Source of the DNA: Stegostoma tigrinum
Taxonomy: Eukaryota
Assembly: GCF_030684315.1 (NCBI RefSeq)
Contig: NC_081396.1
Span: 186,001-250,000, forward strand
DNA length: 64,000 nt
Direction of reading: 5' to 3'
Shown here: piece after piece, positions 1 through 64,000 of the stretch
How the letters are laid out: the number at the start of each line of letters is the position of its first letter
Position numbering within the stretch: position 1 is the stretch's first letter
Notes under the pieces: generated by a model
What the model was told of the DNA's origin: nothing
Seen by the model: the letters and a program-made list of their open reading frames with translations, nothing else
Database searches by the model: none
Program-made: the position numbers and the translations under genes

Positions 1-3000
1 GGGAGGGGGGTGAGAGGGAGGGAGGGGGGTGAGAGAGAGGGAGGGAGGGGGGTGAGAGAGGGAGGGTGGAGGGGGGTGAGTGAGAGAGGGAGGGAGGGTG
101 GGGGGTGAGAGAGAGGGAGGGAGGGGGGTGTGAGAGAGGGAGGGAGGGGGGTGAGAGAGAGGGAGGGAGGGAGGGAGGGGGGTGAGAGAGAGGGAGGGAG
201 GGGGGGTGAGAGGGAGGGAGGGGGGTGTGAGAGAGGGAGGGAGGGGGGTGAGAGAGGGAGGGAGGGGGGTGAGAGAGGGAGGGTGGGGGGTGAGAGAGAG
301 GGAGGGAGGGAGGGGGGTGAGAGAGGGGAGGGAGGGAGGGGGGTGAGAGAGAGGGAGGGAGGGAGGGAGGGGGGGTGAGAGGGAGGGAGGGAGGGGGGGT
401 GAGAGGGAGGGAGGGAGGGAGGGGGGTGAGAGAGAGGGAGGGAGGGGAGGGAGGGGGGGTGAGAGGGAGGGAGGGAGGGGGGTGAGAGAGAGGGAGGGAG
501 GGAGGGGGGTGAGTGAGAGGGAGGGTGGGAGGGAGGTGGGTGAGAGGGAGGGAGGGAGGGAGGGGGTGTGGGTGAGAGAAGGAGGGAGGGGGTGTGAGAG
601 AGGGAGGGAGGGAGGGGGTGTGAGTGAGAGAGGGAGGGAGGGAGGGAGGGGGGTGAGAGAGAGGGAGGGAGGGGGGGTGAGAGAGAGGGAGGGAGGGAGG
701 GGGGTGAGTGAGAGGGAGGGTGGGAGGGAGGTGGGTGAGAGGGAGGGAGGGAGGGAGGGGGTGTGGGTGAGAGAAGGAGGGAGGGGGTGTGAGAGAGGGA
801 GGGAGGGAGGGGGTGTGAGTGAGAGAGGGAGGGAGGGAGGGGGGTGAGAGAGAGGGAGGGAGGGGGGTGAGAGAGAGGGAGGGAGGGAGGGAGGGGGGTG
901 AGAGAGAGGGAGGGAGGGGGGTGAGAGAGAGGGAGGGAGGGGGGTGAGAGAGAGNNNNNNNNNNNNNNNNNNNNNNNNNNNNNNNNNNNNNNNNNNNNNN
1001 NNNNNNNNNNNNNNNNNNNNNNNNNNNNNNNNNNNNNNNNNNNNNNNNNNNNNNNNNNNNNNNNNNNNNNNNNNNNNNNNNNNNNNNNNNNNNNNNNNNN
1101 NNNNNNNNNNNNNNNNNNNNNNNNNNNNNNNNNNNNNNNNNNNNNNNNNNNNNNNNNGGGGGGGTGAGAGAGAGGGAGGGAGGGAGGGAGGGGGGTGTGA
1201 GAGAGAGGGAGGGAGGGGGGTGAGAGAGAGGGAGGGAGGGAGGGGGGGTGAGTGAGAGGGAGGGTGGGAGGGAGGAGGGTGAGAGGGAGGGAGGGAGGGA
1301 GGGGGTGTGGGTGAGAGAAGGAGGGAGGGGGTGGGAGGGGGTGTGAGTGAGAGAAGGAGGGAGGGTGGGAGGGGGTGTGAGTGAGGGAGGGTGGGAGGGG
1401 GTGTGAGTGAGAGAGGGTGGGAGGGGGTGTGAGTGAGAGAAGGAGGGAGGGTGGGAGGGGGTGTGAGTGAGAGAAGGAGGGAGGGTGGGAGGGGGTGTGT
1501 GTGAGAAGGAGGGAGGGAGGGGGTGTGAGTGAGAGAAGGAGGGAGGGAGGGGGTGTGAGTGAGAGAAGGAGGGAGGGAGGGGGGGTGTGAGTGAGAGAAG
1601 GAGGGAGGGAGGGGGTGTGAGTGAGAGAAGGAGGGAGGGAGGGGGTGTGAGTGAGAGAAGGAGGGAGGGAGGGGGTGTGAGTGAGAGAAGGAGGGAGGGA
1701 GGGGGTGTGAGTGAGAGAAGGAGGGAGGGAGGGGGTGTGAGTGAGAGAAGGAGGGAGGGAGGGGGTGTGAGTGAGAGAAGGAGGGAGGGAGGGGGTGTGA
1801 GAGAAGGAGGGAGGGAGGGGGTGTGAGAGAAGGAGGGAGGGAGGGGGTGTGAGAGAAGGAGGGAGGGAGGGGGGTGTGAGAGAAGGAGGGAGGGAGGGGG
1901 TGTGAGAGAAGGAGGGAGGGAGTGGGTGTGAGAGAAGGAGGGAGGGAGGGGGTGTGAGTGAGAGAAGGAGGGAGGGAGGGGGTGTGAGTGAAGGAGGGAG
2001 GGGAGTGAGAGAGGAAGGGAGGGAGGGAGGGAGGGGGTGAGAAGGAGGGAGGGAGGGGGTGTGAGTGAGAGAGGGAGGGAGGGAGGGGGTGTGAGTGAGA
2101 GAGGGAGGGAAGGAGGGGGTGTGAGTGAGAGAAGGAGGGAGGGAGGGGGTGTGTGTGAGGAGGGAGGGGGTGTGAGTGAGAGAAGGAGGGAGGGAGGGGG
2201 TGTGAGTGAGAGAAGGAGGGAGNNNNNNNNNNNNNNNNNNNNNNNNNNNNNNNNNNNNNNNNNNNNNNNNNNNNNNNNNNNNNNNNNNNNNNNNNNNNNN
2301 NNNNNNNNNNNNNNNNNNNNNNNNNNNNNNNNNNNNNNNNNNNNNNNNNNNNNNNNNNNNNNNNNNNNNNNNNNNNNNNNNNNNNNNNNNNNNNNNNNNN
2401 NNNNNNNNNNNNNNNNNNNNNNNNNNNNNNNNNNNNNNNNNNNNNNNNNNNNNNNNNNNNNNNNNNNNNNNNNNNNNNNNNNNNNNNNNNNNNNNNNNNN
2501 NNNNNNNNNNNNNNNNNNNNNNNNNNNNNNNNNNNNNNNNNNNNNNNNNNNNNNNNNNNNNNNNNNNNNNNNNNNNNNNNNNNNNNNNNNNNNNNNNNNN
2601 NNNNNNNNNNNNNNNNNNNNNNNNNNNNNNNNNNNNNNNNNNNNNNNNNNNNNNNNNNNNNNNNNNNNNNNNNNNNNNNNNNNNNNNNNNNNNNNNNNNN
2701 NNNNNNNNNNNNNNNNNNNNNNNNNNNNNNNNNNNNNNNNNNNNNNNNNNNNNNNNNNNNNNNNNNNNNNNNNNNNNNNNNNNNNNNNNNNNNNNNNNNN
2801 NNNNNNNNNNNNNNNNNNNNNNNNNNNNNNNNNNNNNNNNNNNNNNNNNNNNNNNNNNNNNNNNNNNNNNNNNNNNNGGAGNNNNNNNNNNNNNNNNNNN
2901 NNNNNNNNNNNNNNNNNNNNNNNNNNNNNNNNNNNNNNNNNNNNNNNNNNNNNNNNNNNNNNNNNNNNNNNNNNNNNNNNNNNNNNNNNNNNNNNNNNNN

Positions 3001-6000
3001 NNNNNNNNNNNNNNNNNNNNNNNNNNNNNNNNNNNGGAGGGAGGGGGTGTGAGTGAGAGAGGGAGGGAGGGAGGGAGGGAGGGAGGGAGGGGGTGTGAGT
3101 GAGAGAGGGAGGGGGTGAGATTGAGAGAAGGAGGGAGGGAGGGGGTGTGAGTGAGAGAGGGACGGAGGGAGGGGGTGTGAGTGAGAGAAGGAGGGAGGGA
3201 GGGGTTGTGAGTGAGAGAGGGACGGAGGGAGGGGGTGTGAGTGAGAGAAGGAGGGAGGGAGTGGGTGTGAGTGAGAGAAGGAGGCAGGGGGTGTGAGTGA
3301 GAGGAGGAGGGTGGGAGGGAGCGGGTGTGAGTGAGAGGAGGAGGGTGGGAGGGAGCGGATGTGAGTGAGAGGAGGAGGGAGGGAGGGAGCGCAAGTGAGT
3401 GTGAGAGGAGGAGGGAGGGAGGGAGCAGATGTGAGTGAGAGAGGGAGGGAGGGAGGGGGTGTGAGTGAGAGAGGGAGGGAGGGAGGGGGTGTGAGTGAGG
3501 GAGGGAGGGAGGGGGTGTGAGTGAGAGAGGGAGGGAGGGAGGGGGTGTGAGTGAGAGAGGGAGGGAGGGAGGGGGTGTGAGTGAGAGAGGGAGGGAGGGG
3601 GTGTGAGTGAGAGAGGGAGGGAGGGAGGGAGGGGGTGTGAGTGAGAGAGGGAGGGAGGGAGGGGGTGTGAGTGAGAGAGGGAGGGAGGGAGGGGGTGTGA
3701 GTGAGGGAGGGAGGGGGTGAGATTGAGAGAAGGAGGGAGGGAGGGGGTGTGAGTGAGAGAGGGACGGAGGGAGGGGGTGTGAGTGAGAGAAGGAGGGAGG
3801 GAGGGGGTGTGAGTGAGAGAGGGACGGAGGGAGGGGGTGTGAGTGAGAGAAGGAGGGAGGGAGTGGGTGTGAGTGAGAGAAGGAGGGAGGGGGTGTGAGT
3901 GAGAGGAGGAGGGTGGGAGGGAGCGGGTGTGAGTGAGAGGAGGAGGGTGGGAGGGAGCGGATGTGAGTGAGAGGAGGAGGGAGGGAGGGAGCGCAAGTGA
4001 GTGTGAGAGGAGGAGGGAGGGAGGGAGCAGATGTGAGTGAGAGAGGGAGGGAAGGAGGGGGTCTGAGTGAGAGGAGGGAGGGAGGGAGGGGGTGTGAGTG
4101 AGAGGAGGGAGGGAGGGAGGGGGTGTGAGTGAGAGGAGGGAGGGAGGGAGGGGGTGTGAGTGAGAGAAGGAGGGAGGGAGGGGGTGTGAGTGAGAGAAGG
4201 AGGGAGGGTGGGAGGGGGTGTGAGTGAGAGAAGGAGGGAGGGTGGGAGGGGGTGTGAGTGAGAGAAGGAGGGAGGGTGGGAGGGGGTGTGAGTGAGAGAA
4301 GGAGGGAGGGTGGGAGGGGGTGTGAGTGAGAGAAGGAGGGAGGGTGGGAGGGGGTGTGAGTGAGAGGAGGGGGGAGGGTGGGAGGGGGTGTGAGTGAGAG
4401 AAGGAGGGAGGGTGGGAGGGGGTGTGAGTGAGAGAAGGAGGGAGGGTGGGAGGGGGTGTGTGTGAGAAGGAGGGTGGGAGGGGGTGTGTGTGAGAAGGAG
4501 GGAGGGAGGGGGTGTGAGTGAGAGAAGGAGGGAGGGAGGGGGTGTGAGTGAGAGAAGGAGGGAGGGAGGGGGTGAGTGAGAGAAGGAGGGAGGGAGGGGT
4601 GGTGAGTGAGAGAAGGAGGGAGGGAGGGGTTGTGAGTGAGAGAAGGAGGGAGGGAGGGAGGGGGTGTGAGTGAGAGAAGGAGGGAGGGAGGGGGTGTGAG
4701 TGAGAGAAGGAGGGAGGGGGTGTGAGTGAGAGAAGGAGGGAGGGGGTGTGAGTGAGAGAAGGAGGGAGGGGGTGTGAGTGAGAGAAGGAGGGAGGGAGGG
4801 GGTGTGAGTGAGAGAAAGAGGGAGGGGGTGTGAGTGAGAGAAGGAGGGAGGGAGGGGGTGTGAGTGAGAGAAGGAGGGAGGGAGGGGGTGTGAGTGAGAG
4901 AAGGAGGGAGGGAGGGGGTGTGAGTGAGAGAAGGAGGGAGGGAGGGGGTGTGAGTGAGAGAAGGAGGGAGGGAGGGGGTGTGAGTGAGAGAAGGAGGGAG
5001 GGAGGGGGTGTGAGTGAGAGAGGGAGGGAGGGGGTGTGAGTGAGAGAGGGAGGGAGGGGGTGTGAGTGAGAGAGGGAGGGNNNNNNNNNNNNNNNNNNNN
5101 NNNNNNNNNNNNNNNNNNNNNNNNNNNNNNNNNNNNNNNNNNNNNNNNNNNNNNNNNNNNNNNNNNNNNNNNNNNNNNNNNNNNNNNNNNNNNNNNNNNN
5201 NNNNNNNNNNNNNNNNNNNNNNNNNGGAGGGAGGGAGCGGGTGAGATTGAGAGAAGGAGGGAGGGAGGGGGTGTGAGTGAGAGAGGGACGGAGGGAGGGG
5301 GTGTGAGTGAGAGAAGGAGGGAGGGAGGGGGTGTGAGTGAGAGAGGGACGGAGGGAGGGGGTGTGAGTGAGAGAAGGAGGGAGGGAGGGGGTGTGAGTGA
5401 GAGAAGGAGGGAGGGGGTGTGAGTGAGAGGAGGAGGGTGGGAGGGAGCGGGTGTGAGTGAGAGGAGGAGGGTGGGAGGGAGCGGATGTGAGTGAGAGGAG
5501 GAGGGAGGGAGGGGGTGTGAGTGAGAGAAGGAGGGAGGGAGGGGGTGTGAGTGAGAGAAGGAGGGAGGGAGGGGGTGTGAGGGAGGGAGGGAGGGGGTGT
5601 GAGTGAGAGAAGGAGGGAGGGAGGGGGTGTGAGTGAGAGAAGGAGGGAGGGAGGGGGTGTGAGTGAGAGAAGGAGGGAGGGGGTGTGAGTGAGAGAAGGA
5701 GGGAGGGAGGGGGTGTGAGTGAGAGAAGGAGGGAGGGAGGGGGTGTGAGTGAGAGAAGGAGGGAGGGAGGGGGTGTGAGTGAGAGAAGGAGGGAGGGAGG
5801 GGGTGTGAGTGAGAGAAGGAGGGAGGGAGGGGGTGTGAGTGAGAGAAGGAGGGAGGGAGGGGGTGTGAGTGAGAGAGGGAGGGAGGGGGTGTGAGTGAGA
5901 GAGGGAGGGAGGGAGGGAGGGGGTGTGAGTGAGAGAGGGAGGGAGGGAGGGGGTGTGAGTGAGGGAGGGAGCGGGTGAGATTGAGAGAAGGAGGGAGGGA

Positions 6001-8128
6001 GGGGGTGTGAGTGAGAGAGGGACGGAGGGAGGGGGTGTGAGTGAGAGAAGGAGGGAGGGAGGGGGTGTGAGTGAGAGAGGGACGGAGGGAGGGGGTGTGA
6101 GTGAGAGAAGGAGGGAGGGAGGGGGTGTGAGTGAGAGAAGGAGGGAGGGGGTGTGAGTGAGAGAAGGAGGGAGGGAGGGAGGGGGTGTGAGTGAGAGAAG
6201 GAGGGAGGGAGGGAGGGAGGGGTGTGAGTGAGAGAAGGAGGGAGGGGGGTGTGAGTGAGAGAAGGAGGGAGGGAGGGAGGGGGTGTGAGTGAGAGAAGGA
6301 GGGAGGGGGTGTGAGTGAGAGAAGGAGGGAGGGGGTGTGAGTGAGAGAAGGAGGGAGGGGGGTGTGAGTGAGAGAAGGAGGGAGGAGGGGGTGTGAGTGA
6401 GAGAAGGAGGGAGGGAGGGGGTGTGAGTGAGAGAAGGAGGGAGGGAGGGAGGGGTGTGAGTGAGAGAAGGAGGGAGGGGGGAGGGGGTGTGAGTGAGAGA
6501 AGGAGGGAGGGGGTGTGAGTGAGAGAAGGAGGGAGGGAGGGAGGGGGTGTGAGTGAGAGAAGGAGGGAGGGAGGGAGGGGGTGTGAGTGAGAGAAGGAGG
6601 GAGGGTGGGGTGTGAGTGAGAGAAGGAGGGAGGGAGGGGGTGTGAGTGAGAGAAGGAGGGAGGGGGTGTGAGTGAGAGAAGGAGGGAGGGAGGGAGGGGG
6701 TGTGAGTGAGAGAAGGAGGGAGGGAGGGAGGGGGTGTGAGTGAGAGAAGGAGGGAGGGGGTGTGAGTGAGAGAAGGAGGGAGGGAGGGAGGGGGTGTGAG
6801 TGAGAGAAGGAGGGAGGGGGTGTGAGTGAGAGAAGGAGGGAGGGGGTGTGAGTGAGAGAAGGAGGGAGGGGGTGTGAGTGAGAGAGGAGGGAGGGAGGGA
6901 GGGGGTGTGAGTGAGAGAAGGAGGGAGGGAGGGAGGGGGTGTGAGTGAGAGAAGGAGGGAGGGGGTGTGAGTGAGAGGAGGGAGGGGGTGTGAGTGAGAG
7001 AAGGAGGGAGGGAGGGAGGGGGGTGTGAGTGAGGGAAGGAGGAGGGAGGGAGGGGGTGTGAGTGAGAGAGGGAGGGAGGGGGTGTGAGTGAGAGAAGGAG
7101 GGAGGGAGGGAGGGGGTGTGAGTGAGAGAAGGAGGGTGGGGGGTGTGAGTGAGAGAAGGAGGGAGGGGGTGTGAGTGAGAGAAGGAGGGAGGGGGTGTGA
7201 GTGAGAGAAGGAGGGAGGGGGTGTGAGTGAGAGAAGGAGGGAGGGGGGTGTGAGTGAGAGAAGGAGGGGGAGGGGGTGTGAGTGAGAGAAGGAGGGAGGG
7301 AGGGAGGGGTGTGAGTGAGAGAAGGAGGGAGGGGGTGTGAGTGAGAAGGAGGGAGGGAGGGAGGGGGTGTGAGTGAGAGAAGGAGGGAGGGAGGGGGTGT
7401 GAGTGAGAGAAGGAGGGAGGGAGGGGGTGTGAGTGAGAGAAGGAGGGAGGGAGGGAGGGGGTGTGAGTGAGAGAAGGAGGGTGTGAGGGGGTGTGAGTGA
7501 GAGAAGGAGGGTGTGAGGGGGTGTGAGTGAGAGAAGGAGGGAGGGAGGGGGTGTGAGTGAGAGAAGGAGGGAGGGAGGGGGTGTGAGTGAGAGAAGGAGG
7601 GAGGGAGGGGGTGTGAGTGAGAGAAGGAGGGAGGGAGGGAGGGGGTGTGAGTGAGAGAAGGAGGGAGGGAGGGGGTGTGAGTGAGAGAAGGAGGGTGTGA
7701 GGGGGTGTGAGTGAGAGAAGGAGGGTGTGAGGGGGTGTGAGTGAGAGAAGGAGGGTGTGAGGGGGTGTGAGTGAGAGAAGGAGGGTGTGAGGGGGTGTGA
7801 GTGAGAGAAGGAGGGAGGGAGGGGGTGTGAGTGAGAGAAGGAGGGAGGGAGGGGGTGTGAGTGAGAGAAGGAGGGTGTGAGGGGGTGTGAGTGAGAGAAG
7901 GAGGGAGGGAGGGGGTGTGAGTGAGAGAAGGAGGGAGGGAGGGGGTGTGAGTGAGAGAAGGAGGGAGGGAGGGAGGGGGTGTGAGTGAGAGAAGGAGGGA
8001 GGGAGGGGGTGTGAGTGAGAGAAGGAGGGAGGGAGGGAGGGGGTGTGAGTGAGAGAAGGAGGGTGTGAGGGGGTGTGAGTGAGAGAAGGAGGGAGGGAGG
8101 GGGTGTGAGTGAGAGAAGGAGGGAGGGA
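1..8128 (+). repeat. G/A-rich minisatellite (about 26-34 bp units, e.g. GAGGGAGGGAGGGGGTGTGAGTGAGAGAAG), interrupted by N gaps
   Basis: Directly visible tandem units with almost no C on the + strand. N runs at 955-1157, 2223-3035 and 5081-5225. The R/E/G-rich ORFs here are translations of the repeat. Confidence 0.97.
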
Positions 8129-9169
8129 CTCCGACAGACAGACAGTGACGGTGTGCCCGTTCCCCAGCGTTGTGCGTGGAGCTGGACCTCACTGTGTGCT
8201 GAAACACCCGGCCATGGGGTGGGGGTGCACGAGGAACCGGCTCTGTGTCCCCTCCGTGATCCTGGGCCGTGGGCTCCCACCTGCTCCAGGCCAGGGACAG
8301 GCAATGGAGATCCAGATGTGCCAGCAGCCTCCCTTCGAGCGAGCCCGCAGGGAGAGCTCACGGACCCAGCAGCAGCGAATGCTCTCGACCAGAAGTTGCG
8401 CCCCTCTCAAAACCTGTGGCCCCCACCCCCCTGTGCGCTGGAAGGCTCCCCCCACCTCCAGTGGAAGCCAGCCCACCCTGTCTGTTCCTCCTGCTGGCTA
8501 CGGTGGTGTGGCGGTGCCCTGGGCCATGCCTCGATCCGGGGAGAAAGCGGTGAGCTGAGGGCGGAGATATCAAATGTGCGCCTTTCTGCTGAGCTTTGGG
8601 AATGCTTTCCTTTCGATGCTGAGAAGCCCCCAAATGGGTGCGGGACAGGGAGGGAATGGAGGTACACAGGGACCTTCAGCATGGCTGGGGGAGGGTGCGG
8701 CGTGCAGCACTTCGCCCCGGGGGTTTTGTTCGATCAGGCGCGGGATGAAGGCCGAATGGCCTCCTCTGTTCAGTCCTTTTATCTTGCTGTGCGTTGCTCG
8801 CTCCATCCTCCCACCCCCCTCCATTCCTTCGGCGTCCCACAGGAATGAAGCCCTTTGTTGCCAGCGCACATTCCATGGTGTGTCCAATGCTGGGCGCTTC
8901 ATCTTTAGGTTTTGTAAAGTAGCGAGTGATCGCAGGGCTGATGGATTTCAGTCGGACAGCGGGAAGCAGGCAGAGTGTGGTTCTGGGTGACCGGCCTTCA
9001 ATGTTAAGCCCTGGCTCAGACACAAGCCTTTGGGACCACCTATGCACTGCAGTACTCCTACACACCCCCACCCCTCTGTTGTAGACATGGAAACTATCTC
9101 TACAACAGCACAAAATGCCTGCTTTGTCCCCGTACCTTTCAATCGCTTCAAAATCTAAACATTTCTCCA

Positions 9170-10330
9170 TACCTTTGGGTGACCTCCCCGCCCATGGCCT
9201 TCTGTGGTTAAGAATCCTTCAGGGTCTCCAGCCTCCAAATAAGGGAAATGTCTCCTCGTCTCAGTCCTGCCGCATCCCTGGAGGAACTTTAGTTCCAGAC
9301 TCGTCCCCCAAAGAAGACATCTTCCCTGCGTTTAGTCTGCTGCACATCGATTATCTTCCAATCTGATTCCCCCTGTTGTGAATACAGGCCCTGTCAAACT
9401 AACCCTCTACTCGAGGGACACTCCTGCCATCCTGATGAACCTCGCTCAGTGGCGAGAATATCCCCACCTGATGTTTTCCAAACCAGCCTGCTCAGAGATG
9501 TTATTACACAGCTTTTTGGAGTAGGTGTGACTCAGGCCTGGGTTCACCTAGCTCAGACGAGGGTACGGTACCACCAGAGGCCTCCTGTATAGCGAGACCA
9601 AACCGGTGTGCAGTATTCCTGGTGCCACATCGCCGAGGCTCTGTTTAAACAGCAGCAAACACACAAAGCAGGTGCAGCTGCAGGCCATTTGGCCCTTCGA
9701 GTCTGCTGCATTGTACACAATCATTGCTCAATAACCTGTTCCTGCCTTTCCCCCACACCCTATCATCCCTTTAGCCCCACGAGCAAAATCCAACTCCTCC
9801 TGAAATTGTACAATGGCCTGGCCTTGCCTGCTTTCCCCGGCCGCGAATTTTACAGGCTTCCCCCACGCTTGAGTGAGGACGTCTTGTTTCAGTCCGGACT
9901 GGTCTGCCCCTTCTCCTTAGATGTGAGCCCCCGGCTCTGCACTTGCCCCACCATCGGAACACTGCCCCAGCATCTACCTTGTCTTGGTCCGTTAGCATCT
10001 TGGAGGTTTGTATGAAACTCACCCTCCCCATCCAGTTCTCTAAACTCCAGCGAATGTAGCTCGAACCAATTCGCCCTATCCTCATATATCAGTCCTGTCA
10101 TCCTTGGAGTCGCTCCGATAAATGTTCACAGCGAGAACATCCAGCAAAAGCTACACAAATGTTCCAGGGGTGGTCTCACCAAGCCCCCTGTACAATTGCA
10201 GCTACTATCCTCTCGCTGTGAAGGGCAGCACACCATTTGATTTCCTAATGGCTCGTTGAACCTGCGCTCTCCTGTCCCTTTGGTATATTGGTGATGTTCA
10301 GTAATAGCTTCCTGTGGGAGGGAGTTATGC
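9170..10330 (-). mobile_element. Decayed CR1-type LINE 3' fragments
   Basis: Minus-strand fragments translate to CR1 RT C-terminal motifs, e.g. 'MTGLIYEDRANWFELHSLEFRE' and 'VRPPLEHLC'. Boundaries approximate. Confidence 0.7.
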
Positions 10331-11767
10331 ATCGTCGTTGCTTTCTGGGAAAAGACGTTGTCCCTGAATTCCTGACTGGATCTGTTATATTTCCAGAGTG
10401 GGCTGTGTATTTTCCACATAGGTAGGATTTGAGTCCTCGTCCCTGGGTCATAAGCTCAGGCGTTTGGAATCTTTAACCCCAGTCCCGCCTCTGTGTGTGC
10501 CCTGAGCCTGATTGCGACTGATGGTGGATTTTTCACTCCTTTCGGAGTGCTGGTAAGCTGCCTTTCGATTCTGTGTTGCTGGAATCAACACGGTTTGTGA
10601 GTTGTCGCCAAAGCCTTCCTAACAGTGGACAGCCTATGTGACCGCTGGTCTCCACCGCCTTTGCTCCAATGAGAATTGTCTGCCAGGCTTTTGTTTCTGG
10701 ACTTCTCATTCCTGTTTGACTTTATTTTCTGCAAGACCACTGCCAAGTCGTTTGACAAACGGCTAAGTCCTGCCCCCAGCAGCAGGAAAAACGAGGAGAG
10801 GGTGAGGAACAAAATTAAAGTGGGTTTGGGGACGAACAATGACTCCTAATTCCTGTTGGTGAAAGCTGGTTTGAATTTCTTTGCCGAGCGCGTATGGTTT
10901 CCTGATTTTGGTGATTTGTGTATCTCAAACATCCCCCCGCTCCCCCTCAGCCGCCTGAGACTTTTGCGCCCGGACATTTGGAAAGGTAGCGGGGGGGGTA
11001 GGGGGCGTGTTTGTAAGGATGAGGCTGTCCCTCTCTCAGCCTCCTGCAGCTGCTGAAGACGCCTTGACTGAAGCTGAAAATCGCCCTGCAGCCAGGTTGC
11101 TTTGTTTCTTTTTATTTTTTAGGAACCACACGTGAATTTATCCAGTCATTATTATCATGTTGCAGTTTGTGAGACTGTTGTGTGAATGAGACACTGCCCT
11201 GTCCAGTCGTCAGCAGTAGGGATGGAATTCAAAGGGTTACTTCAGTTTGGACTGTGACACGCTGCCGATGCGCACTGAACTGGCAAATGGTGCTAGGCGA
11301 ATGAATATCCCCCACGCCCCCCTCTTTGGTATATATTTATTGTACAGTGACAATCCCCTCTTTTCCCCATGTATGTACTGACGTTAATGCAATAAACTGT
11401 GAATTGATCCAATGCACTAATAGCTGTATAGACTTCTTCTAGCACCCTTAAGTCTCTATCAGCAAACGTCTTTCCAGCGCCTGTCCATAGATGCTGGTCT
11501 GGCAAGCAGCATCCATTAAAAAGAATTTTTTTTTGTAAAGATATCACCTGTGCTTTGCAATCTCCAACTGGAGACTTGCTGTCCTGACAATAACATAAGA
11601 AACAGAAATGTGAGTAGGTCATTCAGCCCCTTGAGCTGCCATTCAATAGGACCGCAGCTGATTTTTTAGCCCTCAAACCCATGCCGATCGAGATGGATGT
11701 GTTTTCAAATAAAACAGAAGCAGGCAGCCAGAAGACGTTTTGATTCAGCCCAGCATGGTTGGAGGGT

Positions 11768-12355
11768 TGGCACTGAGGAGCGGGCACTATCGGAAGGTCA
11801 GTGCTGAGGGAGCGGGCGCTGTCGGAGGGTCAGTGCTGAGGGAGCGGGCACTGTCGGAGGGTCAGCGCTGAGGGAGAGGGCACTGTCGGAGGGTGGCACT
11901 GAGGGAGTGGGCACTATCGGAGGGTCAGTGCTGAGGGAGTGGGCACTATCGGAGGGTCAGTGCTGAGGGAGCAGGCGCTGTCAGACGGTCAGTGCTGAGG
12001 GAGGGGGCACTGTCGGAGGGTCAGTGCTGAGGGAGTGGGCGCTGTCGGATGGTCAGTGCTGAGGGAGGGGGCACTGTCGGAGGGTCAGCGCTGAGGGAGC
12101 AGGCACTGTCGAAGGGTCAGTGCTGAGAGAGGGGGCACTGTCGGAGGGTCAGTGCTGAGGGAGTGGGTGCTGTCGGAGGGTCAGCGCTGATGGAGCGGGC
12201 ACTGTTGAAGGGTCAGTGCTGAGAGAGGGGGCACTGTTGGAGGGTCAGTGCTGAGGGAGGGGGCACTGTCGGAGGGTCAGCGCTGAGGGAGCGGGCGCTG
12301 TCGGAGGGTCAGCGCTGAAGGAGCGGGTGCTGTCGGAGGGTCAGTGCTGAGGGTG
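11768..12355 (+). repeat. 32-bp tandem minisatellite (CAGTGCTGAGGGAGCGGGCACTGTCGGAGGGT), about 18 copies
   Basis: Period of 32 seen directly (unit starts at 11801 and 11833). Resembles a widespread shark minisatellite family. Confidence 0.95.
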
Positions 12356-12361
12356 GACTGC

Positions 12362-12725
12362 GAGATCTGCAGAAGTTCCTCATGGGAATTGTCCTAGGCC
12401 CAACCATCTTCACATCCTTCATCAGTGACATTCTCTCCATCATGAGGCCAGAAGTTGGGATGTTCACCAATGATTGCATAATGTTCAGATCCATTCACAA
12501 CTCCCCAGGTGCTGAAGCAGTTGACGTTCAAATGCAACAAGATCTGGACAATATCCAAGTTTGGGCTGATAGCAGCCAGTAACATTCACGCCACACATGT
12601 GCCAGGCTGTGACCAACAAGAACAGATCTAATTGCCACCCCTTGTATTCAATGGCATCACTATTACTGAATTTCCTGCATTCAATTTCTGGTGGGTACCA
12701 TCGACCAGAAACTGAAGTGGACTGG
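12362..12725 (+). mobile_element. LINE (CR1/L2 clade) reverse transcriptase fragment
   Basis: ORF 12382 'GIVLGPTIFTSFISD...GMFTNDC...MQQDLDNIQVWAD' matches the QGSVLGP...FADD...LQxDLD RT motifs. Confidence 0.8.
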
Positions 12726-12764
12726 GTGGTGCTTCCTCAGAATTGGAAAATTCTAACAGATACT

Positions 12765-12975
12765 GGGCAGCACGGTGGCTCAGTGGTTGGCACTGCAGCC
12801 TCACAGCGCCAGGGACCCAGGCTCAATTCCAGCCTTGGGCAACTGCCTGTGTGGAGTTTGCACATTCTCCCCGTGTCTGCGTGGGTTTCCTCCGGGTACT
12901 CTACTTTCCTGCCACAGTTGGAGGATGTGCTGGGTGAGGTGGATTAGCAATGGGAAATGCAGGTTTACAGGAATA
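12765..12975 (+). mobile_element. HE1-like tRNA-derived SINE (V-SINE)
   Basis: tRNA-like head (A box GGTGGCTCAGTGG, degenerate B box GGCTCAATTCC), then the V-domain core TGTGTGGAGTTTGCACATTCTCCCCGTGTCTGCGTGGGTTTCCTCCGGG. Confidence 0.88.
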
Positions 12976-12989
12976 TGGTAGGGTAGAAG

Positions 12990-13515
12990 TTTTTGGGTCC
13001 CATATCTCAGGAAGGATGTACATGGAGCGGGTTCAGAGGAGGTTCATGAGAATGGTCCCAGGAATGGAAAGCTTCACATGTGAGGAACTTTTGAGGACTC
13101 TGGGACTATACTCATTGGAGGTTAGAAGGACGAGGGGGATCCAATTGAAACTTGCAAAATACTGAATGGCCTGGACAAAGTGGATGTTGGAAAGATGCTT
13201 CCATTGACAGGAGAGTCTAGGACCAGAGGGCACAGCCTTAGAGTAAAGGAAAGACCTTTTAGAATGGAGATAAGGAGAAACTTCTTCACCAGAGAGTGGT
13301 GAATCGATGGAATTCACTGCCACAGAAAGCTGTGGAGGGCAGGATATTGAGTACACTTAAGACTGAGATAGATGGGTTCTTGATTATCAAGGGGATCAAG
13401 GGTTACGGGGAGAATGCAGGAGAATGAAGTTGAGGAACTTATCAGCCAATATTGAATGGTGGAGCAGGCCCGATGGGCTGAAAGGCGTAATTTATACTCC
13501 TATGTCTTATGGTAT
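12990..13515 (+). mobile_element. CR1 LINE 3' end
   Basis: 'ERVQRRFMRMVPGM...LGLYSLE' motif, then TRGHSL/FFTQRVV-type sequence and a CR1 3' UTR. Confidence 0.85.
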
Positions 13516-14399
13516 TGTGGTCTTGAAGAGAATCTGCTGCTGTCGGAGATGCTGAATCTCCATTATTTACCCCCTTAACTGTGCAGCTGACAGGCAATCT
13601 TGGAATCAGGAATGAAAGGGTTGTAAAACTGTGGCACTGATACAGGTGAAGTATGTTCCCTCAGGGCATTTCAAAGGAAGGGAGATGGTTCTGGATTGTC
13701 AAAATAATTATTCCTTGATTACTAATCAATTAAATCAGACTTTCAGATATTCTGTGTGTTATTTACAAAAGAAGTAGTGTTTCTTCATTCTTTAAATTAA
13801 TGATGTAAATGAATAAAGATACTGAGAGAGACTACAGCAAGTCAGTCACTGATGCAGGATGATGATATAATTCATCTTCCAGAGGTGCCAATGAAGGGAA
13901 AACATCAGTTGGAGAGATGTGCGAAGGATACAAGTTGGTCCCATTACGGAGAGAGATTGAGCAGTTAGGTCTACACTCTCCCGAGTTTAGAAGAATGAGA
14001 GGAGATCTATTTGACGTATATAAGATATCGGAGAGTATTGACAAAATAGACTTTGACAGGGTATTTTCCGTTCTGGGGCAATATAAACAAAATGTCATGG
14101 TTTCAGGACAAGAGATTGTAGATGTTTGTATGACTGGAGACTGTATCTATTGGCATATCACAGGCATTATTGTTGGGTCTTTTTTTTTGTTTATGTGATC
14201 TCTATCTACATAGATATATAGTTATAAACAACATAGATGAGAATGTGGTGAAAATGAAGGTCTTAGGTTATCAGAGGATATAAGGGAAAGTTGCCACAGT
14301 GTTCTCAGACCATAAGGCTGCTCTCTCATGAGAAAGAGATGATTGATGGTGCTTTAGCCTGAAGTCACTCTGGCTCAGGTGAAGGGAGAGATTGAGACG

Positions 14400-15485
14400 C
14401 AAAGTCTACAAATGGATTGTCAGATGGGCAGATCAATGACAGATGGAATTTAACTCTGATGAAACTGAGGTGATGTACATCGTAAGAAGTTACAAGACAA
14501 GGAAGTACTCAATGGAAGGCAGGACATTAGGAAGCTCAGAGAAAGAAAGGGATCTTGGGGTGCTTGTCCCTGAATCTCTGAAAGTGGCAGGGATTTCTTT
14601 CGTTAAGGAAGCAAACAAGATATTGCCTTTATCAGTTGAGGTGTAGATTTCAGAGTTGGAAAGTTATTTTGGAACTGCACAAAACTTTGGTTCGGTCACA
14701 GCGGGAGTACTATGAGCAGTTCTGGTCACCATGCTATGAAAAGGATGTGATTGCACTGGAGATTCACCCGGATTTTGCCTGGGATGGATCTCGGAAAAGA
14801 TTTTAGATAAGCTTGGGTTGTTTTCTTTGGATCAGAGCAGATATGAGGAGGGCAACTGTTGGCGGTGGAGAATATTATGGGGGAATGGGCAGGGTGAATA
14901 GAAACCAGGTGTTCAAAGGTCACTAACCTGGGATCACAGTCTTCTGCTGGAAGGCATGAGGTTTAGAGGATATTTGAGAAAAATGTTTTACATCCAGAGA
15001 CTTGTGGGCATCCGGAATGAACTGCCAGGGTGGGTGGTAGTGCTGGGTAATGTCATAACCTTTAAAGATGACTTGGATGAGCACTTGAAATGTCATGATG
15101 TCCAAAGCTGTGGGCCTGGTGCTGGAAATTGGGACTCGTACAGATTTATCGCAGTTTTGACAGTGCAGACCTGATGGGCAAAGGGAGGGCCTCTTCTGAA
15201 CTGCATAATTCCATTCGATGAGTTAAAATGGGAATGAGGAGGAATAGCTTCTCTCAAAGGGTGATGAATCTGTGGAATTCACGACCCCTGTGAGCAGTGG
15301 ATGCTGGGACGCTGCCTATATTGAAGGACACAAGCAGATATTTAATAAGTAATGTGTTAAAGGGTTCTTGAGAGTGGATAGGAAGTTGGAGTTGAGGTCC
15401 AGGTGAGATCAGCGGTGACTATATTGAATGGTGGATCAACTCAAGGGGCTGAATTGCCTTGTCTTGTTCTTACTTCGCATGTTTT
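14400..15485 (+). mobile_element. Cluster of decayed CR1 LINE 3' fragments
   Basis: ORFs 'MEFNSDETEVM...ERDLGVLV' and 'KMFYIQRLVGIRNELPG' are degenerate CR1 RT C-terminal motifs. Confidence 0.75.
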
Positions 15486-15869
15486 TATATAATTCAGTCC
15501 ATTTGAACGGATAAATGGAGATGAGGCTAGAAATCCTGAATTTATAACAGGAAAACATTATAAATCAAAATGCAAGGTTACACATCTCACTAGCTGAGAA
15601 TATCCAAAGTCTACAGCAATACAGCTGCGATGTTGTCAACTCCTGGTTCCAAAGAATAGTCCTATTGGGCACAAAATGTGAATTTTGTTTCCCTCTCCAC
15701 AGATGCTGCCAAATTTGCTGAGTTTTCCGGCACTTGCCCTTTCATGTCAAAACCCTTAGCCTCTGCAATTTCCAGTGCCTTCAATAACTTGTACACTGTA
15801 TTTCACTGTATTTCTTTGCTAGCATAATATTGAGGGATCTTCACTCTATATAAACCATGCTATAACTAC

Positions 15870-16060
15870 CCTGACAGGTTTGGATGGGAAGAGTATAGAG
15901 AAAGCTTTACACATTATCTAACCCCATGCTTGTCTGTATCTTGGGAGTGTTTGATAGAGACAATGTACATGGAGCAACATGCTGTATCTAACATCACGCT
16001 TTACCTATCCACGGGGTGTTTAATGGAAACAGTGAAGAAGGGGTTTAATTCTGGAACTAA
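15870..16060 (+). repeat. Degenerate copies of a shark satellite-like unit (CTAACCCC...CTGGGAGTGTTTGATGGGGACAGTGTAGAGGGAGCTTTAC); related copies near 16745-16830 and 17445-17600
   Basis: Recurrent 'GGGAGTGTTTGAT...AGAGAGCTTTAC' motifs are visible at three sites. Confidence 0.55.
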
Positions 16061-16199
16061 TAGAATCCTGGTAATAAAATCAAACCTGTAGAGAGCCTTA
16101 TCAGAACAACTTATCATCAGGCAGCATCTCCAGAGCGAGAAACAGACATGACAATAAAATCATTCATTTTGAGTCCAGTTCATGCTGCAACTGTACAAA

Positions 16200-16740
16200 A
16201 CGCGAGTGCACCTCATTTGGAATATTGCATGCAGTTCTGGTCACCCCATTACAGGAAGGATGTGGAAGCATTGGAAAAGGTGCAGAGGAGATTTACCAGG
16301 ATGTTGCCTGGTCTGGAGCGCAGTCCTGATGAAGAAAGGCTGAGGGACTTGGGTGTGTTCTCATTGAAGAGAAGGAGGCTAAGAGGGGATTTAATAGAGA
16401 CATACAAGATAATGAGAGGATGAGATAGGGTGGACAGTGAGAGTCTTTTTCCAAGGATGATGACTTCAGCTTGTACAAGGGGGCATAGCTACAAATTGAG
16501 GGGTGATAGATTTAAGACAGATGTCAGAGGCAGGTTCTTTACTCAGAGAGTGGTAAGGGGGTGGTACGCCCTGCCTGCCAATGTAGTTAACTCAGCCACA
16601 TTCGGGGCATTTAAACAGTCCTTGGGTAAGCATATGGATGATGATGGGATAATGTAAGGGGAGGGGCTTAGATTAGCTCACAGGTCGGTGCAACATCGAG
16701 GGCCGAAGGGCCTGTTCTGTACTGTATTGTTCTATGTTCT
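16200..16740 (+). mobile_element. CR1 LINE 3' end
   Basis: 'PHLEYCMQFWSPHYRKDVEALEKVQRRFTRMLPGL...RRRLRGDLIETYKIMRG' and 'TRGHSYKL...FFTQRVV', ending in a TTCTATGTTCT tail. Confidence 0.92.
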
Positions 16741-18079
16741 AGTAGCCCTGTCCTGGAAATGTTTGTGAAGGCAGCTTTATCCCATTTCTGACTCCCTGCT
16801 GTACCTGTCCTGGAAAAGTGCAGTCGGCACAGTGTTGAGGGAGATTTGCTCTGAATCTTCTCAGAGAAGTAAAGCTGAAGAGGACCACTCCTTCATGAGA
16901 GAGAGAGAGAGAGAGAGACAGCTGATGGTTGTATAACATGAGGGTCGCCACACATAAAGCAAGGAGCAAGGTAGTGAAGGTGGAACCATCACAGTGAGCT
17001 CAGTTATAAAGTCATACAGCATGGAAACAGATCCTTGCATCAAACCAGTACATGCTGACCAAAATCCCAAAATAAACTAGTCCCACTTGCCTCCTGCTGG
17101 CGTATATCCCTCCCAACCTTTCCCATTCATGAATCTGTCCAAATGTCTTTTAAAGCCATAATTGTACCTGGATCAACCACTTTCTCAGGAAGTTCACTGA
17201 GCTGCAGTGAAAGAGGTCTCAGCCTTCCTTATAACTCAAAACTTCCAAACCCAGCAACACCCTGTTAAATCTTTTCTGAATCCTCTCCAGCTTGATGATG
17301 TCTTTCCTATAATTGGGCAACTGGAACAGGACTCAGTATTCCAGAAGATTACTGACTCAGTTAGTGGGGGATTTGAATTCACACTGTGATCATTATGCTC
17401 CATCGCAGATAAGATGACGAGGAGATTGAGCCAACTGACGATATGTAATCCCACGCTGTACCTATTCTGGGAGTGTTTGATGTGGACAATACAGAGAGAG
17501 CTTTACTTTCATTTCGAAAGAGTAGGGAGCGAGTTCTACTCTGAATATCACCGCATGTCTGTTGTACCTGACCTCAGAGTGTTTGATTTCACTGTTTAAA
17601 AGGAGTTTTTGTCGAGACCCAACAGATACTGTGCATACTTCCGCAGAATTATCAGGATAATGTGATACTCTGGCATTGTCCCTAATACATTCAGTAACTT
17701 TTATTGACATTCAAATGAAGTCACACAATCATGATCTGAGAACCATGGGCAATGATGATTCTGTTCTTGAAGAATGGAGGTGTTTCTCTTCCTTGAATGT
17801 TGCTTGTGGTTCTTCTGGCAAAGTTTGGACATTTTATTACATTAACTTCCTGCATTTGTTGTTGGAATGAACAGAATAAGCAAATTTGTATTCCAACAGT
17901 TCAACAGCTATCTCATATCCTCCGATGTTATGTCTCATCTTTCACAACTGCCAGCACATTGAGCCTGAATCCTTTGATCAGATCACAGTCAGTCTGCTGT
18001 ACTGTTCCCTAATGATTAACTCACCAAAGGAAGGGGGAGTTGTCTTTGGAGATGGGGAGAAGCACAGATTGATGCTATG

Positions 18080-18492
18080 AAGAGAGGTTGAATAGATGAG
18101 GATTATTTTTATTAGAAAGACGGAGATTGAGGGGGGACCTGATTGAGGTCTACAAAATCATGAGGGGTATAGACAGGGTGGATAGCAAGAAGCTTTTTCC
18201 CAGAGTGGGGGACTCATTTACTAGGGGTCATGAGTTCAAAGTGAGAGGAGGAAAGTTTAAGGGAGATATGCGTGGAAAGTTCTTTACACAGAGGGTGGTG
18301 GGTGCTTGGAATGCGTTGCCAGCGGAGGTGGTAGACGCAGACACGTTAGCGTCTTTTAAGATGTTTCTGGACAGGTACATGGATGGGCAGGGAGCAAATG
18401 GACACAGACCGTTAGAAAACAGATGACAGGTTAGATAGAGGATCTTGATCAGCGCAGGCTGGGTGGGCCGGAGGGCCTGTTCCTGTGCTGTA
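18080..18492 (+). mobile_element. CR1 LINE 3' end
   Basis: ORF 18127 'RGDLIEVYKIMRGIDRVD...FFTQRVVGAWNALP'. Confidence 0.92.
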
Positions 18493-19314
18493 GGTTTCTT
18501 CGTTTCTTTGATCAGAACAACACTAGCGTTGAATTTATAACAAGTGTTTTCATCAGCCATGTGCGAAATGTCTCAAGTATAGAATATTAAATCAGTCTAA
18601 GGTAGTTAAGGCATTTGCTGAAGTACTTCATAACTGTTGGTTCGCTAAAGTTAAAGGTCTCAGGATTGAAAGTAAGTGACTGACCTGTTTAGGAACATGG
18701 CTGACCAGTACGAGTCAGAGGAGGAATAATCAGCAAAGAGTTTTGTTGATAGACTGTGACGAGTGCTGTCCACAAGGATCTGTTGAGGCACCTCAATTAC
18801 TCATAAATTCATTGACACCTTGCTGAACAGAAGTCCATGTATCCAAATTTGACATGATACTGTGAAGTTATTATTACAAGCTGTGTAAAGGGTAATAAAC
18901 GGAGGATAAAATTAAGTGCTATCGATCAAGTAAATGGACAATACAAATGAGCACATATATTTTCACATGAACCAATCTGTGTGGTCATTCACTCTGGACC
19001 TTAAAGAATATGACAGGCTACTTTTACGAGAGACCAGCTGAAACAGCGACTTGGGGCCCGTGTATGTAGATCATGGAAATGACATATTCAGGCCCAGAAA
19101 ATTGTTTAAAGTGGGACTGAAATGCTGGCTTTCATATCCGGACCACCAGAGTAGAAGATCAGAGATATCATATGTCAACTACAATCAAGGTTTTGGATAC
19201 TACACCTTTAGTGCCTGCGAACCAGTCTGAATACCAGATCTTAGGAGAATGTATTGGCCTTGGTTGAGCGCAGTGTGGATTTGTGAGAACTGTTCCCAGG
19301 CACAAGTGCTCAGA

Positions 19315-19457
19315 AAAGGAGCAGCATTTCTGAGGAAGTGTCGAGACCCGAAACATCAGCTTTCCTGCTCCTTTGATGCTGCTCGGCCTGCTGTGTTCAT
19401 CCAGCTCTACACCTTGTTGTCTCAGATTCTCCAGCATCGGCAGCTCCTGCTGTCTCT
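19315..19457 (+). mobile_element. Short Penelope-related palindromic repeat with a minimal hammerhead-like core; related copies at 41120-41220 (-) and 42245-42420
   Basis: CTGAGGA(19330)...GAAAC core, followed by CTTTCCTGCTCCTTTGATGCTGC...CCTGCTGTGTTCATCCAGC. The same family is visible at the two other sites. Confidence 0.6.
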
Positions 19458-19689
19458 GCAACAAGAGATTGAACAAACTGGGCTCGGATTCCTCGAATTT
19501 CAAAGGTGCCCACTGGGTGGCAGTGTAACAACACCGGTGGGGGGCTGGTGATCAATGCACAGCACAGGAGGAGCCCACTGGGTTAGAATGGCCCGGGCAA
19601 GCAAATGAGAGCTCTGTCTGAGGCTGAAGCAGTGTCTTTGCAACCCTGGTATAACGTTTGACCCCAAGGTGAACTATCAAACACACAAA

Positions 19690-20725
19690 CTGGCAGGCGG
19701 TGACCAGTAGGGTACCAGAAGGTTCGGTGCTGGGACCGCAGTTGTTTACAATATACATTAATGATATAGACGAAGGCATTAAGAGTAATATTAGCAAATT
19801 TGCTGATGACACAAAGCTGGGTGGCAGTGTGAAATGTGAGGAGGATGTTATGAGAATACAGGGTGATTTGGACAGGCTAGGTGAGTGGACGGATGCATGG
19901 CAGATGCAGTTTAATGTGGATAAATATGTGGTTATCCACTTTGGTGGCAAGAACAGGAAGGCAGATTACTATCTCAATGGAGTCAAGTTAGGTAAAGGGG
20001 AAGTACAACGAGATCTAGGTGTTCTTGGACCTCAGTCAATGAAAGCAAGCATGCAGGTACAGCAGGCAGTGAAGAAAGCTAATGGCATGCTGGCCTTCAT
20101 AACAAGAAGAATTGAGTATAGGAGCAAAGAGGTCCTTCTGCAGCTGTACAGGGCCCTGGTGAGACTGCACCTGGAGTATTGTGTGCAGTTTTGGTCTCCC
20201 AATTTGAGGAAGGACATTCTTGCTATTGAGGGAGTGCAGGGTAGGTTCAGAAGGTCAATTCCCGGAATGGTGGGACTATCGTATGTCAACAGATTGGAGC
20301 GACTGGGCTTGTATACACTTGAGTTTCGAAGGATGAGAGGGGATCTGATTGAGACGTATAAGATTATTAAGCGATTTGACAATCTGGAGGCAGGAAGCAT
20401 GTTTCCGCTGATGGGTGAGTCCAGAACCAGAGGACACAGTATAAAAATAAGGGGTAGGCCATTTCGAACTGAGTTGAGGAAAAACTTCTTCACCCAGAGA
20501 GTGGTGGATACATGGAATGCTCTGCCCCAGAAGCCAGTGGAGGCCAACTCTCTGGATACTTTCAAGAAAGAGATGGAGAGAGCTCTTAAAGATAGTGGAA
20601 TCAAGGGTTATGGGGATAAGGCAGGAACAGGATACTGGTTGTGGATGATCAGCCACGATCATAATGAATGGTGGTGCTGGCACAAAGGGCCGAATGATCT
20701 ACTCCAGCACCTATTGTCTACTGTA
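19690..20725 (+). mobile_element. 5'-truncated CR1 LINE with an uninterrupted RT C-terminal ORF (19700-20731)
   Basis: 'VPEGSVLGPQLF...KFADDTKL...HLEYCVQFWSP...RGDLIETYK...FFTQRVV' with no stops over more than 300 codons. Confidence 0.95.
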
Positions 20726-21649
20726 AACTGAACCATCACTATTTCTACCTGATGCTGCCCTTTCTCAGCTCATCTGCAGCTGAATCCTTCATTCGTGAAT
20801 TTATAATCTCTTGTCGTGACGATTCAAATGCGCCCTCACCCAGCTTACACCTTCCATAAAGTTCATCACCCTGGCCGTGACAGTTTTTTGAGATATTAAC
20901 AGGAGAAACAGAGTAAATTGGAAGAAACTGGTTCCACCGGTTGGGAAACCTTGGACTGGAGTGTACAGTCTAAACGTTTCAGGAGTGTTAGCGGGAACAT
21001 TTTCTTCATGCAAAGGATCACTGAAATTTGAGACTCTCTTCCATGTGCAGCAGTGGTGCTTGATCAAATATTGATTTTAACCTGAGATTGAATATTTTTT
21101 GTAATTTAACATGTTAAGGGACATGGCAGAGGCAGGTATATAATGCTTATTCACAGAATGGACATGTTTCAATGTGGGAGGACAGTATGAGGTGGGAATT
21201 TTCACCTGAGTCTGCACTTGCTCACAGATTGTTAAATCTCTCACCTTGACCAGTACTAGTGGATTAATTGAAATGTTCCCTGCTTCTCACTGCTCACAAT
21301 CTAACTGTCCTGCTGAGTTTTTCCAGCATTTTCTGCTTTCACTCTTGACAGTTATTTCATTGTGACAACAGCCCTCAATCAGTGGGTGGGAGGCAGTGTA
21401 TCGATCCCAGACGGTCTTGGTGGTGAATGTCCAGCACACGGGGAGCTCACTGGGCCAAGGTCGCTTGGGTGTCAAAGTGAGCATTTTGTCTGAGGTTGAA
21501 TCAGTCTGTTCATAAATAGGATGTTGACCCCAGGGTGAGGTTTCAAACACACAATCCACACCATCACTAAGACCATCTCATTTCTGTATGAGGAACACTA
21601 TCTGAAGCTGCCCCATCAGCTCATCTGCTGCTGGACTTGTGATTCATGT

Positions 21650-24600
21650 AATATTTGAGTGTTGGAGTGCACTCTCAGCGAACTTCCTACCTTATGCACT
21701 CCATAAAGCTCACCGAACTGAACATGACACTGCAGTGCAGGGTGCCTTGAGGAGCAAGATAAGAATGCTAGGACCAGTAATAATAAGGGGGAATGGATAC
21801 TGTTCTCTGCAGCTGTGACTGGAAGTTCCCAATGTTGTGTTACTTGGCGCGTGTCATGGTGAAAAACATCTGAAGAAGATGTTGTAATGGGTGGAGGAGA
21901 ATCTGAATGTCATGGTCCATTTTGGAATCATATTCATTGCACACATCTGGAATGATGTTCTGCTCAGAATATTTCAGCTGCCAAGATGTTTGTTTCGGAA
22001 CATTTTGGAGCGAAATTAAAAGCAGAATCTCCAAGGTAATAATCCATGGATTACTACCTGAGCTGTGGAAGAACGGTTATAGGGAATAAATATGGTCAAG
22101 GAGTTAAACATGTGGTTGAAAGATTGGGGTCAGCCAAATGGGTTTCAGTTGCTGGCCGGCTGGCTTCAGTCCAGGGATAGAAGGGAACTGTTTGAGAGGG
22201 AACATGCTTCACCAGACAAGTGCTGGGACCAGTGTCCTTGCAAATGGAATAAGTGGGGCTGTATAGAGGGCTTTATACTTATGGGGGTGGGTGGGTGCAG
22301 TTTGGGGAAGCAGAAATATTGACATTCAAAGCAAAAGGATATGGCAGTGTCACAGGGCAGCTATTTGGATAGCGACACCCAGAGTAATAGTCACAGGAAA
22401 GGCAAAATTTGCAAATGTAGAAGAAAGAACAGCAATTATGGCCAAGGAGGGTGAAAAGAGTTAAAAGACAATATTGATGGCTCATTATTTGAATATGCAT
22501 GGCATTCAGAATAAAGTAGATGAATCAACGTTATCAATATGGGTTTATGGGTCTCAACATGTCGCGTTCTGGACACATGGCTACAAGGAAATCAAAGCTG
22601 GGAATTGAGCGTTCAGGACCATGTGACTTTTCAAAAGGATAGAAGGGAAGGAAAGAGTGGAGGGGTAGCATTGTCATTACGGGATGGAATTCATATGACA
22701 GGAAGAAATGATCTCAGATTAGAAGATGGAGAATCCATATGGGTTGAGACAAGTAATAAAATGGGGAAGATGACGCTGGTAGGAGTGGCTACAGGCCCCC
22801 TGACAGTGGTTATTTGCCAGGATAGAGAATAAATCAGGAAATGATGAGGGCATGTAATACTGGCTGTACATTAGTCATGGGTAACTTTAAACTTCATGGT
22901 GATTGGATAGTCAGATTAGCACAAGTGCCTGCAAGGAAGAACTCATGCAGTGTATTCGGGACAGTTTTCAAGAACAATATTTTGTGGCTCCAATGAAGGA
23001 TTAGGCTATTTTGGACGTGGTAATGTGTAATGAGGCAAGTTTAATGAATGATATCTGATTAAAAGATTCCCTAGGGAACAGTGACCATAACATGGTAGAA
23101 TTCAACTTGAGTGGGAGAAACTTGGTTTGGAAATAATTGTGCTGAACTGAAATAAGAGTAATTACCAAGGAATGGGGGTGGAGCTAGTTGAAGAGGAATG
23201 GGAAAGGTGTGTAGCAGCAAAGATGGTTGCAGAACAATGTCAAACATTTAAAAGCACTTTATTGGCTCATGGCAAATGTATATCTCAGTGAGAAAGAAAG
23301 GTTCTAGGAATGTGATAAGCCAAGCATGGTTAACCAGGGAAGTTCAAGATCGCATAAAATTGAAAGAAAAAAAGCACAGAATATGGTCAAGCTGGAAGAT
23401 TGGGAAAATCATAAAACCCAATGTCCAAACAAGAAAGAGGGAGGAGAGAAATTTTAAGGGTCAGCTGACGATCAAAATGGACATCCTTTGAGTGTAGGAG
23501 TATAAGAGTTGGAACATTATACAGAGGTTTTACAGGGCTTTGGTGAGGCCTCTTCCAGAATACTGTATGCAGTTCTGGATGGCCAGTTACAGGAAGGATA
23601 TTACCAAGGTGAAGGTGGTTCAGAAGAGATTTACGAGGATGTTGCCGGTATGGAAGGTCTGAGTCAGAAAGAAAGTCTGGATAGGCTGGGGCTTGTTTCA
23701 CTGGAGCGTACGAGGTTGAGAAGTGATCTGACAGAAGTTTAGAAAGCAATGAGAGACACAGAGCTGATGGGAGTTGTCTTTGCCCGAAGATGGGGAACTT
23801 GAAGACGAGGGGACACATTTTTAAGTTGAGAGGAGACAGCTTGAAAAAAAGACATAGCAGGCAAATGTTTATCGCAAAGGGTTATTTGTGTGTGGAATGA
23901 ACTTCCTGAGAAAGTGGTGGATGTGATACAAATACAGCATTTAAAATACGTTTGGATGGATACAAATATAGGAAATTTTTGGAGGGATGTGGACCAGAAG
24001 CAGGCAGGTGGGACTAGTTTAGTTTGGGATTATGTTCTGCATGGACTGGTTGGACCAAAGGGTCTGTTTCCGTGCTGTATGACTCTATCATTCAAACAAG
24101 GGCTTCTTTAATTATCTAAGAAGGAACAGAGAGGCCCCTTAGAGACTGAGGCTGGGGAAATGTGAATGGGGAACCAGGAAATGGCAGATCAGTTGAATAA
24201 ATACTTTGCATCAGTCTTCAATGTAGAAGATACCAAGAACATTCCAACAATACAGAAAAATCAAGGGACAAAAGGAATAGAGGGAATAAATATGACAACT
24301 ATCGATGAGAAAAACTGCTTGGGAAAATGATGGGACAAGAATGTTAAAAGAAGGAACAAGAGAAATATTGGATGTGTTGGTAGGAATCTTCCAAGAATTC
24401 CTAGTTTCTGGAAAAATCCCACAGGTTAGTAAAACTGCTAATGTGACACCTTTATTCGCAAAGAAAGAAGGTAACAAACAGGTAACGATAGGCCAATCAG
24501 GGAAAATGTTAGAGTCTATGATAAGAGATGTAACAGCAGAGTATTCGGAAATATATGATCAAGCAGAGAGAGCATGATTTCACAAAGGGAAAATTATTAA

Positions 24601-24745
24601 CTTCTTAACGTATTTGATCGGATTCTGTGAGGAGGTAACAAGCAGAACAGATAACGAGAAGCATGAGTGCGCCACGGGGTTCAGTAATGGGGACACAATT
24701 GTTGACAATATATATTAATAATTTGAATGAAGAAAGCTAGTGTCC
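21650..24745 (+). mobile_element. Old near-full-length CR1 relic (ORF1 esterase-like, APE endonuclease and RT start), with a nested CR1 3' end at about 23490-24087
   Basis: ORF1-like 'KSRISKVIIHGLLP' and 'LNMWLKDW...GFQLL'; APE-like 'DTWLQGNQSWEL...KDRREGKSGGVAL'; 'KTANVTPLFAK' at 24430. The nested piece carries CR1 3' end motifs and a 3' UTR. Confidence 0.8.
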
Positions 24746-24749
24746 TGAA

Positions 24750-25465
24750 AGAACAAAGAGAACAAAGAAAATTACAGCACTGGAACAGGCCCTTTGGCCC
24801 TCCAAGCCTGCGCCAGTCCACATCCTCTATTTATCCTGTTGCCAATTTTCCAAGGATCTGTATCCCTCTGCTCCCTGCCCAATCACGTATCTGTCTAGAT
24901 ACATCTTAAATGATGCTATCGTACCCGCCTCTACCACCTCTGCTGGCAAAGTGTTCCAGGCACCCACCAGCCTCTGCGTAAAGAACTTTCCACTCATATC
25001 TCTGTTAAACCTTTCCCCTCTCACCTTGAAATCGTGGCCCAATGTAATTGTGTCCCCTGCCATGAGGAAAAAGCTTCTTGCTGTCCACCTGTCTTTACCT
25101 CTCTCGATTTTGTAGACCTCAATCAAATCCCCCCTCAACCTCCATCTTTCTCATGTAAATAATCCTAATCTATTCAACCTCTCTTCATAGCTAGCACCGT
25201 CCATACCAGGCAACATCCTGGTGAACCTCCTCTGCACCCTCTCCAAAGCATCCACATCCTTTTTTGGTAATGTGGCGGCCAGAACTGTACACAGTACTCC
25301 AGATGTGGCTGAACCAAAGTCCTATACAACTGTAACATGACCTGCCAACTCTTGTACTCAATACCCCGTCTGATGAATGAAAGCATGCCATTTGCCTTCT
25401 TGACCACTCAATCGACCTGCGTTGCCACTTTCAGGGTACAATGGACCTGAACACCCAGATCTCTC
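24750..25465 (-). mobile_element. CR1 LINE 3' end, inverted
   Basis: Minus ORFs 'KKANGMLSFIRRGIEYKS...PHLEYCVQFW' and 'RGDLIEVYKI...FFTQRLVGAWNTLP'. Confidence 0.92.
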
Positions 25466-26689
25466 ACCCAGAAAAGTCGAGTGGTTGATGTTCGAGAACG
25501 GAGTCAACACTTAGCAGTCTGAGCTCAACACAAGTCGTTTGTTCATTTCATGTGGGGAGCAGTTAGAAGACTGTCCACTAAATTACAAATAGTCATAGTT
25601 TTAATACATAAAATACAGTTATGTGCCCCATTCTGGGCAGACAATCTACCTCTCACTAATCTTCCTACGTGTCACATATTCTAACTGCGAACATAATGTT
25701 TAAACCTGGCTCCCCAGAGTCTGAACCACCTTAAATAAAATACAGTTTTGCTACAGTTAAGCGGGATAATTTTACTTGAAGGTAAATATGTATTTCTTGA
25801 GAGAATGAAAAAGTTAACGTATTTTCCTCAGAGTATTAGATTACGATCTAAATGCCTAACTTTCTGATTAGAATGTAATATCCTGTTGGATCAGAAGGTG
25901 CAGACCTGACCCCGACCTCAGGAATTAGACCTGGGTTTTACCCCAGTCACGTATCCTGAATCTTCGCTGAGTGTCTCTGACTGGTACCAACTGGTTGTAA
26001 GTTATCTCTTGAAACTGTGTGCAGGTTGAAATTCCTGCATATAGGCTGGTATTCTGTCAGCAAGTCACCATTTATTGTGCTCAGTACAGAGTCAGTTCCC
26101 TGAATTGAGGGGATTCCAAATTCCCTGTGTATGTTTTTATTTAATAACACACCCCATTTAATATGATTAATATGATCAAGCATGGACTGGTATTCCTGAT
26201 ACAGATCCATGAATGAGATAACTTGCGAACAAATGTTTCACTCAATTGTACATGTACATAACTGTGCAGCAAATTGGACAGCAGTGTGAAGGCAGTTCAC
26301 GAGTTATTTCCCTTAACACATTGACTGAATATGTGGCCGCACAAATAAAACTATGATGCGTGGATATCAACAGGCCTGCACAACAGCAAATTCAGAGGGA
26401 ACATAATGTCGGTGAGATACAGAGTATCTACCTGCCTGTCTGAAATAACTGCACGGAGGCCAGGTCCTATCTCCAGGTTTACTGGTGCACAGTAGCCAGC
26501 TCGGAGTCAGTCCACAACTGAGGAAACTCTAATCTACTCGTCATATATATGTTTTTGGTAGGAAAATACACCAGGTGTGCAAATAACTTCAGTAACATAC
26601 CACCACCAGGCAAAATACCCATGTGACAAAAGAATCAGTGTCAAGCAGAGCCCCTGCAGGGGGAATGCCTATGTGGGGGGATAAAAGTG

Positions 26690-27130
26690 AGGAGGAGGGT
26701 CGAGATAAAACCAAAAGAGAGCTTGTGGGGAAATAAAGCACTCCACACCCATCTCTCCCAAAAGATATCAAGAGCGCTGTTGCACACTGTGTGCTCTTTC
26801 TCCATGGACATCCGGGCGGGCAATCGGCCACAATGACCCCCTCCACGGCCTGCTGCCGGGAGCTACTAATGGCCAGCTTGGCCAGGCCCAGGAGCAGACC
26901 CACCAGGAAATGGTCTGGCCTTCCCGCACACCGCCCCCCCACCGCCCAGCACTGTACCAGGTCCCCAAAGATCAGGATTGTGGGGCTGAAGAGCAGCCAA
27001 AACACAAAATGAGGTCTTTGAGACAACTGAAAAGGGAATGCAAGTGCCCACACCCAATGTATACATGGTCCACAGTCTCCACAGTGCTGCAAAACAGACA
27101 GTTGGACTGGGAGATCCCCTGTTTCTCTTG
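26690..27130 (-). mobile_element. Tx1/L1-clade LINE 3' fragment
   Basis: 'CLFCSTVETVDHVYIGC' C-terminal zinc-knuckle, followed by 'FSPTILIFG...LVGLLLGLAKLAI', typical of Tx1-type ORF2 ends. Confidence 0.75.
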
Positions 27131-28964
27131 GTCAGTTAGGGTTTCGTAATTGGCCCACATCAACAACCCCAATGAAGGACCTTGTCGGCAACAAGTTCTG
27201 CCTGGTTCCAGTAACCACACAGGTCCCACTGAACTGTGTGCAGGTCCCACATTCTCTTTGGGAGTCCCATGTACCCCATTATTCCTAGCCTTCAGTTATG
27301 TCTTGCACCAGGGCACAAACGTGCAGTCTCCCTTCCCTTTATTCTTCAGCTGAAGACAAGCCTCTGCAGTTTCCCAAAGCAGGGAGTGGTAATTCTTTGT
27401 GTCTTCCATTTTGTGCTTCTGGACATCTACTAATGTGTGTGTGCACGCTGTCATTAATTTTCCACACTGTGGGGTATTCTGCTTCAACCCCTTATATCCT
27501 CGCAATCCTTTATTATGCCGTGGCTGTTTTTGTCACTTGCTGCAACTGTGTTTCCGTAGTGTTCCATCAATCATTGTACAGTCCCACACTGTAACTGTAT
27601 TTCTCTACAGGACCCTCACTTTTGGACAGTGATTCTATAGACTTCCTTCATTCTATGTACAATCCCACACTAATAGATTCCCTCCAGAATATTCTTTTCA
27701 TAAGCTAAGAGCTTTAACTTTGGACGATAACATTTTCTGTACATTAATCCAATTTCCTGTCCCTACCTTCCTTGGGCATGCTTCAGAGAAAAGTCCGAAT
27801 GTTCCTTGCAGGCTGGGGTAAGTTCTAACATGGGGCTGAAACAGTAATGTCGCAATTAGTTTCAGTTCTGCCAGTCTGTCACCTTTCAGAAAATCTATAC
27901 CTGTCTGTTGGAGCAAAGAATAGAATCAGAATTAGATTTCCATATCAGTATCAATGTACTTCTTCCGTTTAGTAACTAAGTCCCTCTGGGAGCCCCCCCT
28001 GCTCAGATTAAACCTGACTGTGATCTCTGAGAGGAAGTGGAAGGAGAAGGAACTAATCTTGATGTTATCACTGAGTTTCGAACATCTGTCAAACATTGAT
28101 CATAAACAATCATTGTGCTTCTGGAGAACCAGAGCAGTTCCTTGAGAGATTCGTGAAGGTTTCAATCTGTCTCCAGTTTTAAAAATACAAATCACATCAG
28201 CTTTTTGCTCATTGTCTGACATTATTCCTTTTCCGTGAACTTATAAACATATATCTGATATTCTACATTTGAATCACTTCTGTAACTCGTTGAACAGCGA
28301 GCACACCCAGGGAAGGAATAGTGCAGGGCAATGCAGAATACACAGTGCTGTTGGTCTGGCTGAATTGCATCAACACTTTTACAAACATTCATTCACACAG
28401 AAAAGGTTCATATAATTTGTGAGAAAGGTCCTGGAGCCCTTCCTGAAAAATGTAACAGAAAAAAATCAACAACAAATATGACAAATTGCAGTCAGAATGG
28501 AAGTAAAAATTCTTGACGAACCAGATTGAATTCTTTGAAAAGGTATGAGGAAGGGTACATGAGGTTAATGCAATAGATATACAGAAACACACTTGCGTTT
28601 ACAAAAGACCTGCTAGATGACATTACATTGCAAAGACCAAACTGTGTGAATCTGCGGACAACAGTGGGATAAATAACCAGCTGGCTACAAAACAGAAAAC
28701 TGTGAATTCTGGTAAAAGGATGCTAATCGGGTTGGCAAATGCTGGAAAGTGATGTTGTTTACCATTCACAGAAACAACTTTAACTTTGGATTTGTCGGAG
28801 ATACTGTTAATTCTACCGGTGTAACGTGCTAATCAGACACAGCACACATTATCAGAGGAGGTGATGCTGCATCACATGATGTTTGTATTGCTTCTACAAC
28901 TTTGTGCAAGATGTAGACAGCACAATAAGAGATTGTAAGTAATTGTGAGTATCATTGTTCACTC

Positions 28965-29115
28965 TGAATATAAACCCACAACTACCTCGATTAGATTTCT
29001 GCCTGAAACTCACTCCTGGCTACCTGTTACTCTGTATATAAACCACCCTAGAATTCCTCGATTAGATTCCTCCCTGTTACTCATTCCCGGGTATTTGTTA
29101 TTCAGTACATAAACC
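28965..29115 (+). repeat. About 70-bp tandem repeat, 2+ degenerate copies (TATAAACC...CCTCGATTAGATT...ACTCACTCC...TGTTA)
   Basis: CCTCGATTAGATT and TAAACC recur at about 70 bp spacing. Confidence 0.7.
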
Positions 29116-29149
29116 AACACAAAGTAAAAAAAGTTGAGCCTATGTCAAA

Positions 29150-29874
29150 ACGTGTGAAGTGACTCATTTTGGAATGTCAAATTTGAGTGCAGAATACAGG
29201 GTTAATGGCAGGATTCGTGGCAGTATGTTGGAACAGACGGATCTTGGGGTCCACGTGTGTTGGCTTTCATTGGCAGGGGAATTGAGTTGAAGAGCCGTGA
29301 GGTTATGTTGCAGCTGTATAAAACTCTGTTTAGATCCCACTTGGAAAACTGTGTTCAGTTCTCGTGACCTCATTGTAGGAAAGAGATGGAAGTTTTAGAG
29401 AGGGTGCAGAGGAGATTTACCAGGATGCTGCATGGACTGGAGGGCAGGTCTTATGAAGAAAGTTTGAGAGAGTTATGGCTTTTCTCATTGGAACAAAGAA
29501 GGATGTGAGGTGACTTGATAGAGGTGTACAAGATGTCGAGAGGCATCGATAGAGTGGATAGTTGGAGACTTTTTCCCAGGGTGGAAATGACTATTATGAG
29601 GGGGAATAATTTTAAGGTGATTGGAGAAAGGTATAGGGGAAATGTCAGAGGTAGGTTCTTCACGCAGAGAGTGGTGGGCGTTTGGAACTTGCTGTCGGCA
29701 ATGGCAGTGGTGTCAGATACTTCAGAGACTTTTATGCGACCCTTGGATAGGCACATGGAGGATAGTAAAATGTAGGGGATGCAGGGTAGTTTGATCTTAG
29801 TAGGATAATAGGTTGGCACAACATGGTGGGCCGAAGGCCCTGTGCTGTGTTTTACTGTTCTATGTTCTATGTTC
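29150..29874 (+). mobile_element. CR1 LINE 3' end running into the gap at 29875-30130
   Basis: 'IEVYKMSRGIDRVD...FFTQRVVGVWNLL' and a (TGTTCTA)n tail. Confidence 0.9.
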
Positions 29875-30354
29875 NNNNNNNNNNNNNNNNNNNNNNNNNN
29901 NNNNNNNNNNNNNNNNNNNNNNNNNNNNNNNNNNNNNNNNNNNNNNNNNNNNNNNNNNNNNNNNNNNNNNNNNNNNNNNNNNNNNNNNNNNNNNNNNNNN
30001 NNNNNNNNNNNNNNNNNNNNNNNNNNNNNNNNNNNNNNNNNNNNNNNNNNNNNNNNNNNNNNNNNNNNNNNNNNNNNNNNNNNNNNNNNNNNNNNNNNNN
30101 NNNNNNNNNNNNNNNNNNNNNNNNNNNNNNCTATAGCCGAAGTCAAAAGCACCCTCACTTACACACAATGACACATCCAACAATGAGGAAAGTTAGTGGT
30201 GAGCTGCTCTTTATTGTTGGAGAACGAGAGGAGAAGCTGTTTGGGAGGGCTTTCTGTGGTGATACAAGCATTTAGTGATACAATAGCTGACGTGTCTGTG
30301 CGGCTAAGTGTCTGTGAGTGTGCGTTGGATTTGTCTGCGGGGTGGGGGAGGTGG

Positions 30355-30620
30355 TGTTTGAGAGTGTGAGAATGTGTGTGTGTGTGTGTGAGTGTGTGTG
30401 TGTTTGTGTGAGAGAGAGGCAGAAAGGGCGAATGTGGTGAGAGACAGTGAGTGTGTGTGAGAGAGAAATGGAAAGCATGTGTGTTTGACAGTGAGAAATA
30501 GAGAGTGTATGTGAGAGAGTGAGTGAGTGTGAAAAAGAGGAAGTTTGAGAGAAAGACTGGATACATGTGTGAGAGTGTGTATGTTTGTGAGAGAGTGTGA
30601 ATGTTCATGGCTGTGAGTGA
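30355..30620 (+). repeat. (TG)/(GA) compound microsatellite
   Basis: Directly visible. Confidence 0.85.
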
Positions 30621-31439
30621 GAATCAGTGAATGGCACATGGAGGAGGAAGCGGCCATTCCACCCTTCAGGACTTCACAAAATTGAATATGATTCATAAAC
30701 TCAATATTCTTGATTTTCCTGATGTTATATCTCTGTCAAACGTGAAGCATTTGAATGACATTGTTTGAAGGGGTTTATTTGAGACACTTAATCTGGTGAG
30801 CTCAACCAAACTGAATCAATTTAAAATTTTCTAAATGCCCTTTTCCAAATTCAAAGTTGGTTCAATGAGGTTAATGTTTCTCTTAACTGAGCAGATTGCA
30901 AATATTCTGTATCAGCACATCAATAATTCAAGCATTGTACCAGGCCAGAGTTAACCTGCCTGTTTCAATCTTTGAACAAATGTTGGCAGTTAACTGTCTG
31001 CCCTTAATAAATGTTGCACTCTCCAAAGCGACACCTCTACCAATCAGGGTTTGTTTGCCAATCACTCGGAGTCCTCCTCTCATACAGTATCAATGTTATT
31101 TCTCTTTATTTCGGTCTCTCTTGTGAATAGTCCTGATGAGTGCCAGATGACAAGTTTTAACAAAATGTGTCTGTTTCAGCTGGACTCAACTTTTGAGTTT
31201 ATTGATGAACACTTGGTGAATGGATGGATCTTTTTGTTCAATGTGTAATGTATAGAAAGTATACAAGTGCTCATATTGGGAGCTGGATGAATCAGGTAAA
31301 TTTACGTTGTAAACCATGGAGAAGTGGGACAAGAGAAAGACAGTGCACTTTTCTCATCGCAGTCATAACATAAGAGTCACCGTGGGATACCTGATGCCAC
31401 AAACATGTAATTGGAAGGAAGGGAATAAAAACTGCAAAA

Positions 31440-34420
31440 GGATGAGTGACTTTGGCAGTTACGAAAACCTTTCTTGAGATGGGCATTTAACCCCTGAGTG
31501 GTAGACAAGAAATAACCAGGGCTCAGCTGTTGGAATTGGCAGAGAAGTTGAAGTGAGGATTAAATGTCTCTACCTGGAAAGCAGACATAATTGAGGTAAT
31601 AGCACAACATTTGAAACTGGCAAAGAGGCAAGTTAATACAACTGGTAAGTGAATTGAATTATTGAGACTTTAGTTGCTGATGGAGCACTTGAACATGAAA
31701 ATGAAATGGGAACTCTCAAGCTTCCAGTGAGGGAAAAGGAAAATGAAAAGAAAACAAAGAATGAGCACTTCAGAGAGAAGAAAGGGAAAGAAAGAGTTAA
31801 AGACAATTGAAACTGGAGCATTGACATTCAGAGGGATCTGAGTTTACAAGTCTACAGATGCCTGAAAATGGTAACACAGGTGGATAAGGTGGTCAGGAAG
31901 GCATACAGCAACCTTGCTTTCACTGTCCTCAAGAAGGGCCCCACCCAAAATGTTGACATCTCCTTTCATCCAGATGCTACCTGGCTTGCTGTGTTCTTCC
32001 AGTTTCCTGTTTGTCCACAGTGAATATGAAAGTTTGTATGTTACAGCTGTACAAAACTTTAATAAGGCTACTGGTTTAGTGAGGTTTCTGCAATATTGTG
32101 TGCATGTTAGCAACAGTTAAGGTCTATTTTGATGGACACATGAATGGGAGGTGAACAGCGGGATAGAAACTGCACATGGGCAATGAGTAGTGGGTCTAAA
32201 TGAGGACTAGAATCAATGTGGGCTGGGTGGGCTGAGAGGCCTGTTCTTGTGCTATATTGAATTGTCTTGTTGTTGGAATCCTAATGCAGGAGAACAAAAA
32301 TTAAAGAGAATTGAACAGTGAAACAGAGGCGAGGCAGGAGAAAGCAAAAGGGCATCTGAGTTTTAAAGCTGAAATGGAGAAGGAGGACGCTGAGACTCTG
32401 ACGAGCTTTCCAGTGGGGAAGCATCTACATTTAACCCAAGAGTAAGTGGGAAAGTTTATCAATTTGGGAAAGCCTTTCTGAATTTTGATGAAAGGGACAT
32501 AGAAGCATTTTTGATTTTTTGGAAAACACAGCCAAACAGATGAGGAGGCCAACAGATAACTGGGCATTGCTTGTGTAAAGCAGACTGATCGGAAGAACTC
32601 ATGTGGCTTTCACCTTGCTTCCTGAGGCGGGTTCTATAGATGTCGAGGTGACAAAAATGACAACTTTTAACACAAGACTTTGTCTCTGAGGCTCACAGGC
32701 AGATATTTCATAATATCCAGAAGCAGTCTATGCAGGCTTATGGAGAATTTGAGAGGGTAAAGAAAACTAATTTTGGTCCTTGGATGCAGACATTAAAGTT
32801 GGAGATGATCTAGGAGACTCTTTGGAATTAATTCCTTGAGAATTCCTAATTCCTTAATTATTTACTCTCTTTCTCCTCACATAGAGAATCAGATAATTGC
32901 AAAACCAGAGAGGCAACTGAGATCTAAGAGGAAAAATCCAGATTAAAAAAAGTAGGAAGTTTTGGAAATGAATGTACTGGTAGTATTGGAGCACTGTTCT
33001 GAATGAAACAAAACAAGTCAGACCAGTATACATCATTTGTAACTTTCACTGTTTTTTTTCACTCCTCGAATGATTGACAGTTCCATATGGTCCACAAATT
33101 AAATAATATCTTTCCTGTCAATATCACAAATCTGAGGAGGACTGAATGTGGGAGGACAAAAGGAAGACAATTAGCATGGGACAAGGACGGTCAGCTGGGA
33201 ATCTCTCAGAAACATTTCCTCAGTCCAGGAGGAAAGGTGCTCGGGGTGGAAATGATATCCCATTTTCCATTGTTGGAAGGTGGAACATGCTCGTGAAAAT
33301 ATCTGGAAGTTGTGGGGTAAATCAATGGGATTTATAGTGGTCCACAAAATCGATGCAAAGTATCGAGCCCTGGCTGAGTGTACTCCAGGCCAGGTTGTAG
33401 CTCTGATTGTAGCTGAAAGGCCAGATACAACGTACACCTGAGAGTTAAATTGCATTTCTTGTCAAACTAAAAAGGAACTCCATATTCCTTACATGAGGAA
33501 GTTGAAAATGCAGCCACACTGGGGAAGACAGGAGCCATTCAACCTCTTGTACCAGTGAACAGTATAACATTTCCATCAAAGAGTTCACTGGATGCCAAAG
33601 TTTTAATAAATGGTATTGACAGGGTATATACGAGCTCACTTTTGAGAAAGTAGATCTCTGGGCCAGGAAATCTACATTCAATTCCTGCAGGTTCCAAAGA
33701 TGTGTTATGACATGTTCGAGCAGCTTGACGACAAGCTGACATTGCTATCAGGTGCACCTGGATTGTGATCTAATGTCTGGGCCGGTAACTGTAGGCACAG
33801 TCTATAGCTTGTCTGTAGACAGAGTATGCATATTCCATCGTTCACCTGGAGACAGAGGTAGATACAGTCTGTAGTCTGCCTGGAGACAGAGGTCGGTGTA
33901 GTCCACTGTTTCCTGGAGACAGAAGTAACATAGTCCACATTTGTCTCTAGGTATCGGCAGGTGCAGCCCATGCTAGGCCTGTATTCGGAGTTGACCGATT
34001 CCTGGGGGTGATTTGGCCTGGATAGAAGTAGCAGCTTCTCTCGTCATCACTGAAAGCTCGGTGAGGTTAAGGAGATGGAGCAGTTACAGGAAAAGGTCAA
34101 AGAATTTATCCTTGATGTATAATAAGAATGTGTAAGGCAACCTTTTTCCTTGCCAGGTCTTCACAGGGATGTAATACAGTTTTGTAAAACAACCACATAA
34201 GCCAGATCATTGGAATACCGCAATCTGCACTCAAACTGTAACCCTCTAACTGTCATTCCAGGTTTTAAGGCAGGGTGTTAGTGGACTATGTGAGATCTTC
34301 ACTGAAAACCAAGGCAGGCCACCAGCATATCCTTACTCCTGTGGATATATACGGTTCTACAGTTCCCAAAAACTGTTCCCTTGAGAACAATTACTGTTAA
34401 TCTCGTGAGAGTGGTCGATT
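31440..34420 (+). mobile_element. Decayed Gypsy (Gmr1-like) LTR retrotransposon relic: gag and integrase fragments, with insertions
   Basis: Gag-like 'FDERDIEAFL...WALLV' at about 32480-32800. Integrase-like 'PGLHRDVIQFCKT...VDYV..LKTKAGHQHILT..D...FPKTVPLRTIT' at about 34150-34400. Frameshifted; a CR1 piece lies at about 31830-32260. Confidence 0.7.
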
Positions 34421-34477
34421 CAGTTCTTCACTTGATATTGTGATGAAGGTCATGATATATAAAGAAGAGTGCTGTCA

Positions 34478-34800
34478 TGGTAATGTCAGTGGACTCCAAA
34501 CCCAGAACTTCAGGCTCATGTTCTGCGGACATGAGTTTGAATCCTATTGTGGCAGATGGTGAATTCAATGTAAATCTGGAATAAAAATCTGGCCTAATGG
34601 TGACCGTGCAATGATTATCATAAAAACCCGTCTGGTTCCTTTTGGGACGGAAATCTACCATCCTCACCTGGTGTGGTCTGCACATGATTCCTGATCCACA
34701 GCATTCTAGATGGCCCTTGACTGCGTTCTGGACAAGTCGGGATAGGCAATAAACACTGGCCTTGTCAGTGGCTCCCACATACGAAGAATAAACAAAAACA
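34478..34800 (+). mobile_element. SINE (SacSINE/Deu-domain-like) with LINE-derived tail
   Basis: tRNA-like head (GGTAATGTCAGTGGACT...GAGTTTGAATCC), core GGAAATCTACCATCCTCACCTGG, tail GGCAATAAACACTGGCC. Confidence 0.7.
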
Positions 34801-35179
34801 AAATTGTTCGTGTAGTTTGGAAGCCTGGGCCCTAGACTGGATAGAACATATACAGCTTTATGTTTGAAGTGTATTGGTATTCAGAAGGAAAGGGCATCCT
34901 TTTAGTTTCATTTTTGAGCCCCATGAGTTGCACTGTGTTGTCTGGTGTTTAATTTATATTCTCCTGAATTAGGTCATTAAAGCACCTGAGGTGAACATGG
35001 TAGCGCATCTGGAATAGAGATAAAAGTAAAAAAAAAGTCTTCTGCTGTTTCAGATTAATAAGGTGTTGTGTGACTCAGAATGGCGGAAAGACAGAACCAT
35101 TCAGCACATCAGGAAGAGTGTGCAGTTTCCATCAGAGAGAAGCGTGTCATTCAAAGAGGAATGGCCTGCAATGTTAATT

Positions 35180-36660
35180 GTGAAATTGGCACAAGAGCAG
35201 GCTGTTCAGCTCCTTGAGCTTGTTTTGTCTTTCTGGATCATGGCTGATCATTTACCTCACTGCCACATTCCCCTTGTGTCCCCTTATCCCTTCATGACCT
35301 TTGTATCTCGGAACCCATCAATCTCTCTCTGGAACTGAATTAATGACTGAGCTGTCACAGCCTTTGGGGAAGAGAATTCCAAAGATTCATCACCCACTAT
35401 GTGAATAGATTCCTCCTCCTCTCAGTCCGAAAAAGCTGGCGTTTTATTCTGAGGTGTGTCCCCAGGTTCCACTGGAAGCCAGAGAAGTCTCATTGGACTT
35501 AGTCTGGGTATGGGGAGGATCTGTCTGATGAGGAGAGGTTGACTAGGTTGTGCTTGTACACATAGGAATTTAAAAGAATGAGGGGGATGACCTGATTGAA
35601 ACACACAGAAGTCTTAGAGGACCTGAGAAGATAGATGCAGGAGGCTGTTTTTACTTGTAGGATATTCTAGGATGACAGGGCATAATCTCCATAAGATGTA
35701 ACAGCAGAAGTAAGCCATTCAGCACATCAAGTCTCCTCTGCCATCGAGTGAGATCGCGGATGTTTTATTAATCCTACATTTCATATGAAGGTTCAGTTAT
35801 TTAAGACAGAGATGAGGAGGAATTTCTTCTCTCAGACAATATTGAATCTCAGTATTTCTTGACCACACAGGACTGTTGAGGCTGGGTCATTAAGTATCTT
35901 TAAGGCTGAGATAGATGTTTGACCAGTACAAAAATTGAGTATCTTGGGGAAAAGGCAGGAAAGTGGATTTGAGCGTGATCAGATTCGTCATGATCTCATG
36001 GGAATGGTGGACCACTCAATGGGCTGAATGGCCTATTTCTGCATCACTGCCTTATGGAGTTCTTAGTCAGTGCATTGAGCATAGGAGTTGGGACAACATG
36101 TTGCAGTTGTACAGGACGTTGGTGAGGCCACATTCAGAACACTTCATTCATTACTGGCCTCCCTGCTATTGGAAGGATGTGATGAAACGTGAAAGAGTTC
36201 AGAAAGAATTGACAAGAATGCTGCTGGGATTGGAGGGTTTGAGCGATAGGGAGATGCTGAATTGGCTGGGGCTTTTTTCCCTGGAGCATGACACCTTACA
36301 GGTGTTTAAAAAATCATTAGTGGCATGAATAAGATGAATTCTTAAGGTCTTTTTCCCAGGGTTGGGGAGTCCAAAACAAAAAAGCATAGGTCTAAGGTGA
36401 GAGGGGAACCATTTAAAAGGGATATGAGTGGCAAATTTTCATGCAGAGGGTGATGTGTGTAAGGAACGAGCTGCCAGGGAATTGGTGGAAGGGGTACAAT
36501 GACAATATTTAAAAGGTATGTGGATGGGTACATGAATAAGGAGGGTTTATAGGGATATGAGCCAAATACGAGCAACTGGGAATAGATTAATTTAGGATAT
36601 CTGGTCAACATCGATGAGTTGGACCGAAGGGTCTTTTCCATGCCAAATGACTCGATGGTC
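35180..36660. mobile_element. Patchwork of CR1 3' fragments in both orientations
   Basis: 'LQLYRTLVRPHSE...ERVQKELTRML' (ORF 35963) and adjacent CR1 3' UTR pieces. Confidence 0.75.
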
Positions 36661-39249
36661 TTACTAATCTCTTTGTGTCCCACACGAACCACTAGATCCT
36701 TGGATATTATTCACTGCAGGGACATGCTTGTGTTTTGATCTATGAATCCTTATTTAGTTTCTCTGACATGTCTCTGTATTGATTTGATTTATTGTTGTCA
36801 CTTCTGGAGATACAGTTAAATGTGTTGTTTTTCTTGCTCTACAGGTGGATCGTAAAATACAAAGTGCATCAGGGCCACAGAATAGAGTGCTGAATGCAGT
36901 GATACAACAGCAGAGAAAGTGCAAAGAGAGAGATCAACATTAGCTTTTGAGAGGCCTGTTCAAACGTCCAGTAACAGTGGGGAAGAAGCTGTTGTTGAAT
37001 CTGATCGTCCTTGTGCTCCAACTTTTCTATCTTCTGCCCCACAAAAGAAGTTGGAAGTTAGTATAACTGGGGTGAGAGGGGTCTTTAATGATGTTGGTTG
37101 CTTTCCCAAGGCAGTGGGAAGTATGGATGGATCAATGGACTGAAGGCTGGTTTTGGTGATGAAGTGTCTGTAGAGTCCTGTGGTTTTGAGAAGAGCAGTT
37201 GCTATCATATATCTGCTATTACAGATTCTCTTGTCTCTGCCTACAATGGACCTACATTTGTCTTTGATAATGTTTTCCACTTTACTAACGTATAGAAACG
37301 CTTCCACCCTTTGTTACGTTCCTTGCTATTGTATACTCATATCCTATGTTCTCTTTCTCAGTTTCTTGGTCCTCCTTTGCTTAATTCTGTGTTAAGAGTT
37401 TGATACAATTGGAGTAGTTTTAGTTCTTTCTGATTTTCAACTGCGGTCAGGGAAAATTCTGGCCAGGCATCATTCAAATAACTACACAGGTCAGTCAGGA
37501 TGTACAAAGCACAAGCTCATGAGTGAATTGAGTGCAACCTTCAAGTATCATGACAGAAGTCTCACAGAAGCTGTCACATGTAACACAGAACTGGTGATGT
37601 TCACTCAGAAACAGTGGAGGCTGAACTGACTTACATCTGATTTGCAGAGCAGAGGGAGATGAAACCCAAGAAGACCATCGAGCAGTTTTAAGGTGGAGGT
37701 AGATTGATCTTGACAAACGAGGGAGTCAAAGGTTGACAGAGTGAGACGGGAATGTGAATTTGATATCACAATTAACTCAGCCATAAAATTATTCAATAGT
37801 GGAGCAGGCTTGAGTGGCTGTTTAGCCTATTCCTATTCCTAATTCATCTGCTTGTCTGTTCATATTAGAGTGTAAAATCCAGAGATGAACATTCAGTTCT
37901 CATCAGTGGGCGAGGGAAAAGGAAGGCAACATATCATGTAATTCCACATGCAGAAAAAAGTTAGTCTGGCTGTTTACATCCAGAACAAAACCTCATCCTC
38001 TCTTGGCAAAGATAAAGGGGGAAGATAAGCATGGGATTGCTTCACCCGCAACAAAACCAATAAGCTGGTGATCAAAAACAGTTTCAGCGTCAAAACCCAA
38101 AACCATTCACTGTCAATGAAACAGGTGCATCTTCCACAAGTGTGGGGTGTCTGTTATTTTAGATGCCGAGAGAAGGAAAGCCCAGACCATCAAGATGACC
38201 GGAAAAGCCTGAGGAAACAGAAAAAGTGATCAAGGAAGAATGATGGGCTGTGACACGGCCATTCACAGAGTATGTATCTCCATTTCAAGATAGAGACTGG
38301 CCACAAACCCTCACGGAGTCCCTGAAATTATATGTTTGCCCAAATTTCATTGTGAGAACAACAATTCTGACTGAGGATAGTGACTAGGATGGGTTTACTG
38401 GGAAAACAGCAGGCTACTGCAAATGCTCTGTCCCTGATCCCTGAGGCAAGGCCTGATCAAGACGAAATAGCCCTTGTTGAAGATGCAGAAATCTTTACTT
38501 TCTCAGTGTGACAAAACACTGCAATTTTCACTGAAACATAACTTTTAGAATTCAGAGTTCACATTGGAAGCAAATGGATGTTGGTTACCAGAGTGAAAAG
38601 CTTTCTTTAAAAATAAGGTCAGACAGACCTTTCAGCACAGTGATTAGAACCAGTATTTGGTCAGAAAGCGGATGAAGCAGATCCCTGTACTGTTAATGCA
38701 AGATGTTTACACTGTCATGCTTGTGTCAGGTGAGGGAAATATGCAAGGCCATGAGATTTGTTCATTGATCTGAGAAATCCAGGAGGAACATTACTTTTTA
38801 ATCTACTGATAAAGCACCGGAATTAAATGCAAAAGCAAGTTTTGTTGCTCTCTCAGAAAGTATGAGGGTAGTTCAGGGAGCAAATTCTTGCAGTAGAAAG
38901 ATTTAGTTTACAAACTGTCCAGCCCAGGAGTGTTTGGTCTGCCATCTGGAGGGGCAAACTGAGAAAGGTGAAACTTTCAGGTTTGTGAAAAGTTCATGTC
39001 AGCAGAATTGGAAAGGACTGATCGAACTGTCTCGATAGCCCACTGCTACGTAACAAACTATCAGAAGTTAGTTTAGTAAAACCCTGAAGAGCTGGAATAG
39101 CAGTGTAATTTCTCTGGACTTGAGTCTCGACCAGAGATGTTGGAAACAGGCTGAAACTTTGTTGCATTGTGCTCTGTAGAATCATTTTAATTGCCTTCTG
39201 TGTGTAGTTAGTTTGATTTTTCTGAATTTCATCTTTTTGTTTTTTCATT

Positions 39250-39580
39250 AACAGGATGAGGTCATTACTGGCGAGGGCAGCATTTATGAAATGTCTCTAA
39301 TGGGCCAAAGGGTGGTCATGAGTCAGCCACATTGCTATGGGTCTGGGATACAGCGGCCAGACCAGTTAAGAATGGCAGGTTCCTTCCCGAAACGTCATTT
39401 GTGAACCAGATGTGTTTTTTCTGACAATGGATTCATGGTCATCATTAGATTCTTATTACAGATATTTATTGAATTCAAATTGCAGCATTTGCCATGGTGA
39501 GATCCAAATCCAAGTCACCAGGACATTGCCTGGGTCTCTGGATTAACAGTATCGTGATAATACCACTCAGCCATTGCCTC
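39250..39580 (-). mobile_element. SINE, same family as 34478-34800
   Basis: Reverse complement of the same head and core; similar to the copy at 59460-59810. Confidence 0.7.
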
Positions 39581-42500
39581 CCCTTCTGTGCAATAAATGT
39601 CTGATCTGTTATTGAAGAAAATCTGCAGCCTCACGTCAATATGTTTCAATAACTAACCACCACATTAACCAAACAAACAAAATCAAATGCTGAACTATAA
39701 GGTCAGATTCCATGCTTGGATCTGACTGACCCAAACTACTGTCAGCTCGGATTACAAGAAAAAGAGACACAATTCTCTCTGTCATACTCAGTGACTGAAT
39801 GAAATTAGGGAGGCACAGAATCTGTTGAAGAATATGCACGGTACAGAGGATACTGTGCCAAAGGATGACCAGCTGACATGTCACTCTGTCCGACCACGGT
39901 AACTGATGGAATCTGAATACAATTAAGAAACCTGTTATTGAAGCTAGTCTCTGTAATGCTGACCATGAAACTGTCAGTGATTGTTGTAAAAACCTAACAG
40001 AAAGAAATCTGTAATCTTTGCCTGGTTGGGTCCAGGAAGTCACAGAGTCAGAGAGACCTACAGCACAGGAAAACCCCTTTGGCCCATCACATCCAGTCAG
40101 GACATCCACCTAACTGTGCTCATCTACTTTTCCAGCACTTGGCCCACAGCCTTAGCTTGGCACCACGAGTGCACGTTGAAATATTTCTCAAATGTTCTGA
40201 CAGTTTCTGCTTTGTGACTTCAAACCCACAGTGATATAACTGACACATAACTGCCCTCTGAACTGGTCCAGCGAGACATCGATTCCCAGGAATTAGGGAT
40301 GGGAACAAATGCTGCCTTTGCCTGTGACACCCATCTCCCTTGAAATAATATTTAAAAATTCTCTGGCAATGAGTGGGCAGATAAGTGTGGAACCGACGAG
40401 GACAGTCCCATTCTGCTGGACACTGGAAGAGGATGGTGGTGATCAATTGTGTGAAACGCTGCTGACACATTGAGGAGGATGAGGAGGGACAGTGTACCCC
40501 GGTCACAGTCAGAGTTTGTCATTTGCATCAATCATAAAGATTATTGAAGCAAATATTCCACAGGTAGAGTGACCAGCCCTGTAGGATGTGACAGTGTAGG
40601 CAGAAAATTTGCTTCATGTGAGAGACAACTGCCAAGTTTCAGTTCTAATACATCTATTAAACACGTTCTAACAGAATCTCTCAATGTGCAGCAATTGTTG
40701 TTGGATATTGGAATAGAAATCGGGGGAAATGATGATGGAGTTGAACAGATTTCTGGTTCCATCACTTGAGGAGAATGTCACTCATACCGGGACTGAAGCC
40801 CAGGAAGGCTGTATTGACCATGGTGAAGGTGCTGTGAAGATTTACCAGTATGATACCAGCTAAAAAGGTTACAACAAGACATCATTTATATTGTTTTGAC
40901 TTGTCTTGCCTCAAATGTGGCATTTAGAAGATTGAAGAGTGATGTAATTGAGAAGTTCAAGCTGATTAAAGACTAAAGAGTATAAACACAGAGAAATAAT
41001 TTATCTGGTGGAGGTGGGGGAGCAGATCGTTAAAATTTAAGCCAGGCATTCAGGGGCGCTGTCAAGAAGTATTTTCTGACACAAAGGTTGGTGAAAATCT
41101 CAAACTGTCTTCCCTGAGAAGCTGAGATAACAAGGTGTAGAGCTAGATGAACACGCAGGCCAAGCACCATCAGAGCAGCAGGAAGGCTGACAACTCAGGC
41201 CTAGACCCTTCTTCAGAAATGATCTTCCCTGAGATGCAGATGAGACTGGAGAATGATGTAAAAAGTTCAGCACTGAGATTGACGGCAATTTTCTGAAAGA
41301 AGCATCAAAGGATCTAGAACCGAGACCGGTAGGTACACCTCAGCCATGACCTACTTGTGAGTAATCAAGGGGCTGAATGATATACTCCAGTTCCGATTTT
41401 CTTTTGTATTTGAACAGCATTTCACAGTGTGCAGCTGTCAAGTTATAAGAAACAGGTCTGATATTTTCATTCATGGCTGTCAGACGTGTGAAACTTAGCA
41501 ACAACCTCATGTCTATTTCCTTCTCCTTACATTTCCTGTGAGAGTTGGCAGCATCACAGAAACTGAACAGGGGGCCTCCCAGAGAGAACAGTGTTACTAA
41601 AAAGAATAAGCACAGTGTTTTACATATGGAAATATGCTTCTACTTAGTGACCAACACCAATGATTGATTCTTGTATTTACCCAAAAAAGATCAGACCAAC
41701 AGGACTAAAAGTGTGAAAGGAAAAGAGGCTCAAAAATGAGTCTCCTTGTATGAGTAGAGAATAATCTGTCCCTCGGACAGAAACAGCACAGACTGTCTCT
41801 AAAGTGGAAAATCTTCACACTAAATTTGAGGAACTCTGTCATGATTTTAAACAAAGATACTAAGTGAGTTTACCAGTAAACGGGAGTTTGGCTCAGATTG
41901 AAGGTGGTGTTTACCTGATGAACAACAAAATGAATTAACGATGAACAACAAAATGAATTAACCTTGTGATCAAGAAAAAGTAAATCATTCTTCAGCTGAC
42001 CTATGAATCTGCATCATTCAAAGCCCATTTACAATCCACACCGTCCTGGGATTACCACCCATTTAATATCCTTCCACATTTTATGGACACAGTATCCTGA
42101 CCTCTAAATTTATTTACTCCCTTTAATCTCCTGAGGAAAGCCTATGGGGGAATAGTCTCTGGCTTTCAAACACAATTGAAGAAATCTCCTGAACATTTAA
42201 CAATTCTCACATCTCCGTCATCAAGACTGAGCCTGGATCCTCAGAGAAAGTCGGAACTGCCGATGCCGGAGTCCAAGATAATCAGGTGTGGAGCTGGAGG
42301 AACACAGTAAGCCAGGCGACAGCGGAGGAGCAGGAAACTGACATTTCAGGTCTGGGCCATTTCTGACGAAGGGCCCAGACCCAAGATGTCAGCTTTCAGG
42401 CTCCTCTGATGCTGCCTGTGCCTGGATCCTCCACCCTTCCAGAATCCATTCTGTCCCCTGTAGTATTGATTCTCTGAAACAGAACCTGCTCCTCATCGAT

Positions 42501-44869
42501 GGGCAGACCAGGAAAGGACTCCAGGATTTCTTCCGGAAAGACATTCATGACTTGGTTGCTGCCAGTTTATTTTTAAATGTCGACATTATGAAATGGACTT
42601 CCAACATTCAAAGTGGTGGGATTTGTGAACCCTAGTTCTGGATTGAGAGTACAGTGACAGAACCCCTCTGCCACTGTGTCCCTGTCAGGGAGACTGTCCA
42701 GTATGTGTGAACCTTTGGGAAAGAGAGGTCACTGAACAAATTCACCGCACGCCTTCAATTCCATCAGTGACCAGTCAGTCAAGGTCAGTATTGTTTCAGT
42801 GAGACTTCACAACCCAGTCTTACTGAGTGAGGTTTGAGGGGCAACAGTGAAGGAGACAACACGAGGGAAAACACAGGAGAGGGCCATGCAAGGCTGGGCA
42901 GCGATCTGAGCAGAAACAATTTGCCGCAAGTGGAGCTGTCACAGCCAGTGAAACATTTCGAATGCGGTTTCCATCAATCATTGCTGATGGGGTGAGGTTA
43001 CTTTTGGGTGTGTAACGCTGCTTGTTGCTGATAAGGACTCAGTCTAAAAAAACATTTCCGCTGTTTATCTCGAGTGTAGCAGTGGACCGGTTCTGTGTGC
43101 AACCCACTGTGTTGGGTGGGTTTTGGGGCTGGAGCTGGGATTGTTGGGGACAGGGGGAGGGGGTGATCAGTAAAATGTGGATGATCGCCCCGGTCTCATT
43201 CACTGCTTAACTCTGCATTATCAGAATCAAGTACAGGCCATTCACCTGGAGAGCTGAAACTGCAAATGTTCAACTTCATAATTAACTTTAAGGAGCCACA
43301 TATATTTTGAATATATTTATCGATGTAAAAATAAACATATAGCAATATAATGTATGTGCATTCCTATTAATAAATACATAGAAAGCACAGGATAAGGATA
43401 TAGATAGAGAGATTGATTTTTTTCCTGCTGTTTACTAATAGTTCAGACAGCGTTCCTGGTGAGGGTGACACAATGACATTCAGTCCGGTTACTGATGCAG
43501 GCTCAGTACGAATACATCTGGTGTTGGTATATACAGGGAAACTCGGTGCTGTTCCTGATGCAGGTACAGTATTAATACTTTAGACTGTGTTACTGGTGTC
43601 AGTAAATTGTTCAGGCATCTGTTGGTGTTACTGCTGCAGGATATTTACTGATACACTTTGTGGTATTATTATGGTGCAAATGCTCCTGTTACTGGGAATG
43701 GACTAGTGGCGATTGGCATTTTGCCATTGTCCTATATCCTTCATTATGATCCAAACCTGCCATAGATTCCCTTTCAGAATCAGATTCAGTGACAATATAC
43801 TGTCACTACATCCCCAATCATAGATTCTGATGCTGTCACACTATTCTCTCCAGTACGACTTCATTCTGCAGAACATCCCACAGTTCCTCAATTTCACCCA
43901 GATCCTTGATCCTCTCCTCCTTCAGGAATGTTTTGGGGTCTTCTTTAATATCTCTGCCCATTCCTCGTTCCCTGTTGGGATTTCCTCTGTTTCTGTCTCT
44001 TGGGAATCCATGTTTACTCTCATTAATTTGTTCCTTCTTACATTCTTCACTGGCTTTTGCAATAGCATTCTATGTTTGTTCCTCATTTACTATCTTTTTT
44101 GGATTTCTTTTACTTTATCAATGACTCAGTGTCCTTTGCCTGATTCTAATATCCACCCAATCTTTACTATTCTGTCTGCTTTCATAACAAGCTTCCTATG
44201 TCCACATGTCACTGACCCACTCACCCGAGAAAATATTTCATCTCAATCTGTCCTGAAACTTCTCACCAGCTAAATGGTTAGATCGTAACCATCTTGGCAA
44301 CTTGTATTTATATGACACGTTCAGTAATGAAAACCATTCCAAGGCATTTCATGGGAGGGATATGAAATGTAATTTGACACAAGGCCTCAATTGGAGATAT
44401 CAGAGAGATGGCCAAAGGTTTGACCAAAGAGTTGTGTTCTACAGCGAATTTTAAAGGAGGAGGAAGAGAGGGAGAGGTTGAAGGAGATTTCAAAGCATTA
44501 AGTCCAAACATTTCCAACTGCATCATAACTGAAGTCCTTCATTTCTGTTCACCCTCCTCTGATCCTTTTCTGTGATGTCCACCTTCTTCCTGGGGTAGAG
44601 TGCCCAGAATTGTATTTCCTACATCACTGGCCTGTCTGTCTGGCTAAGCAGCTGTCAGTGTCCAAACTCCCCACTTCAAGACTAGTGTCTGTGTTCTGTT
44701 CCTGAAAGCTCAGCATCTATCCACCTGCCCCTCTCAAACTGACATCAAAAAAGCATTATTTTAATGTCATGGGGAATGATGTCTTTCCCAATGCCCAGAA
44801 ACGTAACACTTCTTGCTTCAACCCCAGGAAAGACACTTTGTGATGATTATTCCATATTTTACTGCTTGG

Positions 44870-45310
44870 TCACAGAATGTGGACATGAGCGGTTGGGCTA
44901 TTTTTCATCTGTAAATGCCCTTGAGAAACTGGGGTGATCTACCTTTTTAAACTGCTTCGGGGGTTGGTGGCGGGGTTGGGGGGGACATGTAGCTGCAGCT
45001 GTCAGGGAGACAATTCCAGTATTTTGACTCAGTAATGATGAAGGAACAGCGATGTCGTTCCAAGTCAGGATGGTGTGTTGTAGGGGAACCTGCACGTGGT
45101 GGTGATCCCATACACAAGCTGCCCCTGTCCTTCAGTCCGGTAGAGGTTGTGGGTTTGGAAGGGGCTGATGAATGAGCTTTGGTGAGTTGCTGCATTCCAC
45201 CGTGTAGGTTGTTCATACTGCTACCACTGTAGAGGTGTTGAATATTGATGGTAGTGGATAGGGGCCACACAACCCAGCTGCTTTGTCCTGGATGGTGCCA
45301 AGTTTCTTGA
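44870..45310 (-). mobile_element. LINE (CR1/L2 clade) 3' end
   Basis: Minus-strand 3' LINE sequence (TCCCTGACAGC...CAGTTTAAAAAGG...TTCTCAAGGGCA); same family as 52540-52880 (+). Confidence 0.6.
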
Positions 45311-45312
45311 AG

Positions 45313-45970
45313 GAGATATCTGCACACCAACTGGTGTCTTCTTTCTGTCGCCTGTTATCTCTCTCTCTCTCTCTGCCTCTATCTCTCTCTTTCTCTCATG
45401 GAGATGTCTGCACACCAACTGGTGTCTCTTTCTGTTGCTTGTTATCTTTCTCTCTCTCTCTCTCTCATGGAGATATCTGCACACCAACTGGTGTCTCTTT
45501 CTGTTGCTTGTTATCTTTCTCTCTCTCTGCCTCTCTCTCATGGAGATATCTGCACACTGACTGGTGTCTCTTTCAGTTGCCTGTTATCTTTCTCTCTCTC
45601 TGCCTCTCTCTCTCTCTTTCTCTCATGGAGATATCTGCACACCAACTGGTGTCTCTTTCTGTCGCTTTTATCTTTCTCTCTCTCTGCCTCTCTCTCTCTC
45701 TCATGGAGATATCTGCACACCAACTGGTGTCTCTTTCTGTCGCTTTTATCTTTCTCTCTCTCTGCCTCTCTCTCTCTCTCTCATGGAGATATCTGCACAC
45801 CAACTGGTGTCTCTTTCTGTCGCTTTTATCTTTCTCTCTCTCTGCCTCTCTCTCTCTCTCTCATGGAGATATCTGCACACCAACTGGTGTCTCTTTCTGT
45901 CGCTTGTTACCTTTCTCTCTCTCTGCCTCTCTCTCTCTCTGTCATGGAGATATCTGCACACTGACTGGAA
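45313..45970 (+). repeat. Tandem repeat, 9 units of about 70-88 bp: GAGATATCTGCACACCAACTGGTGTCTC plus a (CT)n spacer
   Basis: Unit starts at 45313, 45401, 45470, 45543, 45628, 45706, 45786, 45866 and 45947. Confidence 0.95.
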
Positions 45971-46067
45971 TCTCTCAGTTTCTTTGCTGTTCACAAGCAC
46001 TTTATTTTTGAAATAAAGAAACAGGACAAACTGTGGCAGAATCTTTAATCTGATTATTGCTGCTGAT

Positions 46068-46208
46068 CACCTGTTGCATAAATTTCTAACTGGCAGAAAA
46101 TAGAAATCTGTGCTGGAGGCGGGGACAGGAAACTCTGTTTCTGGTTTCAGTGGGTGGAGCTGCTGTTGAACTTGTGGGACCCTCGCTCACTTCACTCCCC
46201 TATTTAAA
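46068..46208 (+). promoter_or_regulatory. Putative IgW VH promoter: E-box CACCTG (46068), TTGCATAA (46074), GC box GGAGGCGGGG (46115), TATA-like TATTTAAA (46201)
   Basis: Motifs seen 90-230 bp upstream of the leader ATG. No canonical octamer is present. Function is inferred from position. Confidence 0.55.
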
Positions 46209-46294
46209 CAGCACTGACTCCAGCTCCAGATAAAGGCGTCCTGAAGCAGCTGGATTTCTGGAGTGTCTGACTCTGCCTCTGCTTCCACACAGCG

Positions 46295-46340
46295 ATGGGG
46301 ATTCTTCCTTATCTCTGCGTCCTCCTGCTCTGTCTGACAG
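46295..46340 (+). CDS. IgW: IgW VH leader exon (MGILPYLCVLLLCLT/G)
   Basis: ATG at 46295, hydrophobic signal peptide, phase-1 donor GTGAG at 46341, 120-bp intron ending TTATTCACAG at 46460. Confidence 0.93.
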
Positions 46341-46460
46341 GTGAGAGCTCCCGAGGCTTTCTCCCCACACAGTGAGGCTGCTTCTTCCCAGATTCTGTGA
46401 CTCTGTTTATCTGACTGGTTTATTAAAGTGAGCTCTCTTCTGTTTCTCTTTTATTCACAG

Positions 46461-46759
46461 GTGTCCGGTCTGGGATCATGCTGAACCAGCCCGAGTCAGT
46501 TGTGAAAAAGCTGGGGCAGCCTCACAAACTGATCTGTTCAGTGAGTGGGTTCAACCTGGATGACTACGTGATGCACTGGGTCAGACAGGTCCCCGGGAAA
46601 GGCCTGGAATGGTTACTCAATTACAAGCAGGGTGGCAGGAGTGAATATGCACCTGGAATTCAAGGCAGATTCGTCCCTTCAAAAGGGTCCATCAGAGTCG
46701 CCCACCTGGACATCAGCGAACTGAGAATGGACGACACTGCCATCTATTACTGTGCGAGA
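46461..46759 (+). CDS. IgW: IgW heavy-chain variable (VH) segment, germline and in frame
   Basis: GVRSGIMLNQPESVVKKLGQPHKLICSVSGF...MHWVRQVPGKGLEWLL...YAPGIQGRF...DDTAIYYCAR has the canonical Cys-Trp-Cys. 'QPESVVKK' and 'YAPGIQGRF' are IgW-like. Confidence 0.95.
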
Positions 46760-46798
46760 CACAGTGAGAGGATGTGAGGCTGGACTGGCACAAAATCT
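46760..46798 (+). other. VH 23-bp-spacer recombination signal sequence
   Basis: CACAGTG (46760-46766), 23 nt, ACAAAATCT (46790-46798). Confidence 0.95.
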
Positions 46799-47111
46799 CA
46801 CTGAGCGAATATCGTCAGGGGAATCAGTGAAAGGGAAGAAATGATCACGCAGCCCCAGCTATCAGCAAAGCTTCATTCCCTTCCTGGCTTTCCAGTGAAT
46901 AGGGAAATGTGATTATTCACAGAGGATTCCTGCCGCTGGCGACACGATGGGAAGAGGATGTCGGGACGTGAACAAAGATTTCTCTGGACTGAAACAGGAG
47001 AGGGCATCCCCGGGCAGGGAGGCTCAGAGCAGCATTGCTCACTTGGAGCAGTGTCAGTGCGATCAGTTTAAATGTGAAGTGACTGTATTTCGTGACAGGG
47101 AAAGTGGAGGA

Positions 47112-47193
47112 GATTCATGTAGAGCTCTCCATCGCGGTGTGTATACGGCTGGGTCACAGTGAGAGAAATGGGAACCCTCTCCATTCAAAAACC
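47112..47193 (+). other. IgW: D1 segment (coding 47140-47154, TGTATACGGCTGGGT) flanked by 5' 12-RSS and 3' 23-RSS
   Basis: 5' side: GATTCATGT (47112-47120), 12 nt, CGCGGTG (47133-47139). 3' side: CACAGTG (47155-47161), 23 nt, TCAAAAACC (47185-47193). Confidence 0.88.
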
Positions 47194-47533
47194 GAGCACA
47201 GGAAAACAATTAAAACTGCACTCACTGGGTGCTCTCACTGGCCTTCAGCTCCAGAGCAGTGGATATAAATCAGATTCCGATTCAATAACCTGGATGTGGG
47301 AAGAACTTGCCATGAAGCTATTACTTGAAAGATGAAAAGAGCAGTGATGAACAGAAGAACAATGATGAAAAAATAAAAGTTTTTGTGGATTTGTCTCATC
47401 TTCCTGCACAGTACTGAAAACCCCAGCATTGACTCCTGGTGTGTGGGAGACACACAGAAACAGAGCGGGGAGTTCATGAAGTAGCCAGCTGTTTGTCCGG
47501 GATGTTTGATTTCAGGCTGGATCCTACAGCTGT

Positions 47534-47602
47534 TGTTTCTGATCTTGGATGAAGCATTGTGATGGATACAGCACCACAGCAGCACAAAGCTTGACATAAA
47601 CA
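47534..47602 (+). other. IgW: D2 segment (coding 47562-47574, ATGGATACAGCAC) flanked by 12-RSS on both sides
   Basis: 5' side: TGTTTCTGA (47534-47542), 12 nt, CATTGTG (47555-47561). 3' side: CACAGCA (47575-47581), 12 nt, ACATAAACA (47594-47602). Confidence 0.85.
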
Positions 47603-47922
47603 GCCCCGTTCCTAATGACCATGTATATCCATGGATTTCCCATTCCTGTTTCCCAGAGTGAAATATCTAGACACTGGCTCAGATTGTCAGGGAAAATGTT
47701 GATTTCTGGGAGAATAAAAGGCAAAAAGGAGGCAATTCTGTTTCTGGGTAACCTGCAGGATCTGGTGTCAACAAACAGGAAAAATGTGAAAACATTACTG
47801 GATACATTTGGGACAGGATTAAGATGGAATTTCAAATGAAAATACAGGAAGTTGCTGCTCCAGGTTCCAACACAGTTTATATTTACATTCCCTGGGGATT
47901 ATTATATACGGTGCTCAGGGTC

Positions 47923-47961
47923 AGTTATTGTATTGGGTGAATAAAGAGACAGAGCACAGTG
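47923..47961 (-). other. JH 23-bp-spacer RSS
   Basis: AGTTATTGT (47923-47931), 23 nt, CACAGTG (47955-47961). Confidence 0.88.
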
Positions 47962-48004
47962 CTGGACTACTGGGGCAGCGGAACCTTTCTGGAAGTGACT
48001 TCAA
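47962..48004 (+). CDS. IgW: IgW JH segment (LDYWGSGTFLEVTS)
   Basis: WGxG motif; phase-1 donor GTAAG at 48005. Confidence 0.94.
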
Positions 48005-50609
48005 GTAAGACAACCTTCTCTATTCTACTCTTTTCTACTGTACATTGTATTTAATTTGTGTTTTTGATAATTCAGTAAAATCAGTGAGATATTTCAGACA
48101 GTTACATGATTCCATCCTAGAGTGGTGAATTTCTATTGAGTCAAGAATAAACCCAGTAACTGGAAGTGAAATCTGAGATGAGATTTCTTCTCAATTGTTC
48201 ATATTAAACCCCAGAAAATCCAGGATTCCAGGATCTGTTTGATATGTTCAGCTTGGTCCAGTTTACATTATTCAGGATACGTGTTGTATTGGGCAGGTTT
48301 GATGATTTTGGACTTTAGGATACTTGAAGGATTTTGTTATAATTGGAGTTAAAATATATGATTCAATTGTTTTGTGATTCAGTCATTGGTGTCATAGTTG
48401 TTTACATTTTCTGCGAATGTAGTTCATACCTTGTTGAACAGTTTTAAGAATAATAGGTTCCAGATTCTACTTGATAATTTTGCAAACAAACAGAAATGAT
48501 TTGGACAGAGTGAGACACAGGGATTACTTTATATTTAAAGTAACTCAGCCCAACATGTTTACAGCATATGTCCAGAGAATTCACTGGAAGACAGCAAGCT
48601 GGCTGTGTGTGGAATAAAGTTGAGTCTCATTGACATGCGTGTTTTCATATTAATTGTTCAATTATCTGTGAGATTTCAAGCCATCTCTCACTCTGAAATC
48701 TCATCTCTAACTGGACCCACATTGAAGGGTTGAGAACTGCAAGAGTTTCTGTTTGGTTGAAATCATTCTTGTGCAATAACCGCATGGGATCAATTTTTTT
48801 ATTTGTTGATATTAGATGTTTTGGTTCACTGTTTCTATATTTACAATTATTGGATTAAAGCATTCAACAAGGGTACTTCAGACTAATAAATGAACTGGTC
48901 GATGCATAAATCTCACCTTGAGTGGAAATCCGTAGGGCAGGAATATGATTTATTGTTACAGGGTCAGTGGAACAAGGTTTAATATTCAGCCAGCTCTGAC
49001 CACTGTGTTCTTTTAGTTGGTCTGATCCCTGAAATATAAGTTAGACATATTGGAAAGGAAGGGCACGATCCTTTCTCAGTGGCAGGGTTATGATCCATTT
49101 GATATCAATTGACATTTCACAAGCTTCTTGGATGGGATGGCGAGTTTTGTGAAGGAACCTGATTCTCTGATTATTCATGAGAACTATAATATTCTGCTGT
49201 GTGCTTTTTAAGATGAGTTTTCCACATTTATTTGAAATAGATTTGTTTTAATAACATCATTAACTAAATAAACAGGAAGGACAATGATGATTTCAACATG
49301 TCCTCCTGAGGACATGTTGACATTTTTTAGCTAAAAAGCTGATTTTTACAAGAAGCACACAGTAAACATTCATTGCACCTCCTCTATCTCCCTGGATTCA
49401 CTGGTTTAGAAATTCCTCCCAGGGAGTGAGACAAAACAGGCAGTTCTCCGACCTGCCACTCATCCTGCCCACTGCCTGAGCCGGAATTCCAGGGACTGAT
49501 CTGGAATTGAATGCTAGGCACAGTGTGGAACAGGCAGGCGATCACCTCAGGTTTCCTTCACCCACTGTGAACAGTTTCTTGGCTGCAGTGTTTGATTGTA
49601 ACATGGACTGTGTGGTGGGAACATCCCTGATCACAAACACTGAGTGAGCTCGGAGTCAATTTTACTGCAGTGTCACACCTCAGTCTGTGTGATTCCAATT
49701 CTCATTCTTCCTCACCAGGAAGACATAAAACACTGGACAAATATTTCTTGTAGTTGGGTGATTCTAGATGTGTTTCTGCAGTTGTTCTTGTTCAGCCTCT
49801 TGTCTGAATTTACTCACTGGGTGCACTCTCCTTCCTTTCTCATCTTTCCTTTTGTCTTCCACTATCTTTTCTTCGTTTTTTGTCAGTTCTTTCTTTTTTC
49901 TTGGTCTCTCCTTCTCTTCCCCTGATTTCAGTCATCAGACTTTATCTTTCAACTTTCTCACCCTCTGTGTCCCACAATTCCAGTCGACAGTCCCACCACC
50001 CATCAATGGGGTTAAAGCTGGAACATTTGGAAAGATGTTGAAAGGATCAGTTCAGTGTGAGGGGATGACGTCTGCAGAAGGATGTTGATATTGGACTGTA
50101 ATATACTGGATGAGGGCCATTACAGCGTACGGCGTGAGCTCCTGTTAACATTGAAAGACATTTCAAATCTCTCTACTTCAACTATTGAGGATCTAGAAGC
50201 TTGTAATTTGATTACATCAGTGATGGGAAAGGGTATTTAAAATTCTGAATGACATTGAGAAAGTGGCTGGAGGATACAAGGGAGGGAATTAAAAGCAGGA
50301 ATATTACTGACATAGTACAGTCCAGTCAGCCTGATGGCATGTCTGAGGAAATTTTGAGAGAGAATAATTCAGGGTAAAATTTATGGCAACATCATTTACC
50401 CAGGGCATTCTTGTGATCTGTTATATTCTGCCCGAATGGACAGAAGGATCAGATTCCATTGTAAAAATCAAAATGAAATAGTATTGATATTGAAAGGAAA
50501 ACATTTGACAGCCCTCTGGCAGAAACAGGGTGGTGAGATTGTGTGTTTAGTCTCACCAAAGAGTTACCATACACTGGTACTTGTCGCATGGACAGAGTGG
50601 GACCAGTGC

Positions 50610-51635
50610 ATGTAGCTTCTGGATTTTCAGAAGACATTTGAGAAGTTCCCACACTGGGGATAATAGATTAGATTTGGGGGAAATATACAAGTATGATTAG
50701 AGAATCGGTCACTGGGCAGAGGCAGGGAGTTGAATAAATGGATCATTCTCAGGATGGCTGTTACTACTGGGGTGATAAAAGGGTCAATGCTAGTTCCACA
50801 ACTGCTTGCAATCCATATAAATGATGTAGATGTGTGAACCAATGTGAATATCTGCATATTTTCTGATGACATCAAACTGGCTGGGAGCATGATTTGTGAG
50901 GCGGGTGCAAACAGACTTCAGTAAGATTTGGACTGGCTTTGTAAATAGGCTAGAACTGGGCTGATAGAAGAGAGGAGTCTGAAGTTATTCACTTTGATTA
51001 AAAAAAACAGGAGGTGTGATTTGGAGGTGCAAGTGTCCAAAGGGATCTGGATGCCCTTGTCCATGAGTCACTCAAACCTAGTGGTTGGGTATAGCTTAGA
51101 AAGGAAACAGTATGTTGGCATTAATTTCAAAGGGATTTGAGTATGACAGTAAAGATGTCTTGCTGCAGTTGTCTCTGGCCTTAGTAAGACCACGCCCGGA
51201 GCACTGTACACAGTTTTGGTCCCCTTATCCAAGAAAGATACGTTTGCCATGGGGGCAGTGCAAAGATTGTTTACCAGACTAATCCCTGGGATGGCAGGGT
51301 TGTCTCATGAAGAGGGATTGATGAAACTGGGTCTGTATCCTCTGGAGTTTTAAGCATGTGAGGTGATCTTAATGAACTTGCAAAATTCCTAGAGGCTGAC
51401 AGGGTGGATGTAAATAGGACAGTTCCCTTGGCTGGTGAATCTTGAACCGGGGACCAATAATATTAGGACCAGAGTCTGGTCATTTACAACTGAGATGAGG
51501 AGGAATTTCTCCTTTCTGAGGGGAGTAAATCTTGTGGAATTCTCTACCCATAGGGCTGTGGAAGTACAATCATTCATCAGGTTCAAGACAGAAATCAATG
51601 CAGTTCTGGAGACTGATGACATTAAGGGGTATGGA
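50610..51635 (+). mobile_element. Decayed CR1 RT/3' fragment in the J-C intron
   Basis: 'FSDDIKL' (FADD-like) near 50860 and 'EMRRNFSFLRGVNLVEF' near 51490. Confidence 0.8.
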
Positions 51636-52366
51636 GGTTGTTGCCTTGCTCACTGAGCTGGCTTGTTTTTGTTCAGCCGTTTCATCACCATTCGAAGTGA
51701 CATCAGACGTGGTGCCTCCGATGAAGCAATGTGATTCTGCTCTGCTTGGAATTTATACTGTTCAGTCCGTTATGGTGAGTAGTGTCATTTATGGTTTTGA
51801 TCTGTATGAGTTTGTATATGAGGACCATTTCGATATGTTTGTTGATTGAAGTATGGTTGGAGAATCATGCCTCCAGGAATTCCTGTGCATGTGTATGTTT
51901 GGCTTGGGCTACTATGGTTACCTTGTCCCAGTTAAACTGATGGCCTTCATTGCCTGAATGGATTAAGGAGAGTTTGTTGTGCCATTTTGCTGTTCATGAA
52001 AATCAGCTGGCAGTAAAATGGCACGTCTCCTTCATATCAATCCATTCAGACAATGAAGGCCATCAGTTTAACTGGGACAAGGTAACCATCAGAGCCCAAG
52101 CCAAACATAGACACATACGGGAATTCCTAGAGGCATCGTTCTCTACCCTTTCTTCAATCAACAAACATATCGAACTGGACCCATATGTAAGTCCACACAG
52201 ATGAAAACTGGAACTGACTGGGCTCACCATAACAAACCGGACAGTATAAATTCCAAGCGGAGTAGTATAACATCACTTTATCGGAGGCACCACGTCTGAT
52301 GTCACCTTGCATGGTGATGAAACAGCTGAACAAAAACAAGCCAGCTCAGCGAGCAAGGCCACAACC
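51636..52366. mobile_element. Penelope-like element 3' end (GIY-YIG C-terminus) present as an inverted pair
   Basis: ORF 51950 'HENQLAVKWH...SIHSDNEGHQFNWDKVTI..QAKHRHIREFLEA...SINKHIELDP'. 51636-51960 is the reverse complement of about 52030-52366. Confidence 0.85.
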
Positions 52367-52539
52367 TGGAGCTTCTTTAGCCGAAGAGTGGTGAGAATGT
52401 GAAATTGTTAAAGTACGGAATGGTTGAAGTGAAGAGTAGAGATGGATTTTACAGGTAAGCAAGACAAGCCCATGAGGGGGAAGGGAATGGATGATTATGA
52501 TGGGGTAGATGAGGATCCTTTTAACCCCTTCAATATCTG

Positions 52540-52880
52540 CTCCCTCCAGCACTGACCCTTTGTGTGCACTACCTAGACGATGCACTGCAATAAATCACGA
52601 AGGCACCTTCAACAGTCTCTTCCAAACCCACAACCACCACTATCTAGAAGGACAAGGGCTGTAAGTGCTTTGAAACCTCTCCATGTTCACGTTCCCCATC
52701 TCTACCTGGATCTATGTTGTTGGACATTTACCGTCACTGGCACGCGTGGGTGTCTGTACACTAAATGGTCAGTATGGGTTCAAGAAAATGTCTCACCATC
52801 ACTTCCTCCAAGGCAGTTAGGGATAAGTAATAAATACTGGCTCCGATAGTGAGTACTGAGCCCAGGAATAAATGGAATAA
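52540..52880 (+). mobile_element. LINE (CR1/L2 clade) 3' end
   Basis: 'MHCNKSRRHLQQSLPNPQPPLSRRTRA' and a tail similar to 44870-45310. Confidence 0.6.
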
Positions 52881-55341
52881 AAGGAGGCTTGAGCAGAGTA
52901 TGAACACGCATGGACTGATCAGCCAAAAGGACACATTCTATGCTGCATATTCTGTCTAGATACCAAAACATCTTTATTGTATTAGCCAATACTCTTTGTG
53001 ATATGCTTGAAGTAGTTGGAAAGTAAATAACTTGTATTTTCTAGCACGTTCCATGAATTTGGGATGTTGCGGTTTTGAGTATATCTGAAGTGCTGTCAGT
53101 TTTGTGAAGGCATTTTGTGCAAACCAGGACTCATGAATAATAAGATACTGACCGGGCAATGGCTTTTAATGATGTTGGCTGGAGATAAATACTGTATGGT
53201 ATACTCAGAAATCAATTTAATGTCTGATCTAAAAGCCCAGCCGCACCTGCCCCCAACAGTGTAGCTCTCTCTTAGTAATATCAACCTCGACGCTGTGCTC
53301 ACGAATCTGCTGAAACCCCCAACCTTCTGGTTTTGAAGTGAAACTGCAACCATTGAGGCACTGATGAGTGAACAGCCATTGTCTGTTGTACACCAGTGCC
53401 AAAACATTATACTGCTCAACTCTTCCAAAGGAAAGAACATCAATCTGCTTCATCTTACCCCGCACTTCACTTCTTAAAACTCTGAGCCATTCTGAATCTG
53501 TTGGACCTTGAGTTCTCATGGACCACAGTATCCTTTAGCTCTGTTGGACAATTCAGAATTACACACAGACATGAAATGAGGTTTCACCAATTACACACAG
53601 AGGGTGAACGTGGTCTTGGCTGCAGAACACATCAGGTTACATTGAATCACCCATGTGTTTCACAGCTGCCCAGATTTTCAATCCCATTGAGTACAGTAGG
53701 AAAGAGGCCAGGGTGGACTGTAACCTGGGCTGAGAATCACACTCACCAGAATCACTCCAGGCTAGGTTCACCCTGAATACCATTTCATAAATTCCAGCTC
53801 TCTAACGATATAGTGACACTCATCATTCTCCTCATTACTACTGTATTTCAGCACAATGCTGACATCCTCAGGAGTTTATCAAAGTTATCCCCAGATCCAT
53901 GCCCTGACCACCATTTCCCAACACTGCTTGAATTATGAATTCTGAATTATTATTGAATTATGAATTATACTTCTGGCCCACTGGCTCCAGGATGTGAAAG
54001 ACCGTCAACTGTAAATGATGTTGACTGATACGATCCTGTCACCTACACTGGAAAAGATCAGCTGCTCCATCAAAGTCAGTGCAGAGAGAAATAGAATTAA
54101 AACTTTGTCAAGTGCTCACACCCTGATTTCTGAGACGTACAGCTAATTGATTTAGTTTCACTGTTTTTTTCAAAATGCCTGAATTTATATCTTGCCTTTG
54201 GGAAAACTTTTGGCAGCTAATGAAATACATTTGAAGTGTCGTGATCAGTGGAATGTAGGGAACACAGTATCTAATATCTAGAAAAACAACAATAAGATCA
54301 TGAGATAATCAACCATGTTCAAACTGATTGAACCAGATGGTACATTGCCTTCACACCCGCACAATATTCCAGTCTACTCAAGTCTGTGGGATAAGTGTAT
54401 ACCTGCTGTTCCTTTGAATAATACAAGATTCCAGCCTGATAGATGGACTGTCTGCGTTGACCTCCATTTTGCAGTTGTCCAATATTTTGTCAAGGTAACT
54501 TCAACAATAATTTCTTTATTTACCTCCCCAGCCTGCACCAGCTCCCCCTTTCCACTGACAATCACCAACTATTCATTGGCTTTTACCAGTTGTTTGATTT
54601 CACACACACTCCCAAAGTCTTGCAGCATGGAAGCTCAGTCATTAACTCAAGACAGACATTCATAGATTTTGAGTCGCACTTGATGTCAAGGGACACTGAA
54701 ATAAGATGACAGATTTCCCTCTGCAAAGTACCTTAAGGGTTTGTATTAATCTGCCACTTTCTCCAGAGTGTGTGTTCTGGTGCCACTCCATGCAAATCAA
54801 CAGCCATAACCATTTCAATTCACCAGGGTAAGATTTGAACTCACAGCCTCTTGGACGATATATTTCTATGGGTCCTGATCCCTTTCTTGCTAGTATTCCC
54901 ATTTTTCTGCAGATTGGAAATGTCACTTGTTTATGTTCTATGGTATTTTAATATCTCAATTACTCTCACCTTGAAACAAGTCTTGCTCTTATCATAATTT
55001 TTGAGTCAAATTCTGCCATTTATATAAATTACCATTTGATCCTGTCAGTTTTATAATAAATTAATTTATTCATTACTTAATTTGTGCTCTCAGTTAATTT
55101 CTGATATGGAAGACGGTGGGACACTCCCTTAGTATGTGCTCAATTCTGAAATGAGTTTGAACCCATCACCTTCTGAATTTGACGTGAGAGTGAGACCCAA
55201 CTGAGTCACAGATGATATATACATGTGTAAACTCTGTGTCTGACAGTGTAATTGTTTTCAGAAACAGCTGCTTGTAGCTTTAACCCAAATTCTCCAATTT
55301 GCCATGAATTTATATATTGGTTTTGTCTATTTACGTTTCAG

Positions 55342-55662
55342 ATGCCCAGACCAAACCTTCAGTTTATGTTTCCAGTACTTCCTGTGACACAAGCTCCAAT
55401 CAAGATCAGATCAGCCTCCACTGTCTAGTCAAGGATTTCCAGCCCAGGAGCATCCAACAGACATGGTCCAGTGACAATAGAGAGATCACAACTGGATTCA
55501 ATAAGTATCCCACAGTCTTGGGGCAAAATACGAAGTACACGATGAGCAGTGTGCTCAGTGTCTCTGCGTCGGATTGGAATGCGGGCAAGGTCTACCACTG
55601 CAAGGCGGGCTACAAGGCAAATGAAATGGTGGAAGCTGAGACCACAAAGCCTCAGCCTCAAT
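55342..55662 (+). CDS. IgW: IgW constant exon C1
   Basis: Acceptor TTTCAG at 55341. AQTKPSVYVSSTSC...ISLHCLVKDFQP...TW...SVSASDWNAGKVYHC. Donor GTTAGT at 55663. The extra Cys in the A-B region fits light-chain pairing. Confidence 0.93.
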
Positions 55663-56871
55663 GTTAGTAAAGAGCTTACTTACCATTCTTAACTCTACAG
55701 GATTGGGGGATATGGTTAGAAAAGAATCTTCAGCAACAAGTGAGGGAGGTTTCTGCCCAAAACACCACAAATTAATTCTTGTCTCCAGATGCTGTATCCT
55801 TGCTTGTTGGCAGTCTGCCAGGAGCTAAATAACCATCATGAAATTGTGCAAAACAGGCTAAAGCAGGGCAACAACGTTGTTGCCTGTGATGCCACAATTC
55901 CAACATTTAGTTCTGCTGGAGTCAGTGCAACTGAAAATTGTGGCGGGAGGGGGTGGGCAGTGCGCTGCTGGGGGGTTGTTGAGGTTCACCACACAGGAAA
56001 GAAATGCCATAATCTCTGTACCGTTTCTGATTCAGCTCCAATAACAGAGGCCCCACCCCTCACCCTTTAGCACATCATCAATTTATAAGAGCTTACAGGA
56101 AAGGAGGCTATTTAACCCATCAGATGTGTGCCAGTATTATCAAAGATGCAAAATTGTTCCACTCCTCAGCCCTTTGTCCATGATCCTGCAAACATTTTGT
56201 ATTCTAAGCAAGAATCCAATTCTCTTTTGGAAAATATACTTGAATCTGTTTCACCAGCCTCTCAAAGGGAGTGCATTCCAGATTCAAACAAATTGCTGTG
56301 TTTGCAAAGAAAAACATCCTCACGCCTGTCTGGTTTTATTGTATCACTTATCAAGACTGAACTTCCTGCAAATGGAAACCATTAACCCAATCTTTTACTG
56401 GTTGCTTATCTACTTTGACACACACAGTCAAAATCAAGCAGTGTAGAAGCAAGACAGAGATTCATTGATTTCCAGATACTCTTGAACTGAAGGGACAGAG
56501 GATAATATGAATATGGCATTGAAGGAGCTGCTGAGCAATGGCATATGAACAAGGGGAGGCCAGTCAGCTCCTTGAAACTGCTCCATTTTATTAGATCATG
56601 GCTAATGTCCACCTCAACTTCCAGTGACCTGCCTTTGCTCCAGATCTCAGTAAAATGTGATGCTGCACTCTGCAATCCGTAGGAATGGTTCTTGCACTCC
56701 CTATCACAGCTCACTTGGACATGCAAGATCATTCTCATCAGGCTCATTATTCCCAGGCAAATCAAGGTCAATATGGAAGGCACTGGCATTGTGGTGATTT
56801 CTTTAGATGTTAGGGGAAATGTGTGCATCTTTTCTGTTCCATGTAATCTGAAATATTGCAACATTCCACAG

Positions 56872-57171
56872 CTCCCCATGTCTTCTCTGTTGTTCCATCT
56901 TGGGAGATGGTCTACAATCAAACCACTGCTGCCCTGGGGTGCATACTATCTGGATTCTATCCTGACATTGTCCAGGTTTCCTGGTTTAAAGCCGGAGTGC
57001 TCCAATCGGGTGCCAAACTCCTCTCCAAAAAGGCAAAAGGTGGTACATTTGAAACAGTCTCTTACCTGACTGTACAGGTGGCGGATTGGAAGAATGGGGA
57101 TGAATTCACTTGTGCAGTGTCCCATGAGCCGACAAGCTTCAATACCAGGATCAACATGAAGTATCGGGAGG
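56872..57171 (+). CDS. IgW: IgW constant exon C2
   Basis: Acceptor CCACAG at 56871. PHVFSVVPS...ALGCILSGFYPDIVQVSWFK...DWKNGDEFTCAVSH. Donor GTAAGT at 57172; phase 1-1. Confidence 0.94.
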
Positions 57172-57653
57172 GTAAGTAGACTCTGAGAGGGAGTAAGGAT
57201 ACCCTGTCAGAAATTCAATCTTCTAATAACCGAATGTGCGAGCACTTGCTCACAATTTTTGAATCACTGACATTGATTATAAGAACGGCGGTGGGGGGGG
57301 GGGACACTTAGTATTTTCTGTTTTGATATTAAAACCACATCTAACTGAACTATTGTAACGTAAAGCACTGAGGCTATTTAAACCCTCATTCAATTTTACT
57401 TGATGTGACTGCAATAGAAATGAAAATGGGGCGAGATGTCAAATGGTCTTCTGAAAACATTCACACTTCAAATCACCTTCGGTTTCCTCCCACTGCCATC
57501 CAAGTGCTGTTTTATTAAATAAATCTTTCGAATGCTGAATTTGAATGAATTACCATGATGTGCTTCAACCATCTCCCAAGGGAGCCAGTCCCTGACAGAA
57601 GCAGGAGAGCTAAAAATGTATAACATTTAAATTTGTATCTCTTCCAATTCCAG

Positions 57654-57802
57654 GTGGATGTACTCCTCACACTTGTCCTCCTCGCTCTTGTTCTGAGTCT
57701 CCGCCAGTCCTGCTCTACCATACTAACCTTAATGTGACCCTCAAAAATGGTGAAAAGCACCAATATAACTGTGCCAATCAAATGTGTAAAATAAAGTTGT
57801 GA
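57654..57802 (+). CDS. IgW: Secretory tailpiece exon of short-form IgW: [49 protein letters not shown]
   Basis: Pyrimidine tract and CAG at 57653, in frame (phase 1) with the C2 donor. 5 Cys and an NVT sequon. Resembles the Cys-rich tail of elasmobranch short IgW/IgX. AATAAA at 57790 and 58032. Confidence 0.88.
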
Positions 57803-59459
57803 ATTCATTGTGAATGGAACTGGCCATTGAATTTCATTACAAGTCTCTGACAGGTTGCACTTAGTGTTTCCTAGCCAATCGACTTATCTAAGTAGTCATT
57901 TCTTGGTGACCTGTACCGGGTTAGGTTGCAAGGTCCTGATCCCACGGTTTGACCCCCGCCTCTTGGCTCTGACTCAGGTTGACAAGAATTTGAAGACTAT
58001 TTGTCATCCAGAGGGACAGTCACCTTGATCCAATAAAATAGGAGCTTGGCCTCTTTCTTCAGTGATGTTGGTCCTGAGGCAAGTTTGTGATTCAGGACTT
58101 AAGGATTTACCTGGGGCCCTGTAGGATCTGGTAGGTTTTGGGTGTAAACACAGGTCAGGAAAATGAGAGACGATCCCTTCAATCCTGCATACTGACAACT
58201 GTCAATGAACTGTACTCAATATTGACAAGGACTTCAAATTGACAAAACTTTTCTATTTAACTTCTCTACGAAGGTGAATGGAATGAAATGTCCCTTATCC
58301 TGTGATTCCACCATTTTACAATGATAAGGGGAATACTTCTGATTCTGTGAGGTTTGATTGTCAGGGAGCAAACATTAAGAATTGGTCATTAATATAATGT
58401 TCATTACTAATCTTGGAGGAAAATGCTCAACATCTTGTCTGACAGGCAGGTGACAGAAATGGAACATATGAAGTTAATACCACATGTGTTCCTGTCACTA
58501 CTCTGAACATCAGCTCAAACTGCATTGGAAGATTTGGTACTTTGTGTTCATAAATGTTTTGATTAGGACACAGACATAGTAATCATTTCTCTTTTCAAGT
58601 ATTAACTCAATGTGATATAGACAGAGAGCAATCAGCGTGGATCAAAGCAGACACCATAGTTACGGTTTGCACAGTGAATGTGTTTGGACATTGACCATGT
58701 GCAGCGCACACAGGTCGCTGCAGAATATCTGAAGTAATGATAATTCTTTGAGAGACAAGTATAAAGAAGAACATGTGATCAAATCAATGCGTGATTACCC
58801 TCAAGTCTAATATTTCCTGAACAAATTTGGATTGTGTGAGGATCATGTTCTGTATAAATGATCTCCAACCTGCAACAAGAGAGGGCTTTTGTGACTTCCT
58901 GTGATACATGGGTTTGCTCTCCCAATGCAAAAATGAACCAACTTCCTTGGCAGGCAGGATTATGAATAACATCTTGCATTTATAGAGCTCTCAAATATGG
59001 CAAAAATAAATCCCAGATGGTGGAAAACCAGAGAGGAATTGGCACTTAGTCAAAAAATGCTGAATGTAGGATGTGACCAAAAACTTGGCCAATACGGGCC
59101 AAAATTGTGTCTTGAAGGGTAAGTAAGAAAGAGCGAGAATAGGTCACTGAAGGTTAGGGAATGAGTCCCAGAGATTAGGACCTGACCATCAATGTTCAAA
59201 TAAAGGGTTTATAGAATTTACAACAGACCTAAATTTTACAGAGTTTCCAGATTATTGTAGAGTTGAAGAAGATTACAGAGAGAGGGAAGGCCAAGGCAAT
59301 GGAATTTTAGGATTGGAATCATAAAACGAAGCTTTCAGTGCTGACTCCAATGAGAGCAAGAAAAGTAAAGAAAGATTTGCATTTATATCTCATTTCCATA
59401 ACGATAAGACATCCTAAAGTGCTTCACAGCCAATTAGGTATTTTAAAGTGTAGTCGCTC

Positions 59460-59810
59460 TTTATTCATTCACAGGATGAGGGTGTTACTGGCTAAGCAGC
59501 ATTTATTGCCAATTCCTAATTGCTCAGAGGGCAGTTCAGAATCAACCACATTGCTGTGGGTCTGGAATCACATGTAGGCCAGACCAGGTGAGGATGGAAG
59601 TTTCCTTCCCGAAAGGACATGAGTGAACCAGATGTTTGTTTCCAACAATTGAGAATGGATTCACAGTCAGCGCTTGACTTTATTGAATATTTATCAAATT
59701 CAAATTCCACCATCTGCCATGGTAGGATTCGAACCCAGGTACCCGGGACATTATCTGGGTCTCTGGATTAACAGTCCAGCAACAACACCACTCAGCCATC
59801 ATCTCCCTCT
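59460..59810 (-). mobile_element. SINE (SacSINE/Deu-like)
   Basis: Reverse complement has a tRNA-like B box (GGTTCGAATCC) and the same core as 34478 and 39250. Confidence 0.72.
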
Positions 59811-60667
59811 CTTGTAATGTAGGAAATGTTGCAGTCAACCCGCACAGAGTAAGTTTCCATTAAAAAAAATCTCAGAATAACTCAGTAATCTGCTGCTTGT
59901 GATTATGAGTGAGTGATAAAATTGTCTGGGAGATCAGCAATAGCTCTCCTGCTTTTCTTCAGAATAGTGTTCTGTCATCTGGTACTTCCACCTGAGACAG
60001 CACAAGGTGCGTCATTTTCATTTCTCAACCAAAGTGCCTTTGACAGTGCAGTACTCCCTCTGGACTGCCCTGAAATGCCAACTTTGAGTTTGCACTCAAG
60101 TGGATTATAAGCCAACAATGTGAACAATGAGAGGAGTCAGCAACTGTGTCATGGGTGAGAGAAATAGGTTTCTCATTGATTTGGTGTGTTCGATGTCAGG
60201 AATCAATCACACACAAGAAGAAGAATTTGTACAATTGTTCTTTTTGCTGGGCAGCTTGTATCTCTGTCTCACTCCATTTCGCAAATCAGAGATTGCATTT
60301 ATTAATATTGTTGTCTCCGAAATCTGCTCAGCCCACAATTGATTGCAGGGCTTGCAGTGAAGTTTTGATCTCAGACGTGGGAAACAGATTTAAGATGGAT
60401 CTGCCTCATTCTTAATGCACTGATTGTACATCCTTGGTCAAAATTTACAAATGAGGAACTGCAAAACATGTTTTAAATAAACCTTGGATTTTCTAATGGT
60501 CGAGTATCTGCTCCAGATGTTCTGGATTAAAAAAGAATCCAGTTCAAGTCCACTTTTGTTGCCATGTTTCTTTGCTTCAAAAATAGCAAAGCCTTCCCCA
60601 AACGTCTGAAACCTGCTGACACCAGAAAATATCAATTCTTCTGAAGTTTTTCCTTTCCCATTCCCAG

Positions 60668-60964
60668 AAGTGTCTGTCTTTCTCCGAAATCCTTCAATCA
60701 AAGAGCTTTGGATCAACAAGACTGCCACCCTGGTGTGTACAGCAGTGTGTTCTGATCCCAGCCAGGTACAGATCACCTGGAAGGTAAATCGGAGGCAGAG
60801 AAGCAAAGGGGTTACAGCTCAGAGAGAGGAAGGCGCCCAATACGTCATCATCAGCCAACTCCAAACCACAGCACAGGAGTGGGAGAGTGGGGTGGAGTTT
60901 GTGTGTTCTGCTCAAAGTGGTCCCTCCTCCTCATCAGTGTCAAAGTGGACAAGGAGCCTAAGAG
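60668..60964 (+). CDS. IgW: IgW constant exon C3
   Basis: Acceptor TTCCCAG at 60667. EVSVFLRNPSIKELWINKTATLVCTAVC...ITWKVN...EWESGVEFVCSA. Donor GTGAG at 60965. Confidence 0.93.
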
Positions 60965-61053
60965 GTGAGCAAGAGATCACAAATTACATACCTGACTTTG
61001 CCAAGCTCATAGTAAGAGGTTAACACCTTCTTTGTTTTTCCCATCTGTTCCAG

Positions 61054-61371
61054 TTCCACAAAAAAGTCCCGAGGTCAGATTGCTGCCTCCACCAGCCCAA
61101 GAGACCAAGAATCAGAGCAAAGTTACACTCGAGTGTGTGATCACTGGATTCTACCCAGACCTCATACAGGTCTCCTGGGAGAAGGACAGCAGCCTGATCT
61201 CCTCCAACACCCATGCTGGCCTCACTGCTCTGGAGCAGACAGGGACATTCAGTGTCAGGCACTACCTGACTGTGAACACAGAGGAGTGGAGGAAAGGTTC
61301 AGTCTTCACCTGTGCAGTGTCTCATCCACCGTCCAACTTTACCAGCAGGAAGGAGGTGAAGAATGTCCAAG
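61054..61371 (+). CDS. IgW: IgW constant exon C4
   Basis: 89-bp intron from C3. PEVRLLPP...VTLECVITGFYPDLIQVSWEKD...EWRKGSVFTCAVSHPPS. Donor GTAAGT at 61372. Confidence 0.94.
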
Positions 61372-61538
61372 GTAAGTCCTGGGCCTGGTGACAAGATTAA
61401 TGTCACTTATCCTCATAGAAACTCTTCTTACACCAGTTTGAAGAAGAGAAAGTTGTGGGCCTGAGTGGAACTCCACATTCCCTACCACAGGGCAATGGAG
61501 GTGAAGATATTTGTTACCAAAGTCAGGAGCTCTTCCAG

Positions 61539-61695
61539 TTTGAGACTGGAACAGAACCCTTCTTATTCCTGGTGGGAATGGTGGATACTCTTGTTCTCGC
61601 TGCATGGCAAGTTTCCTGTGTGAGGCTAACTTTGACATCACTTTCTCTGAAGGCAATATAAATGTGACCAACAAATAGAGTCCATTGATGGGTAG
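61539..61695 (+). pseudogene. Decayed second secretory tail exon (paralogue of 57654-57802)
   Basis: SCSRCMASFLCEANFDITFSEG aligns without gaps to [29 protein letters not shown] (compare QYNCANQ) follows in a shifted frame. The acceptor is damaged. Confidence 0.7.
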
Positions 61696-61854
61696 TTTGT
61701 GAACACAATCATGTTGATCTGATAAAAGGCTGTTCCATTGTAATGATGTTGGTCATCAATGTAATTGCTGAGAGAGAACACAAGAATTCTGCCATGTCCT
61801 GTGCAGCCCAGTAAACTTTGAGAACCTTTGATCATTGAAAGACAAACTATTCTA

Positions 61855-62565
61855 TTCAGATTAGAATTAGAGTTGGCTTTACTGTCATGTGCACTCAAAT
61901 GAGTGCAGTGAAAAGTTTGCAATGTTACTGCTTATGTCCATCTCAGCGACAGATAAAGGTACTTGAGTATTTGTTCCATAATTGAAAGAACAAAACATAA
62001 AATTCAGCACAGGAATACAGAAATTTTAAAAACAACTTGAATTACTCAAAAAGTCTGGCATAAGAATAAAAAGGTTTTTAAGAAGTGCTCAAATTACAGT
62101 CCTTTTCACCAAGTCTGCGCCTGCACCTCAACTCCAGAGTGCACCAGGTAAATCTCCAGATCACACAAGGCTTGAAAAATCCAAGCCTGGCTTCCAGTGT
62201 GCAAGGGCCTTGCCTCCCCGGTGCTGGCCTCCAGTCCAGGACCCGCCCTGGGACTCAACCCCCTGCACGAGCATCTGGTCTGGGACTCGCCTCCTGGCAA
62301 CAGCCTCCGGCCCAGGGCTTTCCTCCCATGTTGGCCTGGTCTCGCATTCGCTCCCACGCTGGCCTGCTCACAGACATACCTCCAGGATTCATCAGTGATG
62401 TCCTCTGGTCTGGGAGTCACCTCCTCCATTCTCTCAGGTAAGTTAAGACATTAAAAGTTTGGGAAGAAAAAAATGCTGCAGAAAAGGGAAGAAAGAAAGA
62501 AAAGAAAAGGATCTGGGGCAGGAGAGTAGCTCTGGCTGGAGTACCCGAATCTGATGCCATCTTCC
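61855..62565 (-). mobile_element. Probable interspersed repeat (non-autonomous, LINE-derived) in the C4-C5 intron
   Basis: GC-rich block with a minus-strand start AAGATGGCATC and a simple-repeat/AT-rich tail. No recognisable protein; family not identified. Confidence 0.4.
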
Positions 62566-63538
62566 TGATGTACCCATCATCCAGGTATTGGCCAAAGTCC
62601 ATGATAGTTCAAAACTCAGAAAATAGTTCCGAAATTTATTTTTGTTTTGAGGAGGAAATGAAAATGAACATTGTTCGCTCAGCAGCATCAGAATTTCACA
62701 ACAATGAGGAGCATTCTCCACCTCTCTGAGAGCTTACACGCTGAGAGATCACCATACATTCCAGATTGTTAGATGTCAACACTTGGTCATTTTCTCATCA
62801 CTAATGTGGATGTTGAATCCCGAGTCAAATTACTGACTGTACCCAGTGTTTATTAAACCACAGAATATGAAAGTCTTCAGAATGAACAATCTCAATTTGT
62901 CAATACATTTAGCATAGAATTGTTTTTTTATCATGCTTAAAAAGTGAGCAAGGGAGAGAAACCAAAGCTCTGTCAAGTGAATAAAAGCCACATTCTCATC
63001 AGACATCATGTGCAGAATATCATCTAAGAATGCAGTCAGGGGAAAAGACTCTCAAAGCTCATTAAGGATGTCATCCTGATGCAATAATAGTTATCCTTTA
63101 CAATGCATTCAAGAGTTACATTGCAATTTCCTACAGGGAGAAGAGTTGTGGCTTTTGGGTGCAATGTGCTTGAAAAGTGTTCAGAACATGTGCTGAACTG
63201 TGGGATAACAGAAATGACTGATGGTTTAGAAATCAGTAGCAATGGGGAAAATGTGTGATGAGTTTGGTGAACCATCCAATTTCTTCTCCCATGACTCAGA
63301 CATGCAAGTACAGAACAGGATGTACATGTTATGCTCAAACGACCCCCGAACTATAGCACAAGGGGGATTTTTGTCACTTTCAGGCACACAACAATGTTGA
63401 AGACTAATTACTGCCTTTGATAGAGCCCAGCAGGGTATCAGTTTTATGTGTAATGATGAGCATGAATTGTCAGCCATGCAAGTGACACTGACATCCCACT
63501 GGGGAGTTAGGGAGTAATAATTGTCATTGTCCTCCCAG

Positions 63539-63859
63539 ATGAATGTTTGGACACTGGAATCTTGGTCACCTTAAGCAAGCCTCCTTTTGAAGAGATCTGG
63601 AGGAACAAAACAGCAACCATTCTGTGTGAGATACTTCACCATGATTTACAGGGAGTCAGGGTAACCTGGAAAGTGGATGGAATCATGAGACAAGATGGAG
63701 TGAAGACCCAGGGTCCCAAGAAGAATGGACATGAAGAGATAATCTTCAGTAGACTGACGGTCCCTGCTGCAGAATGGGAGAGTGGCGTAGAGTACATGTG
63801 TTTGGTCGAGGATGAAAATTTGCCAACGCCAGAGAAGAGGTTCATTAGGAAAGCCCAAG
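63539..63859 (+). CDS. IgW: IgW constant exon C5
   Basis: Acceptor CCTCCCAG at 63538. DECLDTGILVTLSKPPFEEIWRNKTATILCEI...VTWKVDG...EWESGVEYMCLVED. Donor GTACGT at 63860. Confidence 0.94.
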
Positions 63860-64000
63860 GTACGTGTAGATGGAAATGTGTGTCTGATCTTAGCAACTGA
63901 AGTGATTTATTGCCAGAGAGTGAAGCAGCTTATCGCAGGCTGTCAGAGTATGTGACAAGCTCAGAGATGTGTGTCAACCCCGTCGAGGAACTGACCAGAT

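Follow-up and report, generated by a model that had tools for sequence, protein, structure and literature searches.

A germline IgW heavy-chain cluster of the zebra shark with intact visible exons

A 64-kb stretch of the Stegostoma tigrinum genome, called here the window, carries a group of immunoglobulin segments that the earlier note had described as a complete-looking, functional and rearranging IgW minilocus. This locus raises the question of which isotype it encodes, and whether it is a working cluster or one that has fallen silent. Segments were found on the + strand, between 46295 and 63859, in the order L-V-D1-D2-J-C1-C2-Sec-C3-C4-C5, with V, D and J separate and without germline joining. 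No other Ig domain was detected in the 46 kb upstream, a stretch with five N gaps (tblastn, E<=1). A Pfam scan of 7 of the 60 upstream ORFs gave a single match, to a reverse transcriptase.

The leader exon (46295..46340) consists of 15 codons plus 1 nt and shows no difference from that of the S. tigrinum chain XP_059497703.1 (P0023). It is followed by an open VH exon (46461..46759) with the canonical Cys/Trp/Cys residues and a V-set match at E 4.9e-12, by D1 (47140..47154), whose 15 nt contain no stop in any frame, and D2 (47562..47574, 13 nt), and by JH (47962..48004), which has the WGxG motif and a GT donor. After a J-C distance of 7.3 kb come C1 (55342..55662), C2 (56872..57171), the Cys-rich secretory exon Sec1 of a short, two-C form (57654..57802, with an AATAAA at 57790), C3 (60668..60964), C4 (61054..61371) and C5 (63539..63859), the latter ending at a GT donor. 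An AG acceptor precedes each of the seven spliced exons downstream of L (V, C1, C2, Sec1, C3, C4 and C5), and GT donors are present in 7 of 7 cases (L, J, C1 to C5), so that the junctions are GT-AG and in phase 1, as the earlier note had stated. Its claim that every segment is open was borne out by in silico joining: L-V is free of stops, J-C1-C2-C3-C4-C5 runs for 533 codons without a stop, and the sole stop of J-C1-C2-Sec1 is its end. Neither stop nor frameshift interrupts any of these exons (L, V, J, C1 to C5, Sec1). Reading through the C4 donor gives a 6-residue tail, then a stop. The extra N-terminal Cys of C1 likely forms the bond to the light chain. The window ends 141 bp past C5, and C6, tailpiece and membrane exons fall outside it; "complete-looking" thus holds for the short secreted form and not beyond.

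Upstream of the leader, a scan with known promoter motifs gave candidate promoter elements at 46068..46208 on the + strand, namely an E-box at 46068, a C/EBP-like site at 46074 and a TATA-like site at 46201. The same scan found no octamer within 1 mismatch and no CRE upstream of the leader.

The segments are flanked by six recombination signals (RSSs) in the arrangement V23, 12-D1-23, 12-D2-12, 23-J, with spacers of exactly 23, 12, 23, 12, 12 and 23 nt. This is the pattern anticipated from the first reading of the sequence, and all six are compatible with the 12/23 rule. A D1 with a 23-spacer signal is typical of sharks. In order from V to J, the signals depart from consensus at 2, 5, 1, 4, 4 and 3 positions: V 3' (46760..46798, +, 0+2 mismatches), D1 5' (47112..47139, -, 2+3), D1 3' (47155..47193, +, 0+1), D2 5' (47534..47561, -, 1+3), D2 3' (47575..47602, +, 2+2) and J 5' (47923..47961, -, 1+2). 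Five sites with at most 4 mismatches lie in the 1.25-kb V-J stretch, against 13 in the other 54.4 kb of the window; shuffles contained 0.11 such sites on average and at most 2, and none of 500 reached 5. The V-D1, D1-D2 and D2-J spacings are 380, 407 and 387 bp, within the range of 380 to 410 bp noticed earlier, which places one V, two D and one J within about 2 kb, some 400 bp apart, as in IgH miniloci of cartilaginous fish. With its 5 mismatches, the D1 5' signal is poor, so that direct V-to-D2 joining may be favoured and D1 may be skipped in rearrangement. The signal is weaker than that of a relative, whose contigs have the consensus heptamer at this place; X4, a near-identical run, shows the window's bases there.

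We then asked to which isotype the constant exons belong. Identity to P0023 was 86% for V and 98, 97, 96, 99 and 100% for C1 to C5, and identity to the nurse shark chain IgNARC (P0024), which is an IgW, was 59% for V and 86, 88, 89, 94 and 87% for C1 to C5. In a tree, every C domain of the window clustered with the same-numbered domain of two IgWs, and C2 was paired with C4 (98/96) and C3 with C5 (95/95); internal identities were 41% for C2/C4 and 42% for C3/C5. This pairing reads as the IgW duplication pattern, and together with orthologous C1 to C5 and a Cys-rich secretory exon after C2 it identifies the cluster as IgW. In a protein search, Sec1 matched nurse shark "IgW short" alone (AAT02198, E 6.6e-12; 1 of 1 candidate). 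C3, C4 and C5 matched the IgNAR constant-domain structures 4Q9B (E 3.9e-22), 4Q9C (E 5e-27) and 2MKL (E 3.8e-35), of C2, C3 and C4, respectively; the likeness of C3-C5 to these IgNAR domains had been noted before. PDB searches with C2 and C4 were dominated by multi-domain mammalian chains and did not discriminate the isotype. A Trp in C3 is private to the window, and 14 of the 99 V residues are not those of P0023.

That the cluster might instead be IgM or IgNAR is suggested by the matches of C3-C5 to IgNAR structures, and by the automatic name "mu heavy chain-like" carried by four homologues of 55-82% identity (P0018-P0021). The two whose domains were mapped, P0018 and P0020, have the IgW tail and 8 C domains arranged as in IgW, so that the name looks wrong. 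Each C domain is only 24-37% identical to three shark or chimaera IgM-type chains (P0048, P0045, P0044), against 86-94% to IgNARC, and the window has five or more C exons where IgM has four C-mu domains; its V is 49% identical to Triakis IgM. IgNAR has three D segments (PMC4279169), a V that is not of the VH type, no CH1 and no light chain, whereas the cluster has two D, a conventional VH and a C1 (on the IgNAR side, the sequence comparison covered the three constant-domain structures). On the per-domain identities and the domain tree we rejected both isotypes, which are now extremely improbable, and retained IgW as the earlier note had proposed. The IgNAR matches agree with a reported homology of the last four IgNAR C domains with IgW C3-C6 (PMC4279169).

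The organisation is that of known shark miniloci. In nurse shark IgH miniloci, segments lie about 400 bp apart and the J-C distance is 6.3-6.8 kb (PMC2435157); spacing and J-C distance thus match the cartilaginous-fish cluster organisation that had been recognised here. Shark IgM miniloci, in the same paper, share the VH-D1-D2-JH spacing of about 400 bp, the long J-C intron and rearrangement within the cluster, but differ by their four C domains and by the lack of an interspersed Sec exon. The nurse shark IgW miniloci compared (IgNARC, AAT02198, AGY29600/29605/29606) likewise have V, D and J in a single cluster and number 6-8 C exons; common to both species are the two-C secreted form with a Cys-rich tail, the splice joints and the high C-domain identity. 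Unlike them, the window has no second C3-C4 pair and no intact Cys-rich exon after C4, its V is from another family (58-61% identity to the retrieved nurse shark V regions) and its D1 5' RSS is weaker. Since no further C3-C4 pair separates C4 from C5, a six-domain cluster is likely. P0023, auto-named "gamma-1 heavy chain-like", has a six-domain layout with C6 and tailpiece, and would be a paralogue or allele of the window cluster.

Transcript data came from contigs of three probable RNA runs (X1, X2, X3) of a relative, mostly 90-95% alike to the window; the listing covered 15 of the 439 joints and 12 of the 78 inserts. Among the matches listed, V-to-J joins with non-germline inserts were present in X1 and X3, and a V-to-D2 join, with V joined at 47561, in X2. 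Among the joints listed, J-C1 and C2-C3 were found in all three runs, C4-C5 in X1 and X2, C3-C4 in X2, and L-V and C2-Sec in X3 (one run of three each); no direct C1-C2 joint was among these 15, one loose end being consistent with it. None of these joins and joints was seen among the matches listed for X4. Of what the RNA check proposed at the outset was to show, VDJ joins and most predicted splices were seen in the probable RNA contigs of the relative; the runs listed included no RNA from the window's own species.

Taken together, these data make it quite probable that this is a germline, unrearranged carpet-shark IgW heavy-chain cluster in which all exons in view are intact. It likely recombines its own segments, and alternative splicing of its transcripts likely produces both a short and a long secreted IgW. 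From V(D)J biology and the contigs of the relative, RAG would join V23 to 12-D1, D1-23 to 12-D2 and D2-12 to 23-J, or V directly to D2, bypassing D1, a route possibly preferred. The VDJ exon would be spliced onto C1-C2, and then either to Sec1, giving a two-C form with a Cys-rich tail wholly encoded in the window, or to C3-C4-C5 and on to C6 with tailpiece and membrane exons, predicted beyond it. The description "functional, rearranging" is therefore likely from intact frames, signals and the transcripts of a relative, rather than those of this locus. C6, tailpiece and TM exons could be defective, and an intact-looking cluster that is silent or broken downstream, a recent pseudogene, would also account for the 5 mismatches of the D1 5' RSS, the 4 of each D2 signal, a decayed Sec copy after C4 and a V further from P0023 than the C domains are (86% versus 96-100%). 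We consider this unlikely: the L, V, J, C and Sec1 exons have kept their frames and canonical Cys and Trp, and the V-D2-J route needs only the signals with 2, 4, 4 and 3 mismatches.

The decayed Sec copy expected after C4 was located, with moderate support, at about 61545..61690 on the + strand; another candidate, at 63300, was rejected, having no similarity to Sec1 (frameshift-aware scores 23-29). The copy has a deletion of about 10 nt with a frameshift, has lost its poly(A) signal, and is preceded by a competing AG that leads to a stop. Its local DNA score of 71.5 was borderline: one shuffle in each of two sets, of 200 and of 300, reached it, as did 2 of 44 control stretches, and its exon-only global DNA score was reached by 7 of 300 shuffles. 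Judged by these lesions, the stretch is likely dead, so that no four-C form ending in a full Cys-rich tail would be predicted. The alternatives, a divergent secretory exon still in use or a resemblance due to chance, are together rather unlikely. In favour of the former, the frame that begins after the AG at 61543-44 stays open for 44 codons, which include 3 Cys and an N-x-T site, and 61285-61676 is matched by a contig of the relative with 42 differences in 392; but the better AG upstream gives an immediate stop, two C-terminal Cys are lost through the frame shift and the next AATAAA is only at 62065. As to chance, besides the control stretches that beat the DNA score, the tails of window Sec1 and P0038 scored no better than controls (reached by 42 and 55 of 100 shuffles), whereas the P0028 tail scored 54, a value that none of 100 shuffles and none of 44 other stretches attained, P0031 scored 42 (2 of 100 shuffles, 1 of 44 stretches) and an exact 7-residue match lies at 61654, in the expected position.

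The C3 of both four-C cDNAs shows 100% identity with the first of the C3 domains in an eight-C chain. Tentatively, and with more doubt than confidence, the dead copy may be a fossil of the ancient duplication of C2-Sec-C3 into C4-Sec-C5 that built IgW and IgNAR, the Cys-rich tail then being older than that duplication. The nurse shark four-C tail would be a younger copy brought by the Sec-C3-C4 repeat of eight-domain clusters, six-domain clusters would lack a four-C Cys-rich antibody, and D1 skipping would be favoured here.

Zhang, Du Pasquier and Hsu reportedly described in 2013 eight nurse shark IgW (omega) miniloci with this organisation, and the figures or supplements of Zhang 2013 and Rumfelt 2004 (BMC Immunol) may already display the relic exon and the RSS sequences. 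A search for zebra shark IgW gave only passing mentions, which suggests that its cluster may be undescribed in the literature. From sequence comparison, it is an ordinary shark IgW locus of an organisation already known from nurse shark, as described in reviews (PMC4279169). The question of IgW function, taken up in that review, is made no more testable by this locus than by nurse shark loci. What the locus does supply is a correct germline IgW annotation in a species group represented in the database by an entry auto-named "gamma-1-like", and the evolution of isoforms and of the repertoire can be tested, in a small way, on its Sec relic and weak D1 signal.

All segments claimed in the earlier note were located on the plus strand, with open exons and splice joints that are GT-AG and phase 1 throughout: L, the leader (46295-46340), V (46461-46759), D1 (47140-47154), D2 (47562-47574), J (47962-48004), C1 (55342-55662), C2 (56872-57171), the Cys-rich secretory exon Sec1 (57654-57802, AATAAA at 57790), C3 (60668-60964), C4 (61054-61371) and C5 (63539-63859). 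Pfam recognised a V-set domain in V and a C1-set domain in each C exon, and none in Sec1 or in the frame at 63302. Joined in silico, L-V gives an open frame, J-C1-C2-C3-C4-C5 runs over 533 codons without a stop, and the sole stop of J-C1-C2-Sec1 is its end. Whereas three nurse shark chains carry a repeated C3-C4 pair, no C exon was found by tblastn between C4 and C5, and the cluster therefore looks like the six-domain type.

The 12/23 pattern and the segment spacing of about 380-410 bp held on measurement. Six recombination signals have exact spacers of 23, 12, 23, 12, 12 and 23, with 2, 5, 1, 4, 4 and 3 mismatches, respectively, to the consensus. At a threshold of 4 mismatches or fewer, 5 sites fall in the 1.25-kb V-J stretch versus 13 in 54.4 kb elsewhere, and 0 of 500 shuffles attained 5 sites. 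Successive segments from V to J are 380, 407 and 387 bp apart, and J lies 7,337 bp from C1; both the spacing and the J-C1 distance are close to those of nurse shark IgH miniloci in PMC2435157. According to established V(D)J biology, RAG would join the four segments inside the cluster, and the 12/23 pattern would also permit joining of V directly to D2. In the window the heptamer 5′ of D1 departs from the consensus at two bases, as it does in the near-identical run X4 of organism B; it is consensus in 3 of 3 runs of organism A, a relative, so D1 usage may be lowered in this locus.

No run registered as RNA contained the stretch. Four of the seven listed runs were compared: X4, and three from organism A that are probably RNA (7% of words). 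Organism A contigs were mostly 90-95% alike to the window, and nurse shark peptides matched at the joints. Among the joints displayed (15 of 439), these contigs contained the splices L-V, J-C1, C2-C3, C2-Sec, C3-C4 and C4-C5, as well as V-to-J joins with non-germline inserts and V-to-D2 joins; X4 had none of these splice or V(D)J joints among those displayed. The exon model is thus validated by the organism A joints, and clusters homologous to the locus rearrange, the evidence coming from organism A and not from the locus itself. Of the proposal that the cluster is functional and rearranging, this much stands; activity of the locus itself we infer, and it is quite probably functional. After rearrangement, RNA processing would yield either a form with two C domains and the Cys-rich tail, or a long form that continues by way of C3-C5 into C6 and membrane exons expected beyond the window.

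That the locus is IgW, not IgM or IgNAR, as had been claimed, is practically certain. A protein search with C4 retained 37 proteins from 176 candidates, and every species-named one was from a cartilaginous fish; the closest was Stegostoma tigrinum XP_059497703.1 (99%), of which the locus may be a paralogue or an allele, followed by nurse shark IgW/IgNARC (92-94%). Domain-by-domain comparison with 16 of the 49 collected proteins gave, for XP_059497703.1, 96-100% identity in C domains and 86% in V, and for the nurse shark IgW chain IgNARC 86-94% in C domains, versus 24-37% for three IgM-type chains. A tree built from 21 domains, for which the tool warned of long branches among IgM rows, places each window C domain with the same-numbered IgW domain, C2 pairing with C4 and C3 with C5. 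The match of Sec1 was nurse shark "IgW short". The likeness of C3-C5 to IgNAR was also recovered: they matched the IgNAR structures 4Q9B, 4Q9C and 2MKL, respectively. Such matches are expected from the IgW/IgNAR constant-domain homology described in PMC4279169. Four homologues are automatically named "mu-like", and in both of those that were mapped (two) the C domains number eight and follow the IgW order.

The relic secretory exon proposed after C4 (psiSec) was found at ~61545-61690 on the plus strand, 173 bp past C4, by frameshifted alignment to the tail of P0028, a nurse shark IgW chain secreted with four C domains (score 54; 0 of 100 shuffles, 0 of 44 control stretches). The tail of P0031 scored 42 (2 of 100 shuffles, 1 of 44 control stretches), C2-type tails (P0038 and window Sec1) did not score above controls, and support at the DNA level is borderline. 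The original nurse shark IgW locus paper reportedly describes two interspersed secretory exons. In the alignment ~10 nt are deleted and the AATAAA is lost. An acceptor AG six bases upstream leads to a stop at once; from the AG at 61543-44, 44 codons are open, so that the stretch may instead be a live, divergent secretory exon. One organism A contig runs on unspliced past C4 as far as 61676, with 89% identity, which means that organism A has the diverged stretch too. Just past the conserved motif of the relic, at 61676, alignment ends for one organism A and one organism B contig, and the sequence past this base may vary between clusters or alleles. If the C4 donor is read through (61372-61391), a 6-residue tail results; the nurse shark chain AAT02200 ends in 7 matching residues with a final Cys, whose codon is a stop in the window. 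C3 of both nurse shark four-domain secreted chains is 100% identical to the first C3 of an eight-domain cluster. This suggests that these chains gained their working tail together with the C3-C4 repeat and that the psiSec relic is older; against it, psiSec is closer to the four-domain tails than to Sec1.

The J-C1 intron contains a 733-bp palindrome (51635-52367; arms of ~357 bp, 83% complementary, 18-nt loop), whose very high contig depth in X4 marks it as a repeat that is common in the genome and is probably a mobile element of hairpin type. A LINE reverse-transcriptase remnant precedes it (~50500-51620, recognised by eye only), and another lies at 19673-20731 (RVT_1, E 7e-09 at 19673). Two perfect intronic octamers occur, at 59375 and at 54790, the latter a candidate enhancer 550 bp before C1. 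A tandem repeat of 70-80-bp units with CT tracts (45358-45975), with a CAACTG/CTGGTG core in every unit, ends ~320 bp 5′ of the start codon. Farther upstream are a 30-bp satellite of ~8 kb (1-8128) that is rich in purines, shows extreme GC skew and contains four N gaps, a minisatellite of 18 copies of a 32-bp unit (11773-12353) and a 256 N assembly gap (29875-30130).

In the reviews PMC5192425, PMC4279169 and bioRxiv 2022.06.22.497154, eight IgW loci are described for the nurse shark, comprising V, D, J and six to eight C exons; splicing produces secreted forms of 2, 4, 6 or 8 domains, and the short form has a Cys-rich tail. Gene models of bamboo shark, catshark and manta (P0001-P0015; 4 mapped) contain three to six C3-C4-type repeats, more than the six to eight C domains so far published; these could be genuine expansions or artefacts of the models. 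According to PMC12227049, four other species have IgH clusters close to TCR alpha/delta; no TCR element was seen in the 64-kb window. The locus is a known organisation, correctly read, in one more shark.

Follow-up and report, generated by a model that had tools for sequence, protein, structure and literature searches.

IgW heavy-chain genes carry six to eight C exons, and IgW is secreted in forms of 2, 4, 6 or 8 domains, the short form having a Cys-rich tail, as described in PMC4279169, PMC5192425, PMC6795676, PMC12227049, and bioRxiv 10.1101/2022.06.22.497154. The closest described systems are the secreted IgW chains of nurse and horn sharks. Zhang, Du Pasquier, and Hsu reportedly described two interspersed secretory exons in nurse shark IgW in 2013. 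Among the proteins themselves, the nurse shark 4-domain secreted form (P0028, AGY29600.1; P0031, AGY29602.1) bears a Cys-rich tail after C4, the tail of the nurse shark short form (P0038, AAT02198.1) starts with GGN, and horn shark secreted IgW (P0077, P83743.1; P0081, P83742.1) has its tail after a C2-type domain, not after C4. A relic exon after C4 was not found in the literature searched; Zhang 2013, Rumfelt 2004, and Smith 2012 may describe one.

The window (the whole 64,000-nucleotide stretch of zebra shark DNA analyzed here) contains a single IgW heavy-chain cluster, unrearranged and on the + strand, with exon borders checked for AG/GT. A single V/D/J set occupies 46295-48004, comprising the leader and open VH (46295-46759), two D-like segments, and a JH ending at 48004, with recombination signals at 46760, 47155, and 47961, and it is followed by one C region; no further Ig match was found in the window upstream of 46000. 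The C region consists of C1 (55342-55662), C2 (56872-57171, a paralogue of C4), the intact secretory exon Sec1 (57654-57802, encoding a 49-residue tail with 5 Cys and carrying AATAAA at 57790), C3 (60668-60964), C4 (61054-61371), and C5 (63539-63859), and the window stops before C6. These five domains are 97-100% identical to the Stegostoma tigrinum RefSeq protein P0023 and 86-92% identical to the best nurse shark IgW; for C4 alone, identity to P0023 is 99%, and to nurse shark IgW 92-95%. The nearest proteins to C1-C3 are of the nurse 6-domain type (P0024/P0044; 86, 90, and 91%), and the cluster is probably of this type. Elsewhere in the window, a high-copy interspersed repeat lies in the C2-C3 intron (59460-59810), with copies at 34637-34796 and 39240-39582, and tandem-repeat arrays lie at 11758-12356 and 45303-45980, the latter directly upstream of the V leader.

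Behind C4, the stretch 61545-61678 (+ strand, ending in a TAG stop at 61676-61678) is, judged by its alignments, a true homologue of the Cys-rich secretory-tail exon: it would form a separate exon behind a C2-type domain, and it matches known tails. We refer to it as the relic. When both strands of the window were searched by nhmmer with the Sec1 region, 61493-61676 was the sole other match with E < 1 (E = 0.048). A tblastn search with the nurse shark 4-domain secreted tail recovered QYKCDQQ (7/7) at 61654-61674 with E = 0.002, second only to Sec1. In addition, the horn shark tail aligned to the in-frame part of the relic with a score of 54, a value that none of 10000 shuffles and none of the 7016 other six-frame windows attained. 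The horn shark tails had come from a representatives search with four matches, one of them an IgW tail; the other three were unrelated repeat proteins and were discarded. These three lines of matching bear out the sequence-only reading, which had called a degraded secretory-tail exon behind C4 in an IgW cluster, and the letters it quoted are present, namely SCSRCMASFLCEANFDITFSEG, encoded at 61589-61654, TTCCTG/GTGG at 61571, the CAG at 61538 that leads to Val-stop, and AATAGA at 61674. The homology to Sec1 that it proposed to check by alignment was likewise recovered by nhmmer, although plain DNA alignment to Sec1 was weak when taken by itself (24 of 1000 shuffles against the whole intron, 61 of 1000 in a second test, and 121 of 500 under looser scoring). 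In an HMM of six tails, the two halves of the relic scored E = 0.3 and 2.7, beneath an unrelated match at E = 0.077, because the frameshift splits the relic in two. Searching proteins with the 43-residue relic frame gave 0 matches among nine candidates, so that no protein bearing the relic tail was found, which is weak evidence; two metagenome scans returned no shark locus, and an ESM Atlas search with the nurse tail returned only unnamed short proteins scoring 0.76.

The relic resembles the tails of P0028 and P0031 in its position after C4, in its N-terminal extension with P-x-G-N, and in QYKCDQQ, but it is only 33-38% identical to them, and the frameshift removes the distal Cys pair; both nurse tails are nearer to Sec1 (65%) than to the relic. 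Its in-frame part best matches the horn shark tails, with which it shares L-x-x-P-G-G-N and S-C-S-x-C-M, but at 39% identity, with a 5-codon gap that deletes a Cys and with core residues lost. From 61572, it starts with GGN as does the P0038 tail, to which Sec1 is 80% identical. With Sec1, which is intact, the relic shares a homologous acceptor site, TTCCAG/GTGG in Sec1. Altogether, the six intact tails of horn, nurse, and zebra sharks are 50-96% identical to each other, even with horn shark, the more distant species, among them, as compared with 32-39% between the relic and the intact tails.

Several changes separate the relic from a functional tail. A 10-nt gap relative to intact tails lies at 61653-61654, and beyond it the conserved 3' block (61654-61675), which encodes QYKCDQQ in a shifted frame, matches Sec1 at 18 of 22 nucleotides, out of frame. 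Consequently, with the gap and the stop at 61676, the distal Cys pair and the K-x-K end are not reached in frame. The relic retains one of the eight invariant residues of the core L-x-Y-x-T-x-L-x-V-x-L-x-N-G derived from the six tails, and it has three Cys, as compared with four to six in intact tails. Where core residues differ, the replacements are conservative (L>F at three positions, V>I), and an N-V-T sequon arises in the shifted frame. Conservation with respect to Sec1 is uneven: the middle matches at 35 of 66 nucleotides, and the 3' block is so much better kept that plain decay does not account for the pattern. The block overlaps AATATA, TATAAA, and AATAGA, part of a set of polyadenylation-like hexamers at 61655-61679; the AATAGA at 61674 stands where Sec1 has AATAAA at 57790, and an AATAAA occurs at 62065. 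AATAGA, AATATA, and TATAAA are minor polyadenylation variants.

At the 5' end, the relic reads TTCCTG/GTGG at 61571, so that TG (61570-61571) replaces the AG of Sec1 and of a related shark (organism C, run X16), a change that falls on a Pro third codon position (CCT vs CCA). Both X16 contigs over the site have A at 61570 (TTCCAG/GTGG). On this comparison, the A>T change at 61570 is specific to the zebra shark lineage and the AG is truly lost, as had been claimed from the sequence alone. The converse, an ancestral T at 61570 with a misregistered acceptor, was rejected as less parsimonious, given the AG in Sec1, in organism C, and in an upstream duplicate copy. The register of the acceptor is also supported by the in-frame readings upstream of it, which agree among Sec1 (VSLPIPGG), the relic (TLLIPGG), and the horn tails (VNLPVPGG). 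However, the Pro-codon site is an acceptor in carpet-shark Sec1 and is read through in the horn tails and the nurse C4 tails, which begin 6-8 codons upstream of 61570. Since the change is silent and such tails start upstream of it, the loss of AG need not matter, and that the loss at 61571 is what silenced the exon is not shown. The end of the Sec1 intron (57626-57653) itself reads FVSLPIP in frame, like the N-terminal part of the horn tails (VNLPVP), and it seems, on this likeness, that the carpet-shark Sec1 acceptor shifted about 27 nt downstream and that former coding bases became its pyrimidine tract.

Exon homology extends upstream of 61572 through a duplicated segment of the LPVPGGN type, present as two 27-nt copies (61518-61571; LPV-stop-DWN and LLIPGGN) that probably arose by tandem duplication. 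The first copy contains a stop at 61541-61543, the CAG at 61538, and an in-frame GAG at 61544, 6 nt downstream of that CAG. When the intron upstream of the relic is aligned to Sec1, the register is that of the first copy (33/65), not the second (18/65). Counted from the GAG acceptor at 61544, the relic has an open frame of 44 residues; from the lost 61571 site, the frame holds 35. Acceptors were assessed by pyrimidine counts only. A further CAG at 61554 would open a different frame, over 61555-61659, for a hydrophobic peptide of 35 residues (EPFLFLVGMVDTLVLAAW...); with its weak pyrimidine tract (5/15), it is probably incidental.

Comparison with organism C places the frameshift in time. This shark is represented by one run, in the form of contigs, and an RNA origin of the run is a guess. 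Its record 14 aligns to window positions 61285-61676 unspliced, passing through the C4 donor; it is free of gaps and differs at 42 of 392 letters (~89% identity). Because this alignment is gap-free, the 10-nt gap is common to both sharks and older than their split. The divergence of record 14, 10.7% over mixed exon and intron, falls inside the range of six other intron pieces (6.7-15.7%). Other X16 contigs encode the exact nurse tail of P0028, and this intact tail aligns on Sec1, not on the relic; together with record 14, it indicates that organism C has both an intact C4 tail and a degenerate one. At 61587, organism C has G, at equal depth from both contigs that cover 61570, so that the zebra shark Tyr codon (TAC, 61586-61588) reads TGC (Cys); a Cys was thus likely lost in the zebra shark lineage. 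This Cys>Tyr and the A>T at 61570 are the only changes in the relic that are shown to belong to the zebra shark lineage. Among the substitutions listed for organism C, two fall in the relic. Downstream, at 61620-61860, the mean depth of run X16 is 141.7 as compared with 62.7 expected from contigs ending at 61676, which makes it probable that the alignment of organism C resumes farther downstream, past an indel at the would-be polyadenylation signal.

Other runs bear on splicing and on the assembly. One contig of run X5 splices C3-C4-C5, joining 61371 to 63539 across the relic, and another covers Sec1, starting at the Sec1 acceptor; both carry differences and may come from sister clusters. No spliced joint entering the relic was present among the contig joints listed. 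Positions 61379-61860 in run X5 and 61379-61619 in run X7 are uncovered, and these blanks were not used as evidence. In run X1, which may be the source sample, a single contig covering 60482-61906 differs by 13 substitutions, is free of gaps, and lacks A at 61570; the 13 differences imply at least another haplotype, and an assembly error is therefore unlikely, contrary to the alternative that had been allowed for. Separately, in an X5 contig over 57171-60700, the C3 joined to C2 differs at its 5' end, and several places in run X1 show additional contigs of roughly half depth; these contigs point to further IgW clusters or alleles in zebra shark.

Taken together, these results make it probable that the stretch after C4 is a long-dead pseudo-exon, the relic of an exon duplication and not a recently lost antibody form. 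The gap-free state shared with organism C, the loss of the core, the identity of 32-39% to intact tails, and the C4-C5 splicing seen in one run argue for this. A tail-exon homologue would likely have lost its coding function before the zebra shark and organism C split, would since likely have been skipped as intron, and would have acquired A>T at 61570 and Cys>Tyr by later drift. That the similarity is a matter of chance or of assembly error is hardly credible and is already largely refuted: the marginal Sec1 DNA alignment and the low rank of the relic halves in the HMM would favor it, but the horn and nurse tails match independently, in two frames, colinearly and at the expected location, and the run X1 contig is concordant. 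The sequence-only reading had instead proposed that the relic is the counterpart of an intact second secretory exon of nurse shark, recently inactivated by several lesions in this cluster (acceptor, deletion of about 10 nt, and polyadenylation change). Here, the gap and the out-of-frame block were confirmed, but they are not specific to the cluster, as organism C shares the frameshift in a gap-free alignment. QYKCDQQ and the N-terminal extension common to the relic and the nurse C4 tails, along with the lineage-specific A>T, fit a recent breakage; against it stand the deletion state in organism C, whose intact tail is separate, and the 33-38% identity to nurse C4 tails next to 92-95% for the adjoining C4. 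We consider such a breakage quite improbable, and it is already contradicted if record 14 is the true orthologue.

It is somewhat less improbable, though still unlikely, that the relic is a third kind of tail, diverged yet still in use, which would furnish a 4-domain secreted IgW with a frameshift-derived end; splicing would occur at the AG that organism C retains and, in zebra shark, perhaps at the in-frame GAG (61544). The frame that stays open for 35 or 44 residues, the conservative core changes, the new N-V-T sequon, the hexamers near the stop with the AATAAA at 62065, and the AG and extra Cys retained by organism C at 61570 and 61586 all count against a dead exon. However, seven of the eight invariant residues and the distal Cys pair are gone, the CAG 6 nt upstream of the GAG would give Val-stop, and record 14 is unspliced at the C4 donor, with no spliced form among the X16 matches listed. 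Equally doubtful is the extended form of this proposal, in which carpet-shark IgW clusters would have a hidden third secretory exon, spliced in nurse shark and used here via the upstream duplicated acceptor, to yield a 4-domain secreted IgW with a frameshift-derived tail end and a glycosylation site. A more plausible alternative, but one that we hold only tentatively, is that the cluster makes a tailless 4-domain chain, either by retention of the C4 intron (GKSWAW-stop) or via the CAG at 61538 (Val-stop), so that no isoform class is lost. Reading through the C2 donor (57172-57177) gives GK-stop and through the C4 donor (61372-61392) GKSWAW-stop, and two nurse proteins end in a similar way, P0029 with GESWAWC after C4 and P0042 with GK after C2. 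These records may nevertheless be incompletely spliced cDNAs, and no such zebra shark transcript was seen. A tailless chain is compatible with an old relic and does not exclude it.

An old relic raises the question of its origin, on which the domain pairing in the cluster bears. C2 pairs with C4 (score 192, 39%) and C3 with C5 (171, 36%), as compared with a score of 59 for C1 and C3. The duplicated unit behind the tail exon that follows C4 is thus C2-Sec-C3, not the C-C-Sec module that had been suggested, and the relic would descend from a duplication of C2-Sec-C3 into C4-Sec-C5. A C2/C3 exon-pair duplication in IgW and IgNAR, in agreement with this pairing, is described in PMC12227049, the accessible part of which mentions neither a secretory exon moving with the pair nor a relic after C4. 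Later C3-C4 repeats are present in nurse, bamboo, and other sharks. Bamboo shark, epaulette shark, and ray models (P0001-P0017, P0046) have at least three C3-C4 repeats and up to ~1400 residues; compared with the window C4, the last C4 of bamboo sharks is 64-68% identical and thus much more diverged than their inner C4s (80-87%).

The position of a C4 within such repeats may relate to what follows it. At one site, 12 nurse C4 domains could be matched by pattern (two further proteins were unmatched). Five of the 12 have Ala, of which two lead into a tail, one into read-through, and two into another C3; seven have Thr, as does the window C4, and precede a C5-type domain in six cases and another C3 in one. 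Ala is found in the C4 of both nurse 4-domain secreted proteins and in the first C4 of two of three eight-domain proteins. The intact nurse 4-domain tails could then be encoded by another, better preserved copy that lies after the first C4 in 8-domain clusters and is absent here. This assignment of intact tails to the first C4 and of the relic to the last is unproven, as it depends on one residue and has an exception, P0047.

For the antibody repertoire, what matters is that the C4-C5 intron of this cluster contains no intact tail exon, so that the cluster probably does not produce the known Cys-rich 4-domain form. The proposed loss of the 4-domain form thus stands in that no intact tail exon is left in the intron, and it falls as a recent breakage, given the frameshift in organism C. 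The products of the cluster would be the long form and the Cys-rich 2-domain form; alternative open tails from it are possible as far as its sequence goes, and isoform repertoires that differ between clusters are plausible. If the relic were still used, an unrecognized antibody tail would be added, and with a third tail exon, clusters would differ in the type of tail and not only in domain number. If, as we think probable, the relic is old, the slot after the last C4-type exon would hold a decayed tail exon, a modest refinement of the known IgW gene organization, relevant to comparative immunologists only. The Cys-rich 4-domain secreted form would then need a separate copy that some clusters do not have, which would provide a testable rule linking a cluster to its secreted form as well as a dated marker of the C2-C3 duplication.
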